From: Macrostomum lignano | Lineage: Eukaryota | Direction: 5' to 3' | DNA length: 64,000 nt | Assembly: GCA_002269645.1 (NCBI GenBank) | Contig: NIVC01002457.1 | Coordinates: forward strand, 43,693 to 107,692 | Shown here: piece by piece, positions 1 through 64,000 of the stretch | Numbering within the stretch: position 1 is the stretch's first letter | How the letters are laid out: each line of letters begins with the position of its first letter | The notes under the pieces: model-generated | Databases searched by the model: none | What the model saw: the letters and a program-made list of their open reading frames with translations, nothing else | What the model was told of the DNA's origin: nothing | Translations under genes and position numbers: made by a program

Positions 1-119
1 GGGGGAAGTTCGAGAACTTCTGCGCAGTTTGACGGCACCTAGAAGCTGGGGAGAAATGAAACAGGATGGAAGGAAAAAGTTTTATAAAAATGCAGACAAT
101 TCACGCAGAACTCACATTA

Positions 120-1040
<921 letters not shown>

Positions 1041-1760
1041 GCAGGGCAGTGGCAATAGTCAGCCATATATCATATACCCAAGTCAGGCGCATCTCATGTC
1101 AAAATCATAACGTGCTTGCACCGAGCGCTCCAAAACGAATCAATCAATTTTTAGAGATTTTATTGTTATGGCTATGCGAGCTTTTGCTATCTACAAGCCA
1201 TCTCCACAAAACTATTTGCCTGAACTGAGCCACCCTCTCACGGGCCAAGCTGAGTGACAGGCGTGACGCTGTGCCTTGCAAACCCCATTTTCACTCATTC
1301 TCCCCGCAGCTCCGCTCACTCAAACCCCCCCACCCCCAGTCCTAGTTCAATATTGTGCAATCAAACACAAACAAGACTTCAATGTTGAAGCGAAATTGTT
1401 GGAGAATAGCGGAGCTGGCTAAAGCAGGGCTGAATTGAGTAGACTCGCCTTCTGGTTTGTTTGTCTTGCTTAAGCAGAAGAGAGAAGTAGAGAGAAAAAT
1501 AGCTCAAACCCTGCCAAGGTGCTTGCGGTGCTAGAAAATACTGGCTTTTGCGCCGCGCTTCTTGGATTGGTCAGTCTTTTAACAGTACGCTATCGTAGGG
1601 CAATATCCTGTCCTTGTGTGGGCTGAAACTGGGGTCGGCCACATACAGAGGGCCCGCGAAGCCACTTTATCCGGCCCTCGGGTCCTTTGAAACTTCACAA
1701 TATCAACCCGGCCCGCTCAAGGTTTTCGTCTTGTCTCATTCTCAGATGTCTTGTCTCGAA

Positions 1761-2523
1761 TCTCCTCTCTCCTCTCTCCTCTCCTCTCCTCTTCTCTCCT
1801 CTCTCCTCTCCTCTCCTCCTCTCCTCTCCTCTCCTCCTCTCCTCTCCTCTCCCTCCTCTCCTCTCCTCTCCTCTCCTCTCCCTCCTCTCCTCTCCCTTCC
1901 TCTCCTCTGCTCTCCTCTCCTCTCCTCTCCCTTCCTCTCCTCTGCTCTCCTCTCCTCTCCTCTCCTCCTCTCCTCTCCTCTCCTCTCCCTCCTCTCCTCT
2001 CCCTCCTCTCCTCTCCTCTCCTCTCCCTCCTCTCCTCTCCCTTCCTCTCCTCTGCTCTCCTCTCCTCTCCTCTCCTCTCCTCCTCCCCTCTTCTCTCCTC
2101 TCCTCTCCTCTCCCTTCCTCTCCTCTGCTCTCCTCTCCTCCTCTCCTCTCCTCTCCTCTCCTCTCCTCTCCCTTCCTCTCCTCTGCTCTCCTCTCCTCTC
2201 CTCTCCCTTCCTCTCCTCTCCTCTCCTCTCATCCTCTCCTCTCCTCTGCTCTCCTCTCCTCTCCTCTCCTCTCCTCTCCTCTCCTCTCCTCTCCTCTCCT
2301 CTCCTCTCCTCTCCTCTCCTCTCCTCTCCTCTCCTCTCCTCTCATCCTCTCCTCTCATCTCATCCTCTCCTCTCCTCTGCTCTCCTCTCCTCTCCTCTCC
2401 TCTCCTCTCCTCTCCTCTCCTCTCCTCTCCTCTCCTCTCCTCTCCTCTCCCTTCCTCTCCTCTCCTCTCCTCTCCTCTCCTCTCCTCTCCCTTCCTCTCC
2501 TCTGCTCTCCTCTCCTCTCCTCT
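1761..2523. repeat. (CTCCT)n pyrimidine microsatellite
   Basis: Pentamer CTCCT with variants; explains the LLSSP/GEERR ORFs. Confidence 0.97.
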
Positions 2524-3146
2524 CGTCTAAAAAATCGCCAACCCTTGGTTTCAAAGCCAACTATTTAACAACTGGACGATTTCTCCGCTTAACCATTTCA
2601 TTATAGATTCGAGTTTTTAGTCATCGTCCCAACAGTGGCCAATCAGGGCACGAGAAGAGCGAGAAGGAGGAGGGGAGAGGGAGGGTGTCTGCAGTAGGCA
2701 GAAGTGAGGCAATCTTATGCATGCTTTTATCAGCCCGCTTCTCTCCTTCAGGTAAAGGTATACGTTCCATTTTAAAGCGCCTGCATTGAGAACCCTACTC
2801 ACGTTTGAATAGCGAAAGGTGAGTATATACGAGTAGCAACACAAGGTTGGACCAAGTCATCAATTACAGCGTGAGGCAAGATTTTGGCATAGCTGATGTC
2901 GATAACTAATAAACACAATTTCAATATTTCTGCTGCCAGATTTATTGCTCAAGTAGCCGGTGAACTCTTGGATCGAACGATGGGGGGTTTTTGTTAAAAC
3001 ACCCGACGTTCCGATTGCAATTCTGAGGCTGCTTGATTAATAAATTTGATTGAAATTGCTACAGCAGTGAAACTTTTCTGTTGTTTTATCAGCTCTGTCA
3101 GATCTTACCGCAGGCTGGTCCACGGCTCGGCTGTTTGAGATACAAA

Positions 3147-4200
3147 TTAGCCCTGTGTCATTAGCCCTGTGTCATTAGCCCTGCCTGTGTCATTAGCCCT
3201 GTGTCATTAACCCTGTGTCATTAGCCCTGTGTCATTAGCCCTGTGTCATTAGCCCTGCCTGTGTCATTAGCCCTGTGTCATTAGCCCTGTGTCATTATAG
3301 CCCTGTGTCATTAGCCCTGTGTCATTAGCCCTGTGTCATTAGCCCTGTGTCATTAGCCCTGTGTCATTAGCCCTGTGTCATTAGCCCTGTGTCATTAGCC
3401 CTGTGTCATTAGCCCTGTGTCATTAGCCCTGTGTCATTAGCCCTGTGTCATTAGCCCTGTGTCATTAGCCCTGTGTCATTAGCCCTGTGTCATTAGCCCT
3501 GTGTCATTAGCCCTGTGTCATTAGCCCTGTGTCATTAGCCCTGTGTCATTAGCCCTGTGTCATTAGCCCTGTGTCATTAGCCCTGTGTCATTAGCCCTGT
3601 GTCATTAGCCCTGTGTCATTAGCCCTGTGTCATTAGCCCTGTGTCATTAGCCCTGTGTCATTAGCCCTGTGTCATTAGCCCTGTGTCATTAGCCCTGTGT
3701 CATTAGCCCTGTGTCATTAGCCCTGTGTCATTAGCCCTGTGTCATTAGCCCTGTGTCATTAGCCCTGTGTCATTAGCCCTGTGTCATTAGCCCTGCCTGT
3801 GTCATTAGCCCTGTGTCATTAGCCCTGTGTCATTAGCCCTGCGTCATTAGCCCTGTGTCATTAGAACCTGTGTCATTAGCCCTGTGTCATTAGCCCTGTG
3901 TCATTAGCCCTGCCTGTGTCATTAGCCCTGTGTCATTAGCCCTGTGTCATTAGCCCTGCGTCATTAGCCCTGTGTCATTAGAACCTGTGTCATTAGCCCT
4001 GTGTCATTAGCCCTGTGTCATTAGCCCTGCCTGTGTCATTAGCCCTGTGTCATTAGCCCTGTGTCATTAGCCCTGTGTCATTAGCCCTGTGTCATTAGCC
4101 CTGCCTGTGTCATTAGCACTGTGTCATTAGCCCTGTGTCATTAGCACTGTGTCATTAGCCCTGTGTCATTAGCCCTGTGTCATTAGCCCTTAGCCCTGTG
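3147..4200. repeat. 14-bp minisatellite (TTAGCCCTGTGTCA)n
   Basis: Near-perfect tandem units with occasional 18-bp variants (extra CCTG). Confidence 0.97.
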
Positions 4201-4776
4201 TAATCTACACTCTATAATGACTATTCTCCATCAGTTTTTTTGTGCATTTTATCTTAAAGTTCAACACAATATTCATTCCGTACAATATATCTTCATAATT
4301 TCTGAGCACTAAGGCACTGCGCAGTAAATCCATATGCCGCTACAAAATCCTTTTCACGCCAATATTTCTGTAGCAAAAGCAATTCTCTGGAGAAACAGAA
4401 CAAGCATTGTATAGTAAGTATGTCCAAGGTTGGAGCAAGAGTTTCACACCTGAGCACTCACCCACAACTCACTCTTCCAACCTCCAACCCCGCCCCCCCC
4501 CCCCCCAAGAAATTACGGCGCTGTACAATGCAAAAGAATGGTAGAAGGCGTTAAGTTTCACACCTTCATGGGCTGGTAGAGGGTTTACTTGCCAACACGC
4601 TATGCGAGGCTATGAAACTGCAGCCTCATGCCTGAGCTGTGTAGCAAAGAATAAAGAAACCCAGCATCAATGCTTCTTGGCGAAAACAGAGCCTATAGCT
4701 TGGGAAAGAAACTCAGCAACTTTTTATTGCAACTGCAAGCTGCCAGTCTCCAGACAGGGCAGTGTACTCTCCCAGC

Positions 4777-7700
4777 CTCCGATCCCATACTGATAATCTC
4801 CGATCCCATATTGATCATCTCCGATCCCAAATTGATCATCTCCGATCCCATATTGATCATCTCCGATCCCAAATTGATCATCTCCGATCCCATATTGATC
4901 ATCTCCGATCCCATATTGATCATCTCCGATCCCATATTGATCATCTCTGATCCCATATTGATAATCTCCGATCCCATATTGATAATCTCCGATCCCAAAT
5001 TGATCATCTCCGATCCCACATTGATCATCTCTGATCCCATATTGATCATCTCTGATCCCATATTGATCATCTCTGATCCCATACTGATAATCTCCGATCC
5101 CATATTGATCATCTCTGATCCCACATTGATCATCTCCGATCCCAAATTGATAATCTCCGATCCCATATTGATCATCTCCGATCCCAAATTGATCATCTCC
5201 GATCCCAAATTGATCATCTCCGATCCCAAATTGATCATCTCCGATCCCATACTGATAATCTCCGATCCCATATTGATCATCTCTGATCCCATATTGATCA
5301 TATCCGATCCCACATTGATCATCTCTGATCCAATATTGATCATCTCCGATCCCAAATTGATCATCTCCGATCCCATACTGATAATCTCCGATCCCATATT
5401 GATCATCTCTGATCCCATATTGATCATCTCCGATCCCATATTGATCATCTCTGATCCCATATTGATCATCTCCGATCCCAAATTGATCATCTCCGATCCC
5501 ATACTGATAATCTCCGATCCCATATTGATCATCTCTGATCCCATATTGATCATCTCTGATCCCATATTGATCATCTCTGATCCAACATTGATAATCTCCG
5601 ATCCCACATTGATAATCTCCGATCCCACATTGATAATCTCTGATCCCACATTGATCATCTCTGATCCCACATTGATCATCTCTGATCCCACATTGATCAT
5701 CTCTGATCCCACATTGATCATCTCTGATCCCACATTGATCATCTCTGATCCCATATTGATCATCTCTGATCCCATATTGATCATCTCCGATCCCATATTG
5801 ATCATCTCTGATCCCATACTGATAATCTCCGATCCCACATTGATCATCTCTGATCCCACATTGATCATCTCTGATCCAACATTGATAATCTCCGATCCCA
5901 CATTGATAATCTCCGATCCCACATTGATCATCTCTGATCCCACATTGATCATCTCTGATCCCATATTGATCATCTCTGATCCCATATTGATCATCTCTGA
6001 TCCCATACTGATAATCTCCGATCCCATATTGATCATCTCTGATCCCACATTGATCATCTCCGATCCCAAATTGATAATCTCCGATCCCATATTGATCATC
6101 TCTGATCCCATATTGATCATCTCCGATCCCATATTGATCATCTCTGATCCAATATTGATCATCTCCGATCCCAAATTGATCATCTCCGATCCCATACTGA
6201 TAATCTCCGATCCCATATTGATCATCTCTGATCCCATATTGATCATCTCCGATCCCATATTGATCATCTCTGATCCCATATTGATCATCTCCGATCCCAA
6301 ATTGATCATCTCCGATCCCATACTGATAACCTCCGATCCCATATTGATCATCTCTGATCCCATATTGATCATCTCTGATCCCATATTGATCATCTCTGAT
6401 CCCATATTGATCATCTCTGATCCCATACTGATAATCTCCGATCCCATATTGATCATCTCTGATCCCATATTGATCATCTCCGATCCCATATTGATCATCT
6501 CTGATCCCATATTGATCATCTCCGATCCCAAATTGATCATCTCCGATCCCATACTGATAATCTCCGATCCCATATTGATCATCTCCGATCCCAAATTGAT
6601 CATCTCCGATCCCATACTGATAATCTCCGATCCCATATTGATCATCTCTGATCCCATATTGATAATCTCCGATCCCATATTGATCATCTCCGATCCCAAA
6701 TTGATCATCTCCGATCCCATACTGATAATCTCCGATCCCATATTGATCATCTCTGATCCAACATTGATCATCTCCGATCCCATACTGATAATCTCCGATC
6801 CCACATTGATCATCTCTGATCCCACATTGATCATCTCTGATCCAACATTGATAATCTCCGATCCCACATTGATAATCTCCGATCCCACATTGATAATCTC
6901 CGATCCCACATTGATCATCTCTGATCCCACATTGATCATCTCCGATCCCACATTGATCATCTCTGATCCAACATTGATAATCTCCGATCCCACATTGATA
7001 ATCTCCGATCCCACATTGATAATCTCTGATCCAACATTGATAATCTCCGATCCCACATTGATAATCTCCGATCCCACATTGATAATCTCCGATCCCACAT
7101 TGATCATCTCTGATCCCACATTGATCATCTCCGATCCCATATTGATCATCTCTGATCCCACATTGATCATCTCTGATCCCACATTGATCATCTCTGATCC
7201 CACATTGATCATCTCCGATCCCATATTGATCATCTCCGATCCCATATTGATAATCTCCGATCCCACATTGATCATCTCTGATCCCACATTGATCATCTCT
7301 GATCCCATATTGATCATCTCTGATCCCACATTGATCATCTCTGATCCCACATTGATCATCTCTGATCCCACATTGATCATCTCTGATCCCACATTGATCA
7401 TCTCTGATCCCACATTGATCATCTCTGGTCCCACATTGATCATCTCTGATCCCATATTGATCATCTCTGATCCCACATTGATCATCTCTGATCCCACATT
7501 GATCATCTCTGATCCCACATTGATCATCTCTGATCCCACATTGATCATCTCTGATCCCACATTGATCATCTCTGATCCCACATTGATCATCTCTGATCCC
7601 ACATTGATCATCTCTGATCCCACATTGATCATCTCTGATCCCACATTGATCATCTCTGATCCCACATTGATCATCTCTGATCCCACATTGATCCCATACC
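4777..7700. repeat. 21-bp minisatellite (CTCYGATCCCAYATTGATCAT)n
   Basis: About 2.9 kb of 21-bp units with a few recurring variants; source of the three ~1000-aa repeat ORFs. Confidence 0.97.
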
Positions 7701-8511
7701 CATAGTGCTCCTGTACTGCATACAGAGCACAGAGTCTGTACACAGTTGTACAGCATTACTGTGATTAACTGTCTCTGTGATAAACTAAGTACACGATCCA
7801 GATTTGGTAGCAACTTAAAATGATTATGCCTGCAGTGCATATTGACTTTGGCTTGATTTTCCTCAATTTTTGTGCTTCTTCAGCATTTTGGTCAGCTGAA
7901 AGTGTCCCATCGGATTAGGGCATTGCCGCGGCCCAATTCGATTAGGAATAGACTAATTATTCTCAAGTCTGCTTGATATATGGCTAGGTCTGCTTGAGCT
8001 GCATAAAATAGGATTTTAACCCCCCGAGGGCTAAATAGCTCGCATCGGCAGTCTGAGCTGGACCAAAGATTTTTTTTGAAACCCAAAAAGTTTATTTTTT
8101 TCAGTAGCAACCTAAATTTAAAAGGACGCATTCGCTTTAGTCTACTTAGCAAAGCGTCTGCAGTAGACAAAATTGAATTTTTCGTAGAAATTTATACTCT
8201 ATATTCAAGCTGGACAGATTCAAACAGCCGAAAGAATCTCACGAATGCGGAGAAGGCTTTCAAAATCTAAATTGGAGGATGGGGGAGGGGTGTTGCGGGG
8301 AAAAGCCAGAAGGGTGGCAGCTGGGAGCTTTCGCATTTTCCGATTTGGCCAAATCCAGGCCAGAGCTGGAGGGCACGCGACCCGAACTCGCGTTACTTAT
8401 TTTTATTTTGCTGTCCCCGAGCCGCTTTAGAGACGGTCCTGACTTTTGCCATTCCTTGCTTGAGAACTGTGCCAGATTCCGCCCTGCAGTCTGGCTGTGG
8501 GAAAGTACCTT

Positions 8512-8711
<200 letters not shown>

Positions 8712-8844
8712 CTATCTATAGCCAGGACCTGCACCGGAGCGGTTACGAAAATTAGATTTCTCGGTAGTTGCACGTACTCTTTTGCACTACTTGAGTAGTC
8801 TGATTTTCGTTCGGCATGGCTAGTTCCAGCAGGTAGTTCCTCTG

Positions 8845-9840
8845 TGTAGTGATCCGCTAGTTGATGTTAGGCGTCCCACTTTGTCAGCAGTCTCCCTCGC
8901 CCTCGCCCTGGGTTGCTGTCTGCCGCTGGTCAGCTTCCCACCCCCCTTGGCCCGTCTGTTGCTGCCCTTGGCCTGTTCTGCCCTTCTGCGTCTCTGTTCT
9001 CAGCCCTCAGCTTCTCTGCTGTGGGCTGTCTCTGTTTCGTTCCCGTCCCGTTTTCCTCTGTCATGTGAGCAAGTCACATGACAGACTCTGCGTTCTTCGA
9101 GTCCTAAAGTGCAGTAAACATGTTTACTGCACTCGTTGGCCCTGTTTACCGGGAGAATCACGTGCTTTCGGAACCCTCCCTTCTCTAAGGAGAGGAGTGA
9201 CTCATGTTGCTAAAAATAGCAACTGAGTCACAGCCGCGTGTACTCTGGCCGGAGACCTCAAGTGACGTCAGTTCTAAAAATAGAACGAGTCACGAGGTCT
9301 TGCGCGCACTGAGACCCTGCCTCGAGATCTCAAGTGACGTCAGTTCTAAAAATAGAACAAGTCACGAGGTCTTGTGCGTGGGTGTTTCCCGGCTATAAAT
9401 AGGACCCCTCTCCCCTTGTTTCCGTCAAGGATTTTGGCTTCTTATCTGCGGAGAATTCACTAAGAACCCGTGTGCGTCAGTGTCTAACTAAGTGCCCTTT
9501 GCGTACTGAATCCGTTTGTACTGGTCTGACTGAGACCCCACTAAAGCCCAAGCCTAAGGGAGGCTAACACTGCCTTCCTAGCCACCCCTGAGCCCGGCGG
9601 GGATCTGCTGATCAGGACGCCTTGTTCATTAATCTGCAAATCTGCACACTGTGCTGAGTTCGTTGACTTGTTTATTTCGTTCCGACGGGAAGCTCACCTC
9701 ATCGAAGGCCGAGACCTGAAGGAACTGGTGGCAGCACTACCTACGCTACTGAGAGAGTTGAGAGAACTTCCCACTGAAGAGGCTCAAGATTAAGGTAATC
9801 CGCAAGGGCCTAAACCGGGAAGAAAACCCCAAGTATTTCA
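8845..9840 (+). repeat. 5' LTR
   Basis: TGTAGTGA...AAGTATTTCA; differs from the 3' LTR at about 3 positions seen by eye (one C-run indel, two substitutions). Confidence 0.96.
9109..9402 (+). promoter_or_regulatory. LTR U3 enhancer/promoter: forkhead palindrome, E-box, AP-1, CRE and MEF2 sites, TATA box
   Basis: GTGCAGTAAACATGTTTACTGCAC 9109-9132; CACGTG 9159; TGACTCA 9198; TGAGTCA 9224; TGACGTCA 9263 and 9335; CTAAAAATAG 9210, 9274, 9346; CTATAAATAG 9393. Motif matches only, function not tested. Confidence 0.7.
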
Positions 9841-9841
9841 C

Positions 9842-9862
9842 TGGTGACGCAGCGGTGGGATC
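9842..9862 (+). other. Primer-binding site, tRNA-Leu-like
   Basis: TGGTGACGCAGCGGTGGGATC starts 1 nt after the 5' LTR; complementary to the 3' end of tRNA-Leu(AAG/UAG)-type sequences (…UCCCACCGCUGCCACCA) except for a 2-nt insertion. Confidence 0.7.
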
Positions 9863-11105
9863 CGACTACGACACACCCAAGCCAACCGCTCTTTCGAGAA
9901 CGACATCGGCCAGTAACTACTACGAGTTCAACATGTTCAACGAACGAGACGAGAGCCGGTGCAGCAGCCGGCTGGATCAGCACATCAGCAGTTCGAGGCC
10001 TGCGGCAGCGGACGCCGCAGCAGCAGCAGCGATCAACGACTTTGGTCAGCAGCCGACGCCGAGGCGAGGTGCCAGAAGCGACGTGTCCGACGACCCGCCA
10101 GACGAGCTTCTGCAAGGCCTGGACAACATCGGCCGGAACATCACGCACCAGGACGTGAGGACCATGATGGCAGCTCTGCAGCAGCAGATGGAGCGGCCTG
10201 TGAGTAAACAAGTTAAGATTGTGAAGTATACTCCAAGTCAGGACATTCATGTCTGGCTTGCCGCGTTCGAGCAGCGTTGCGAGATGGAGCGCATCGTCGA
10301 CCCGTTCGAGATGAAGCAACACCTCATCGCGAGTCTCGATTTGGCTACTGCGTATCCAGCCTTGCTTGGTATGAATCTTCCGCGTTTCGCCAGCTACGAG
10401 GAGGTCAAGCAACGTCTGATTGAGCGATTTGCCCGTCATGGTGGTGCTGATGAGTATCGAGAACTGTTGCGACGTCGTCAACAAGGCAAGAATGAGTCAG
10501 CAGAAGAGTTCGCTGACGCCCTGAGAACTCTGGGTGAACGTGCATATCCTCGAATGCATCCTGAAGACCGCGAGAAGGAGATTACTGATCAATTTCTTGC
10601 TGGTATCCGGACGACTCCAGATCTGCGCGAACGGCTGTACTGGGTTCGCCCGAACAATCTTCTTGCTGCGATTCGAGAGCTACGACGACTAGAAGGCGCC
10701 AAAGAATTGGCGCACCGATCTGCTCAACCCCCGGTTAGGATGTTGGACGGGGAGGAGGACGGCGACCCGAAGCCCGACGTCACCGCCCAAGCCTTGCTGA
10801 CTCTAACCGACTTGATTGAGAAGCAGCAGCGAATGCTTGATCACCTGGTGCAGCGTGACCAACAGCAGGTAGCCAGTCCGCCAAAGAGAGCGATAATCTG
10901 CTATAGCTGCGGACAGCCCGGTCATCGCAACACCCAGTGCCCGATGCGCCAGAACCAGGGAAACGGCCAGGCGGAGAGCGACAACGGCACCGCCCTCCGC
11001 GAGGTCCAAGCCCAGGCTACTTGGCAGACTCCGAGAGGTCACCAGAAGAAGAGAATGTCGGCTGTGCAGGCGCCAATGCCCAGTCCGACAGTCGCTCGTC
11101 AGTAA
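9855..11105 (+). CDS. gag: Retrotransposon Gag (capsid-like domain plus CCHC zinc knuckle)
   Basis: 416-aa ORF (first ATG at 9933); capsid-like segment QGKNESAEEFADALRTL; CYSCGQPGHRNTQC = C-x2-C-x4-H-x4-C. Confidence 0.92.
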   Translation: MGSDYDTPKPTALSRTTSASNYYEFNMFNERDESRCSSRLDQHISSSRPAAADAAAAAAINDFGQQPTPRRGARSDVSDDPPDELLQGLDNIGRNITHQDVRTMMAALQQQMERPVSKQVKIVKYTPSQDIHVWLAAFEQRCEMERIVDPFEMKQHLIASLDLATAYPALLGMNLPRFASYEEVKQRLIERFARHGGADEYRELLRRRQQGKNESAEEFADALRTLGERAYPRMHPEDREKEITDQFLAGIRTTPDLRERLYWVRPNNLLAAIRELRRLEGAKELAHRSAQPPVRMLDGEEDGDPKPDVTAQALLTLTDLIEKQQRMLDHLVQRDQQQVASPPKRAIICYSCGQPGHRNTQCPMRQNQGNGQAESDNGTALREVQAQATWQTPRGHQKKRMSAVQAPMPSPTVARQ

Positions 11106-14100
11106 GTGACGCGGAGTGCGGAGGTTTCGTGGACACCTCCCCGAATCAAAAAATCCATGCGCGTGAGGCCGATCCGTACGTCACAGGTCGAGTTGCGAGT
11201 CGAGAGTCCCTTTCTTGCTAGACAGCGGCAGCCGGAAAAACTTCCTTGGTTCGTCAACCTGGGCCGCTATTAGACGCCGGATGCCTCGTTGTATTATATC
11301 GCATGCTAATCCCGATTGCGTAACTATGTATGACGGGACGCAGCTCCCGCTTGCTTGTAAGGTGACCATCCCGGTGGAGTTCGGTGATGTCGTCGCGGAC
11401 ACCGAATTCCTCGTTACGGTCTCCGATTGTGAAAATTTACTTGGCGTATCATTTATGCGAGAGCACTGCCAGAACTTGGACTTCGCTCAAGGAATGTTGA
11501 AGTTTAACAATGGCGCGTGCATCCCCGTTCGCTATTCGCGTCGTGAGCTTCAGAACTGCCGAGTGTACACCTCCGAGAAGTGCACCCTGCCGCCTAGAAG
11601 TTCAGCGCTGCTTGCCGTCAGACTGGATGACGGCCACCCTGAGAATCGAGGATCGCCATCAATTGTCGAGCTGGTTAAGTCGAGGCTGCATCCCAGCTGC
11701 AACGCTCTGGAAGCAGCGCCTGCTCTGATGACGATGCCTGAAGGTCGCGGCTACATTGAGGTCGTCAACACCGCTGACAGCGAAGTGTTTCTGCAAGCCG
11801 GTATCCGTGTTGGTGTCGCGACGCCACTCCGAACTGCCGACCTGATGTACTTGAGCGAGACGCCAGAACCTGAAGTGCGACATCTCCCGAAGAACTCTGA
11901 AGAGTCCAGCACAGCATGGCTAGATGAAGTCGAGATCAACAGCGAATTGTCCAAAGAACAACATCAAAGAGTGCGAGATCTACTAGTCGAATGTCAAGCG
12001 GCCTTCTCCAAGCACCGCTAGACGCCGGCCTGACTCACCTGGTGACCCACGAGATCATCTTGAAGGACCGGACACCAGTTGCGCTACCACCGCGCCGAAT
12101 CCCGCCTCATCTGAAGGACAAGCTCGACGCCCTGCTAGACGAGATGCTGGCGAAGCACATCATTCGCCCTGCCTACTCGAGCTACAATTCGCCAATGCTC
12201 ATCGTGCCCAAGAAGGACGGCAACATCCGACTAGTCCACGACTTCAGAGCTCTCAACGACAGGTGTGTGTATCACCCGTATCCGCTGCCGCACATCCAGG
12301 AAACCTTCGCGAAGCTTCGTGGTGCTCAGTGGTATTCCAGCCTGGACCTTGCTCAAGGATTCTGGCAGATCCCGCTGCGGACTGCGACCAGCACCTGACG
12401 GCGTTCTCAGTAATCGACCGCGGCCAATTCTGTTTTAACGTTCTACCGATGGGTCTCCACGATAGTCCCGGCAGCTTTCAGCGTTGCATCAATAAGCTCC
12501 TGGACGGCCTGACGCCAAAGACTGCGCTTGGCTACATGGACGACATCGTGGTGCACTCAGTGACTTTGAGGAACAGCTGGATAATTGCGAACTGTACTCC
12601 AGCGCATCATCGCAGCCAACCTCAAAGTGAAACCGAAGAAGTGTCATTTGTTCCTCAAGGAGCTGCATTATTTAGGTCACGTCGTGACTCCCGACGGCCT
12701 GAAGACCTGTGAGGACAAGATTGCGCAGATCCGTGATTGGCCCGTGCCACAGTCCGTTACTCAACTGAGACAATTCCTAGGCCTCGCCAATTACTACCAC
12801 AAGTTTGTCGACGGCTACGCTGGAGTGGCTGCGCCGCTGCATGCCCTGACGCGAAAGGACATTGGCAGCCTGCGGCAGCATTGGACTCCCGAGCATCAGT
12901 AGCGTTCGACACTTTGAAGAAGAAATTGTGTTCTACTGAAGTTCTCGCTCTGCCTGAATTTAATTCTCATCCTGCAGTGAAGTTTGTCCTCGACACGGAT
13001 GCCTCTGATATTCGAATAGGCGCTTGCCTTGGACAACTGCAATCCGACGGCGTCGAACGTCCAATTGCATTCTTTAGCCGTAAACTTCGCGATCCTGAGA
13101 AGCGCTACACGGTCACGAAGAAAGAGCTGCTTGCAATTGTGGACGCTATGCGACATTTCCGTCATTATTTAATTGGCAAGAAATTTGAAGTTCGATCCGA
13201 TCATCGGGCCTTACTGTGGTTACTGAACCAGACTCAGGCACAGGTATTTTAGGCCGCTGGATCGAACGCCTAAGCGAGTTCCGCTTCCAGCTCAACCACC
13301 GCAAAGGCAAGGACCACGTCAACGCCGACGCCCTGTCAAGAAGACCGGAGACACCACCGATCACCTTCGAGCATGGCCGACTCCTTGAACCACCCGGTTC
13401 TGCAGCCCAACCCGGTGCCGGCGACAGCCCCAAGACTGAGCGCCGACGTTTCCTGGAAACGGACTTGGACGCGACACCCGAGGCCACTGCCAGAGCAGCC
13501 CTCCCGAAGACTGTCCACTCTCGCTCCTTGGAGGCCGAGACTGACCTGGACGAAGACCTGGAAGCCACCGCGCCAGCAGCCTTCCAGCACGACGCCCACC
13601 GATGCAGTCAACGCCTGGAGTTCGGCCTGGACGACAACTCAGAGGCCACTGTGACAACAGCCCTCTGCAACGATGCCCACGCCGACTGCCGCTACTTGGA
13701 GACCAACCTGGACGAAGACCTTGAGGCCACTGTGGACACAGACCTCCTTGACGACGCCAAAGACTACAGGTCTCGGACTCTGGAGACGCCCACGGACCAA
13801 GATTCAAAGGCCACCGCACCAGCAGCCCTTCTGATGACGGCCCGCAACGCAACTCCAGGCAAGCAATTTAACTACAACCCCGCCGAGCCTTTCGCTGAGA
13901 TTTCTCGCCGTGTTGACAGAGGCCAGAATCTCGCGCCAGCTGCAAGGTCGAAGCTCTGTCCCCCGGGCCGACAGACAGCTGCTCATCGCCTGTGCGGAAA
14001 GTCGAGTCCCCCCTTGCGACACCGCCCAGTGCAGGAGAAGACTCACCCAATTTTGACTACGATTGAGCCGACGGCTACGCTGCCAGCGACGAGGCGTGCT

Positions 14101-16247
14101 TCACGTGTTGCGTCCCGCCCTACAGCCAAGAGTCGCCTGGGCTAGGCAGTGGAGGCATGCGCGCTGCTCCATCTGCGGATTTTTCTGTCATGAGAGCGAT
14201 GAAGAGAACTTCGATTCTAGATCAACGGACGTACGCCGACGTTGTGAGACAAAGTCCCTCGGAGCGACCTAATCCTGACGCCGACAAGACGGTGCCGTGT
14301 GATCGACCTGGAGCCATTAAAGCGGAGACTGCGGGAGTCATGACCCCTCAGCCATGCCGCGCTGTGCTCACTGATTTTCTGAAGCTGCCGATGACTCGCC
14401 AACAGTTCGTTGACGCCCAACGCGCTGACCGAGCCATCAGCTACGTGCTCAACCTGGTCGAGAACGAAGCCCCGAAGCCTGAGTTCGACGCCCGGTTGCG
14501 ACTGACTAAGGAGCAGCGGAATCTGCTCGGATACTACGAGAACCTGCAGGAGGACAACGGCCTGCTGCTGATTGATCTGACTGATGGCCAGCAGCCGCCA
14601 AAGGTTGTTCTGCCTGAGGCCCTTGACGCCCAGGTGCTCCAGGAGCTCCACAGTTCGCCACTGTGTGGACACCTCGGCGAGACGAAGACGTTACTGCGGC
14701 TACGAGAACGGTTCTGGAGACCCGGATTAGCCCGTGCTACCAAGACCTTCATCAGTAAGTGCCGCACTTGCCTTGAAAGTAAATCGCGACGGCGAGAGAG
14801 AGTTCCGGTCCAGAGCTTCCCAGTTTGCGAAGTTCTGGGTAGAATCCACTGTGATGTAGTAGGACCAATCGCGCAGAAGAGCAAGAGCGGCAACCGCTAC
14901 ATCCTGACTTGTGCGATGCGACGTCGAAGTATCCATTCGCCTACCCGATGAGAAACCAGAAAGCCAAAACAGTCATCAAGCTTCTGCAGGAGCGCTTCAT
15001 CCCGAGTTCGGTGTACCATGCTGGATCCACACTGACCAAGGCACCAACTTCACCGGCTCAGCCTTCAAGAAGTTCTGCGACCTGTTTGGCATTCGGCATA
15101 CGACAACAACACCGTACAATCCAGCTTCCAACGGACAAGTCGAGAACCTCAACAAACAGCTGAAGAGTGTCCTCACCTGTCTGCTCGAGCGCAACCACAA
15201 CGACTGGGACACCTTCCTCCCGGCCTGTCTGATGGCTCTCCGCTCCAGCGTGCACCCGGTGACCGGCTTCACGCCTCACTACCTGGTGTTCGGCCGTGAT
15301 TTCCGACTCCCGATCGACAACGCGCTGAAGAAGCTGCCCGAGTACGCCGACCTGCCCGACTACGTCAAGGACTTCCAACGTCGCCTGGACGAGGCGACTG
15401 AGCTAGCCAAGGAGCGCCTGCATCTGCACCAGCAACTACGAGACGAGCACTATTCGAACCTGCCCGCCGCCAAGAAGCTTCAACCCGGTGATCTGGTCTT
15501 CCTCAACAACCCGGTACTCGAACCGGATGAGGCGGCGAAGTTTCATCGACCTCGCAAAGCGCTGTACGAAGTCGTCGAGCCCAAGGGCGAGGTCGTCTAC
15601 AAGATTCGACGGAGACTGCCTAACCCGAGAGCTAGACGAGACGAACTAGTCGTCCATCGCCGGAACCTTCTGCTCGTGCCTGACGCTGACTACACGAGAA
15701 CTTCGGACCCTGAAGTCGACAAACCGAAGAAACGCCGGCGGCCGCCCGACGTCCCCGACGGCGCAGGACCCGCGACCCTGACGCCAATCCCGAGGACGAC
15801 CAGGACGACCCCGACGATGACGATGATGACGGCTACGACGCAAGGCCGGCCTTCCGATGGCACTTCCGGCCTTTGGCGATCCCGGAGGTGCAGCCAGGAG
15901 GTGGACCGGTCACGACACCAGCGAACCAGGCAAGTGCACTTCGGCGTGAGCCAGTGCCGTATGGTGAATGTCATTTGCATGAGCCTGTTCTTGATGCGTC
16001 TATGCCTTCTGTTTCTGTACCGTTCGTTTCTGCTCCCGCCCTTCGTGATGCTTCTTCTGTGGTCCAGACCCCTGGGCCGTCGTTGTGCACCACTCCGGTG
16101 GAAGCGACTGTAGAATCGGTAGATGCCGGTAGGCCGGCTAGGAACCGTAGGCAGCCTGAGAGGCTGGTTATTAATCCTAGGGCCAAGACTTATGTTAGTC
16201 GCACTGCCCGCAGCTGCGTGCACCGATCAACCCAACGCAGCGATTAA
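10958..16247 (+). CDS. pol: Retrotransposon Pol (protease, RT, RNase H, integrase), interrupted by multiple 1-bp frameshifts in this sequence
   Basis: Protease LLDSGS (~11215); RT YSSLDLAQGFWQI, LPMGL, YMDD; RNase H LDTDASD ... NADALSR; integrase HHCC (HSSPLCGH...CRTC), IHCDVVGP, IHTDQGTNF, GQVE. Spread over at least 9 track ORFs. Confidence 0.93.
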
Positions 16248-16782
16248 CTCTGACTCTGTGGACTTGGTGCTGACAGGCACCCTCTGATTTCTCCCTGCTC
16301 TACTTTATGTGGCGCCTCAATAGCGGGCCAGCGCCCCCGCAATGCGTACTCGTTTATCTTCCCGTGAACTGTTGTTCTGATGCAGTTCTGCATCCCCCTT
16401 CTCCCCAGTGACGGGCTCTACCGGCTTACTATGGTATCCCGTATATTTAGGCGCCCATTTTCCGGGCCGGCGCCCCCGAACCGCTGTCGGACTGATGTCC
16501 TGATTCTGCGTACGCCCGAGGGACTTGCCAGCCCCTCCGATTTTATTATTTTCTAGGGCTCTGCCTTGGCGTGGGCAACCCACTGCATGGTGCTATTCGC
16601 GCTTTGCCATTTCGGGCCACAATCCTGACCTTGGCCCAGCCGTGTAATAATTGGTATGCCTTGTGACACTGTCATCCTTTTGCCAGGCATTTGTAATAAT
16701 TTTATTTAGTAAAATCACTATTTTGTTTATTAAATAAAGCGCGCTTCGCTTTCACTCCGCCTCTTCATTTGAACGGGGAGAG

Positions 16783-17777
16783 TGTAGTGATCCGCTAGTT
16801 GATGTTAGGCGTCCCACTTTGTCAGCAGTCTCCCTCGCCCTCGCCCTGGGTTGCTGTCTGCCGCTGGTCAGCTTCCCACCCCCTTGGCCCGTCTGTTGCT
16901 GCCCTTGGCCTGTTCTGCCTTTCTGCGTCTCTGTTCTCAGCCCTCAGCTTCTCTGCTGTGGGCTGTCTCTGTTTCGTTCCCGTCCCGTTTTCCTCTGTCA
17001 TGTGAGCAAGTCACATGACAGACTCTGCGTTCTTCGAGTCCTAAAGTGCAGTAAACATGTTTACTGCACTCGTTGGCCCTGTTTACCGGGAGAATCACGT
17101 GCTTTCGGAACCCTCCCTTCTCTAAGGAGAGGAGTGACTCATGTTGCTAAAAATAGCAACTGAGTCACAGCCGCGTGTACTCTGGCCGGAGACCTCAAGT
17201 GACGTCAGTTCTAAAAATAGAACGAGTCACGAGGTCTTGCGCGCACTGAGACCCTGCCTCGAGATCTCAAGTGACGTCAGTTCTAAAAATAGAACAAGTC
17301 ACGAGGTCTTGTGCGTGGGTGTTTCCCGGCTATAAATAGGACCCCTCTCCCCTTGTTTCCGTCAAGGATTTTGGCTTCTTATCTGCGGAGAATTCACTAA
17401 GAACCCGTGTGCGTCAGTGTCTAACTAAGTGCCCTTTGCGTACTGAATCCGTTTGTACTGGTCTGACTGAGACCCCACTAAAGCCCAAGCCTAAGGGAGG
17501 CTAACACTGCCTTCCTAGCCACCCCTGAGCCCGGCGGGGATCTGCTGATCAGGACGCCTTGTTCATTAATCTGCAAATCTGCACACTGTGCTGAGTTCGT
17601 TGACTTGTTTATTTCGTTCCGACGGGAAGCTCACCTCATCGAAGGCCGAGACCTGAAGGAACTGGTGGCAGCACTACCTACGCTACTGAGAGAGTTGAGA
17701 GAACTTCCCACTGAAGAGGCTCAAGATTAAGGTAATCCACAAGGGCCTAAACCGGGAAGAAAACCCCAAGTATTTCA
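16783..17777 (+). repeat. 3' LTR
   Basis: Copy of 8845-9840, preceded by a polypurine tract and followed by the TCTG TSD. Confidence 0.96.
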
Positions 17778-18461
17778 TCTGGATAAAAGCGCTTACCGCG
17801 CCCATTGGCTTTCCAGCTGCCTTAATCGTTTCCGGTGATCTTGTGTGCGTGCTTTCAGCTTGATTGGCTGCGGCAAGCAAGCTCGAAAGAGCTCGCTTCG
17901 CTCGCTCTTTCTCGCTATCTACTATCTATCTATCTATCTATCTATCGCCTCAGAAAAGTCAGTCTCAGAAAAGGTTGACTTAAATGAGGAGTGTCTGTCA
18001 CAATTTATGACGGTCTTTACGTTTTATACTTTACTTTTGCTTTGCAGTGTAATCACAACGCGAATTACAGAAACAACAACAAAAAATAATTTGAATATAC
18101 CGTGACTTCTATCAAAGAAAAAGTAAATTAATAAAACAAATTTTAGAAACTTTCGAGAGTTTTTAGCGCAAATCTAAATTCAGATCCAAATCTTCCGAAG
18201 TGAATACAAGGAACTCTCAGCTGCTTCCATGCTCTGCATCAAAACGAACGCCTTGCCATCTTTGTCTGCGGTAGTAGTGCAAAAAATTAAATTAAGTTCA
18301 ACGATATAAGAGAGGATAGAGATGCGGGCACAGGGACTGTAAAAAAGAAGCAGATTAGCTCTTACTTATAGTACAACAAAACAGTCAAACCAGTTGGATT
18401 ATGTACATAAAAACTGCAAAACTGTCAGTTCGATAAGCTCGATTTGGTTCGGTTATTCGAA

Positions 18462-21400
18462 TCAGGCGCTGCTCTCAGATGAAGCCACTGGCGCTGCGGC
18501 GGATTCTGCGGCGGCCGCCGCCGGGGCGGACAAGTGGGCGGATCCCGGGGCGGATGAAGAGGCGGACGCCACGTCCATTGTGTCGGCTCCGTACCACCTA
18601 TGGGCTTTGGTGTTCATTCTGGATAAGACGGTCTGGCTGGCTTCGAAAGCGGCAACGATTTCTTCTTTCCATTGCTCGGCCAGGACTCGGTCCTGATTGA
18701 GGTGTTCAAAACTTTTCGTGAGCGCTCGTTTTTTGAAAATTTGCTCCTCTATGATCATTATTCTATAGCCTATGGGTCTTTGTGTACGGGGCCGGTGTGT
18801 AAAGGAGTGACTCTGGGGTTGGGGGGTCGGTGTGTACAGGAGTGACTCTGGGGTTGGGGGGTCGGTGTGTACAGGAGTGACTCTGGGGTTGGGGGGTCGG
18901 TGTGTACAGGAGTGACTCTGGGGTTGGGGGGTCGGTGTGTACAGGAGTGACTCTGGGGTTGGGGGGTCGGTGTGTACAGGAGTGACTCTGGGGTTGGGGG
19001 GTCGGTGTGTACAGGAGTGACTCTGGGGTTGGGGGGTCGGTGTGTACAGGAGTGACTATGGGGTTGGGTGGTCGGTGTGTACAGGAGTGACTATGGGGTT
19101 GGGTGGTCGGTGTGAAAAGGAGTGACTATGGGGTTGGGGGGGGTTCGGTGTGTACAGGAGTGACTCTGGGGTTGGGGGTGTACAAGAGTGACTATGGGTT
19201 GGGTGTGTACAGGAGTGACTCTGGGTTGGGGGTGTACAGGAGTGACTATGGCATTGGTGGTGTACAGGAGTGATTATGGCATTGAGGTGTACAGGAGTGA
19301 TTATGGCATTGAGGTGTACAGGAGTGATTATGGCATTGAGGTGTACAGGAGTGATTATGGCATTGGGGTGTACAGGAGTGATTATGGCATTGGGGTGTAC
19401 AGGAGTGACTATGGGTTGGGGGTGTACAGTAGTGACTACATGAGTTAGGGGTTGGGGGTTCGGTGTGTACGGGAGTGACTGCAGTGGTGAGTAACGTACA
19501 GCCACCTCGCCTCCCTGTCGATAAACCAAGCAGCCAGAGCCCCCGTACCGTGCAAGTCAGGTAGACCCGCTGATCCGTCTTCAAGCTGATGAGGATGCAA
19601 TTCTCGTGCTTGCCAAACTTTTGAAATTCTCTGCTGACTTCGCGAATGTCAAACATGGCCAGCAGTTCAACGGCCGGCTTGCGCTGCAGGCCGGGCTTGC
19701 AGTGCATCTCCAGGCGGTTGGGGAACAGCCTCAGGTAGCGCTTCTGGCTGGCCTGAAAGTGGCCACCAAGGCGGAGTACTTCGCCCTCAACGATACAGTC
19801 GGAGCTTGCCGCGGCGGCGTCGCTAGCCGACGCGCCCGGAGCGACATCCGCCGACGATTCGATTGGCCATTTCGTTCGTCGAGCTTCAATTTTATCCTCC
19901 TCGAGGTTCACCGCCTCGAAGACGGTGTCGGCTACCTCTAGCTGCCAGCGCTCAGAAACGGTCAGGTTAAAGTTGCGGTACAACTGCTGGTCCACGTCTG
20001 TGAGCTTGATGCCTGCCGGTGACAGATGGTGACAGGTGTGCGGTCCGGGGGAGTCACAAATACTGGGAGAGTAAGGAAAGTGAAAAGAGTGACAGTAGAG
20101 TGACTATAGAGTGAGGGAAGGAACACGAGTGACAGTTGAGTGATTAGAGAGTGAGGGAAGGAACAAGAGTGACAGTTGAGTGATTAGAGAGTGAGGGAAG
20201 GAACAAGAGTGACAGTTGAGTGATTAGAGAGTGAGGGAAGGAACAAGAGTGACAGTTGAGTGATTAGAGAGTGAGGGAAGGAACAAGAGTGACAGTTGAG
20301 TGATTAGAGAGTGAGGGAAGGAACAAGAGTGACAGTTGAGTGATTAGAGAGTGAGGGAAGGAACAAGAGTGACAGTTGAGTGATTAGAGAGTGAGGGAAG
20401 GAACAAGAGTGACAGTTGAGTGATTAGAGAGTGAGGGAAGGAACAAGAGTGACAGTTGAGTGATTAGAGAGTGAGGGAAGGAACAAGAGTGACAGTTGAG
20501 TAATTAGAGAGTGAGGGAAGGAACAAGAGTGACAGTTGAGTGATTAGAGAGTGAGGGAAGGAACACGAGTGACAGTTGAGTGATTAGAGAGTGAGGGAAG
20601 GAACAAGAGTGACAGTTGAGTGATTAGAGAGTGAGGGAAGGAACAAGAGTGACAGTTGAGTGATTAGAGAGTGAGGGAAGGAACAAGAGTGACAGTTGAG
20701 TGATTAGAGAGTGAGGGAAGGAACAAGAGTGACAGTTGAGTGATTAGAGAGTGAGGGAAGGAACAAGAGTGACAGTTGAGTGATTAGAGAGTGAGGGAAG
20801 GAACAAGAGTGACAGTTGAGTGATTAGAGAGTGAGGGAAGGAACAAGAGTGACAGTTGAGTGATTAGAGAGTGAGGGAAGGAACAAGAGTGACAGTTGAG
20901 TGATTAGAGAGTGAGGGAAGGAACACGAGTGACAGCTGAGTGATTAGAGAGTGAGGGAAGGAACACGAGTGACAGTTGAGTGATTAGAGAGTGAGGGAAG
21001 GAACACGAGTGACAGTTGAGTGATTAGAGAGTGAGGGAAGGAACAAGAGTGACAGTTGAGTGATTAGAGAGTGAGGGAAGGAACAAGAGTGACAGTTGAG
21101 TGATTAGAGAGTGAGGGAAGGAACAAGAGTGACAGTTGAGTGATTAGAGAGTGAGGGAAGGAACAAGAGTGACAGTTGAGTGATTAGAGAGTGAGGGAAG
21201 GAACAAGAGTGACAGTTGAGTGATTAGAGAGTGAGGGAAGGAACAAGAGTGACAGTTGAGTGATTAGAGAGTGAGGGAAGGAACAAGAGTGACAGTTGAG
21301 TGATTAGAGAGTGAGGGAAGGAACAAGAGTGACAGTTGAGTGATTAGAGAGTGAGGGAAGGAACAAGAGTGACAGTTGAGTGATTAGAGAGTGAGGGAAG

Positions 21401-24400
21401 GAACACGAGTGACAGTTGAGTGATTAGAGAGTGAGGGAAGGAACAAGAGTGACAGTTGAGTGATTAGAGAGTGAGGGAAGGAACAAGAGTGACAGTTGAG
21501 TGATTAGAGAGTGAGGGAAGGAACAAGAGTGACAGTTGAGTGATTAGAGAGTGAGGGAAGGAACAAGAGTGACAGTTGAGTGATTAGAGAGTGAGGGAAG
21601 GAACAAGAGTGACAGTTGAGTGATTAGAGAGTGAGGGAAGGAACAAGAGTGACAGTTGAGTGATTAGAGAGTGAGGGAAGGAACAAGAGTGACAGTTGAG
21701 TGATTAGAGAGTGAGGGAAGGAACAAGAGTGACAGTTGAGTGATTAGAGAGTGAGGGAAGGAACAAGAGTGACAGTTGAGTGATTAGAGAGTGAGGGAAG
21801 GAACAAGAGTGACAGTTGAGTGATTAGAGAGTGAGGGAAGGAACAAGAGTGACAGTTGAGTGATTAGAGAGTGAGGGAAGGAACAAGAGTGACAGTTGAG
21901 TGATTAGAGAGTGAGGGAAGGAACAAGAGTGACAGTTGAGTGATTAGAGAGTGAGGGAAGGAACAAGAGTGACAGTTGAGTGATTAGAGAGTGAGGGAAG
22001 GAACAAGAGTGACAGTTGAGTGATTAGAGAGTGAGGGAAGGAACAAGAGTGACAGTTGAGTGATTAGAGAGTGAGGGAAGGAACAAGAGTGACAGTTGAG
22101 TGATTAGAGAGTGAGGGAAGGAACAAGAGTGACAGTTGAGTGATTAGAGAGTGAGGGAAGGAACAAGAGTGACAGTTGAGTGATTAGAGAGTGAGGGAAG
22201 GAACAAGAGTGACAGTTGAGTGATTAGAGAGTGAGGGAAGGAACAAGAGTGACAGTTGAGTGATTAGAGAGTGAGGGAAGGAACAAGAGTGACAGTTGAG
22301 TGATTAGAGAGTGAGGGAAGGAACACGAGTGACAGTTGAGTGATTAGAGAGTGAGGGAAGGAACAAGAGTGACAGTTGAGTGATTAGAGAGTGAGGGAAG
22401 GAACAAGAGTGACAGTTGAGTGATTAGAGAGTGAGGGAAGGAACAAGAGTGACAGTTGAGTGATTAGAGAGTGAGGGAAGGAACAAGAGTGACAGTTGAG
22501 TGATTAGAGAGTGAGGGAAGGAACAAGAGTGATAGTTGAGTGATTAGAGAGTGAGGGAAGGAACAAGAGTGATAGTTGAGTGATTAGAGAGTGAGGGAAG
22601 GAACAAGAGTGACAGTTGAGTGATTAGAGAGTGAGGGAAGGAACAAGAGTGACAGTTGAGTGATTAGAGAGTGAGGGAAGGGACAAGAGTGACAGTAGAG
22701 TGACTATAGAGTGAGGGAAGGAACAAGAGTGACAGTTGAGTGATTAGAGAGTGAGGGAAGGAACACGAGTGACAGTTGAGTGATTAGAGAGTGAGGGAAG
22801 GAACAAGAGTGACAGTTGAGTGATTAGAGAGTGAGGGAAGGAACAAGAGTGACAGTTGAGTGATTAGAGAGTGAGGGAAGGAACAAGAGTGACAGTTGAG
22901 TGATTAGAGAGTGAGGGAAGGAACAAGAGTGACAGTTGAGTGATTAGAGAGTGAGGGAAGGAACAAGAGTGACAGTTGAGTGATTAGAGAGTGAGGGAAG
23001 GAACAAGAGTGACAGTTGAGTGATTAGAGAGTGAGGGAAGGAACAAGAGTGACAGTTGAGTGATTAGAGAGTGAGGGAAGGAACAAGAGTGACAGTTGAG
23101 TGATTAGAGAGTGAGGGAAGGAACAAGAGTGACAGTTGAGTGATTAGAGAGTGAGGGAAGGAACAAGAGTGACAGTTGAGTGATTAGAGAGTGAGGGAAG
23201 GAACAAGAGTGACAGTTGAGTGATTAGAGAGTGAGGGAAGGAACAAGAGTGACAGTTGAGTGATTAGAGAGTGAGGGAAGGAACAAGAGTGACAGTTGAG
23301 TGATTAGAGAGTGAGGGAAGGAACAAGAGTGACAGTTGAGTGATTAGAGAGTGAGGGAAGGAACAAGAGTGACAGTTGAGTGATTAGAGAGTGAGGGAAG
23401 GAACAAGAGTGACAGTTGAGTGATTAGAGAGTGAGGGAAGGAACAAGAGTGACAGTTGAGTGATTAGAGAGTGAGGGAAGGAACAAGAGTGACAGTTGAG
23501 TGATTAGAGAGTGAGGGAAGGAACAAGAGTGACAGTTGAGTGATTAGAGAGTGAGGGAAGGAACAAGAGTGACAGTTGAGTGATTAGAGAGTGAGGGAAG
23601 GAACAAGAGTGACAGTTGAGTGATTAGAGAGTGAGGGAAGGGACAGAGTGACAGTTGAGTGATTAGAGAGTGAGGGAAGGACAAGAGTGACAGTTGAGTG
23701 ATTAGAGAGTGAGGGAAGGAACAAGAGTGACAGTTGAGTGATTAGAGAGTGAGGGAAGGAACAAGAGTGACAGTTGAGTGATTAGAGAGTGAGGGAAGGA
23801 ACAAGAGTGACAGTTGAGTGATTAGAGAGTGAGGGAAGGAACAAGAGTGACAGTTGAGTGATTAGAGAGTGAGGGAAGGAACAAGAGTGACAGTTGAGTG
23901 ATTAGAGAGTGAGGGAAGGAACAAGAGTGACAGTTGAGTGATTAGAGAGTGAGGGAAGGAACAAGAGTGACAGTTGAGTGATTAGAGAGTGAGGGAAGGG
24001 ACACGAGCGACAATTAAGTGACAAGAGTGACAGTGGAGTGACAAGAGTGACAGTGGAGTGACAAGAGTGACAGTGGAGTGACAAGAGTGACAGTGGAGTG
24101 ACAAGAGTGACAGTGGAGTGACAAGAGTGACAGTGGAGTGACAAGAGTGACAGTGGAGTGACAAGAGTGACAGTGGAGTGACAAGAGTGACAGTGGAGTG
24201 ACAAGAGTGACAGTGGAGTGACAAGAGTGACAGTGGAGTGACAAGAGTGACAGTGGAGTGACAAGAGTGACAGTGGAGTGACAAGAGTGACAGTGGAGTG
24301 AGTGAGAAAGACATACGAGAGTCATGAAGTGGAGCAACAGGTGACAGAATGCTGATGTCCGGAGTTCGCCAACCTTTCGTCTCCTCGTCATCGAACGAGC

Positions 24401-25511
24401 CAATATCGAATGCGTCGTGCGCGTTGACCTCGCCTCTGGGCGGCACCAACGGCGTCGGATACTTCCGCTGCACAACCTGCGTCCAGTCGATGCCGTCGAA
24501 GAAGGCGTGCTCGCGCACCTCGGCAGCGCCGCGGCCTCGACAGCCCAACCGGTTTGCAACCTGCCGAGCCAGGAGGCCCTCTAGCAGGCTGCGAACCTCC
24601 GGCGAAGCCGTGTCGCCCAGATCGGCGCTCAGGTTCAGCGCGTGCCGGTCTTCGCTGTCAGCCTGGCGTTGGTCTCGCGACCTCTGCTGCTGCCTGTAGG
24701 GGCTCCGGCCGCAGAGCAGTTTGTACAGCACGCAGCCGAAGCTGAACCAATCGGCAGAGCTGTCGTAGGCGACGCCCTTCTGCAGCACTTCAGGCGCCAT
24801 GTAGCCGTGCGTGCCGACGCTGGCGTGGGGCTTCTTGCGCGAATAGTCGCAGGCGAGGCCGAGGTCGCTGATGCGCACGTGACCGTTCTCGTCTAGCAGG
24901 ATGTTGGCCGGCTGCGGGGTGGGCGGGACACTCAAATTGTCACTGATAGTCAAATTGTCACTGATAGTCAAATTGTCACTGATAGTCAAATTGTCACTGA
25001 CAGACAAATTGTCACTGACAGTCAAATTGTCACTGATAGTCAAATTGTCACTGACAGTCAAATTGTCACTGATAGTCAAATTGTCACTGACAGTCAAATT
25101 GTCACTGATAGTCAAATTGTCACTGACAGTCAAATTGTCACTGACAGTCAAATTTTCGTTACTAAACCCGCGATCAGTTTGTTATTCAATGTTTAGGACC
25201 GCGTAAGGTTCCGAATGAAAAGAATATGCGGGTACTTTCTGCTTTGAAACAAAGAAGAGTGCAGACAGAGGAAGCAGCAACTAAAGCTCCCCGGGGGGGG
25301 GGGAGGTTAGCTGCGACACGGAAACAAGCGGAGCAGGCAACCGGATCTTTGTCAATCATTCATGTAGTTAGAGAGAGACCCTGCTCTGGAGCAGCAATAA
25401 GTTGCTCTGCATAGGATTGGCGCCTCTAGAGGCCTAACGGAGATAAGCCCGAGTTGTTTGGAATTCTTTTGTGAGCTCTGCTTCCTATCCTGCCACTGAG
25501 TGCAGGGCTTC

Positions 25512-25574
<63 letters not shown>

Positions 25575-28500
25575 GTCCCCTCCGCCTCTTCCTTCCTTTC
25601 TCCGCCCGCGTCTCGAATGGCTCGCCGAACGCAGCTGGAACGGCTCAGAGTGAGGCACGCTAGGGAGAAGGAAATGCTCCTGTGTGTTGTGGCTTTCTGT
25701 TTCTGCTTTTCACGTACTGTTTCCCTAACTAGCAGCTTTCGGCTTACTGAACTGCCTGTCTTTATTTCCTCCTCTTCGCTAGGCCACTGTCACCTGCCAG
25801 TATCTCCCGCCCCTCTCCCTGCCAGTATCTCCCGCCCCTCTCCTGCCCTCTCCCTGCCCCTCTCCTGCCCCTCTCCCTGCCCCTCTCCCTACCCCTCTCC
25901 TGCCCCTCTCCCTGCCCCTCTCCCTGCCCCTCTCCCTGCCAGTATCTCCCGCCCCTCTCCCTGCCAGTATCTCCCGCCCCTCTCCCTGCCAGTATCTCCC
26001 GCCCCTCTCCCTGCCCCTCTCCCTGCCCCTCTCCCGCCCCTCTCTCTGCCCCTCTCCCTGCCCCTCTCCCTGCCCCTCTCCCTGCCCCTCTCCCTGCCCT
26101 CTCCCTGCCCCTCTCCCGCCCCTCTCTCTGCCCCTCTCTCTGCCCCTCTCCCTGCCCCTCTCCCTGCCCCTCTCCCTACCCCTCTCCTGCCCCTCTCCCT
26201 GCCCCTCTCCCTGCCCCTCTCCCTGCCAGTATCTCCCGCCCCTCTCCCTGCCAGTATCTCCCGCCCCTCTCCCTGCCAGTATCTCCCGCCCCTCTCCCTG
26301 CCCCTCTCCCTGCCCCTCTCCCGCCCCTCTCCCTGCCCCTCTCCCTGCCCCTCTCCCTGCCCCTCTCCCTGCCCCTCTCCCTGCCAGTATCTCCCGCCCC
26401 TCTCCCTGCCAGTATCTCCCGCCCCTCTCCCTGCCAGTATCTCCCGCCCCTCTCCCTGCCAGTATCTCCCGCCCCTCTCCCTGCCCCTCTCTCTGCCCCT
26501 CTCCCTGCCCCTCTCCCTGCCCCTCTCCCTGCCCTCTCCCTACCCCTCTCCCGCCCCTCTCCCTGCCCTCTCCCTGCCCCTCTCCCTGCCAGTATCTCCC
26601 GCCCCTCTCCCTGCCAGTATCTCCCGCCCCTCTCCCTGCCAGTATCTCCCGCCCCTCTCCCTGTCAGTATCTCCCGCCCCTCTCCCTGCCAGTATCTCCC
26701 GCCCCTCTCCCTGCCCCTCTCCCTGCCCCTCTCCCGCCCCTCTCCCTGCCCCTCTCCCTACCCTCTCCTGCCCCTCTCCCTGCCCCTCTCCCTGCCCCTC
26801 TCCCTGCCAGTATCTCCCGCCCCTCTCCCTGCCAGTATCTCCCGCCCCTCTCCCTGCCAGTATCTCCCGCCCCTCTCCCTGCCCCTCTCCCTGCCCCTCT
26901 CCCTGCCCCTCTCCCTGCCCCTCTCCCTGCCCCTCTCCCTGCCAGTATCTCCGCCCCTCTCCCTGCCCCTCTCCCTGCCCTCTCCCTGCCCCTCTCCCTG
27001 CCCCTCTCTCTGCCCCTCTCCCTACCCCTCTCTCCCTGCGCCTCTCTCCCTGCGCCTCTCTCCCTGCGCCTCTCTCCCTTCCCCTCTCTCTGCCCCTCTC
27101 CCTGCCCCTCTCCCTGCCCCTCTCCTTGCCCCTCTCCCTGCCCCTCTCCCTGCCCTCTCCTGCCCCTCTCCCTGCCCCTCTCTCTGCCCCTCTCTCTGCC
27201 CCTCTCCCTACCCCTCTCTCCCTGCCTCTCTCTCCCTACCCCTCTCTCCCTGCCCCTCTCTCCCTGCGCCTCTCTCCCTGCCCCTCTCCCTAGCCCTCTC
27301 CTGCCCCTCTCCCTGCCCCTCTCCCTACCCCTCTCCCTACCCCTCTCTCTGCCACTCTCCCTCAGCCTCTCTGCCTCACTCTCCTTCCTAAGCACTAAGA
27401 TTGCATATAAGCATCGTTTTTGCAACCAATTTATTCCAGATAATAAAATGCCCTACACGCAGCACTGGAGATTATAAAAAAATAGAACTAGATCACTCCA
27501 GCTCTGTTGATTGTGCGTCAAGTTGACTGAATTCAGCTCAATTCTCTTTTTGAGATCCCCAGATAGTAGCGGAGCATTGTCAATAGGCGGAGGCTTCACA
27601 ACAGTAGCTGAAAAATCCGCGTTTCCCCCTCCACAATCACGCTGATTTCGTAGAAACGACAAAAACAGGCAAAAATAATGACGACTGCTAATGATGATGA
27701 TACACATCCCACCTCTCTGCATAAGCCCGCCCCTCTTAGCTCACCCCGGGCCAACCCAAGCCCCGTACCCCAGACCCCGCAACTCCCCATTTAGCTCGAA
27801 GATCCTTGCTAAAGTCACCCCGGCGGAAAATTTGGAAAGCTGAGACCGCACGGTTGTGGAGACGACTCTCTAATATGCCCGCTGGGGGGGGGGGCGCTGA
27901 TTCGGCGTTCATAGCGCATTCTTGTACGCGAACTGGGACTGTTAAACCGAAAGAGAGAGAGGCGAGAGGGGAGAGGCAGAGACGGGAAGGGAGGATAGAA
28001 GCCAAGTAGGGATTTTTATCCTAGCGAGGGTCCTGCTTCTCTTCCTGCCTGCCTGCCCGCCTGCCCGCCTGCCTGCCTTGCCTGTCTCCTCAGCAAGCCA
28101 CGCGATCGTCGGAAAAATGAGTAGCAAGTCGGTATAAGTCCCCCCCATCGCCCTGGCTATGCTGAGCTGTTTTGCTCTCTCCCTGTGTTTCTCAATCTCT
28201 GCTTTCGAATCTGGACAGAGGTTGGGAGGTCGGTGGGGGGGGGGGTGGGCTCTCGGTTGCAAATCTCTTTCCCCCTAATCGACTCCCATCATCTCGGCAG
28301 CGTTAGCGCTCAGAAATTCAGTTTTCTTTAACAGAGCTGAATCCCAATCCACCCCCTGCAGTGCATTTCAGATCCATATTTAGCTGCGATAGAATAGCCA
28401 ATAAAGGCAAAGCGAGCATTTGCATGCGACAGATTTTTAGGCTCAAACGAGCTGAATTAGTAATTTATCAGGCAGCTGTAGTGGATGCAGAGGGAAGCTG

Positions 28501-31500
28501 CTTTCTTTATAGTTCACTGGGTTTCAGGTGAATGGTGGCCATGAATTCGAAATTTTATTATCAGGCACGTGGAGAGGTGAATCAGGTTTGAGGAGCAGTG
28601 TAACCTCCTTTGCCATCATCTTTCCTGTCTCCTTGTTCTCATCTCTAGTCTCTCCTTTCCTCTCATCTCTAGTCTCTCCATTTCTCTCATCTCTAGTCTC
28701 TCCTTTCCTCTCATCTCTAGTCTCTCCTTTCCTCTCATCTCTAGTCTCTCCTTTCCTCTTATCTCTAGTCTCTCCTTTCCTCTCATCTCTAGTCTCTCCT
28801 TTCCTCTCATCTCTAGTCTCTCCTTTCCTCTTATCTCTAGTCTCTCCTTTCCTCTCATCTCTAGTCTCTCCTTTCCTCTCATCTCTAGTCTCTCCTTTCC
28901 TCTCATCTCTAGTCTCTCCTTTCCTCTCATCTCTAGTCTCTCCTTTCCTCTCATCTCTAGTCTCTCCATTTCTCTCATCTCTAGTCTCTCCTTTCCTCTC
29001 ATCTCTAGTCTCTCCTTTCCTCTCATCTCTAGTCTCTCCTTTCCTCTTATCTCTAGTCTCTCCTTTCCTCTCATCTCTAGTCTCTCCTTTCCTCTTATCT
29101 CTAGTCTCTCCTTTCCTCTCATCTCTAGTCTCTCCTTTCCTCTCATCTCTAGTCTCTCCTTTCCTCTCATCTCTAGTCTCTCCTACCTCTCATCTCTAGT
29201 CTCTCCTACCTCTCATCTCTAGTCTCTCCTACCCTCATCTCCAGTCTCTCCTTTACTCTCATCTCCAGTCTCTCCTTTCCTCTCATCTCTAGTCTCTCCT
29301 TTTCTCTCATCTCTAGTCTCTCCTTTTCTCTCATCTCTAGTCTCTCCTTTCCTCTCATCTCTAGTCTCTCCTTTCCTCTCATCTCTAGTCTCTCCTTTTC
29401 TCTCATCTCTAGTCTCTCCTACCTCTCATCTCTAGTCTCTCCTACCTCTCATCTCTAGTCTCTCCTACCCTCATCTCCAGTCTCTCCTTTACTCTCATCT
29501 CCAGTCTCTCCTTTCCTCTCATCTCTAGTCTCTCCTTTTCTCTCATCTCTAGTCTCTTCTTTTCTCTCATCTCTAGTCTCTCCTTTCCTCTCATCTCTAG
29601 TCTCTCCTTTTCTCTCATCTCTAGTCTCTCCTTTTCTCTCATCTCTAGTCTCTCCTTTTCTCTCATCTCTAGTCTCTCCTTTCCTCTCATCTCTAGTCTC
29701 TCCTTTACTCTTATCTCCAGTCTCTCCTTTCCTCTCATCTCTAGTCTCTCCTTCCTCCTACTCGTCTCCTTAATCGTTTATCTCTCTTTGAAGCATATTT
29801 TTATCGATGAACCGAAAACTTTGAAGTGTCGTCTCTACTCTCTCCTTTCATCTCCTCTCTGTAATCAAATATATTAATCGGCATATTTTCAATCGCATTT
29901 CGTTTGTATCCATGGCAAAATATGAGCTCTAATCCGACCGGTCAATCGAAGCAAAACTTCTCAAGCGATTCAGCTAAAAAAGATGAAATTATAGTTTTAA
30001 CTCAGAAAAATAAATTTCTCTCTTTGAAGCCTGCCAATGCATTAAAACCAAATTCAAACTAAAGCCGGAAAGACGTCGCTAACAATAATTTATTGCCATT
30101 GTTGCTCTTCTGCTCGCGAAAATCCGTACGTATTTTCATTGATTCGTAAATAGCCTCTGATGGAGAGGTCGCGTTTCCTATGGTAGATAAATCTGTTACA
30201 TTTTAAGGCTAATATCTTCTTACTTTTGCAGGATTCTATAGCTAAATAAGAAGCCAAACATTATCTATTTGCAAAAATCAGCTTAGATTTTTTTTTCAAA
30301 AAATAACTTTTAATTAAAAGACCAAGGAATGCCTGAGATACGCTCGTGACGGTGACGGTGAACTTAAAAGGCCTATAATGAATCATGCATAAGACCTTGC
30401 CATGATTCTTCTACGAGCTAATTGAACTGAAATGAATTTTCCCAATGACCTTGAGGCGAACCTTTCAAATGACCTTAAAGCGATTATTTCAAATGACCTT
30501 GAGGCAATTTTTCCAAATGACCTTGAGGCGATTCTTCCAAATGACCTTGAGGCGATTCTTCCAAATGACCTTGATGTGATTCTTGATTCTAACAAAATAC
30601 CTGATGTGATTTTTCTAAATGATCCTGGCATAATTCTACCAAACTACTTCCGATATAGCTTTTTCCAAAGGACTTTATTTAATACCTCAAAAAGCTGAGG
30701 AGACTATAATTCTAATTACAGCATAAGGTGATAAAAACAATCTAAAACCTAGACGTCAAATGGCAAATGACCCAAGCTTACGGAAATAATCTAACTGAGT
30801 TGGGATTCATTACACCACCTGAGTAGGACGCTTTATCACCAGACATGGAACTGCTGACCCACTCTTAATAAGTATAGTTAATAGCTCACCTTGAGATCAC
30901 GATAAACGACGTATCTAGAGTGCATGTGCTCCAGTCCAAGGACAATTTCGGCTGCATAGAATTTCACTTCGCGCTCTTGGAAAACGCCGTGCTGCGACAG
31001 GTGATAGTGCAGATCGCCGCCGTTCATCAGGTCCAGGATGAAGCATAGCTTGTCGGTGGTCTGGAAAGCGTAGGTCATGCACACGATAAATGGGCAGCCT
31101 TCGCCAGTGCTAACTAACGAGAGCATGATTCGCTCGTTTAACGCCAAGGTCTCTCCGCCTTTGACTTTGATTCGCTTCTTGTCCAGGCATTTCATGGCGT
31201 ACATTCTGCCAGTGTCGGCTTTGCGACAGCCGTATACCTCGCCGAAACCACCGCGGCCGATGATGCGATGAACGCTGAAGTCGTTCATCGTTAGCTGAAG
31301 AGGTAGACGAATTTAAATATTATTTTAGAAACTTTACCTGTTAGCTGTACATGCATTATGCATTACAAACACACACCCACACACCACACACTCACGCTAA
31401 TGTTTAATTCGAAGTTTTTCCATTGCAGAAATCGCGTAAATTTATCAGAGGCAATAAATGGTTTGAAAGCCTCCCGGCTGAGTAGATCTTTAATCTCTTT

Positions 31501-32084
31501 AGTATAAGGACGAAAAGTATCCTGCGGAAGAGTCTTGGTCCTCTGAGCGGCAGTCAGGTGCTCCTGAACGCTTGCGGCAGCAGCTGCGCTGAATCGATGA
31601 CTATGGGCCAGGAGTTCTTGCATGATGAATGAGTCGTAAATATTTCTACCAAGACGGATGCGCATTTCTTCGCAATCTAATTCTTCAAACTTCTGTACTT
31701 CTTCGTAAAATGCGAAAACTTGGGCGTAGTCTTCCAGCTGCTGCTCCACGAACTCCTTCATCAATAGGAAGCCAAGGCGCTGATTAAAGATCTTCTCAAA
31801 CGTAATTTCTTCTCTTTTGGATAAATGCTTCATCATAATGCTTCGCACGCTGTGGGTGAAGTGAAAAAAAGCCGTCAATAACTCATACATAAAAAATTAT
31901 TGACTACGCTTGAACTCAACTGCAGTGGATATATGCAAGTACAGAATTTAATAATAAAGAAATGATCTCACCTGGCGGGTGGTAGAGTAATTTTCTTACT
32001 TGCCCTTGCCGCTGGAGTGGACTTGGATTTTTCCATTGCCATAAGATAGCTTACATCGGCTAATACTGCTTCTAAGTCTGCCAT
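18462..32084 (-). CDS. GRK2: G protein-coupled receptor kinase 2/3 (beta-adrenergic receptor kinase) orthologue, 6 exons, about 734 aa
   Basis: Exons (minus) 32084-31972, 31849-31396, 31294-30890, 24911-24374, 20012-19549, 18692-18462, all GT-AG and phase-consistent (2205 nt). N-terminus [26 protein letters not shown] domain, [25 protein letters not shown] tail, PH domain. Confidence 0.96.
18793..19480. repeat. 35-bp and 27-bp G-rich minisatellites in GRK intron 5
   Basis: GGGGTTGGGGGGTCGGTGTGTACAGGAGTGACTCT units grading into GGTGTACAGGAGTGATTATGGCATT(G/GA) units. Confidence 0.93.
20087..24000. repeat. 40-bp minisatellite in GRK intron 4
   Basis: About 97 near-identical units of GAGTGACAGTTGAGTGATTAGAGAGTGAGGGAAGGAACAA. 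Confidence 0.98.
24016..24303. repeat. 20-bp minisatellite in GRK intron 4
   Basis: (GAGTGACAAGAGTGACAGTG)n, about 14 copies. Confidence 0.96.
24932..25153. repeat. 18-bp minisatellite next to the GRK exon 4 acceptor
   Basis: (CAAATTGTCACTGAYAGT)n, about 12 copies. Confidence 0.95.
25507..25573. repeat. (CTG)n trinucleotide repeat
   Basis: About 20 CTG units in GRK intron 3. Confidence 0.95.
25793..27365. repeat. C-rich 12-bp-based minisatellite (CTCTCCCTGCCC with CAGTATCTCCCG variants)
   Basis: About 1.55 kb; G-rich on the GRK sense strand. Confidence 0.95.
28636..29752. repeat. 24-bp pyrimidine minisatellite (CTCTCATCTCTAGTCTCTCCTTTC)n
   Basis: Direct reading; source of the MRGKERLE and SSLVSPFL ORFs. 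Confidence 0.96.
30443..30570. repeat. Short 24-bp tandem repeat (CCAAATGACCTTGAGGCGATTCTT)
   Basis: About 5 degenerate copies. Confidence 0.85.
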
Positions 32085-34589
32085 TGTAATTTTTATACCA
32101 ATAATATATTTAGGTTCAAATTAGAAAACACGATAAAGAGTTGCCCTAAAGGAATGCGGTAAATATTTCACTTATTAATGAAATTTTGCGTATTACGTGC
32201 TTACTGTACTAGACTGCGCGATAATTCAGTGAACGACCGGTTCGGTTTTGAATTTTGACAGTGAAGGAGCATCAATTGGTTTAACAAAAGAACACATTCA
32301 TAATCTAAAAGAAAAATGAAAAAAGAGTTTTTACCATTTATGACAAAATGTTTTTTTTTTAAAAACGGTTATTTTCTTAAAAATACTGAATAACGAATTA
32401 AAGGCTTGGAATTTTCAGAGCACATCAACAATCGAAATTTTTAGTTGCACATGGATTTCTACATTTTGCGTTTTAGCTCGTGTGGCTTACAATCAACTTC
32501 AAAATCTAAGTTTTTCGACGTGATCTTTTTTATTTTTTACAGCAGTTCTTTCTGTTTGTAGTAGCTATGCCATCGATTGCATCAGTTAGTTAGGCTTTTG
32601 TAATATATTGGATTTAATTCCTTCAATAAAAAGTACAAATAAAAATAAGCAAAAGTAAATCTAAATATACTAAATCTCTAATATAGTACTCATGCCATTG
32701 CCATGGACGAATATTAATAAGCATTGTTACATAGGCTTAACACATAATTGCCACAGCGTTGCATGAAAATGATTTTTGTTCGATTTTATGCCTGTTATAA
32801 AGGCAAATCTGTTTAATAATTTAGTTGAGAATCTAGTTGAGAAGTCACTAGTGCACTTAACCTTAGCTTAAGCACTTTGTCCTTGGTCTTAATTCTAAGC
32901 AATTATCGCCATAGGCCTTATTATGGTTCTAGAAGCAACAAAAATTATCAAATAAAAGTTTTTAAAATTTAACTTAAAATTTAAATTATTTTTTTGTCAT
33001 TTTTAATTTTCTATATTGCTATCTTCCTCTTTTATTTTAGTCAGTAAACTATTCTGTTTTAAATGAAATTGTTATAACATAAAATGAGAATAAATGATAA
33101 AAGTAACATCTTGAGATTTTTATAATGCTAAAAAACTTAGAGTAACTTAGAGCTCAAACAATTATTGGCAATTATAAAAAAGTACATATAATATTTATTT
33201 TTTAACTTAAAAAAATACCAAAACATAGCCTATGTCTAGGCCTATTTATTGTGATAGGAGACACATTTAACAACATGAAACTGTTTAGTTTAGTTATAGG
33301 CCTAATTATTGTTTTTCAATTGATTTTTAAATTGTGGCAAAACAGTATGCTTGATAAGGATTAATAGGACAAATGAAATTGTGAGCATTCTTTCTTTCAT
33401 TTAAACAATATGTTTTGCCAAACATTAGGCATCTTCAGGTTGTTGGAAATTTATTTAGCATTTGTCAAAATTGTACAGTATAAATACATTTTAGTAGCAT
33501 AAATTAGAGACAATTCCATAATAAATGAACAAAGAGATAAAGAGACCTTGATTTAAAGGTGAGATGGACAAAGGGAAGAGAGAAAGATAAAAAAAGAAAG
33601 AGAAAGAGAGAGAAAGAGATAAACAAGACAAAGGAAAGGAAAGCCAACTACCAAGGTAGGTAGTAAAGATATGCTAGAACATAGATGCCCAACCTTAAAA
33701 TTTTACCTGTCTGGTGCAACTAAGTTTTATCCAGATTTTTAACTTAGTTCCCTCAATTGCAACTTAATTTTCACTTTATATATGACTTTTTGCCTTTTTT
33801 CTTTTCTTCTCTTTTTCCTTCTCTTTCCTCTTTCCTCTCTCTCTCTTCTTTCTCCTTTCTTTTCCTTTTCTTCTCCTTTCTTTCTTCCCCTAATTTTTTG
33901 TTTTTTTTGCATTTTCAATTTTGGGTCTTATCTTGGCTGGTAGCCATTTCACCTGTCCCATTTGGACAAGTTGGATGGATGTTAGGCATATATATACTAG
34001 AACACTCAGGAAAGCACTAGTCCCCAGAATAACTTTACTATTTATTTAAGGTTGGTTGCAAGTTTTTAATATATATAGATTCAATAATCTTAAGGCAATG
34101 ATTGATATTGCAATTATAGATAATAATGAACCTGTCCTCTAGCTCATTCTTGACATATTCACTACAGGCCAAAAGATGGTCTTACATGGCCGATGGCTTT
34201 GACCAGTGTTCCCTACCCCTAATGTATTAGTGCTATTTGGATTTACCTAAATAGGTAATGCTCTAGTCAACAGAGCACTGAAATTGATAGAAAGGACACC
34301 TGCATATAGCAACAAAAGCATACAGCTTTAAGGTTTAGACAGGTATTGGCGAACTTCATTGCAATGAAAAATGATTTTTAGATTAGTATTGGAAACTGAT
34401 TAAAGTACCAAAGGAGCACTTTTTTATATCTAATTGTGGCCTTGCCATAATAGAGGATAGAAAGATGCTTATGTTTGATCTAAGGTTGATCTTGGTTTTG
34501 TTTATTTCTATTAGATTTTTTCAATTTTTGGTTAAGGAACTGAGAAGAAATGCTAGTAATTGTTCATATGGAAATATTTAGTGAGATTA

Positions 34590-35330
34590 GTCTTGAAAAA
34601 TCTCAAAAGCATTGTAAAGCATGGAGTGAACCAGGTGGATTTTCAACTGCTTTAGTCAAAGTGAATTAAAGTTAAACATAAGGCTGGTAAAGGTTGGCTT
34701 TCTATACACTTTGGTTGAAAGCTTCAGGCCTTCAATGTTAATGTCAATGTCAAGGAATGGTATAGTTTTGCCACTTCCTTCAACTGTGAATTTGATGTTA
34801 AGATGCATATTATTTAACTGATCAAGGAACATGGTATGGTCCACTTTTGGTCAAAAATTAAAAGTTTATCATTAATATCTCTTATAGAATTTGCAAGCAT
34901 AGTCATTTTTTAGCCATTCAGTTGGAGAGGCAAATGTTGGCAAAGGTAAAGGCAAGGGGCTCCCCATGGTGCATCTATCAATTTGGCAGTAATACTTGTC
35001 CTTACAGAGAAAAATTCCATTAGTGGCCATAACCATGAGTTTACAAAACTGATCTTTGCTAAATGATGGTCAAGAACCTTCTTTTGAGTAGACTAAGTCA
35101 ATAGCCAAGTCAATAGTGAGGCCCAATGGTATATTAGTGAATATTGAGACAATATCAAAGCTAAATAACCTATCATCCTCACTGATGTCAACCTTAAAGT
35201 GAGTTAAAGTGAGTCAAAGTGAGTTAAAAAATTCTTTACTCAATTTAACATGGTGGTCATACTTAATATGTGGCTTGATGAGGCTATCTATAAATTTGGC
35301 TTGATAATATTCAATTCTAGCTTTCTAGCT
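34590..35330 (-). mobile_element. Degenerate Penelope-like retroelement RT fragment
   Basis: Minus-strand remnants SFDIVSIFTNIP, MGSPL and KFTVE...IPFLDI...TKVYRKPTFT, typical of Penelope/GIY-YIG RTs; contains stops and frameshifts. Confidence 0.75.
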
Positions 35331-37544
35331 AATATGGATTTTTAAATTATAACCATTTAGTTGTTACAAACCTTTATCTCAATAAGTTTCAATTGATTCT
35401 CCCTGATCATTGCTTGCAGTGACTAGATGGCTAGATATCCACTTGCACCAATCTTCATTGCGCCCCTAGGTCAGTTATGTCAGGCCCAGTAGCTCTGTAA
35501 TATGGATTTTATAGTTTTGTTTTTGAACAGTTTTGTGTTGTTAAATGTGTCTCCCATCACAATAAATACACTGGTATGCATTTAAGTTGAAAAATAATTA
35601 AATTTGCACTTTTTACAATTGGCCAATTATCTATCGTCTTTAAAAAAGAGTGATAGACCTTGTAGTAATTACCTTTAAAGTTTTAATTTTATGGCTCAAT
35701 TTAACTCATGCAGTTCAGCTCAGGTTAGTTAAAAGGGATACTAGTGTAAAATCAAGAAGAGCATATTGCCAAAACCATTTTAAGTATATCTTATACCATA
35801 TAAACTTTTTAAAATATAACTCAAATAAGGCTTGATTTACATTACATATAGCTTGGAACTTTGCTTATAGTGTGCCCATGTCTTTTTGATAAGGTTTGTA
35901 TACACAGTTAAATCTTGAGTATTGACAGACAAGCCAATAAATATTTAACAATGGTTTTGAACATTATAAGTAAGTACCTTGGTAGAACTTATGATAATAG
36001 AAGTATGACTCATCCATATCAATTTCTTTGATAGGACCATCAAGATCCACTAGATGATCAATGAATTACTAGGCATATATATCTCTAATAAAGTTTTGTC
36101 AGTCAACAATGGCATTATGGCTAATGTTATACTGCTATTGGCACTTACTATACTTTGCCTCTTTAGCTCACCACCAAATAAGATCTAGCAACTAGTGCAA
36201 TATAAGGTGGTTAAATTTAAAAATGAACCTTTTCTAACTGACACCTAGGCATGACAATTAATGCATACTCATATAAGTCCATTCCAAAATTGGTTACCTA
36301 TTTGCCACTAAAGATGCATTGCTGGTGCTATATTGTTAACACCATGACTATTGGTTTGCAATAAGGTAATAACTTGTTAGATATAAATAATTATTTCTCA
36401 AGATATTGCTATAATAGTGACAAGCTCCCACATAGTAAAGTGAAGATTTTTTAGCTTGAGGCCTTGAGTGCAAGATGTAATTACCTAAAAGATACAATGA
36501 ATATAGATGCTGCTAGGTGACTAACCATGAATTGCAGTTATAGTCATTATTTGACTTAGGTGCAATTAAAGAGCTTAGCTAAATTGGCTTAGAAGTGGCC
36601 GTAGATATAAAAGCTATTTATTCTTATCACTCCTAATCCACCATTGAGCCCCACAGTTTTGACCATAGATAGTTGTTATAGTTTTATAGATTCATATCAG
36701 TTCTACTAAGTTTTGGCAAAATTTTGAATATATCATTTTCTGAGTGTTAGAAAGGTCTCAGTGACCTAATTTTATCATTTTATATCATTTCATGTTACAA
36801 CTATTTTATTTTAAAAAATACTTCAACAAATAAAAAGTGCTGAAAATATATTAAACACAAGAGAGGAAAGTAAAAAAATAAAAATGCTTCTAAAAGAAGA
36901 GAAGGGAAAGAAAAAAAATAAGAATAGATTAAAAAGTAAAAAAGCTAAGAAAAAGAGAAGAAAATAGTGCTAAAAAAGAAATAATAAAGCTAAAAATAGA
37001 TATTAAACTTGGTTATGTATACCTTAAGGGCTGGATATAGATAAAAAGCTTTATAGGCTATATATAGCTTGTGGGCTAAAGTTTGCTAACAAGTACTCTT
37101 AAGAGTTAAAAAACTTGATGAGAAACTATTGAAATTGACTACTAATTTCAAAAGTTCCTTTAAAGAAAACTAAGCTATTGAGCATTACAATTTCTATTTA
37201 ATATAAAAATTTAAGTATTAGTCTAATGGCTAAACTGCCAAGTTGTAGTATAAAAGTTCAAACTTTTTACCAAACTTATAGCTACATATAGACTCTTTTC
37301 TAAGATATAAAGAAGGTTACAAGTAAAGTCAAGTCAGTTCATTCCAAAATGCATTATATATATTGTCGTATTTTATATTGTTCAACCACTTTTTAAGGGA
37401 AGTTGCTTTAAGTTAGAATTCCACCATAGCTACTGGTACAGTTATGGGAATAAAAATGTTGGCATGGTGGAACTCCAATAAAAGCAAAAGCGCAATAAAC
37501 ATTGCACTGTAGACTATAGCAATACTGTTTGCACTCTCCAGAGC

Positions 37545-40500
37545 ATGTTGAAACGCCTTGCTGGCAAGAAGACAAGCAGTTTGGCCACCTGCAAGCTGTG
37601 CATGGATGAGGTGTTCAAATCCGATATGATGACGCTGAAGGACTGCGGCTGCGCGTTCTGTCGGCCCTGCATGGAACGCTACGTGTCCCTGCTGATCTGG
37701 GAGGGCAATGTCGGCTTCATCAGCTGTCCAGACGGCGCTTGCTCAAGAATTGGCGAACTGCTGCCCAGCGAGATTGAGTCCCTGTGCTCAGCTCAACTGT
37801 ACAGGCGCTATCTACATCTGTGCTTTCTTAAAGAAGTCGAAATGGATCCTAGGCGCACATTTTGCCCCAGAGCCGGCTGCGAGACCGTCTTTAGCGTTGC
37901 CGGGCCCAGAGATCGAAAGTTCTCAATTGGTAGGCGACGCCAGAAAAAAATTGAGCGAGGCTGGCGCGTTGCCTGCCCAGCCTGCGGCTTGGTGTTCTGC
38001 TCCCGGTGCAAGCTGGAGTGGCACCGAGGCGTCGGGTGCGACCAGCAGCTGGCCAGGACGCACGGCATCTTGTTCACGCAGCCGCAGGACGCGCCTGTCA
38101 AACGTTGCCCAGTGTGCGCCATCCCAATTGAACGGGATCACGGATGCGCCCAGATGATGTGCAAACGGTGCAGACACATCTTCTGCTGGTACTGCCTGGC
38201 TAAGCTGGATGTGAGTGGCTGGCTAGATTAGCAATCCATTCTATTGCATTTTTACATGATGTTGGATAGATTAGCAATCCATTCTGTTCCTTCATCCATG
38301 ATGCTGGCTAGATTAGCAATCCATTCTATTCCTTTATCCTTGATTTTGGCTAGATTAGCAATCCATTCTATTCCTTCATCCATGATGTTGGCTAGATTAG
38401 CAATCCATTCTATTCCTTCATCCATGGTGTTGGCTAGATTAGCAATCCATTCTATTCCTTCATCCATGATGTTGGCTAGATTAGCAATCCATTCTATTCC
38501 TTCATCCATGGTGTTGGCTAGATTAGCAATCCATTCTATTCCTTCATCCATGGTGTTGGCTAGATTAGCAATCCAGTCTATTCCTTCATCCATGATGCTG
38601 GCTAGATTAGCAATCCAGTCTATTCCTCCATCCATGGTGTTGGCTAGATTAGCAATCCATTCTATTCCTTCATCCATGATGCTGGCTAGATTAGCAATCC
38701 ATTCTATTCCTTCATCCATGGTGTTGGCTAGATTAGCAATCCATTCTATTCCTTCATCCATGGTGTTGGCTAGATTAGCAATCCATTCTATTCCTTCATC
38801 CATGGTGTTGGCTAGATTAGCAATCCATTCTATTCCTTCATCCATGATGCTGGCTAGATTAGCAATCCAGTCTATTCCTTCATCCATGTTGTTGGCTAGA
38901 TTAGCAATCCATTCTATTCCTTCATCCATGATGCTGGCTAGATTAGCAATCCAGTCTATTCCTCCATCCATGGTGTTGGCTAGATTAGCAATCCATTCTA
39001 TTCCTTCATCCATGATGCTGGCTAGATTAGCAATCCATTCTATTCCTCCATCCATGATGTTGGCTAGATTAGCAATCCATTCTATTCCTTCATCCATGAT
39101 GCTGGCTAGATTAGCAATCCAGTCTATTCCTCCATCCATGGTGTTGGCTAGATTAGCAATCCATTATATTCCTTCATCCATGATGCTGGCTAGATTAGCA
39201 ATCCATTCTATTCCTCCATCCATGATGTTGGCTAGATTAGCAATCCATTCTATTCCTTCATCCATGGTGTTGGCTAGATTAGCAATCCATTCTATTCCTT
39301 CATCCATGCTGTTGGCTAGATTAGCAATCCATTCTATTCCTTCATCCATGATGCTGGCTAGATTAGCAATCCATTCTATTCCTTCATCCATGATGCTGGC
39401 TAGATTAGCAATCCAGTCTATTCCTCCATCCATGGTGTTGGCTAGATTAGCAATCCAGTCTATTCCTTCATCCATGATGCTGGCTAGATTAGCAATCCAT
39501 TCTATTCCTCCATCCATGATGTTGGCTAGATTAGCAATCCATTCTATTCCTTCATCCATGATGCTGGCTAGATTAGCAATCCATTCTATTCCTCCATCCA
39601 TGATGTTGGCTAGATTAGCAATCCATTCTATTCCTTCATCCATGATGCTGGCTAGATTAGCAATCCATTCTATTCCTCCATCCATGATGCTGGCTAGATT
39701 AGCAATCCATTCTATTCCTCCATCCATGATGTTGGCTAGATTAGCAATCCAGTCTATTCCTCCATCAATGATGTTGGCTAGATTAGCAATCCATTCTATT
39801 CCTTCATCCATGATGTTGGCTAGATTAGCAATCCATTCTGTTCCTTCATCCATGATGTTGGCTAGATTAGCAATCCAGTCTATTCCTTCATTCATGGTGT
39901 TGGCTAGATTAGCAATCCATTCTATTCCTCCATCCATGATGCTGGCTAGATTAGCAATCCATTCTATTCCTTCATCCATGCTGTTGGCTAGATTAGCAAT
40001 CCATTCTGTTCCTTCATCCATGGTGTTGGCTAGATTAGCAATCCATTCTATTCCTTCATCCATGATGCTGGCTAGATTAGCAATCCATTCTATTCCTTCA
40101 TCCATGCTGTTGGCTAGATTAGCAATCCATTCTATTTCTTCATCTAGTATTATCAACTAATCTAGCTAAAATCACTAATTTTTGGCACTGATAAATGTAC
40201 TGTTAAATCATGCACACGCGCTGGTGGACAAATTTAGCGTTTGACTTCTCATCGCAAATAATTTTCCCTAGCAACTATTTGTCGCATTTTCAGGGCGATT
40301 TCTTCCTGCGTCATTACGACCGAGGACCGTGCAAGTACAAACTCGGTCACTCGCGCGCCTCCCTTATCATGCACCGGATTCAGGTAAGCTGTCTTCGAGG
40401 CCGCTTAAAAATTGCTCACAGAGAATGGCTAGATAATAACTTCAACATTCGCTGAGCATTGCATATTCGTACGTCATGCTAATTCTCTTTTCACAATGTC

Positions 40501-42366
40501 TTATCAATCTGGCTTATGTTTTTAATCAGAATTTTTGTACAAATATGACGTTTGTTTAGCTTCGTGCCTCCCAGATTGTCCAGCTCAGCGTTCCAGCTAA
40601 ACTGGCTCGATTAGACTGGCTTATTCCCCCGGGCTTTGCCGAGATTTTCTCGTCAATTCGTCGAGGCAAAAATATTAATCTTTTTTTCAGCTTGTGGTGC
40701 CCTGTTTCATTTTTCAATGGAAAATAGTCTGCGATCATGTCGACTGGCGCGTCCTGCAAACACAAGCCAACAACCCTTCAGTGCCACAAGCCATCAACCC
40801 TTCAGTGCCACAAACCATCAACCCTTCAGTGCCACAAACCAACAACAACCCTTCAGTGCCACAAGCCATCAACCCTTCAGTGCCACAAGCCAACAACAAC
40901 CCTTCAGTGCCACAAGCCATCAACCGTTCAGTGCCACAAGCCATCAACCCTTCAGTGCCACAAACCATCAACCCTTCAGTGCCACAAGCCATCAACCCTT
41001 CAGTGCCACAAACCATCAACAACCCTTCAGTGCCACAAACCATCAACCCTTCAGTGCCACAAGCCAACAACAACCCTTCAGTGCCACAAGCCATCAACCC
41101 TTCAGTGCCACAAGCCATCAACCCTTCAGTGCCACAAACCATCAACAACCCTTCAGTGCCACAAACCATCAACCCTTCAGTGCCACAAACCATCAACCCT
41201 TCAGTGCCACAAACCATCAACAACCCTTCAGTGCCACAAGCCATCAACCCTTCAGTGCCACAAACCATCAACCCTTCAGTGCCACAAGCCAACAACCCTT
41301 CAGTGCCACAAGCCATCAACAACCCTTCAGTGCCACAAACCATCAACAACCCTTCAGTGCCACAAGCCATCAACCCTTCAGTGCCACAAACCATCAACCC
41401 TTCAGTGCCACAAGCCAACAATCCTTCAGTTCCACAAACCATCAACCCTTCAGTTCCACAAGCCAACAACCCTTCAGTTCCACAAGCCAACAACCCTTCA
41501 GTTCCACAAGCCATCAAGCCTTCAGTTCCACAAGCCAACAACCCTTCAGTTCCACAAGCCAACAACCCTTCAGTGCCACAAACCATCAACCCTTCAGTGC
41601 CACAAACCATCAACCCTTCAGTTCCACAAGCCAACAACCCTTCAGTTCCACAAGCCATCAAGCCTTCAGTTCCACAAGCCAACAACCCTTCAGTTCCACA
41701 AGCCAACAACCCTTCAGTGCCACAAGCCAACAACCCTTCAGTGCTACAAGCCAACAACAACCCTTCAGTGCCACAAGCCATCAACAACCCTTCAGTGCCA
41801 CAAGCCATCAGCCCTTCAGTGCCACAAACCATCAACAACCCTTCAGTGCCACAAGCCCTATAGTCCTTCAGACCCCTTTAATTCTGGCAATCTGATCGAC
41901 CGTCACCCGCTGCCCCGTTGCCCAGGTCGGTGCCATCTTTTTCGGCTTCTCCCTACTCGTAGTGATCGTCAGCCCGTTTGTACTCTTAGCGGCGCCATTT
42001 ATTGTCTGCTGCAAGTGCAAGTCGCTCTGTCGTCACTGCGCCGGCGGCGGCGGCGGCTGCTGCTACGACGTCGACAACGAGGACGACGGCGACAATTTTG
42101 ACGAAGAAAATCTTGGCGGCGAAGCGACCGCCGCCGCTGTTAACTGGCGCGACGCTACCCTGCGCCAACTCGGCGCCAGCTCGAGCTCAGGCGCCGCGGT
42201 CAAGCCCATTGAACAGGCTGATGAGGCGGCCGCGAACTCTGACGAGGAGGATTCCGACGCTGAGGACAACGGCAGTCGGTTTAGTGGGCCGCATCAGAGC
42301 GCCGCTGCCGTGGAGCTGCACCCGTGCCCGACGCTGATGACAACAAGCGATCGCCAAGAATATTGA
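37545..42366 (+). CDS. RNF144: RNF144-type RBR (RING1-IBR-RING2) E3 ubiquitin ligase with C-terminal TM helix, 3 coding exons, 398 aa
   Basis: Exons 37545-38210, 40294-40383, 41926-42366 (GT-AG, phase 0). CKLC...CGCAFC, IBR CPRAGC, RING2 [60 protein letters not shown]. An acceptor at 37541 implies an upstream UTR exon. Confidence 0.94.
38216..40145. repeat. 42-bp minisatellite filling RNF144 intron 1
   Basis: (GCTGGCTAGATTAGCAATCCATTCTATTCCTTCATCCATGAT)n, about 45 copies, starting 5 nt after the donor. Confidence 0.97.
40770..41858. repeat. 21/24-bp minisatellite in RNF144 intron 2
   Basis: (CAACCCTTCAGTGCCACAAGCCAT[CAA])n. Confidence 0.96.
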
Positions 42367-42627
42367 ACTGATATTCGATTCTTACTACTTATTTTTGCCC
42401 CACCCCCTAACCGTGAGTAGTAGACCTAGCCCTTGAGAGTAGAGTTTTTGTGAAAATATTTTTCATCGGACTGTGAAAGTTTTTCGCTGTACTTTTAAAA
42501 TGGTATTTTTTCTATTTTTGTGTAGATACGAAATCTGTCTACACGTATTTATTGATGTGCTTGTAGATGTTACATGTGCAATCGTGCGTTAATAATGTTA
42601 TTACGAGTATATAATATTAAACTAAGT

Positions 42628-42990
42628 TCTCTTGGCGCCACTAAGCCTCTCTTGGCGCCACCAAAGCTCTCTTGGCGCCACTGAGTCTCTCTTGGCGCCA
42701 CCAAGGCTCTCTTGGCGCCACCAAGGCTCTCTTGGTGCCACTGAGTCTCTCTTGGCGCCACCAAGGCTATCTTGGCGCCACTGAGTCTCTCTTGGCGCCA
42801 CCAAGGCTCTTGGCGCCACTGAGTCTCTCTTGGCGCCACTGAGTCTCTCTTGGCGCCACCAAGGCTCTTGGCGCCACCAAGGCTCTCTTGGCGCCACTAA
42901 GGCTCTCTTGGCGCCACTAAGGCTCTCTTGGCGCCACTAAGGCTCTCTTGGCGCCACTAAGGCTCTCTTGGCGCCACTGAGGCTGTCTTG
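42628..42990. repeat. About 20-bp GGCGCC-core minisatellite
   Basis: (CTCTTGGCGCCACYAAGGCT)n with CTGAGT variants. Confidence 0.93.
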
Positions 42991-45310
42991 TCGCCCACAA
43001 AATCCAATTCTGGTATTTAACCAAATTAACTTGAAAGTACATTAATATTGAATTACACGATGCACTTGTTTTTGACGTTACAAGTAGTATGTAAACAAAG
43101 AAACTTGTGCTATCCGTTCTGTTTTCATTCAATCTCCATCTCAGCCGTGGTAATTTTGAGCTCAATAATGTTTATGATTTTAACTATACTGACATTTGCG
43201 CCTCTTGCCCTTATTTAATATAGACTTACTGTTGTTCTTAAGCTTGCTTTAAAACTGACCTATTTATAAGTCATTTTTCTGACATAATTGTCTTTAATTT
43301 GCAGTGCAAAAATTTTAGACTAGTCATTTCTCTCCTTATACCTGATCTTATTGATTGAGATGCAATATTTATGATATTATACATTTTTCAACTTTTTCCT
43401 GTGGCTTTTTAAGTCCAATTATTGTACACAAATTACATATATTTCTAATCTAACTTTTTGGCCTAGAAATCTCACAAGTTATAATTGTTTATTTTTATTA
43501 TACTGTTATTATCGCTAAATTTGTGTTGTGGACTCTTATATTTGAATACTGAATAAGTAAACAGTAAATTTATGCATATTTTGTGCGTAAGTTTTAAAAA
43601 AAGTACACTAATGTCTTTGTTTTTCAACTTGCCTAGGTCTTTGTTTACGTTGATTTACTATTTAAACCGTGTAACATACAGTATGCATGTACAACGCTCT
43701 TGTTACTACTAGTATTAGTTCGTTTCGCGTCTGGTTAAAGAAATTGTTACAATATATTCAAAAGTTGCGCCCTAAATGGTCTTAAAGTACATACACCTGT
43801 ATGTAAACCAGGCGTTGCGTACTTTACATTTGCAGTTTAATGTTGTCAGCATAAAATTAGTTATGATTACAAAATTTACTTTTTTTGTCTTTGTCATTTA
43901 TTTGATCGAGCGCGCAAATATTAGCTTTGGTTTACCTGAAGTAGCCACGTCGTTCTTGATGGCTAAATGGTTAAGGTCTTGTTGGCTCCATAGTGATTTA
44001 ATTTGGAATAATTTTTTTTGTATGCAACTCACCATGGGGGTGGTCAAGGACCAATAAATGGTGGCCTATGGCTACGAAGAGGTAAAAGGGGATTGGAAGT
44101 GAAAGAAGACAAAGGGAGAGGATGTAAAAGAAACAAGGAAAGGAAAAGAGAAGTCTTAAAACTGATCCAGTTTTTCTTTGAGACAATACAACCTTGGCTC
44201 TTGAAAATGGTTTGTGTAACAGGTAGGATTTTGCGTCCTGTCTGCACCTGCTCACGTCGGATAGCAAGAATTGAACTCGTAGCCCGGTATTTCTGGGCCC
44301 AGGCTGCTGCGGTCTACAGACCCAGCCGAGGCAATGGCCATGCCTAATTTGGGCCCGCAGAAGCGGGCGAGAGAAAAGTGAAGCAAGCGCCTCCACTGTC
44401 TGTCCTTTTATTTTAAACACGAGCATACGCGTGGGAACGAAAATTCTTATAAGCTACATAGAACAAATATGGTTTTAGGCAGCCGCCCTTCGCAAATATG
44501 ACTGCATTCTATGCAGTTCATAGTTTGATGCCAGGATTAGCTAATTTAGCAAATAGAGCATTCCATTTTTTACAGTATTTAGGAATGAAGAACCGCTTTT
44601 GTTGCTCTGTTCTAGAGAAAGGAAGCTTAAAGTATCGAGTTGTTTGCTGATAGAAAGCAATTATATTAAAGCTATTAATATCACTGCAGAAAAACAAAAA
44701 TCGCTTGTGCAACAATATTTGGTTCAATAAACAGACAAATTATTAGAAACTCAAACTAATGACCCACGCACGTCATTTTTTTTTTCTGCTAGAGGCTGGA
44801 GCGCACTATCACGTAAGTTAAATTGCACGTGATTGTGATTTTGCGAATCCGGTTATCAATTTTGGAAAACTCCAAACGCATTAGCAATGAGCATAAAAAA
44901 TAGAAAAAAAACATTAGCAATGCTCGTAGTTTATAACTCATAATGCTTCGCGATATAGTTAAATAGTTGATTAAAATATCTCAAAGATCATACATTCCCG
45001 TATTGTTATACTGTGTTATATTTTGGTGATAACACTGTCGTGAAATATTTCAATATTTTTTTTTCGTCGAAAGGTCCGATCCAGTTGAAAATGTGTGAAA
45101 AAACTCGCTTCTCTATTCCTTTCTGCTTTGAAGCTTGAGATTGTGCATTTAATATTTTTTAAATATATAACTTTAAAAAAATTCTAGTGAACTTGGTGCT
45201 TGTTTCTAGCCCAGTGATCTTCCTTTATAGAGAAGATTTAGGGCACACCCCTAGGTCATATACGATATTTTTAGACAGTTTCTGGCTCATCGCGTGATAA
45301 TACAATAACA

Positions 45311-50715
<5,405 letters not shown>

Positions 50716-52057
50716 ATAGCGGATTAGCTTATGAAATAAACTTACTATAGTTCAATAGCTATAATTTCAGCTTAACGACTGCCTCAAGCGCTATAGCATT
50801 GAAAATTCTGTAGTTTGCTTACCGTGGTGTCATCGTCAATAGCTAGACAATGCAACTACTTTTTTGTTTAGGATAAAAAAATTATCCACCGATAAAAATA
50901 TGAAAACCATTTTTGTTCAAGATAATTATGTATTTTGAAATTTCGTACTCTTTGTTACTACTCTTTTAGTCAGTAGCTTGAATGAACATTTAGCGATTTT
51001 TCCAAGTATGAAAAAACAATTGGACGCTGATTGCTTTATTTTTTTCCAGCCAATTACTTTTAATAATAATTATATATTGATAACAGTAATATCTAGCTTT
51101 ACAATCATATTTTCCTGCTGATTTCAAGAATAATTAGTGTCATTAATAATATTTCCAATATTTTTATCAAACTTTTTTTACACGAAGTAGATTTATGTTG
51201 TCTTTTGTACGTTTTTGTTTTGAACTTTTTCAGTTTCCATGCTGCAGTCGCGCAGTTATTAATAGTCCGTTGCGGATTGGCAATATTTTATTTATTTAGC
51301 TGTTTCTAAATCAATATAATTAATCCTTTAAGTATTCTAGTTGATTCTAATCAAGAATTAGATGCGCGTTTCAATCCTGACAAATCTTGGAGATTTTCTT
51401 ATTTATTGAATGAAAATTTGTTATACATTGTAATAAGAGCGTAATAACATCTTGAAGCTTACTCGTACGAGCGTACGTGTGTGTCAAGAAAAGACAGTTT
51501 AAAATACACTAGTAATTGTAATGTTGGCCTTCCTACCTTCCTACCAGCTACTGCAGGCGCACTCACGATGGCAGGAGCCACTATCTGCTTGGCAAATGAA
51601 TTCAAGGAGAACAATAGCCACAAAATTTCCCGAAAGCAAATTTTCCCGTGCAGAAAATTTGAAGTGGCTTTGGAAGCGACAAAACGGCCCTTTTCAGTAA
51701 CTACCGATTTGGAAATTTGAGCAATTCAAGTTGGCTGAGAAGAGCCACTACAGATGCAGCTGGCACGGGAAACAAGTGGAAGCCAATATTCAGGTGTTAA
51801 CTGTCAACGCAGAACTGTATTTGATGAAATTTGAGGCTAAAATAGACACCTAATTGTTCTCCAACATCCCCAGCTAACACTCGGTACACAACTAGCTGAA
51901 ACTCTCAGCAACAGATGGCAAGAATGGAAAAAGCCCTTTTTCGCAAGCCTTATACTATAAATACAAGACCGCATGCAGCTCCCCTCGTTGAAAAGAACCC
52001 ACAGTAAATGATTCAGAGAGTCCTCGTTGTGACTCAAATTTTGATTTGTTACTCAAA

Positions 52058-53341
52058 ATGCATCTAAACGCTGAGCAGCTGCAGTGCCTTGTCACCATCT
52101 ACATTCTCCTTGTACTGTGCAACAAATTCTCGATGGGGAAGGTAAGCACCGACCCGGAAGCTGATCTCATATTTTATCTGAAGAACAACATCACCAAGTA
52201 CAGCCCGCTATTGCGGCCGCTTCTCAACTCTAGCGAGATTCATTACATTAACATGGACATTTCCGTGACTCAGCTAGTGTCTGTGGACAGCGCCAAGCAG
52301 AGTGTGAAAATTTCTGCACTCACTTTAGCCAGATGGCTTGAGGAGCGACTAGTATGGGATCCGGCCAGCTTTGGGAATATTACGACAATCAACTGGAACG
52401 CGGATGACATTTGGTTCCCAGTTATCTTGATGTACAACGGCATCGGCGACAACCAAGTCCTAGCGAAACAGATACCGGTGTATCTGACCTCTTGGACGCC
52501 TAACGCAACGTTTGTTACGGCTACGTGGCGCAACGATATTGAATTCTCCTGCCAATTCGATATGAGAAAATTTCCGTTGGACCAGCACACCTGTGAGCTG
52601 CTGTTCTTTATTAGCGACCAGGGCCACGGCAACAGAATGGTGCAGCCGAAACGATTAGTGCCGTCGTTCAACGTGCTCGGCACCTACCAGTCCAACAGCG
52701 AATGGATCATGCTGAACGCTAGCACCAGGGCGGAGCCGCAGCTGTTCGAAGTGTTCGAAGGCAGGCCGCCAATTCCGTTGCCAACATTTCTTTTTCGATT
52801 TGAAATCAAGCGAGTGTCGATTTATTATTTTGTTAATATTATCACGCCGCTATTGCTGCTGACGCTGCTCCAAGTGCTGGTGTATTTTGTACCAGTGGAG
52901 TCCGGCGAGAAGCTGGGATTCGGCATCACAATCATGCTCAGCTACACCGTGTTCCTGCTGCTTCTAGCCGATATCGTTCCAAAGTCAGAAGATACGCCAG
53001 CGATCGCTTCGTTCATCACGGCCGCTATGATAATTTCTACCGTATCCCTGCTACTGACTTCCGTGATCATGCGATTCCAATTCGCCCGGAGGGAGCGCGA
53101 ATGCCCGCCTGTGTCCGGGCCGTAGCTGTTCGCTTTTTAGGCCGCCTGTTCTGCGTCAGCGGCGCCTCCGGTCCGCCAGTCGACAGCGTGACTAGCATGC
53201 GCCGAAAATCCGACCAAGATAACGATTGCGTCAGATCCGATTGGGTGGTGGCAGCGCACGCTTTGGAGCGTCTCATGGTGGCCCTCGGGTGGCTGCCACA
53301 GTCGCTATCATCGGTACTTCGTCATCAGGCCGTACACTTAA
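52058..53341 (+). CDS. Intronless Cys-loop ligand-gated ion channel subunit, copy 1 (nAChR-like, non-alpha); three 1-bp deletions near the 3' end
   Basis: Hydrophobic N-terminus, Cys-loop CQFDMRKFPLDQHTC, M1-M3 with SGEK. The ORF stops at 53125, but alignment to copy 2 restores MX, M4 and RPYT* (TAA 53339-53341) if single bases are added near 53088, 53288 and 53317. Confidence 0.85.
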
Positions 53342-54290
53342 GATCGACGGAAATCGTCAAGTAAAGTCAACCGACTCGTTGAAACTACGAATAATTTCTG
53401 CTTCTATTCTTTTTTTTTTATTAAAATCTTTCTCACTATAGAAAACTTATACCGTACTTACCCTAGTTTCTTGAATCACACGGTGATTAAATATCCGAGC
53501 TTCACAAGCTGTTTGCTTTGATTTTGAAAAAAAAAACTTTAGGTAAAATTGAGATCCTTTAATCCCTTTCAGGTTTGAGAATTGAGAACCTGTTCTAAAA
53601 ATTTCTGGTCGTATATAATTTCTTGTCCAAAGTCTGTCACTGATGAAACTCCATATCTCAATATACTAAAACTTACTAATATAAATACCTACGCACGTTC
53701 CCACGTAAATATATCTGACTCCTAAACCGTCTGTGTATCAAAAGACTTGTTTAACAGACTACAAAGACTAAATAGATTTATTTTCACTATATAGACTTGC
53801 AATTTCTGTCTGAAACCGTGCAATCAATCACCCGTTCGACGAATCAAGTTGTTCAAACTAGAATTTTTTTATTTTAACGCAAGTCCTAGAAACTTTCGTC
53901 CGCTCCTCTCCATGGTATGATTGAATTTCAAACGAAAGGACTGAAATTGAGAGTAAAGAAAAGACGAGAGCTAAATCTTGTGAACTCCATACGCTCAGCT
54001 CCCTATTATCAAACAAGAGCTAAACCGACTACAGTAAGCTAACAGCAATTCTTCACAAGAACGAACAAGAATTTAATCGAGCTGAACACACACAATTCCC
54101 TAAACGGTAAACACAGCCGGAAAAGGTGGCGTACGGGTTTATAGCAGAATGTCAAACAATGGTAGGGAAGGAGAGGAAGCGGGATCTTGAAATATAGCAT
54201 ATAGAGACCAAGCATTACCAATACTCTCGACAAGAAAGTTGAACAAGAGAATCGAGACTGTCGGAGCCATCGAGACCTTCGGTATAAGTT

Positions 54291-55592
54291 ATGTCGGCGA
54301 CCACGACACTTCTTGTTGCTATCTGTCTACTTGGACTCCCAACTGAAGCGCAACAACCACCAGACTACGAAGCTGAATTAATCAAATATCTGAGCAACAA
54401 CATAAGCAATTTTAGTCCGCTACTCAAGCCAATAAAAGACCTGAGAAGACAAATGAAAATCAGAGTTGGCTGCATGGTTACCGGCCTAGTCTCCGTGGAC
54501 AGCGCCAGACAAAGTGTAAAGCTGGCGGTTTTCCTACAGACGAGCTGGCCAGAAGAGCGACTTGTCTGGAACGCGTCACAGTTTGGCAACTTGTCTGTGG
54601 TGAGCCGGGATGTCAGCCAGACATGGTTTCCCGTGATCATTATTTACAATGGCATCGGAGACAACCAGTTGCTGCTGCCTCAGATACCAGTTTTCTTGAG
54701 ATCGATGTCGCCAAATCTAACGCTAAGCACAGCGGCTTGGCGCAGAGAACTGGAATTCACCTGCCAATTCGACATGACCAGGTTCCCGCTAGACAGGCAC
54801 ATCTGCGATGTGGAATTCTTTTTTAGCGATCAGGGTCATAACAATAAGCTGATTCGTCTAGTGGACAGTAAGCCCGCATTCAACACCCTTGGAATTTACA
54901 AGGAGAACGGTGAATGGCAAATGATCAACGCTACTTCGCTGGTAGAGTACAGAAAGTACAATGTTTTCAACTCTATGCCGCCTGTTCTGCTGCCAACCTA
55001 CATTGTTCGAATTGAAATCCAGCGCGTGTCGGCTTACTACTTCATGAACATCATCACGCCGCTGCTGCTGCTGACTCTGCTCCAAGTGCTGGTGTACTTT
55101 GTGCCTCTGGAGTCCGGTGAGAAGCTGGGATTCGGCGTCACAATCATGCTCAGCTACACCGTGTTCCTGCTACTACTAGACGACATTGTGCCGAAGTCTC
55201 GAGCAACTCCGGCGATCGCTTCGTTCATCACGGCGGCTATGATTGTATCTGGCGTATCCCTGCTGCTGACCTTAATTATGATGCGATTCCACTTCGCTGC
55301 GGGCGGAGCTCGAATGTCAGCCTGTGCTCGGGTCGTGCTCGTTCGCTTTTTAGGCCGCCTGCTCTGCGTTAGCGCCGCCGGCTCGCGGGTCGGCCAGCAG
55401 ACTCCAAGCAATCACTGCAGCGAGGTTAGCATCAGGAAGGCTGACGTTGATGAAACCGATGATGCTAGGACTACCGACCAGCAGTCCGAATGGATGGTGG
55501 CAGCGCACGCATTGGAGCGACTCATGGTTGTGCTTGGAGTTGCTGCTACAGCCGCCATTATTGGAGTCTTTGTTGTGAAACCGTATATTTGA
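54291..55592 (+). CDS. Intronless Cys-loop ligand-gated ion channel subunit, copy 2 (nAChR-like, non-alpha), 433 aa
   Basis: Complete single-exon ORF: signal peptide, WFPVIIIYN, Cys-loop CQFDMTRFPLDRHIC, M2 SGEKLGFGVTIMLSYTVFLLLL, short M3-M4 loop, M4. Confidence 0.93.
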   Translation: MSATTTLLVAICLLGLPTEAQQPPDYEAELIKYLSNNISNFSPLLKPIKDLRRQMKIRVGCMVTGLVSVDSARQSVKLAVFLQTSWPEERLVWNASQFGNLSVVSRDVSQTWFPVIIIYNGIGDNQLLLPQIPVFLRSMSPNLTLSTAAWRRELEFTCQFDMTRFPLDRHICDVEFFFSDQGHNNKLIRLVDSKPAFNTLGIYKENGEWQMINATSLVEYRKYNVFNSMPPVLLPTYIVRIEIQRVSAYYFMNIITPLLLLTLLQVLVYFVPLESGEKLGFGVTIMLSYTVFLLLLDDIVPKSRATPAIASFITAAMIVSGVSLLLTLIMMRFHFAAGGARMSACARVVLVRFLGRLLCVSAAGSRVGQQTPSNHCSEVSIRKADVDETDDARTTDQQSEWMVAAHALERLMVVLGVAATAAIIGVFVVKPYI

Positions 55593-56086
55593 CCTGAAAA
55601 ACACTGGAACGATTTATGATGATTAGTTACCTTAACTACTGAGGATATAATCTCCAGAATTTGTTGGAGAAATTAGTCGAAAATGCACCAGAACATCATT
55701 CTCGTTGGGTAACTTCGATTAAATCTCGTAGATAATACATGTAGGTATCTCTACTTGTAGCTGGGCCCCCTGGAATCAGTTGGGTCACATTGGGTCTGGT
55801 TCAGTCATCAGTAAATGTACTTTTATGCTTCTTACACGAAGTTAATAAATTCTGGAACATCATCCTTACTACCATCATTCTCATTACAATTACAAATCAA
55901 ATAAGTAGCTGTGGAAAATATAAAACGAATATGTTTTAGTAACTAAGCGATAAAGAAGAGGAAAATCTCGCACAAAAAAGTGTAAACACGAGGCTTTTTA
56001 TTAACGAAAAAGAAAAATGCCTTTTTTATATCCATGCAGGACGTAGACGGCAAAACAGAAAGTAAGACCGAATTTGATAAAATTTT

Positions 56087-59000
56087 TCAAGCTTTCCGAG
56101 GCTCGCTGCCCATCCTGGGAAACAGCGAACCAAATAAATTGGACAATAGCTCGTCGAGTTCAGCGGCGCCTCCAGCCGACGTGCCGTCCAATGGTTTGAC
56201 AGCATCAGCGATTCGTAACAACGCAGCGTATTGAGCTCGCGACAGACGCAAATACTGCAGATTCTGTTGGGCCCTGGCCCAATAGTCCGGCAGGAAGGCT
56301 GGCAGCTTGTGCAACTCGCCGGGTTGTTCAGCCAGTGCCGACGGGCGATGATGATGAAGGTCGCGGACGGCTGCAGGACCGACGGATAAAGTGGTGTAGT
56401 TACCAATTTCCTCTAGCTCAAAACTGAACCACTTAAAAAGTTTATTAAAGCCAGGGGCTGTGTACAACCTGTCGCACTTTACCGGTAAGCGACACTGTCA
56501 CACAATCGGCAAGAGGCATTACTGCCAATTCCGCCGATACGTTCGCAGTCATACGCATAAACTCACACAGGAGTATACAGCGTCGCCCTAACTTGTTTAT
56601 CATTAGACATGTACACTTCACTGTGCCTTTGGGATTGGCTTTCAAGAGCATTAATTTTACGAGCAGAGCCAAGCCGAGATTCTTCCAATTTAGCCCGAAA
56701 TTAATATTGACAGCACTTGGAATCGAGTCTGGGTCGCTGGCATATCATGGCTGTGGTCTTTTTTCTCCTGGCAACCTACGCGAACTCAAAAACTTATAGC
56801 GGTCACCCAAGTGGCAGATCAGCTCAGAGGAAAGCGCCACACACTCATTAGGGGCTTAACACGAAAACTTTTTCCAAGGGCTGTCTGTATGAGTATTCTC
56901 CAGAATGAATGCCAGGATGCCACAACCCTGTTGCAATTATTATTATTATTATTAATACAGTCACCACCTGCAAAATCGAATCCTTAGACTGCACAGCTCG
57001 AGTCAAAAACTCTGACTGCTCATCGCCTTGGATGCTTCCAATTCTTTTTCTATTTTCGAAGTCTCATTGACGATTCGTATAGATCATCTACATAAGCTTC
57101 GATCATAAAAACACTCACGCAGCAGAGTCTTGGCGCCTAATAGCGTGAACACGGTGGCCTCGAAATTCAAATCCTCCACTCCGATGCTCAGCCTGATGCG
57201 GCCTTCTAGAATGAACACGGCGTAATCGGGGCACGCCTCGACGATAAATTGTATTGCGATCGTCGTCTCCGTGACTGTTGGGTATAGAGACACGTTAACG
57301 GCATTCATTGATTACGGGCTAGGCTGGTTTAACTACTAACAGTAGAAAAAAGGAACATAAATATGAAAAAACTGTAATATTGCAATTTGACTTTCAAAAG
57401 TGTAACTATTCACTCACATAAACATATGCTTGATGAGAACTTTTTCCTGGAACATTCGTTCCAGCACAATTTCGGGAATAACTCGCTTGCCAAAGAGGTC
57501 ACTGTGTTCTGCGAGGAGAAAATATTGGTGAGCTATTATTTTATTAACTATTACACAGACAATTGGCAATGAAATAACTTCATTAGATAAGTAGGAAAGA
57601 TCTGTTCTGGGAGGCTGGCACAGCAACTGAGGATCTGGGAGGCTGGCACAGCAACTGAGGATCTGGGAGGCTGGCACAGCAACTGAGGATCTGGGAGGCT
57701 GGCACAGCAACTGAGGATCTGGGAGGCTGGCCCAGCAACTGAGGATCTGGGAGGCTGGCCCAGCAACTGGCACTCTGGGAGGCTGGCTCAGCAACTGAGG
57801 ATCTGGGAAGCTAGCCCAGCAACTGAGGATCTGGGAGGCTGGTGGCCCAGCAACTGAGGATCTGGGAGGCTGGCCCAGTAACTGAGGATCTGGGAGGCTG
57901 GCCCAGCAACTGAGGATCTGGGAGGCTGGCCAAGCAACTGAGGATCTGGGAGGCTGGCTTAGCTACTGGGGTTCTGGGAGGCTGGCCCAGCAACTGAGGA
58001 TCTGGGAGGCTGGCCCAGCAACTGAGGATCTGGGAGGCTGGCCCAGCAACTGAGGATCTGGGAGGCTGGCTCAGCAACTGAGGATCTGGGAGGTTGGTGG
58101 CCCAGCAACTGAGGATCTGGGAGGCTGGCCCAGCAACTGAGGATCTGGGAGGCTGGCCCAGCAACTGAGGATCTGGGAGGCTGGCTTAGCTACTGGGGTT
58201 CTGGGAGGCTGGCCCAGCAACTGAGGATCTGAGAGGCTGGCTCAGCAACTGAGGATCTGGGAGGCTGGTGGCTCAGCAACTGAGGATCTGGGAGGCTGGC
58301 CCAGCAACTGAGTATCTGGAAGGCTGGTTGCCCAGCTTACGGATCGCCAGGCAGTGCACCGCGGCCATCCGGAGCTGAGCTGGAACCTGCATGCCGGTGC
58401 TGCCAGCCAGGGCCAGTTCGCGCCAGGACACTCGAGGCACGCGTGGCGGCGGACGGTGCGACGGTTGGGCTGCAAAATTCGATTGATTTATTAATAAAGC
58501 ATCTCATCATTATGCAGCCAATTGTCAGAGAGGGGCTTCTTGGGAATTGCCAATTCATGTCAATTCTGCTGACCCCTGATTACAAAACCGTACACAGATG
58601 AGTACGAAAGCATGCTAGTACAGCGGTCCTGATTTTTAACCGTCGGGCGTGAACAGTCACTATGCCTTGAGGGGTTGCCCCTCATGGCTATGAATCGCAC
58701 GACAATCTTTAGCCAATTTTTGTGCACACACAAGCCCCGAAGGAATTTGGCTTTGCCCCTGTCTCTTAGGTGGGCGCCCCTGTCTCTTAGGTGGGCGCCC
58801 CTGTCTCTTAGGTGGGCGCCCCTGTCTCTTGGGTGGGCGCCCCTGTCTCTTAGGTGGGCGTCCCTGTCTCTTAGGTGGGCGCCCCTGTCCCTTAGGTGGG
58901 CGCCCCTGTCTCTTAGGTGGGCGCCTTTGTCCCTTAGGTGGGCGCCTTTGTCTCTTAGGTGGGCGCCTTTGTCTCTTAGGTGGGCGCCTTTGTCTCTTAG

Positions 59001-62000
59001 GTGGGCGTCCCTGTCTCTTAGGTGGGCGCCCCTGTCTCTTAGGTGGGCGTCCCTGTCTCTTAGGTGGGCGCCCCTGTCTCTTAGGTGGGCGCCCCTGTCT
59101 CTTAGGTGGGCGCCCCTGTCTCTTAGGTGGGCGTCCCTGTCTCTTAGGTGGGCGCCCCTGTCTCTTAGGTGGGCGCCCCTGTCTCTTAGGTGGGCGCCCC
59201 TGTCTGGGTGACAGGTCACAGAAAACTCTCACAAGAAACGTCAGTCTCGTCCTCAATCTCTTCTTGAATAATCTCTTCCAAGATGTCCTCAAGCGTTACC
59301 ATGCCAACCGTGGACTCTTCGTTCACTTCGACTCCAATTGCATCCGTTTCTCTATGCCTAACAATTGCCATATGCACTCGGTTGCTCAAGAAGAGTTTCA
59401 GCGCGCTATCCAGAGTATCCGTGTCCATAACTGAGTGTACTTTTCTGTTGAAATATTCGCAGACTAAATCCACTCGCATTGGCGCGTCGCGACTAACTAT
59501 AGTTAGATCTTTGAAATTGAGCACGCTGATAATGTTGCTCCGTTCGCGATCATAAATTGGTATCCTGGTGAAACCGGTCTCCCGGATCTGCTCAACTGTG
59601 AACGAGTCAATCAGGGTCTCAGCCGGTAGCATATAAACTTCGCTTAGTCCGCGCATTACCTGACCAATCGTTTTATTCTGAAGCGATAGCGCGCCCAAAA
59701 TTATGTTAGCCTCTGTCCGCTCCAGATTCTGGTTAGCTATGAACTCCTTGAGCTTGTTGCGGTCGTACACCTGGTATAGGGTGCGTAGGATCCATGAGAT
59801 CAATCAGTGGCTTTCCATCAGATCAATCAGTGACTTTCCATCAGATCAATCAGTGACTTTCCATCATATCAATCAGTGACTTTCCATCAGATCAATCAGT
59901 GACTTTCCATCAGATCAATCAGTGACTTTCCATCAGATCGATCAGTGCATTTTTATCAGATCAATCAGTGACTTTCTATTAGATCAATCAATGTATTTCT
60001 ATCAGATCAATCAGTGTATTTCTATCAGATCAGTCAGTGCATTTTCATCATATCAGTGACTTTCTATCAGACTACTCAGTGAATTTCTATCAGATTAATC
60101 AGTGAAATTCTATCCGATCAATTAGTGACTTTCTATCAGATCAATCAGTGACTTTCTATCAGATTAATCAGTGACTTTCTATCAGATTAATCAGTGAAAT
60201 TCTATCCGATCAATTAGTGAGTTTCTATCAGATCAATCAGTGACTTTCTATCAGATTATTCAGTGACTTTCTATCAGATCAATCAGTGAATTTCTATCAA
60301 ATTAATCTGTGAATTTCTATCAGACCAATCAGTGACTTTCTATTAGATCAATCAATGTATTTCTATCAGATCAGTCAGTGCATTTTCATCATATCAGTGA
60401 CTTTCTATCATATCAATCAGTGACTTTCTATCAGAACAATCAGTGACTTTCCATCAGATCAATCAGTGACTTTCTATCAGAACAATCAGTGACTTTCCAT
60501 CAGAACAATCAGTGAATTTCCATCAGATCAATCAGTGACTTTCTATCAGATCAATCAGTGACTTTCTATCAGATCAATCAGTGACTTTCCATCAGATCAA
60601 TCAGTGACTTTCTATCAGATCAATCAGTGACTTTCTATCAGATCAATCAGTGACTTTCTATCAGATTAATCAGTGACTTTCTATCAGAAAGATCAGTGAA
60701 TTTCTATCAGACTATTCAGTGAATTTCTATCAGAAAGATCAGTGAATTTCTATCAGAAAGATCAGTGAATTTCTACCAGAAAGATCAGTGAGTTTCTATC
60801 AGATCAATCAGTGAATTTCTTTCAGATCAATCAGTGACTTTCTATTAGACCAATCAGTGACTTTCTATCAGACCAATCAGTGACTTTCTATTAGATCAAT
60901 CAATGTATTTCTATTAGATCAGTCAGTGCATTTTCATCATATCAGTGACTTTCTATCAGATTAATCAGTGACTTTCTATCAGATTAATCAGTGACTTTCT
61001 ATCAGATCAATCAGTGAATTTCTATCAGATTAATCAGTGAATTTCTATCAGATCAATCAGTGACTTTCCATCAGATTAATCAGTGACTTTCTATCAGAAA
61101 GATCAGTGAATTTCTATCAGACTATTCAGTGAATTTCTATCAGAAAGATCAGTGAATTTCTATCAGAAAGATCAGTGAATTTCTACCAGAAAGATCAGTG
61201 AGTTTCTATCAGATCAATCAGTGAATTTCTTTCAGATCAATCAGTGACTTTCTATTAGACCAATCAGTGACTTTCTATCAGACCAATCAGTGACTTTCTA
61301 TCAGACCAATCAGTGACTTTCTATTAGATCAATCAATGTATTTCTATTATATCAGTCAGTGCATTTTCATAATATCAGTGACTTTCTATCAGATTAATCA
61401 GTGACTTTCTATCAGATTAATCAGTGACTTTCTATCAGATCAATCAGTGAATTTCTATCAGATCAATCAGTGACTTTCCATCAGATCAATCAGTGAACTC
61501 GCTCAGAGATCACTTCTTAATGATTCCACAACAACTTGCCTGCAATGAAAATGACCTCAACATGCAATACACCTCGTACTGCGATACAGAAATCGCAAGC
61601 AATGAGATAAAATGAAAAGAGGACCGTAGTTAATTCAAGGCTCGATATTATTAGGATAAAAAGGCTGGCATTATTGAAAGCGACGAAAATGTCGCATCTG
61701 TTAACACACTGTAGACTCTGTACATGTAGGCTTCAGTCGTATCCTTCATCATCACTGCCGAAAATGTCTCTAGGCGTTAAGCTTACCTGTCTCAAATCCT
61801 GGCCGAGTATCTTGTCCAACAGTACGGACAATGGAAAGCTGATTGGAGCAGTTAAAGCCATAAACAGTATGGTAATTGGCAGGGTAAATGCGCCAATAGC
61901 CAATCCGTGACGGTGCACACAGCCTGAGGAATAATTTCGCCAAACAGCACAATACCAAGAGATGCCGCTATCACAGTGGTTATACCATCGCCAATTAGCG

Positions 62001-63297
62001 AGCTCAATATGATTGACAGGGTGGTGTTGACAACAACGTTGCCTAGCAACAGGCTGCACAGCAAGAAATTGCCCCTCTTTCGAACCGGGATTATTCTCTT
62101 GGCGTGCGCCCGTTCTGACGGGCTGCCGGCGCGGCAGATGATCTTTAGTTCACCAATGTCCAAAGCCATCAGGCCGAGGTTCAGGCCCGAGAACAGGCCT
62201 GCATGTTTAGGCCAGAATTGATGCATAATATTTCAAATTCAACATGATTTTATAAACTCTAAATGTTATTAATCTTTGCACAAACCTAATATTGTCTTCA
62301 TCAAACTGTTTCAGACTCTTCAAGCTTCATCAAACCGCACCCAGACTCTCCTAGCTTCATCAAACTGCACCTAGACTCTTCAAGCTTCATCAAACTGCAT
62401 TCAGACTCTCCTAGCTTCATCAAACTGCACCTAGACTCTCCTAGCTTCATCAAATTACATCGAGAGTCTCCTAGCTTCATCGAATTGTACCTAGATTCTT
62501 CAAGCTTCATCAAACTGCATCCAGACACTCCTAGCTTCATCATCAAACCGCACCTAGACTATTCTTGCTTTATCAACCTGCACCTAGACTATCGTAGCTT
62601 CATCAAATTGTACCCAGTTCTTCAAGTTTGGGTTAACTAAATTTAGACTTTCCCAGCTTAAATCCAAGTGGCTTAAAACCCAATGCACTGGCCCACAGAG
62701 TATTCCAGCTTCCTATCTTACCGGACAGTAACATCAGAGCCACTGTAAAGCAAATCTTAGCCCACAAAGGCAGTGTTTCTTTAGTCACGTAGAACCTTGG
62801 TCCGCCGTCAGAGCCACCAGGATAGCGCCACCGATGCTCTTCAGTAGAATCCGATTTTTTTGCCACCTTTGTAGTCCAGTTACCGTGTAGACACAGTAGT
62901 AGATAACCGCCCGACGGCATTGGCACCAGATCGCTAGGCCGGTTACCATAGCAACAGCTGTTAGACCAGTTTCTCCAGGTTTCAATCTGAAACTAGTAGG
63001 CAGTTTGGCATCCAGACACAGGCCATTGTCGTGATGGGTATTGGCAAAGGCTAGCCGGTCGAGTGCTTGCAGACCGCGACCGTAAAGACGTATTGATAGT
63101 TGACCTCCCAGTGGCACCTTTTGGTGACCGCCAGACTCAGCGGCCTCCCAGCTGAGGCTGTCCCCAGAGCCATCCGACCTGGGGAATGCCACGGCGTCGG
63201 AAACTAACACATCATCGGAAGCGGCGGCGGCTGTGGCAGCGACTGAAACAGCTATGGCGGCCAGGCTGGCAAAGACTAAGGCCAGAATAGTTGGCAT
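56087..63297 (-). CDS. CNNM: CNNM/ACDP (cyclin M) Mg2+ transporter: signal peptide, DUF21 TM domain, CBS pair, cNMP-like domain; 7 exons, three apparent frameshifts
   Basis: Exons (minus) 63297-62722, 62198-61787, 59770-59233, 58469-58341, 57508-57418, 57274-57119, 56412-56087. Motifs [58 protein letters not shown]. Frameshifts near 62938, 61915 and 57232. Confidence 0.9.
57606..58335. repeat. 28-bp minisatellite (GGATCTGGGAGGCTGGCCCAGCAACTGA)n in CNNM intron 4
   Basis: About 25 copies, no spacers. Confidence 0.95.
58755..59205. repeat. 21-bp minisatellite (TTAGGTGGGCGCCCCTGTCTC)n in CNNM intron 3
   Basis: About 21 copies; same family as 50006-50265. Confidence 0.95.
59798..61497. repeat. 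23-bp minisatellite (GATCAATCAGTGACTTTCYATCA)n in CNNM intron 2
   Basis: About 1.7 kb with higher-order repeated variant blocks. Confidence 0.96.
62296..62612. repeat. 30-bp minisatellite (CTTCATCAAACTGCACCTAGACTCTCCTAG)n in CNNM intron 1
   Basis: About 10 degenerate copies. Confidence 0.92.
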
Positions 63298-64000
63298 GAA
63301 ATACAAGAAAATCTAATTAACTTTTCAAAGTTCTTTAACCGCCTATCAAGGTTGTCTTTCGCTATTGCCCAGTTCGTCAATATATAAGCAGACTCAAGTC
63401 CCGCGTGTTCCTCTAGCTCTGGTGACAGGTGTTGTGTACAAGTTATCTTGTTCTGTGGATCAGAAAATTTCCTATATATAGGGAAAACCATGCAAAAGAC
63501 ATAATACATATACACTAGAGCGAGAAAAGAACTCCTTCTCGGCTACAATAGCTGTTGTGACAAGAAGCAAACTTAACAGTTCAAAATTATCGATCGTTGT
63601 CAAACAGAATCTAGGATTAGCATATTTGAATCAAACTACACCAAGTCACCAAGTGCGCAGTGAATTCCAGCCCAGTATTGACTTTTGAGTGACGCAACTT
63701 GCGCCACGCGACGCAGAGTTGGGCTGGGTGATGTGGGATTGGGAAGAGTGGAGGGCGAAGATTGGATGGATTGAAGCTTCCGCCCGGTTTTCATTGTTTT
63801 TTTTCAAGGATTTTTTAATACCAAAATGGTTGGCCAGGTGATAGACTCTGGTTGAAAGATACTGCTCACCGGGGGCAAAGGGTGGCGACTTTTCAATGTT
63901 GCTGAGTATATTTCTCAGACCCTGAAGATGGCCCTTGACGGACCGAAATGTGTTGGCTGATTTATTTAACTAAAGCAACGTATGTTGGTTTTTTGGTTTT

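What the first reader, a model, noticed from the sequence alone, without database searches (positions are those of the whole stretch)
9109..9402. LTR U3 is built like an immediate-early (MEF2 + CRE + AP-1 + forkhead) enhancer
Seen: 300 bp contain a perfect 24-bp palindrome of two inverted forkhead cores (GTAAACA/TGTTTAC), a third TGTTTAC (9143), a CACGTG E-box, two AP-1 heptamers, two CRE octamers and three exact CTAAAAATAG sites. The TATA box (CTATAAATAG) also fits the MEF2 consensus CTA(A/T)4TAG. The CRE-MEF2 module was amplified by a 46-bp duplication (9257-9302 / 9329-9374). Established: MEF2 plus ATF/AP-1 modules drive calcium-, stress- and wound-induced immediate-early genes such as c-jun. 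Inference: this young element may couple its transcription to injury, regeneration or excitable-cell activity, and may spread inducible enhancers through the genome.
Basis: partly seen in the sequence, partly recalled or inferred. Interest (0 to 1): 0.8.

Follow-up and report, generated by a model that had tools for sequence, protein, structure and literature searches.

The report
Flatworm retrotransposon's stress-signal enhancer cluster
The promoter of a young retrotransposon in the regenerating flatworm Macrostomum is packed with textbook binding sites for signal- and stress-responsive transcription factors, which suggests, but does not show, that it switches itself on when the worm is injured, starved or stimulated.

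Summary
The motifs are real. They lie in U3 of a young Ty3/gypsy element (8845-17777; LTRs differ at 3 of 996 positions; 4-bp target duplication) whose integrase is 97% identical to a Macrostomum lignano protein. The cluster far exceeds shuffles (12 hits against 0.23) and a null that keeps every repeat and palindrome (0 of 200,000). It weakens only if about 300 motif classes are allowed after the fact (P=0.07).

Corrections: the palindrome is 26 bp and its core is the FOXO homodimer site DIV2. Two MITF/TFEB M-boxes upstream were missed. The duplication is 55 bp. All three bZIP-MEF2 modules are copies of one hairpin, so independent events are few. The region is a chain of palindromes (z about -10).

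Best reading: a two-tier inducible LTR promoter, bZIP+MEF2 near the TATA box and FoxO+MiT/TFE further up, answering broad stress rather than wounding alone. No expression data could be tied to it. Nothing supports enhancer spreading. Stress-element capture by LTRs is already shown in this species (heat-shock elements), and MEF2+CRE is known from HTLV-1 and EBV promoters. New variant of a known kind, directly testable.

The parts
8841..8844 (+). Left 4-bp target-site duplication (TCTG)
   Evidence: same four bases at 17778-17781
8845..9840 (+). 5' LTR, 996 bp, TG...CA ends
   Evidence: 99.7% identical to the 3' LTR
9057..9085 (.).
   Evidence: M-box defined as a MiT/TFE site in PMC6355916; none elsewhere in the window outside the LTRs
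9108..9133 (.). Perfect 26-bp palindrome; core 9114-9127 is the forkhead homodimer site DIV2
   Evidence: exact 14-mer crystallised with FOXO1 in PMC8034652
9143..9149 (-). Third, single forkhead core
9158..9164 (+). TCACGTG E-box (MiT/TFE- or USF-type flank on one side); not significant alone
9196..9232 (.). Module 1: AP-1 (9198-9204), MEF2 (9210-9219), AP-1 (9224-9230), forming one 15-pair hairpin
9252..9306 (.). Module 2 (first copy of the 55-bp duplication, itself a hairpin): CRE 9263-9270, MEF2 9274-9283, degenerate AP-1 arm 9287-9293
9324..9378 (.). Module 3 (second copy): CRE 9335-9342, MEF2 9346-9355
9393..9402 (+). TATA box embedded in a 10-bp MEF2 consensus (11 of 12 to the SELEX consensus); only TATA box in the LTR; start of transcription inferred near 9420-9430
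   Evidence: start site is inference from spacing
9842..9861 (+). Primer-binding-site-like stretch starting TGG one base after the LTR; likeness to a tRNA-Leu 3' end is recalled, not tested
9933..11105 (+). gag, open frame, single CCHC zinc knuckle
11167..16211 (+). pol (protease region, RT, RNase H, integrase) in pieces over several frames; no env
   Evidence: at least 8 frame changes between 11946 and 15004
16771..16782 (+). Polypurine tract
16783..17777 (+). 3' LTR, 995 bp; carries an identical copy of the enhancer at 16994-17339

Best explanation
This is the U3 enhancer-promoter of a recently inserted Ty3/gypsy retrotransposon of Macrostomum lignano, and it most likely works as a broad, multi-input inducible switch. 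Proximal tier (about -230 to -25): three bZIP-MEF2 composite modules and a MEF2-shaped TATA box. By analogy with EBV Zp, MEF2 would hold the promoter down at rest and, with CREB/ATF/Jun, fire it on calcium, MAPK or cAMP signals (injury, excitation, infection). Distal tier (about -365 to -260): a FOXO-type dimer site, a third forkhead site and three MiT/TFE-type boxes, the pair that co-occupies promoters under starvation, oxidative and heat stress in C. elegans. The array was built from few seeds: each of three seed sites was doubled by an inverted duplication, and the bZIP-MEF2 hairpin was then copied twice in tandem. Shown: anatomy, motif identity, excess over chance, shared origin of the modules. 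Inferred: which proteins bind, inducibility, the trigger, the duplication route, and any benefit to the element.
For: Position: all sites lie within 340 bp upstream of the only TATA box of the LTR. Quality: the three upstream MEF2 sites match the 12-bp SELEX consensus quoted in PMC3807682 in full, with only two other matches in the rest of the window; the palindrome core is the exact DIV2 14-mer; M-boxes are exact. Classes recur outside their own hairpin (third forkhead core, third bHLH-Zip box). Nulls: and up to about 120 classes. Modules 1 and 2 differ by five one-base indels and no substitution, yet both keep MEF2 and a canonical bZIP site, AP-1 in one and CRE in the other. Precedents: three MEF2 sites plus a CRE/AP-1 site in EBV Zp; FOXO/TFEB co-occupancy; MEF2-TBP at fly immune TATA boxes. 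The same host's LTRs are shown to capture a stress element that works (heat-shock elements), and single forkhead cores sit next to those elements in 2 of 6 such families.
Against: No expression, chromatin or binding data for this family were found: Mlig008663 and Mlig004203 are absent from the tables searched and the family cannot be mapped to the published family numbers. Conservation across copies could not be tested. Independent events number about eight, not fourteen, and the after-the-fact test loses significance at 300 classes. Sparing of the sites by the 3 mismatches between modules 2 and 3 is what chance gives about 30% of the time (18 of 55 positions are sites; my arithmetic). Palindrome arms extend 4-6 bp beyond the sites, which protein binding does not explain. 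MEF2, forkhead and E-box sites also drive constitutive muscle, neuron or gut expression, and MEF2 can repress in starvation. Binding specificities of the Macrostomum factors are assumed from vertebrates, fly and worm.
Confidence: 0.5

Rival explanations
1. Constitutive, tissue-specific strong enhancer: the same sites drive steady expression in muscle or neurons (MEF2), gut (forkhead, MiT/TFE) or cycling stem cells (FOXM1 on the DIV2 site), without marked induction.
For: FOXM1 and FOXI1 also dimerise on DIV2, FOXM1 most strongly. MEF2 is a developmental muscle factor. Tandem duplication of U3 enhancer units usually raises strength (established retroviral knowledge, recalled). No serum-response (CArG) box and no canonical heat-shock element in the LTR.
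Against: AP-1 and CRE sites are built into every MEF2 module at 3-5 bp spacing, which is typical of signal-responsive rather than lineage enhancers; expression in terminal somatic tissue gives a non-infectious element (no env) no route to the next generation.
Confidence: 0.22
2. One reading: a wound/regeneration immediate-early enhancer, induced mainly by injury, that also seeds inducible enhancers beside host genes.
For: bZIP+MEF2 modules are nearest the TATA box and were the part amplified. Gypsy elements rise during regeneration in sea cucumber and Hydra, one clustering with Jun/Fos/creb (PMC13465017). M. lignano regrows gonads from somatic stem cells after injury, proposed as a window into the germline.
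Against: Ignores the FoxO/MiT tier. For the heat-induced families of this host only two solo LTRs lay within 2 kb of mildly induced genes; in Hydra most induced gypsy copies are not near regeneration genes. This copy lies 3' of a GRK2-like gene, tail to tail, more than 14 kb from its 5'-most recognised exon.
Confidence: 0.15
3. Structural by-product: U3 is a chain of fold-back palindromes produced during replication (or kept for RNA/ssDNA structure), and palindromic factor motifs appear as a side effect.
For: 9050-9410 folds far better than shuffles on both strands and as DNA (z -9.95, -8.74, -10.13), only in this part of the LTR. Every MEF2 site upstream of TATA is the loop and inner stem of a hairpin; the duplicated unit is exactly one hairpin; arms of 12 and 13 bp exceed the longest arm (9) in 200 shuffles. 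Modules 1 and 2 differ by a symmetric base pair.
Against: With the palindrome map kept, 0 of 200,000 random fills gave five of the six classes. Stems have almost no G-U pairs (0 in the M-box, forkhead and module-1 hairpins) and no strand preference, unlike selected RNA structure. No Rfam family above its threshold. The forkhead core is not itself palindromic.
Confidence: 0.1

Closest known systems
Heat-shock-element LTR families of M. lignano (Mlig-id115 Mag, id36 and id55 CsRN1, id38 Gmr1/Osvaldo; PMC12801592)
   Same: Same host, same superfamily, host stress-response sites captured in U3 upstream of a TATA box; reporter platform exists.
   Different: This LTR has no canonical heat-shock element, is about 1 kb rather than 250-400 bp, and is none of the six deposited families; text searches of their deposited sequences found no MEF2, CRE, M-box or DIV2 site.
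EBV BZLF1 promoter Zp (PMC8706188)
   Same: Three MEF2 sites plus a CREB/AP-1-type site in about 220 bp; MEF2 represses at rest and activates on calcium.
   Different: Herpesvirus gene promoter; Sp1/KLF and viral autoactivation sites; no FoxO dimer or M-box tier reported in the passages read. Analogy only, no homology.
HTLV-1 LTR (PMC4374383)
   Same: LTR U3 with tandem CRE-bearing repeats, a MEF2 site near TATA and a second one overlapping TATA.
   Different: MEF2 site is imperfect (7 of 10) and single; activation needs the viral Tax protein; vertebrate retrovirus.
Drosophila MEF2-TATA element (PMC3807682)
   Same: TATA box with MEF2-compatible flanks, bound by MEF2-TBP on infection.
   Different: The LTR's TATA fits the general 10-bp MEF2 consensus but neither fly consensus exactly; such flanks occur in 88 of 890 fly TATA promoters.
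DAF-16/FOXO + HLH-30/TFEB co-bound promoters (PMC6199276); DIV2 site (PMC8034652)
   Same: Forkhead sites next to MiT/TFE-type E-boxes; exact DIV2 geometry.
   Different: Described for host genes; not seen described in a retrotransposon in my searches.
ERVK LTR (PMC3598470)
   Same: U3 with three MITF-responsive E-boxes shown to work, and a predicted list that includes MEF2, AP-1 and CRE.
   Different: Those further sites are mostly predictions; no repeated bZIP-MEF2 hairpin module described in the passages read.

Membership tests
Ty3/gypsy LTR retrotransposon | Two direct LTRs with TG...CA ends and a target-site duplication | tested here: met
   996/995 bp, 4-bp TCTG
Ty3/gypsy LTR retrotransposon | gag then pol with order RT - RNase H - integrase | tested here: met
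Ty3/gypsy LTR retrotransposon | Primer-binding site and polypurine tract | tested here: met
   the priming tRNA itself was not identified by any search
Ty3/gypsy LTR retrotransposon | Intact pol (autonomous copy) | tested here: not met
   at least 8 frame changes; a host receptor gene in the window is also frameshifted, so assembly errors are possible
M. lignano Ty3 clades (Mag, CsRN1, Gmr1/Osvaldo, Mdg3/Micropia) | RT phylogeny with named reference elements | not testable with these tools
   no named reference RTs returned; 4-bp duplication, one CCHC and a long LTR lean to Gmr1/Osvaldo or Mdg3/Micropia by recalled features only
Heat-shock-element LTRs | Canonical three-unit HSE in the LTR | tested here: not met
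   pattern as defined in PMC12801592
Immediate-early enhancer (c-jun/Zp type) | MEF2 and ATF/AP-1/CRE sites clustered near TATA | tested here: met
Immediate-early enhancer (c-jun/Zp type) | Rapid, protein-synthesis-independent induction by stimulus | not testable with these tools
   no expression data could be linked
Immediate-early enhancer (fos/egr type) | SRF CArG box | tested here: not met
   none in the LTR
DIV2 forkhead dimer site | Exact 14-bp palindrome of two diverging cores | tested here: met
DIV2 forkhead dimer site | Dimeric binding by the host FoxO or FoxM | not testable with these tools
   needs EMSA or ChIP
FOXO/TFEB co-regulated promoter | Forkhead sites with M-/E-boxes | tested here: met
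FOXO/TFEB co-regulated promoter | Induction by starvation or stress that needs both factors | not testable with these tools
   no data
Co-opted (exapted) LTR enhancer | Regulates a neighbouring host gene | tested here: inconclusive
   nearest recognised gene is a GRK2-like gene whose 3' end faces the element; no expression link

The most novel reading that the evidence does not exclude
A flatworm Ty3 family has assembled, by doubling single sites into palindromes and then copying a bZIP-MEF2 hairpin, a natural sensor of whole-body remodelling: it reads both injury/calcium signals and FoxO/TFEB nutrient stress, and so is transcribed just when somatic stem cells rebuild tissues and gonads, giving it a post-embryonic route into the germline. 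The 350-bp piece would double as a ready-made wound/activity reporter for flatworms.
Probability: 0.2. Interest if true: 0.8.

Novelty: new variant of a known kind. Interest (0 to 1): 0.52.

Why it matters
Regeneration-linked rises in gypsy RNA are reported in several animals without a cis-mechanism, and PMC12801592 calls its heat-shock case only the second validated capture of that stress element by an LTR element. This LTR gives an unusually clean, mutable candidate for a different pathway, in a host with transgenesis and an LTR reporter already built. It makes testable whether a retrotransposon times itself to injury or starvation, and shows a plausible route (inverted then tandem duplication) by which U3 gains dimeric sites. 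If it proves constitutive, it is an ordinary strong LTR enhancer.

Tried and rejected
Other copies or solo LTRs inside the window: none beyond the two LTRs. Reading U3 of sister copies from predicted proteins: four related gene models (P0002, P0018, P0020, P0044) cover U5, gag or pol but not U3. Linking to expression: Mlig008663 and Mlig004203 not in the heat-stress table (which uses other identifiers) or in the three supplements held for PMC5730564; MEF2, FOXO, MITF, CREB, JUN not named in the heat table, three bZIP transcripts up and one down. Species names for the two best hits of a neighbouring receptor gene could not be obtained, so the host rests on the element's own named hits. Known RNA family: only a sub-threshold miRNA-hairpin match over the palindrome (22.6 bits against 49.5), rejected. 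RNA-structure function: no strand preference, few G-U pairs. Heat-shock type: no HSE. TATA/MEF2 overlap as independent evidence: down-weighted. tRNA genes in the window: none. Multiple alignment of the modules was poor and was replaced by a pairwise one. PMC11410931 passages gave nothing usable. Unchecked: conservation across genomic copies and other Macrostomum species (no eukaryote genome collection; viral and metagenome collections closed), the 131 other published families (sequences not in the supplements seen), bioRxiv supplements, and the earlier 2020 classification paper.

Full report
What the region is. Self-comparison of the window shows two direct repeats, 8845-9840 and 16783-17777, differing by one indel and two substitutions, none inside the motif cluster. 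They start TG, end CA, and are flanked by a 4-bp duplication; a primer-binding-site-like stretch follows the first and a purine tract precedes the second. Between them lie an open gag with one zinc knuckle and pieces of RT, RNase H and integrase in Ty3/gypsy order. There is no env-sized frame. Pol changes frame at least eight times between 11946 and 15004 against an intact relative; a host receptor gene at 52088-53289 is also frameshifted, so some breaks may be assembly errors. The integrase piece is 97% identical to M. lignano BOX15_Mlig008663g1 and 59% to Mlig004203g3, and gag hits a M. lignano UniRef entry. Host and youth of the insertion are therefore well supported; other close copies exist. 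The clade was not determined.

The observation. Every motif named is present at the stated place. The palindrome is 26 bp; the duplication is 55 bp with three mismatches and a 72-bp period. In 5000 dinucleotide shuffles the five classes give 0.23 hits on average and at most 4, against 12; removing one duplicated unit leaves 10 against 0.15; trinucleotide shuffles agree. No 300-bp window outside the LTRs has more than 2 hits (1237 windows). The CACGTG alone is not significant.

(1) The palindrome core is the exact DIV2 14-mer on which FOXO1, FOXO3, FOXM1 and FOXI1 bind as homodimers (PMC8034652, passages). (2) An inverted repeat at 9057-9085 carries two TCATGTGA boxes, the M-box of MITF/TFEB/TFE3 (PMC6355916, passages); shuffle expectation 0.02 per LTR. 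With the TCACGTG at 9158 this makes three MiT/TFE-type boxes beside three forkhead cores. FOXO and TFEB co-occupy promoters under starvation and other stresses in C. elegans (PMC6199276, passages). (3) Module 1 (AP-1, MEF2, AP-1) is homologous to the duplicated CRE-MEF2 unit: five one-base indels and no substitution over 38 columns. The three modules are copies of one unit. (4) The whole stretch is self-complementary: z = -9.95 as RNA, -8.74 on the other strand, -10.13 as DNA, 0 of 100 shuffles as stable in each, confined to about 8995-9444. Each upstream MEF2 site is the loop and inner stem of a hairpin.

Is the motif content a by-product of the palindromes? I kept the full map of direct and inverted copies (230 free positions of 361) and refilled at random: of 200,000 fills, 2 had four of the six classes, none five; the most hits was 8, against 14 in six classes. 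The stems are almost pure Watson-Crick and show no strand preference, which argues for DNA-level duplication rather than selected RNA structure. The remaining weakness is that the motifs were chosen after seeing the sequence. Taking the best six of K random pseudo-motifs of the same shapes on the real sequence, 14 hits are reached with P = 0 of 20,000 (K=30), 0.00005 (60), 0.004 (120), 0.07 (300), 0.36 (600). The result holds if these count among the few dozen canonical animal motifs, which I judge they do; it would not hold against a full motif library treated as equal. The three upstream MEF2 sites match the 12-bp SELEX consensus quoted in PMC3807682; the TATA site matches 11 of 12. The TATA overlap is weak evidence: 88 of 890 fly TATA promoters fit a MEF2-TATA consensus, and 6 of 98 TATAWA hexamers in this window, two of them the LTR copies, have such flanks.

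Control with other LTRs of the host. In the deposited sequences of six M. lignano heat-shock-element families (PMC12801592 supplement 5; alignment rows cut to about 400 columns, consensus files line-wrapped, so split motifs can be missed), text searches found no DIV2, CTAAAAATAG, CRE or M-box, three AP-1 heptamers, none seen inside an LTR, and single forkhead cores in the LTRs of two families (I viewed 14 of the 26 occurrences). So the cluster is not a general trait of this host's LTRs, on a small and selected sample. This element has no canonical heat-shock element and is not one of the six.

How it most likely works. Shown: a dense, high-quality site array in the 340 bp above the only TATA box. 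Inferred: a proximal tier in which MEF2 and CREB/ATF/Jun convert calcium, MAPK or cAMP signals into transcription, as in EBV Zp, where three MEF2 sites repress at rest and activate on calcium beside a CREB/AP-1 site (PMC8706188, passages), in the HTLV-1 LTR (PMC4374383, passages) and at c-jun (PMC3413818, passages); and a distal FoxO/MiT tier for nutrient and oxidative stress. I put this broad inducible reading at 0.5, a constitutive tissue enhancer at 0.22 (FOXM1 also binds DIV2; MEF2 can repress in starved worms, PMC4972359, passages), the narrow wound-plus-enhancer-spreading reading at 0.15, and a structural by-product at 0.1. The selective logic is inference: the element has no env, so expression must reach the germline; PMC12801592 notes that gonads regrow from somatic stem cells after injury. 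That starved worms also resorb and rebuild gonads is recalled, not checked.

Enhancer spreading. No support. This copy sits between microsatellites, about 0.7 kb beyond the end of the last open frame assigned by position to a GRK2-like gene on the opposite strand (RGS, kinase and PH pieces). For the heat-induced families only two solo LTRs lay near mildly induced genes, and induced Hydra gypsy copies are mostly far from regeneration genes (PMC13465017, passages).

Novelty. LTRs bearing host stress elements are known, including in this species (PMC12801592: I read parts 1-3 of 6 of the text, supplement 1 whole, and searched supplements 2 and 5). ERVK U3 has working MITF boxes and predicted MEF2/AP-1/CRE sites (PMC3598470, passages). 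Searches listed no paper describing a repeated bZIP-MEF2 module or a FoxO-dimer/M-box tier in an invertebrate Ty3 LTR; the library lacks most subscription papers, and I saw those results as listings only. Verdict: real feature, new variant of a known kind, function untested, easily tested. Interest 0.52.

Noticed in passing
window 9545-9793 (+), and 17482-17730 in the 3' LTR: An 82-codon frame without ATG in R/U5. Related copies keep the frame with conservative-looking changes (P0020 60%, P0044 80% identical). Could be a non-AUG upstream frame or just LTR similarity read through by gene predictors; only 3 hits in the representative library.
   Followed up: partly
window 16696-16740: The only nearby AATAAA signals lie just before the polypurine tract; the LTR has none on the + strand. 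Possible early polyadenylation that would separate mRNA from genomic RNA.
   Followed up: no
window 9138-9156 with 9385-9406: A predicted 18-pair long-range stem joins the third forkhead site to the TATA box and closes the three modules into one multibranch fold (pair probability 0.93).
   Followed up: partly
window 13350-14350: About 1 kb of extra sequence between RNase H and integrase with a repeated acidic peptide, present in close relatives (P0018, P0020) but much shorter in P0019.
   Followed up: no
P0002 against window 9912-10226 and 15709-15974: A M. lignano gene model joins the gag start to the integrase tail: probably an internally deleted, non-autonomous relative of this family.
   Followed up: partly
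window 18465-31896 (-): GRK2/beta-adrenergic-receptor-kinase-like gene with exons separated by minisatellite arrays; the 3' LTR promoter points into its 3' end and could make antisense RNA.
   Followed up: partly
window 51992-55592 (+): Two tandem intron-poor ligand-gated ion channel (nAChR-like) genes; the first has a frameshift near 53090.
   Followed up: partly
window 37482-38231 and 46154-46780 (+): RBR-type E3 ligase exon and a serine/threonine phosphatase exon.
   Followed up: no
window 8845-9056: The distal 210 bp of U3 has only 6% A on the + strand, in sharp contrast to the balanced motif region.
   Followed up: no
whole window: More than 25 tandem arrays (periods 3-72), several of 1-4 kb.
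   Followed up: no

What the first reader, a model, noticed from the sequence alone, without database searches (positions are those of the whole stretch)
52058..55592. Tandem intronless Cys-loop receptors with a conserved cation pore but no acetylcholine box: candidate flatworm chemosensory receptor family
Seen: two single-exon paralogues in an otherwise intron-rich region. M1-M3 are nearly identical (SGEK, -1' Glu, L9', V13', acidic 20'), while the extracellular domains have diverged strongly. By manual alignment to alpha7 nAChR, both lack the loop C vicinal Cys and Y195 (EVF/NVF ... L), loop B Trp149 (FF-x-SDQG), the WxPD Asp (WFPV) and loop D Trp55 (L/F). Only the loop A Tyr is kept. Established: octopus chemotactile receptors are intronless, clustered nAChR-derived channels that lost ACh-binding residues and detect environmental compounds. 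Inference: an independent, retroposition-derived radiation of orphan ligand-gated cation channels, possibly for contact chemosensation.
Basis: partly seen in the sequence, partly recalled or inferred. Interest (0 to 1): 0.85.

Follow-up and report, generated by a model that had tools for sequence, protein, structure and literature searches.

The report
Orphan nicotinic-like channel genes, flatworm
Two neighbouring intron-free genes of the flatworm Macrostomum lignano encode nicotinic-receptor-like cation channel subunits that have lost the acetylcholine-binding residues. They belong to a small flatworm-specific family whose ligand is unknown, and one copy carries three frameshifts.

Summary
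The observation mostly holds. Window 52058-55592 carries two same-strand, single-exon Cys-loop channel genes.

- **W2 (54291-55592):** intact, 433 aa.
- **W1 (52058-53341):** not an intact ORF. Three 1-bp deletions in its last 260 bp put the MX/MA/M4 region out of frame. This is either a very recent pseudogene or a local assembly error.
- **Residue claims:** confirmed in a 54-sequence alignment. The SGEK/-1' Glu, L9', V13', D20' pore is present. TrpB, TyrC2, TrpD, the vicinal Cys pair and the WxPD Asp are lost.
- **Organism and family:** the window is Macrostomum lignano. A second locus there carries three more intact tandem intronless copies plus a fragment. With P0002 that makes at least 6 paralogues (45-57% identity), forming a 100%-bootstrap clade on a long stem.
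- **Nearest relatives:** canonical alpha7/alpha9-10-like subunits at about 20-26% identity. No chemotactile receptor appears among the listed PDB hits.
- **Selection:** the extracellular domain (ECD) is under purifying selection (dN/dS about 0.18).

Best reading: orphan cation-selective pLGIC subunits not gated by ACh at a canonical site. They parallel the intronless tandem nAChR expansions known in molluscs. A chemosensory role is untested, and retroposition is plausible but leaves no trace.

The parts
54291..55592 (+). W2: intact single-exon CDS (433 aa) of a nAChR-family Cys-loop subunit
   Evidence: ORF. Pfam LBD 5e-22 and TM 2e-19. Best PDB hit is human alpha7, 2.7e-38. AF2 mean pLDDT 88, and Foldseek's top hit is alpha7.
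52058..53341 (+). W1: paralogue CDS, readable end to end only after repairing three 1-bp deletions (428 aa once repaired)
   Evidence: DNA alignment to W2, three-frame translation, repaired translation. 57% aa identity to W2.
52058..53125 (+). W1 ORF as assembled (355 aa from the ATG): signal peptide, ECD and M1-M3, then a premature TAG. It lacks MX, MA and M4.
53085..53086 (+). W1 frameshift 1: 1-bp deletion in TTC GC- CCG, just after M3
53288..53289 (+). W1 frameshift 2: 1-bp deletion in CTC GG- GTG, at the start of M4
53314..53315 (+). W1 frameshift 3: 1-bp deletion in ATC GG- TAC, within M4. Net -3 restores the original frame and the homologous stop at 53339-53341.
54762..54806 (+). W2 Cys-loop (C158...C172, CQFDMTRFPLDRHIC)
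   Evidence: Read directly from the sequence. Both Cys are invariant in all alignments.
54807..54836 (+). W2 loop B region DVEFFFSDQG, with Ser at the TrpB (alpha7 W149) position
54954..54998 (+). W2 loop C region (KYNVFNSMPPVLLPT): Tyr188 equivalent kept, vicinal Cys replaced by V-F, Tyr195 replaced by Leu
55029..55292 (+). W2 M1-M3 (helices 247-268, 277-297, 308-334), including the M2 pore ESGEKLGFGVTIMLSYTVFLLLLDD
   Evidence: AF2 secondary structure and alignment to alpha7
55452..55586 (+). W2 MA-M4 helix (residues 388-432)
51956..51962 (+). TATAAAT about 100 bp upstream of the W1 ATG. Possible core promoter, by inference only.
55844..55849 (+). AATAAA about 250 bp downstream of the W2 stop. 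Possible poly(A) signal, by inference only. An ATTAAA at 53420 follows W1.

Best explanation
W1 and W2 are members of a Macrostomum-specific clade of nicotinic-receptor-family Cys-loop subunits. The clade descends from an alpha7/alpha9-10-like ancestor. It became intronless before it diversified and then multiplied by local tandem duplication.

The channel half is held almost unchanged. That half comprises the M1-M3 helices, the -1' Glu, L9' and V13' gate residues, the acidic 19'/20' ring, the Cys-loop FPxD motif, the pre-M1 Arg and the M2-M3 Pro. The proteins should therefore assemble into pentameric, cation-selective, ligand-gated channels.

The orthosteric pocket has been rebuilt in every paralogue. 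The changes are:
- TrpB -> S/I/A/N
- TyrC2 -> L/I
- Cys-Cys -> an aliphatic/Phe pair
- TrpD -> L/F/I/Y
- WxPD Asp -> V/L/I/E

The cation-pi box for a quaternary ammonium is gone, so acetylcholine is very unlikely to be the agonist at a canonical site. Another ligand, still unknown, is expected to gate the channel.

- **Shown:** family membership, pore motifs, pocket substitutions, purifying selection, clade structure, tandem intronless arrangement.
- **Inferred:** cation selectivity, non-ACh gating, assembly into channels.
- **W2:** looks functional.
- **W1:** was under constraint until very recently. Its three clustered 1-bp deletions are either an assembly artefact or a very young inactivation.
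For: - **Family and fold:** Pfam LBD plus TM domains. The best sequence match in the PDB is alpha7, and it is also the best fold match. The AF2 model is confident, with four TM helices.
- **Pore and gating motifs:** identical in all six paralogues.
- **Pocket substitutions:** shared by all six paralogues and partly conserved within the clade, e.g. Leu at the Y195 position in 5 of 6 and the SDQGH loop B motif in 3 of 6.
- **Selection:** dN/dS is 0.09-0.18 in M1-M3 and 0.18 in the ECD. Synonymous sites in the ECD are saturated.
- **Clade:** 100% bootstrap support with a 0.78 stem.
- **Ancestry:** the best single-domain hits outside the clade are canonical alpha-type subunits with a full aromatic box.
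- **Arrangement:** M. lignano locus L001 has three intact tandem intronless copies plus a fragment.
- **Host:** the window is M. lignano.
- **W1 history:** W1 has the shortest terminal branch. Its repaired C-terminus keeps clade motifs such as PEGxRMPxC and SDWVVAAHALERLMV.
Against: - There are no expression, ligand or electrophysiology data.
- As assembled, W1 lacks M4.
- TyrA and TyrC1 survive, so a non-canonical amine or choline-type ligand cannot be excluded.
- The subunits could be silent partners in heteromers rather than ligand-binding subunits.
- Only six paralogues are documented. Neither W2 nor W1 matched a database protein, and two of the three L001 copies are not called as genes. 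Protein databases therefore cannot give the family size.
Confidence: 0.72

Rival explanations
1. They are ionotropic chemoreceptors for environmental compounds, expressed in sensory cells. This would be a flatworm convergence on the cephalopod chemotactile receptors.
For: - They share with CRs an intronless structure, a tandem arrangement, a cation pore and the loss of ACh-box residues (CR properties from PMC11526382 and PMC13174522).
- The replacement residues at the loop C tip, at position 195 and at position 148 are aliphatic or aromatic. This recalls the hydrophobic CR pocket.
- Pocket positions are somewhat more variable among paralogues than the rest of the ECD: 34% vs 44% identity.
Against: - There are no expression or ligand data.
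- The documented family is small, at least 6 paralogues.
- The ECD is under clear purifying selection, with no detectable excess pocket variability (9% of random ECD sets are equally variable).
- Intronless tandem nAChR-like genes that lack box residues are common in lophotrochozoans. There they have been linked to development, immunity and stress rather than chemosensation (PMC6896357).
Confidence: 0.15
2. They are non-binding accessory (structural) subunits. They would co-assemble with canonical alpha subunits in ACh-gated heteromers, as vertebrate beta1, beta3 and alpha5 do.
For: - There is no vicinal Cys pair.
- The channel and gating machinery is fully conserved.
- Several paralogues could tune heteromer properties.
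Against: Non-alpha subunits in the 47-sequence comparison set still keep TrpB (46/47) and the WxPD Asp (45/47). This clade lost both. It also has a clade-specific 4-residue insertion in the loop E region, which carries an N-glycosylation motif in 5 of 6 members. The clade has no orthologues in other phyla.
Confidence: 0.15
3. W1 is a genuine, recently inactivated pseudogene, so the locus holds only one working gene.
For: - Three frameshifts lead to a premature stop at 53125 and loss of M4.
- About 2.4 kb of conserved exons of GRK2 and PP1 in the same window show no frameshift, so the assembly is not generally indel-ridden.
- Decayed copies of the family exist. There is a C-terminal fragment at L001:16369-16671. 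The ML_c-like protein P0014 diverges from the family alignment in its last ~50 residues.
Against: - All three lesions are 1-bp deletions next to short base runs. They are clustered in a 230-bp GC-rich stretch (62% GC).
- The preceding 1030 bp have no stop or indel.
- W1 has the shortest branch in the clade.
- The repaired C-terminus is well conserved.
- If the two later deletions fell at random in the gene, both landing in the last 256 bp has a chance of about 0.04 (my estimate).
- The retroelement at 9855-16113 is also disrupted mainly by frame changes.
Confidence: 0.45

Closest known systems
Intronless, tandemly arrayed nAChR-like expansions of lophotrochozoans (Jiao et al. 2019, PMC6896357)
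   Same: Both involve a lophotrochozoan host, single-exon genes and head-to-tail arrays. Both have a cation-type SGEK pore and frequently lose ACh-box residues. The highest-scoring database hits outside Macrostomum include fused tandem gene models from bivalves, annelids and nemerteans, several of which also lack TrpB or the Cys pair.
   Different: No flatworm is mentioned in that paper's main text. The copy number documented here is small (at least 6, against 99-217 in bivalves). The Macrostomum clade is a separate long-branch lineage with its own fixed set of substitutions.
Cephalopod chemotactile receptors (CRT1/CRB1; van Giesen 2020, Allard 2023 and Kang 2023, as summarised in PMC11526382 and PMC13174522)
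   Same: Both are nAChR-derived, intronless and clustered. Both keep a cation channel and have an orthosteric pocket stripped of ACh-binding residues.
   Different: The literature places CRs as a cephalopod/mollusc clade. No CR chain appears among the 60 listed PDB sequence hits or the 50 listed fold hits for W2. There is no evidence here of sensory expression, hydrophobic agonists or diversifying selection.
Human alpha7 nAChR (PDB 7KOO and others)
   Same: It is the best sequence hit (2.7e-38) and the best fold hit. It shares the M2 motif, the Cys-loop, the MX and MA helices, TyrA and TyrC1.
   Different: Foldseek gives only 22-24% identity. W2 lacks W55, D89, W149, Y151, C190-C191 and Y195.
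Alpo4, orphan nACh-like receptor of the annelid Alvinella pompejana (PMC10338036)
   Same: Both are lophotrochozoan orphan nAChR-like subunits without the vicinal Cys pair, each isolated in the phylogeny. Alpo4 shows no response to ACh or serotonin.
   Different: According to that paper Alpo4 keeps the key aromatic residues. The Macrostomum clade has lost most of them. I made no direct sequence comparison.

Membership tests
Cys-loop pentameric ligand-gated ion channel superfamily | Extracellular ligand-binding domain followed by a four-helix transmembrane domain | tested here: met
   Pfam PF02931 and PF02932 score above their cut-offs for W1 and W2. The AF2 model has a beta-sandwich plus helices at 247-268, 277-297, 308-334 and 388-432.
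Cys-loop pentameric ligand-gated ion channel superfamily | Disulfide loop of two Cys separated by 13 residues, with an FPxD motif | tested here: met
   The sequence CQFDMTRFPLDRHIC is present. Both Cys are invariant in all alignments.
Cation-selective nAChR/5-HT3 branch | -1' Glu (SGEK) without the Pro-Ala-Arg anion motif, plus L9' and an acidic extracellular ring | tested here: met
   ESGEK, L9', V13' and D20' are present in all six paralogues. Ion selectivity itself was not measured.
nAChR family (by similarity) | Closest characterised relatives are nAChR subunits | tested here: met
   In the PDB sequence search, alpha7, alpha3, alpha1, alpha4 and alpha6 rank first, and some beta and delta chains rank above the best 5-HT3A hit. 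The Foldseek top 50 are all nAChR chains.
ACh-binding alpha-type nAChR subunit | Vicinal Cys pair at the tip of loop C | tested here: not met
   The pair is V-F in W1 and W2, and L-I, I-I or I-F in the other paralogues.
ACh-binding nAChR subunit (principal or complementary face) | Aromatic box: TyrA, TrpB, TyrC1, TyrC2, TrpD | tested here: not met
   TyrA is kept and TyrC1 is kept as Y/F. TrpB -> S/I/A/N, TyrC2 -> L/I, TrpD -> L/F/I/Y.
Conventional non-alpha (beta-type) nAChR subunit | Keeps the structural loop B Trp and the WxPD Asp, and has orthologues across taxa | tested here: not met
   In the other representatives TrpB is W in 46/47 and Asp is D in 45/47, but both are lost in all six clade members. 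Nothing outside M. lignano exceeds about 32% identity.
Cephalopod chemotactile receptors | Intronless genes in genomic clusters, with ACh-binding residues lost | tested here: met
Cephalopod chemotactile receptors | Phylogenetic membership of the CR clade | tested here: inconclusive
   No CR sequence could be put in my tree. No CR chain appears among the 60 listed PDB sequence hits or the 50 listed fold hits. The Macrostomum clade is monophyletic on a long stem, and the literature restricts CRs to molluscs (PMC13174522). Non-membership is therefore likely.
Cephalopod chemotactile receptors | Expression in sensory cells and gating by poorly soluble environmental compounds | not testable with these tools
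   No expression or functional data are available. Literature searches found nothing on this clade.
Lophotrochozoan intronless tandem nAChR expansion (Jiao 2019) | Single-exon nAChR-like genes in tandem arrays in a lophotrochozoan genome | tested here: met
   The window has 2 copies and L001 has 3 copies plus a fragment, all on the same strand and all single-exon. The host is M. lignano.
Lophotrochozoan intronless tandem nAChR expansion (Jiao 2019) | Retroposition origin (poly(A) remnant, target-site duplication, or an intron-bearing parent gene) | tested here: inconclusive
   There is no flank homology between copies and no A-tract at either 3' end. No parent gene was identified. Intronlessness shared by all five genomic copies fits one old retroposition or intron loss.

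The most novel reading that the evidence does not exclude
Free-living flatworms independently turned an alpha7-like nicotinic receptor into a small family of ionotropic receptors for non-cholinergic cues, either environmental or endogenous. This would be a second, convergent 'chemotactile receptor'-type innovation outside molluscs, in a genetically tractable animal.
Probability: 0.15. Interest if true: 0.75.

Novelty: new member of a known kind. Interest (0 to 1): 0.4.

Why it matters
Repeated conversion of neurotransmitter-gated channels into receptors for other ligands is a current theme in sensory evolution; IRs arose from iGluRs and CRs from nAChRs. Intronless tandem nAChR-like expansions are documented in molluscs and annelids. 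I found no description of a flatworm clade.

M. lignano allows RNAi, in situ hybridisation and transgenesis, so this compact family of at least 6 genes is a practical place to de-orphanise such receptors. The finding also flags an annotation gap. Neither W2 nor the W1 ORF matched any protein in the databases searched, and two of the three copies at the second locus are not called as genes there.

If the subunits turn out to be plain accessory subunits or barely expressed genes, the finding is routine gene-family bookkeeping.

Tried and rejected
- **Exact-protein look-ups:** W2, the W1 ORF, P0001, P0002, P0007 and P0014 returned nothing. Only P0004 gave a locus.
- **Word-indexed homology search:** it returned only P0001-P0003 with a single query, and only P0001 and P0002 with the family profile. 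It cannot size the family.
- **Recent duplication:** rejected. Synonymous sites in the ECD are saturated (pS 0.72) and the flanks share no similarity.
- **Gene conversion as the cause of M1-M3 identity:** mostly rejected. The same about 80-86% TM identity holds between loci. W1-W2 pS in M1-M3 and the ICD is lower (0.39 against 0.5-0.8 in other pairs), so a partial conversion of the 3' half, or codon bias, remains a hint only.
- **Diversifying selection on the pocket:** not demonstrable. Site models were not attempted because there are only six sequences and dS is saturated.
- **Retroelement as a gauge of assembly indel error:** it has at least 5 frame changes against 1 in-frame stop, which does not discriminate.
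- **NJ topology inside the clade:** weakly supported (46-72%), so W1 and W2 cannot be assigned as orthologues of particular L001 copies.
- **Literature:** searches for Macrostomum LGICs or the locus tag found nothing relevant.
Full report
**What is in the window**

The + strand between 52058 and 55592 carries two reading frames. Both match the Pfam neurotransmitter-gated channel ligand-binding and transmembrane domains.

W2 (54291-55592) is an uninterrupted 433-aa CDS. It has a signal peptide, an extracellular domain with a 13-residue Cys-loop (CQFDMTRFPLDRHIC), M1-M3, a short intracellular loop with MX and MA helices, and M4.

An AlphaFold2 model built on a 52-sequence alignment is confident (mean pLDDT 88, pTM 0.78). 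It shows the expected beta-sandwich plus four TM helices.

The best PDB matches by sequence are human alpha7 (2.7e-38), followed by alpha3, alpha1, alpha4, alpha6 and then beta, delta and 5-HT3A chains. The 50 best Foldseek matches are all nAChR chains, led by alpha7.

**W1 is not intact as assembled**

W1 starts at ATG 52058 but its frame ends at TAG 53123-53125, just after M3.

DNA alignment to W2 and three-frame translation show three single-base deletions. They lie after 53085 (TTC GC-), after 53288 (CTC GG-) and after 53314 (ATC GG-). Each is at the third base of a four-fold degenerate codon and next to a short base run.

Repairing all three gives a 428-aa protein that ends at a stop (53339-53341) homologous to W2's. 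The repaired protein keeps clade-specific C-terminal motifs such as PEGARMPAC and SDWVVAAHALERLMVALGVAAT.

Evidence pointing to a very young lesion or a local consensus error:
- The first 1030 bp have no stop or indel.
- W1 has the shortest terminal branch of the clade.
- The three lesions cluster in a 62% GC stretch.

Evidence that the assembly is not generally indel-prone:
- About 2.4 kb of conserved GRK2 and PP1 exons in the same window are frame-clean.

I cannot decide between the two. I put a real pseudogene at about 45%.

**Residue-level claims**

I checked the binding-site claims in a HMMER alignment to alpha7 and in a 54-sequence MAFFT alignment. The MAFFT alignment holds six clade members, alpha7 and 47 representatives of other nAChR-like clusters.

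| alpha7 position | State in the six clade members | State in the 47 other representatives |
|---|---|---|
| W55 (loop D) | L/F/L/I/Y/F | W in 39/47 |
| D89 (WxPD) | V/V/L/V/I/E | D in 45/47 |
| W149 (loop B) | S/S/I/S/A/N | W in 46/47 |
| Y151 | Q/Q/P/Q/Q/M | Y in 33/47 |
| C190-C191 | VF/VF/LI/LI/II/IF | C in 32/47 (each position) |
| Y195 | L in five, I in one | Y in 32/47 |
| Y93 | kept in all six | Y in 34/47 |

One correction is needed. The Y188 equivalent is also kept (Y in four members, F in two), so loop A Tyr is not the only survivor.

The pore region ESGEKLGFG(V/I)TIMLSYTVFLLLL(D/A)(D/G) gives -1' Glu and L9'/V13' in all six. Position 20' is Asp in W1 and W2; in the other four it is Gly, with the Asp at 19'. 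The pre-M1 Arg, the Cys-loop FPxD motif and the M2-M3 Pro are kept.

**Domain contrast and selection**

W1 (repaired) and W2 compare as follows:

| Domain | aa identity |
|---|---|
| ECD | 50% |
| M1-M3 | 86% |
| ICD | 46% |
| MA-M4 | 77% |

The same roughly 80-86% M1-M3 identity holds between loci. It therefore reflects purifying selection rather than only local homogenisation.

ECD synonymous sites are saturated (pS 0.72) and ECD dN/dS is 0.18. The ECD is old and constrained, not free-running.

W1-W2 pS is lower in M1-M3 and the ICD (0.39). This hints at a past conversion of the 3' half or at codon bias.

Pocket positions are a little more variable among paralogues than the rest of the ECD (34% vs 44% identity). 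However, 9% of random ECD position sets are equally variable.

**Organism and family**

The closest database protein is Macrostomum lignano PAA92206.1 (55% identity).

A spliced GRK exon pair from the window is 99% identical to a M. lignano UniProt entry; the next best hit is 69%. The window is therefore M. lignano itself, and W1 and W2 are further paralogues. Neither protein matched anything in the databases searched.

The GenBank locus of PAA92206.1 (L001) holds three intact, same-strand, single-exon copies at 7863-9188, 10001-11305 and 12783-14105. It also holds a C-terminal fragment at 16369-16671. Only the middle copy is annotated.

With P0002, the family has at least six paralogues at 45-57% pairwise identity.

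An exhaustive HMMER search of 1.84 billion cluster representatives found only P0002 and two M. lignano fragments as close relatives. Every other hit is at 32% identity or less over the matched stretches.

In an NJ tree the six form a clade with 100% bootstrap support on a 0.78 substitutions/site stem. Internal nodes are weak.

The best-scoring single domains outside the clade (about 135-150 bits) are mostly canonical alpha7/alpha9-10-like alpha subunits. They come from an annelid, Lingula, amphioxus and corals, and have a full aromatic box and the Cys pair. The ACh box was therefore lost within the Macrostomum lineage.

Many other high-ranking hits are 660-1470-aa fused models of tandem nAChR-like genes from bivalves, annelids, nemerteans and a hemichordate. 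Several of these have independently lost TrpB or the Cys pair.

**Genomic context**

The two genes lie between a multi-exon PP1 gene (exons 46184-46702, 49592-49789, 50338-50478) and a CBS-domain exon on the minus strand at 59216-59803. A five-exon GRK2-like gene lies further upstream. So 'intronless among intron-bearing neighbours' is correct.

The flanks of W1 and W2 share no detectable similarity, and neither 3' end has an A-tract. There is no direct trace of retroposition.

All five genomic copies are single-exon. That fits one old retroposition or intron loss before the clade diversified, followed by tandem duplication.

**Mechanism**

The most likely reading (about 0.7) is that these are subunits of pentameric, cation-selective ligand-gated channels. 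Their orthosteric site no longer binds acetylcholine in the canonical cation-pi manner, and the agonist is unknown.

The replacement residues are largely aliphatic or aromatic at the loop C tip and at positions 195, 148 and 55. In loop B they are polar or acidic (S-D-Q-G-H). Part of this new pocket is conserved across paralogues, which argues for a new binding function rather than decay.

Alternatives:
- Accessory subunits of ACh-gated heteromers. This is weakened because ordinary non-alpha subunits keep TrpB and the WxPD Asp.
- Chemosensory receptors in the manner of cephalopod CRs. This is attractive by analogy but has no supporting data.

**Comparison with what is known**

Jiao et al. [quoted passage not shown] Flatworms are not mentioned in that paper.

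Cephalopod CRs are intronless, clustered, nAChR-derived cation channels with a hydrophobic pocket (PMC11526382, PMC13174522). No CR chain appears among the best sequence or fold matches for W2.

Alpo4 is an annelid orphan that lacks the Cys pair but keeps the aromatic residues (PMC10338036).

The Macrostomum clade is thus a new member of a known kind in a phylum where I found no description of it.

**Verdict**

- 'Orphan cation channel' and 'lineage-specific, not beta-type' are supported.
- 'Radiation' is modest.
- 'Retroposition' is plausible but untraceable.
- 'Chemosensory' is untested.
- Interest is moderate.

Noticed in passing
window 1-1066, 1614-2606, 4670-7840, 20000-24000, 25500-27425, 28528-29199, 38244-40160, 40636-42100, 57606-58327, 58755-59205: The window is packed with long minisatellite arrays, with units of about 21-28 bp where measured. 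They produce huge spurious ORFs and strong local GC skew (up to 0.78 at 20-24 kb). Several sit inside introns of the GRK2-like gene.
   Followed up: partly
window 9855-16113 (+): A retroelement with a gag zinc knuckle, RT, RNase H and integrase. RT and integrase are each split cleanly across two frames. There are at least 5 frame changes but only one in-frame stop, so this is either a young decayed copy or a sign of indel errors in GC-rich sequence.
   Followed up: partly
window 19552-32084 (-): A GRK2/beta-adrenergic-receptor-kinase-like gene. Five exons were detected by tblastn, with two short gaps (75 and 128 bp) and two multi-kb, repeat-filled gaps between them. It is 99% identical to M. 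lignano A0A1I8GCM8, which identified the organism.
   Followed up: yes
window 37545-38231 (+), 46184-50478 (+), 59216-59803 (-): Other host gene pieces: an IBR/RING-type exon, a PP1 catalytic subunit with at least 3 exons, and a CBS-domain exon.
   Followed up: partly
L001 7863-9188, 12783-14105, 16369-16671: In the GenBank M. lignano contig NIVC01000059.1, two intact LGIC paralogues flank the annotated gene PAA92206.1 but are not called as genes. A fourth, C-terminal-only fragment lies downstream. The family is under-annotated.
   Followed up: yes
proteins P0006, P0008-P0013, P0015-P0035 (representative search): Many top-scoring hits outside Macrostomum are 660-1470-aa gene models with two or three LGIC domains, from bivalves, annelids, nemerteans and a hemichordate. 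They are probably tandem intronless genes fused by gene predictors. Several lack TrpB or the Cys pair, which shows parallel loss of the ACh box.
   Followed up: partly
window 52800-53200 vs 55020-55420: Synonymous divergence between W1 and W2 is lower in M1-M3 and the intracellular loop (pS 0.39) than in the ECD (0.72). It is also lower than in inter-locus pairs (0.5-0.8). This may reflect an old gene conversion of the 3' half, or codon bias.
   Followed up: partly
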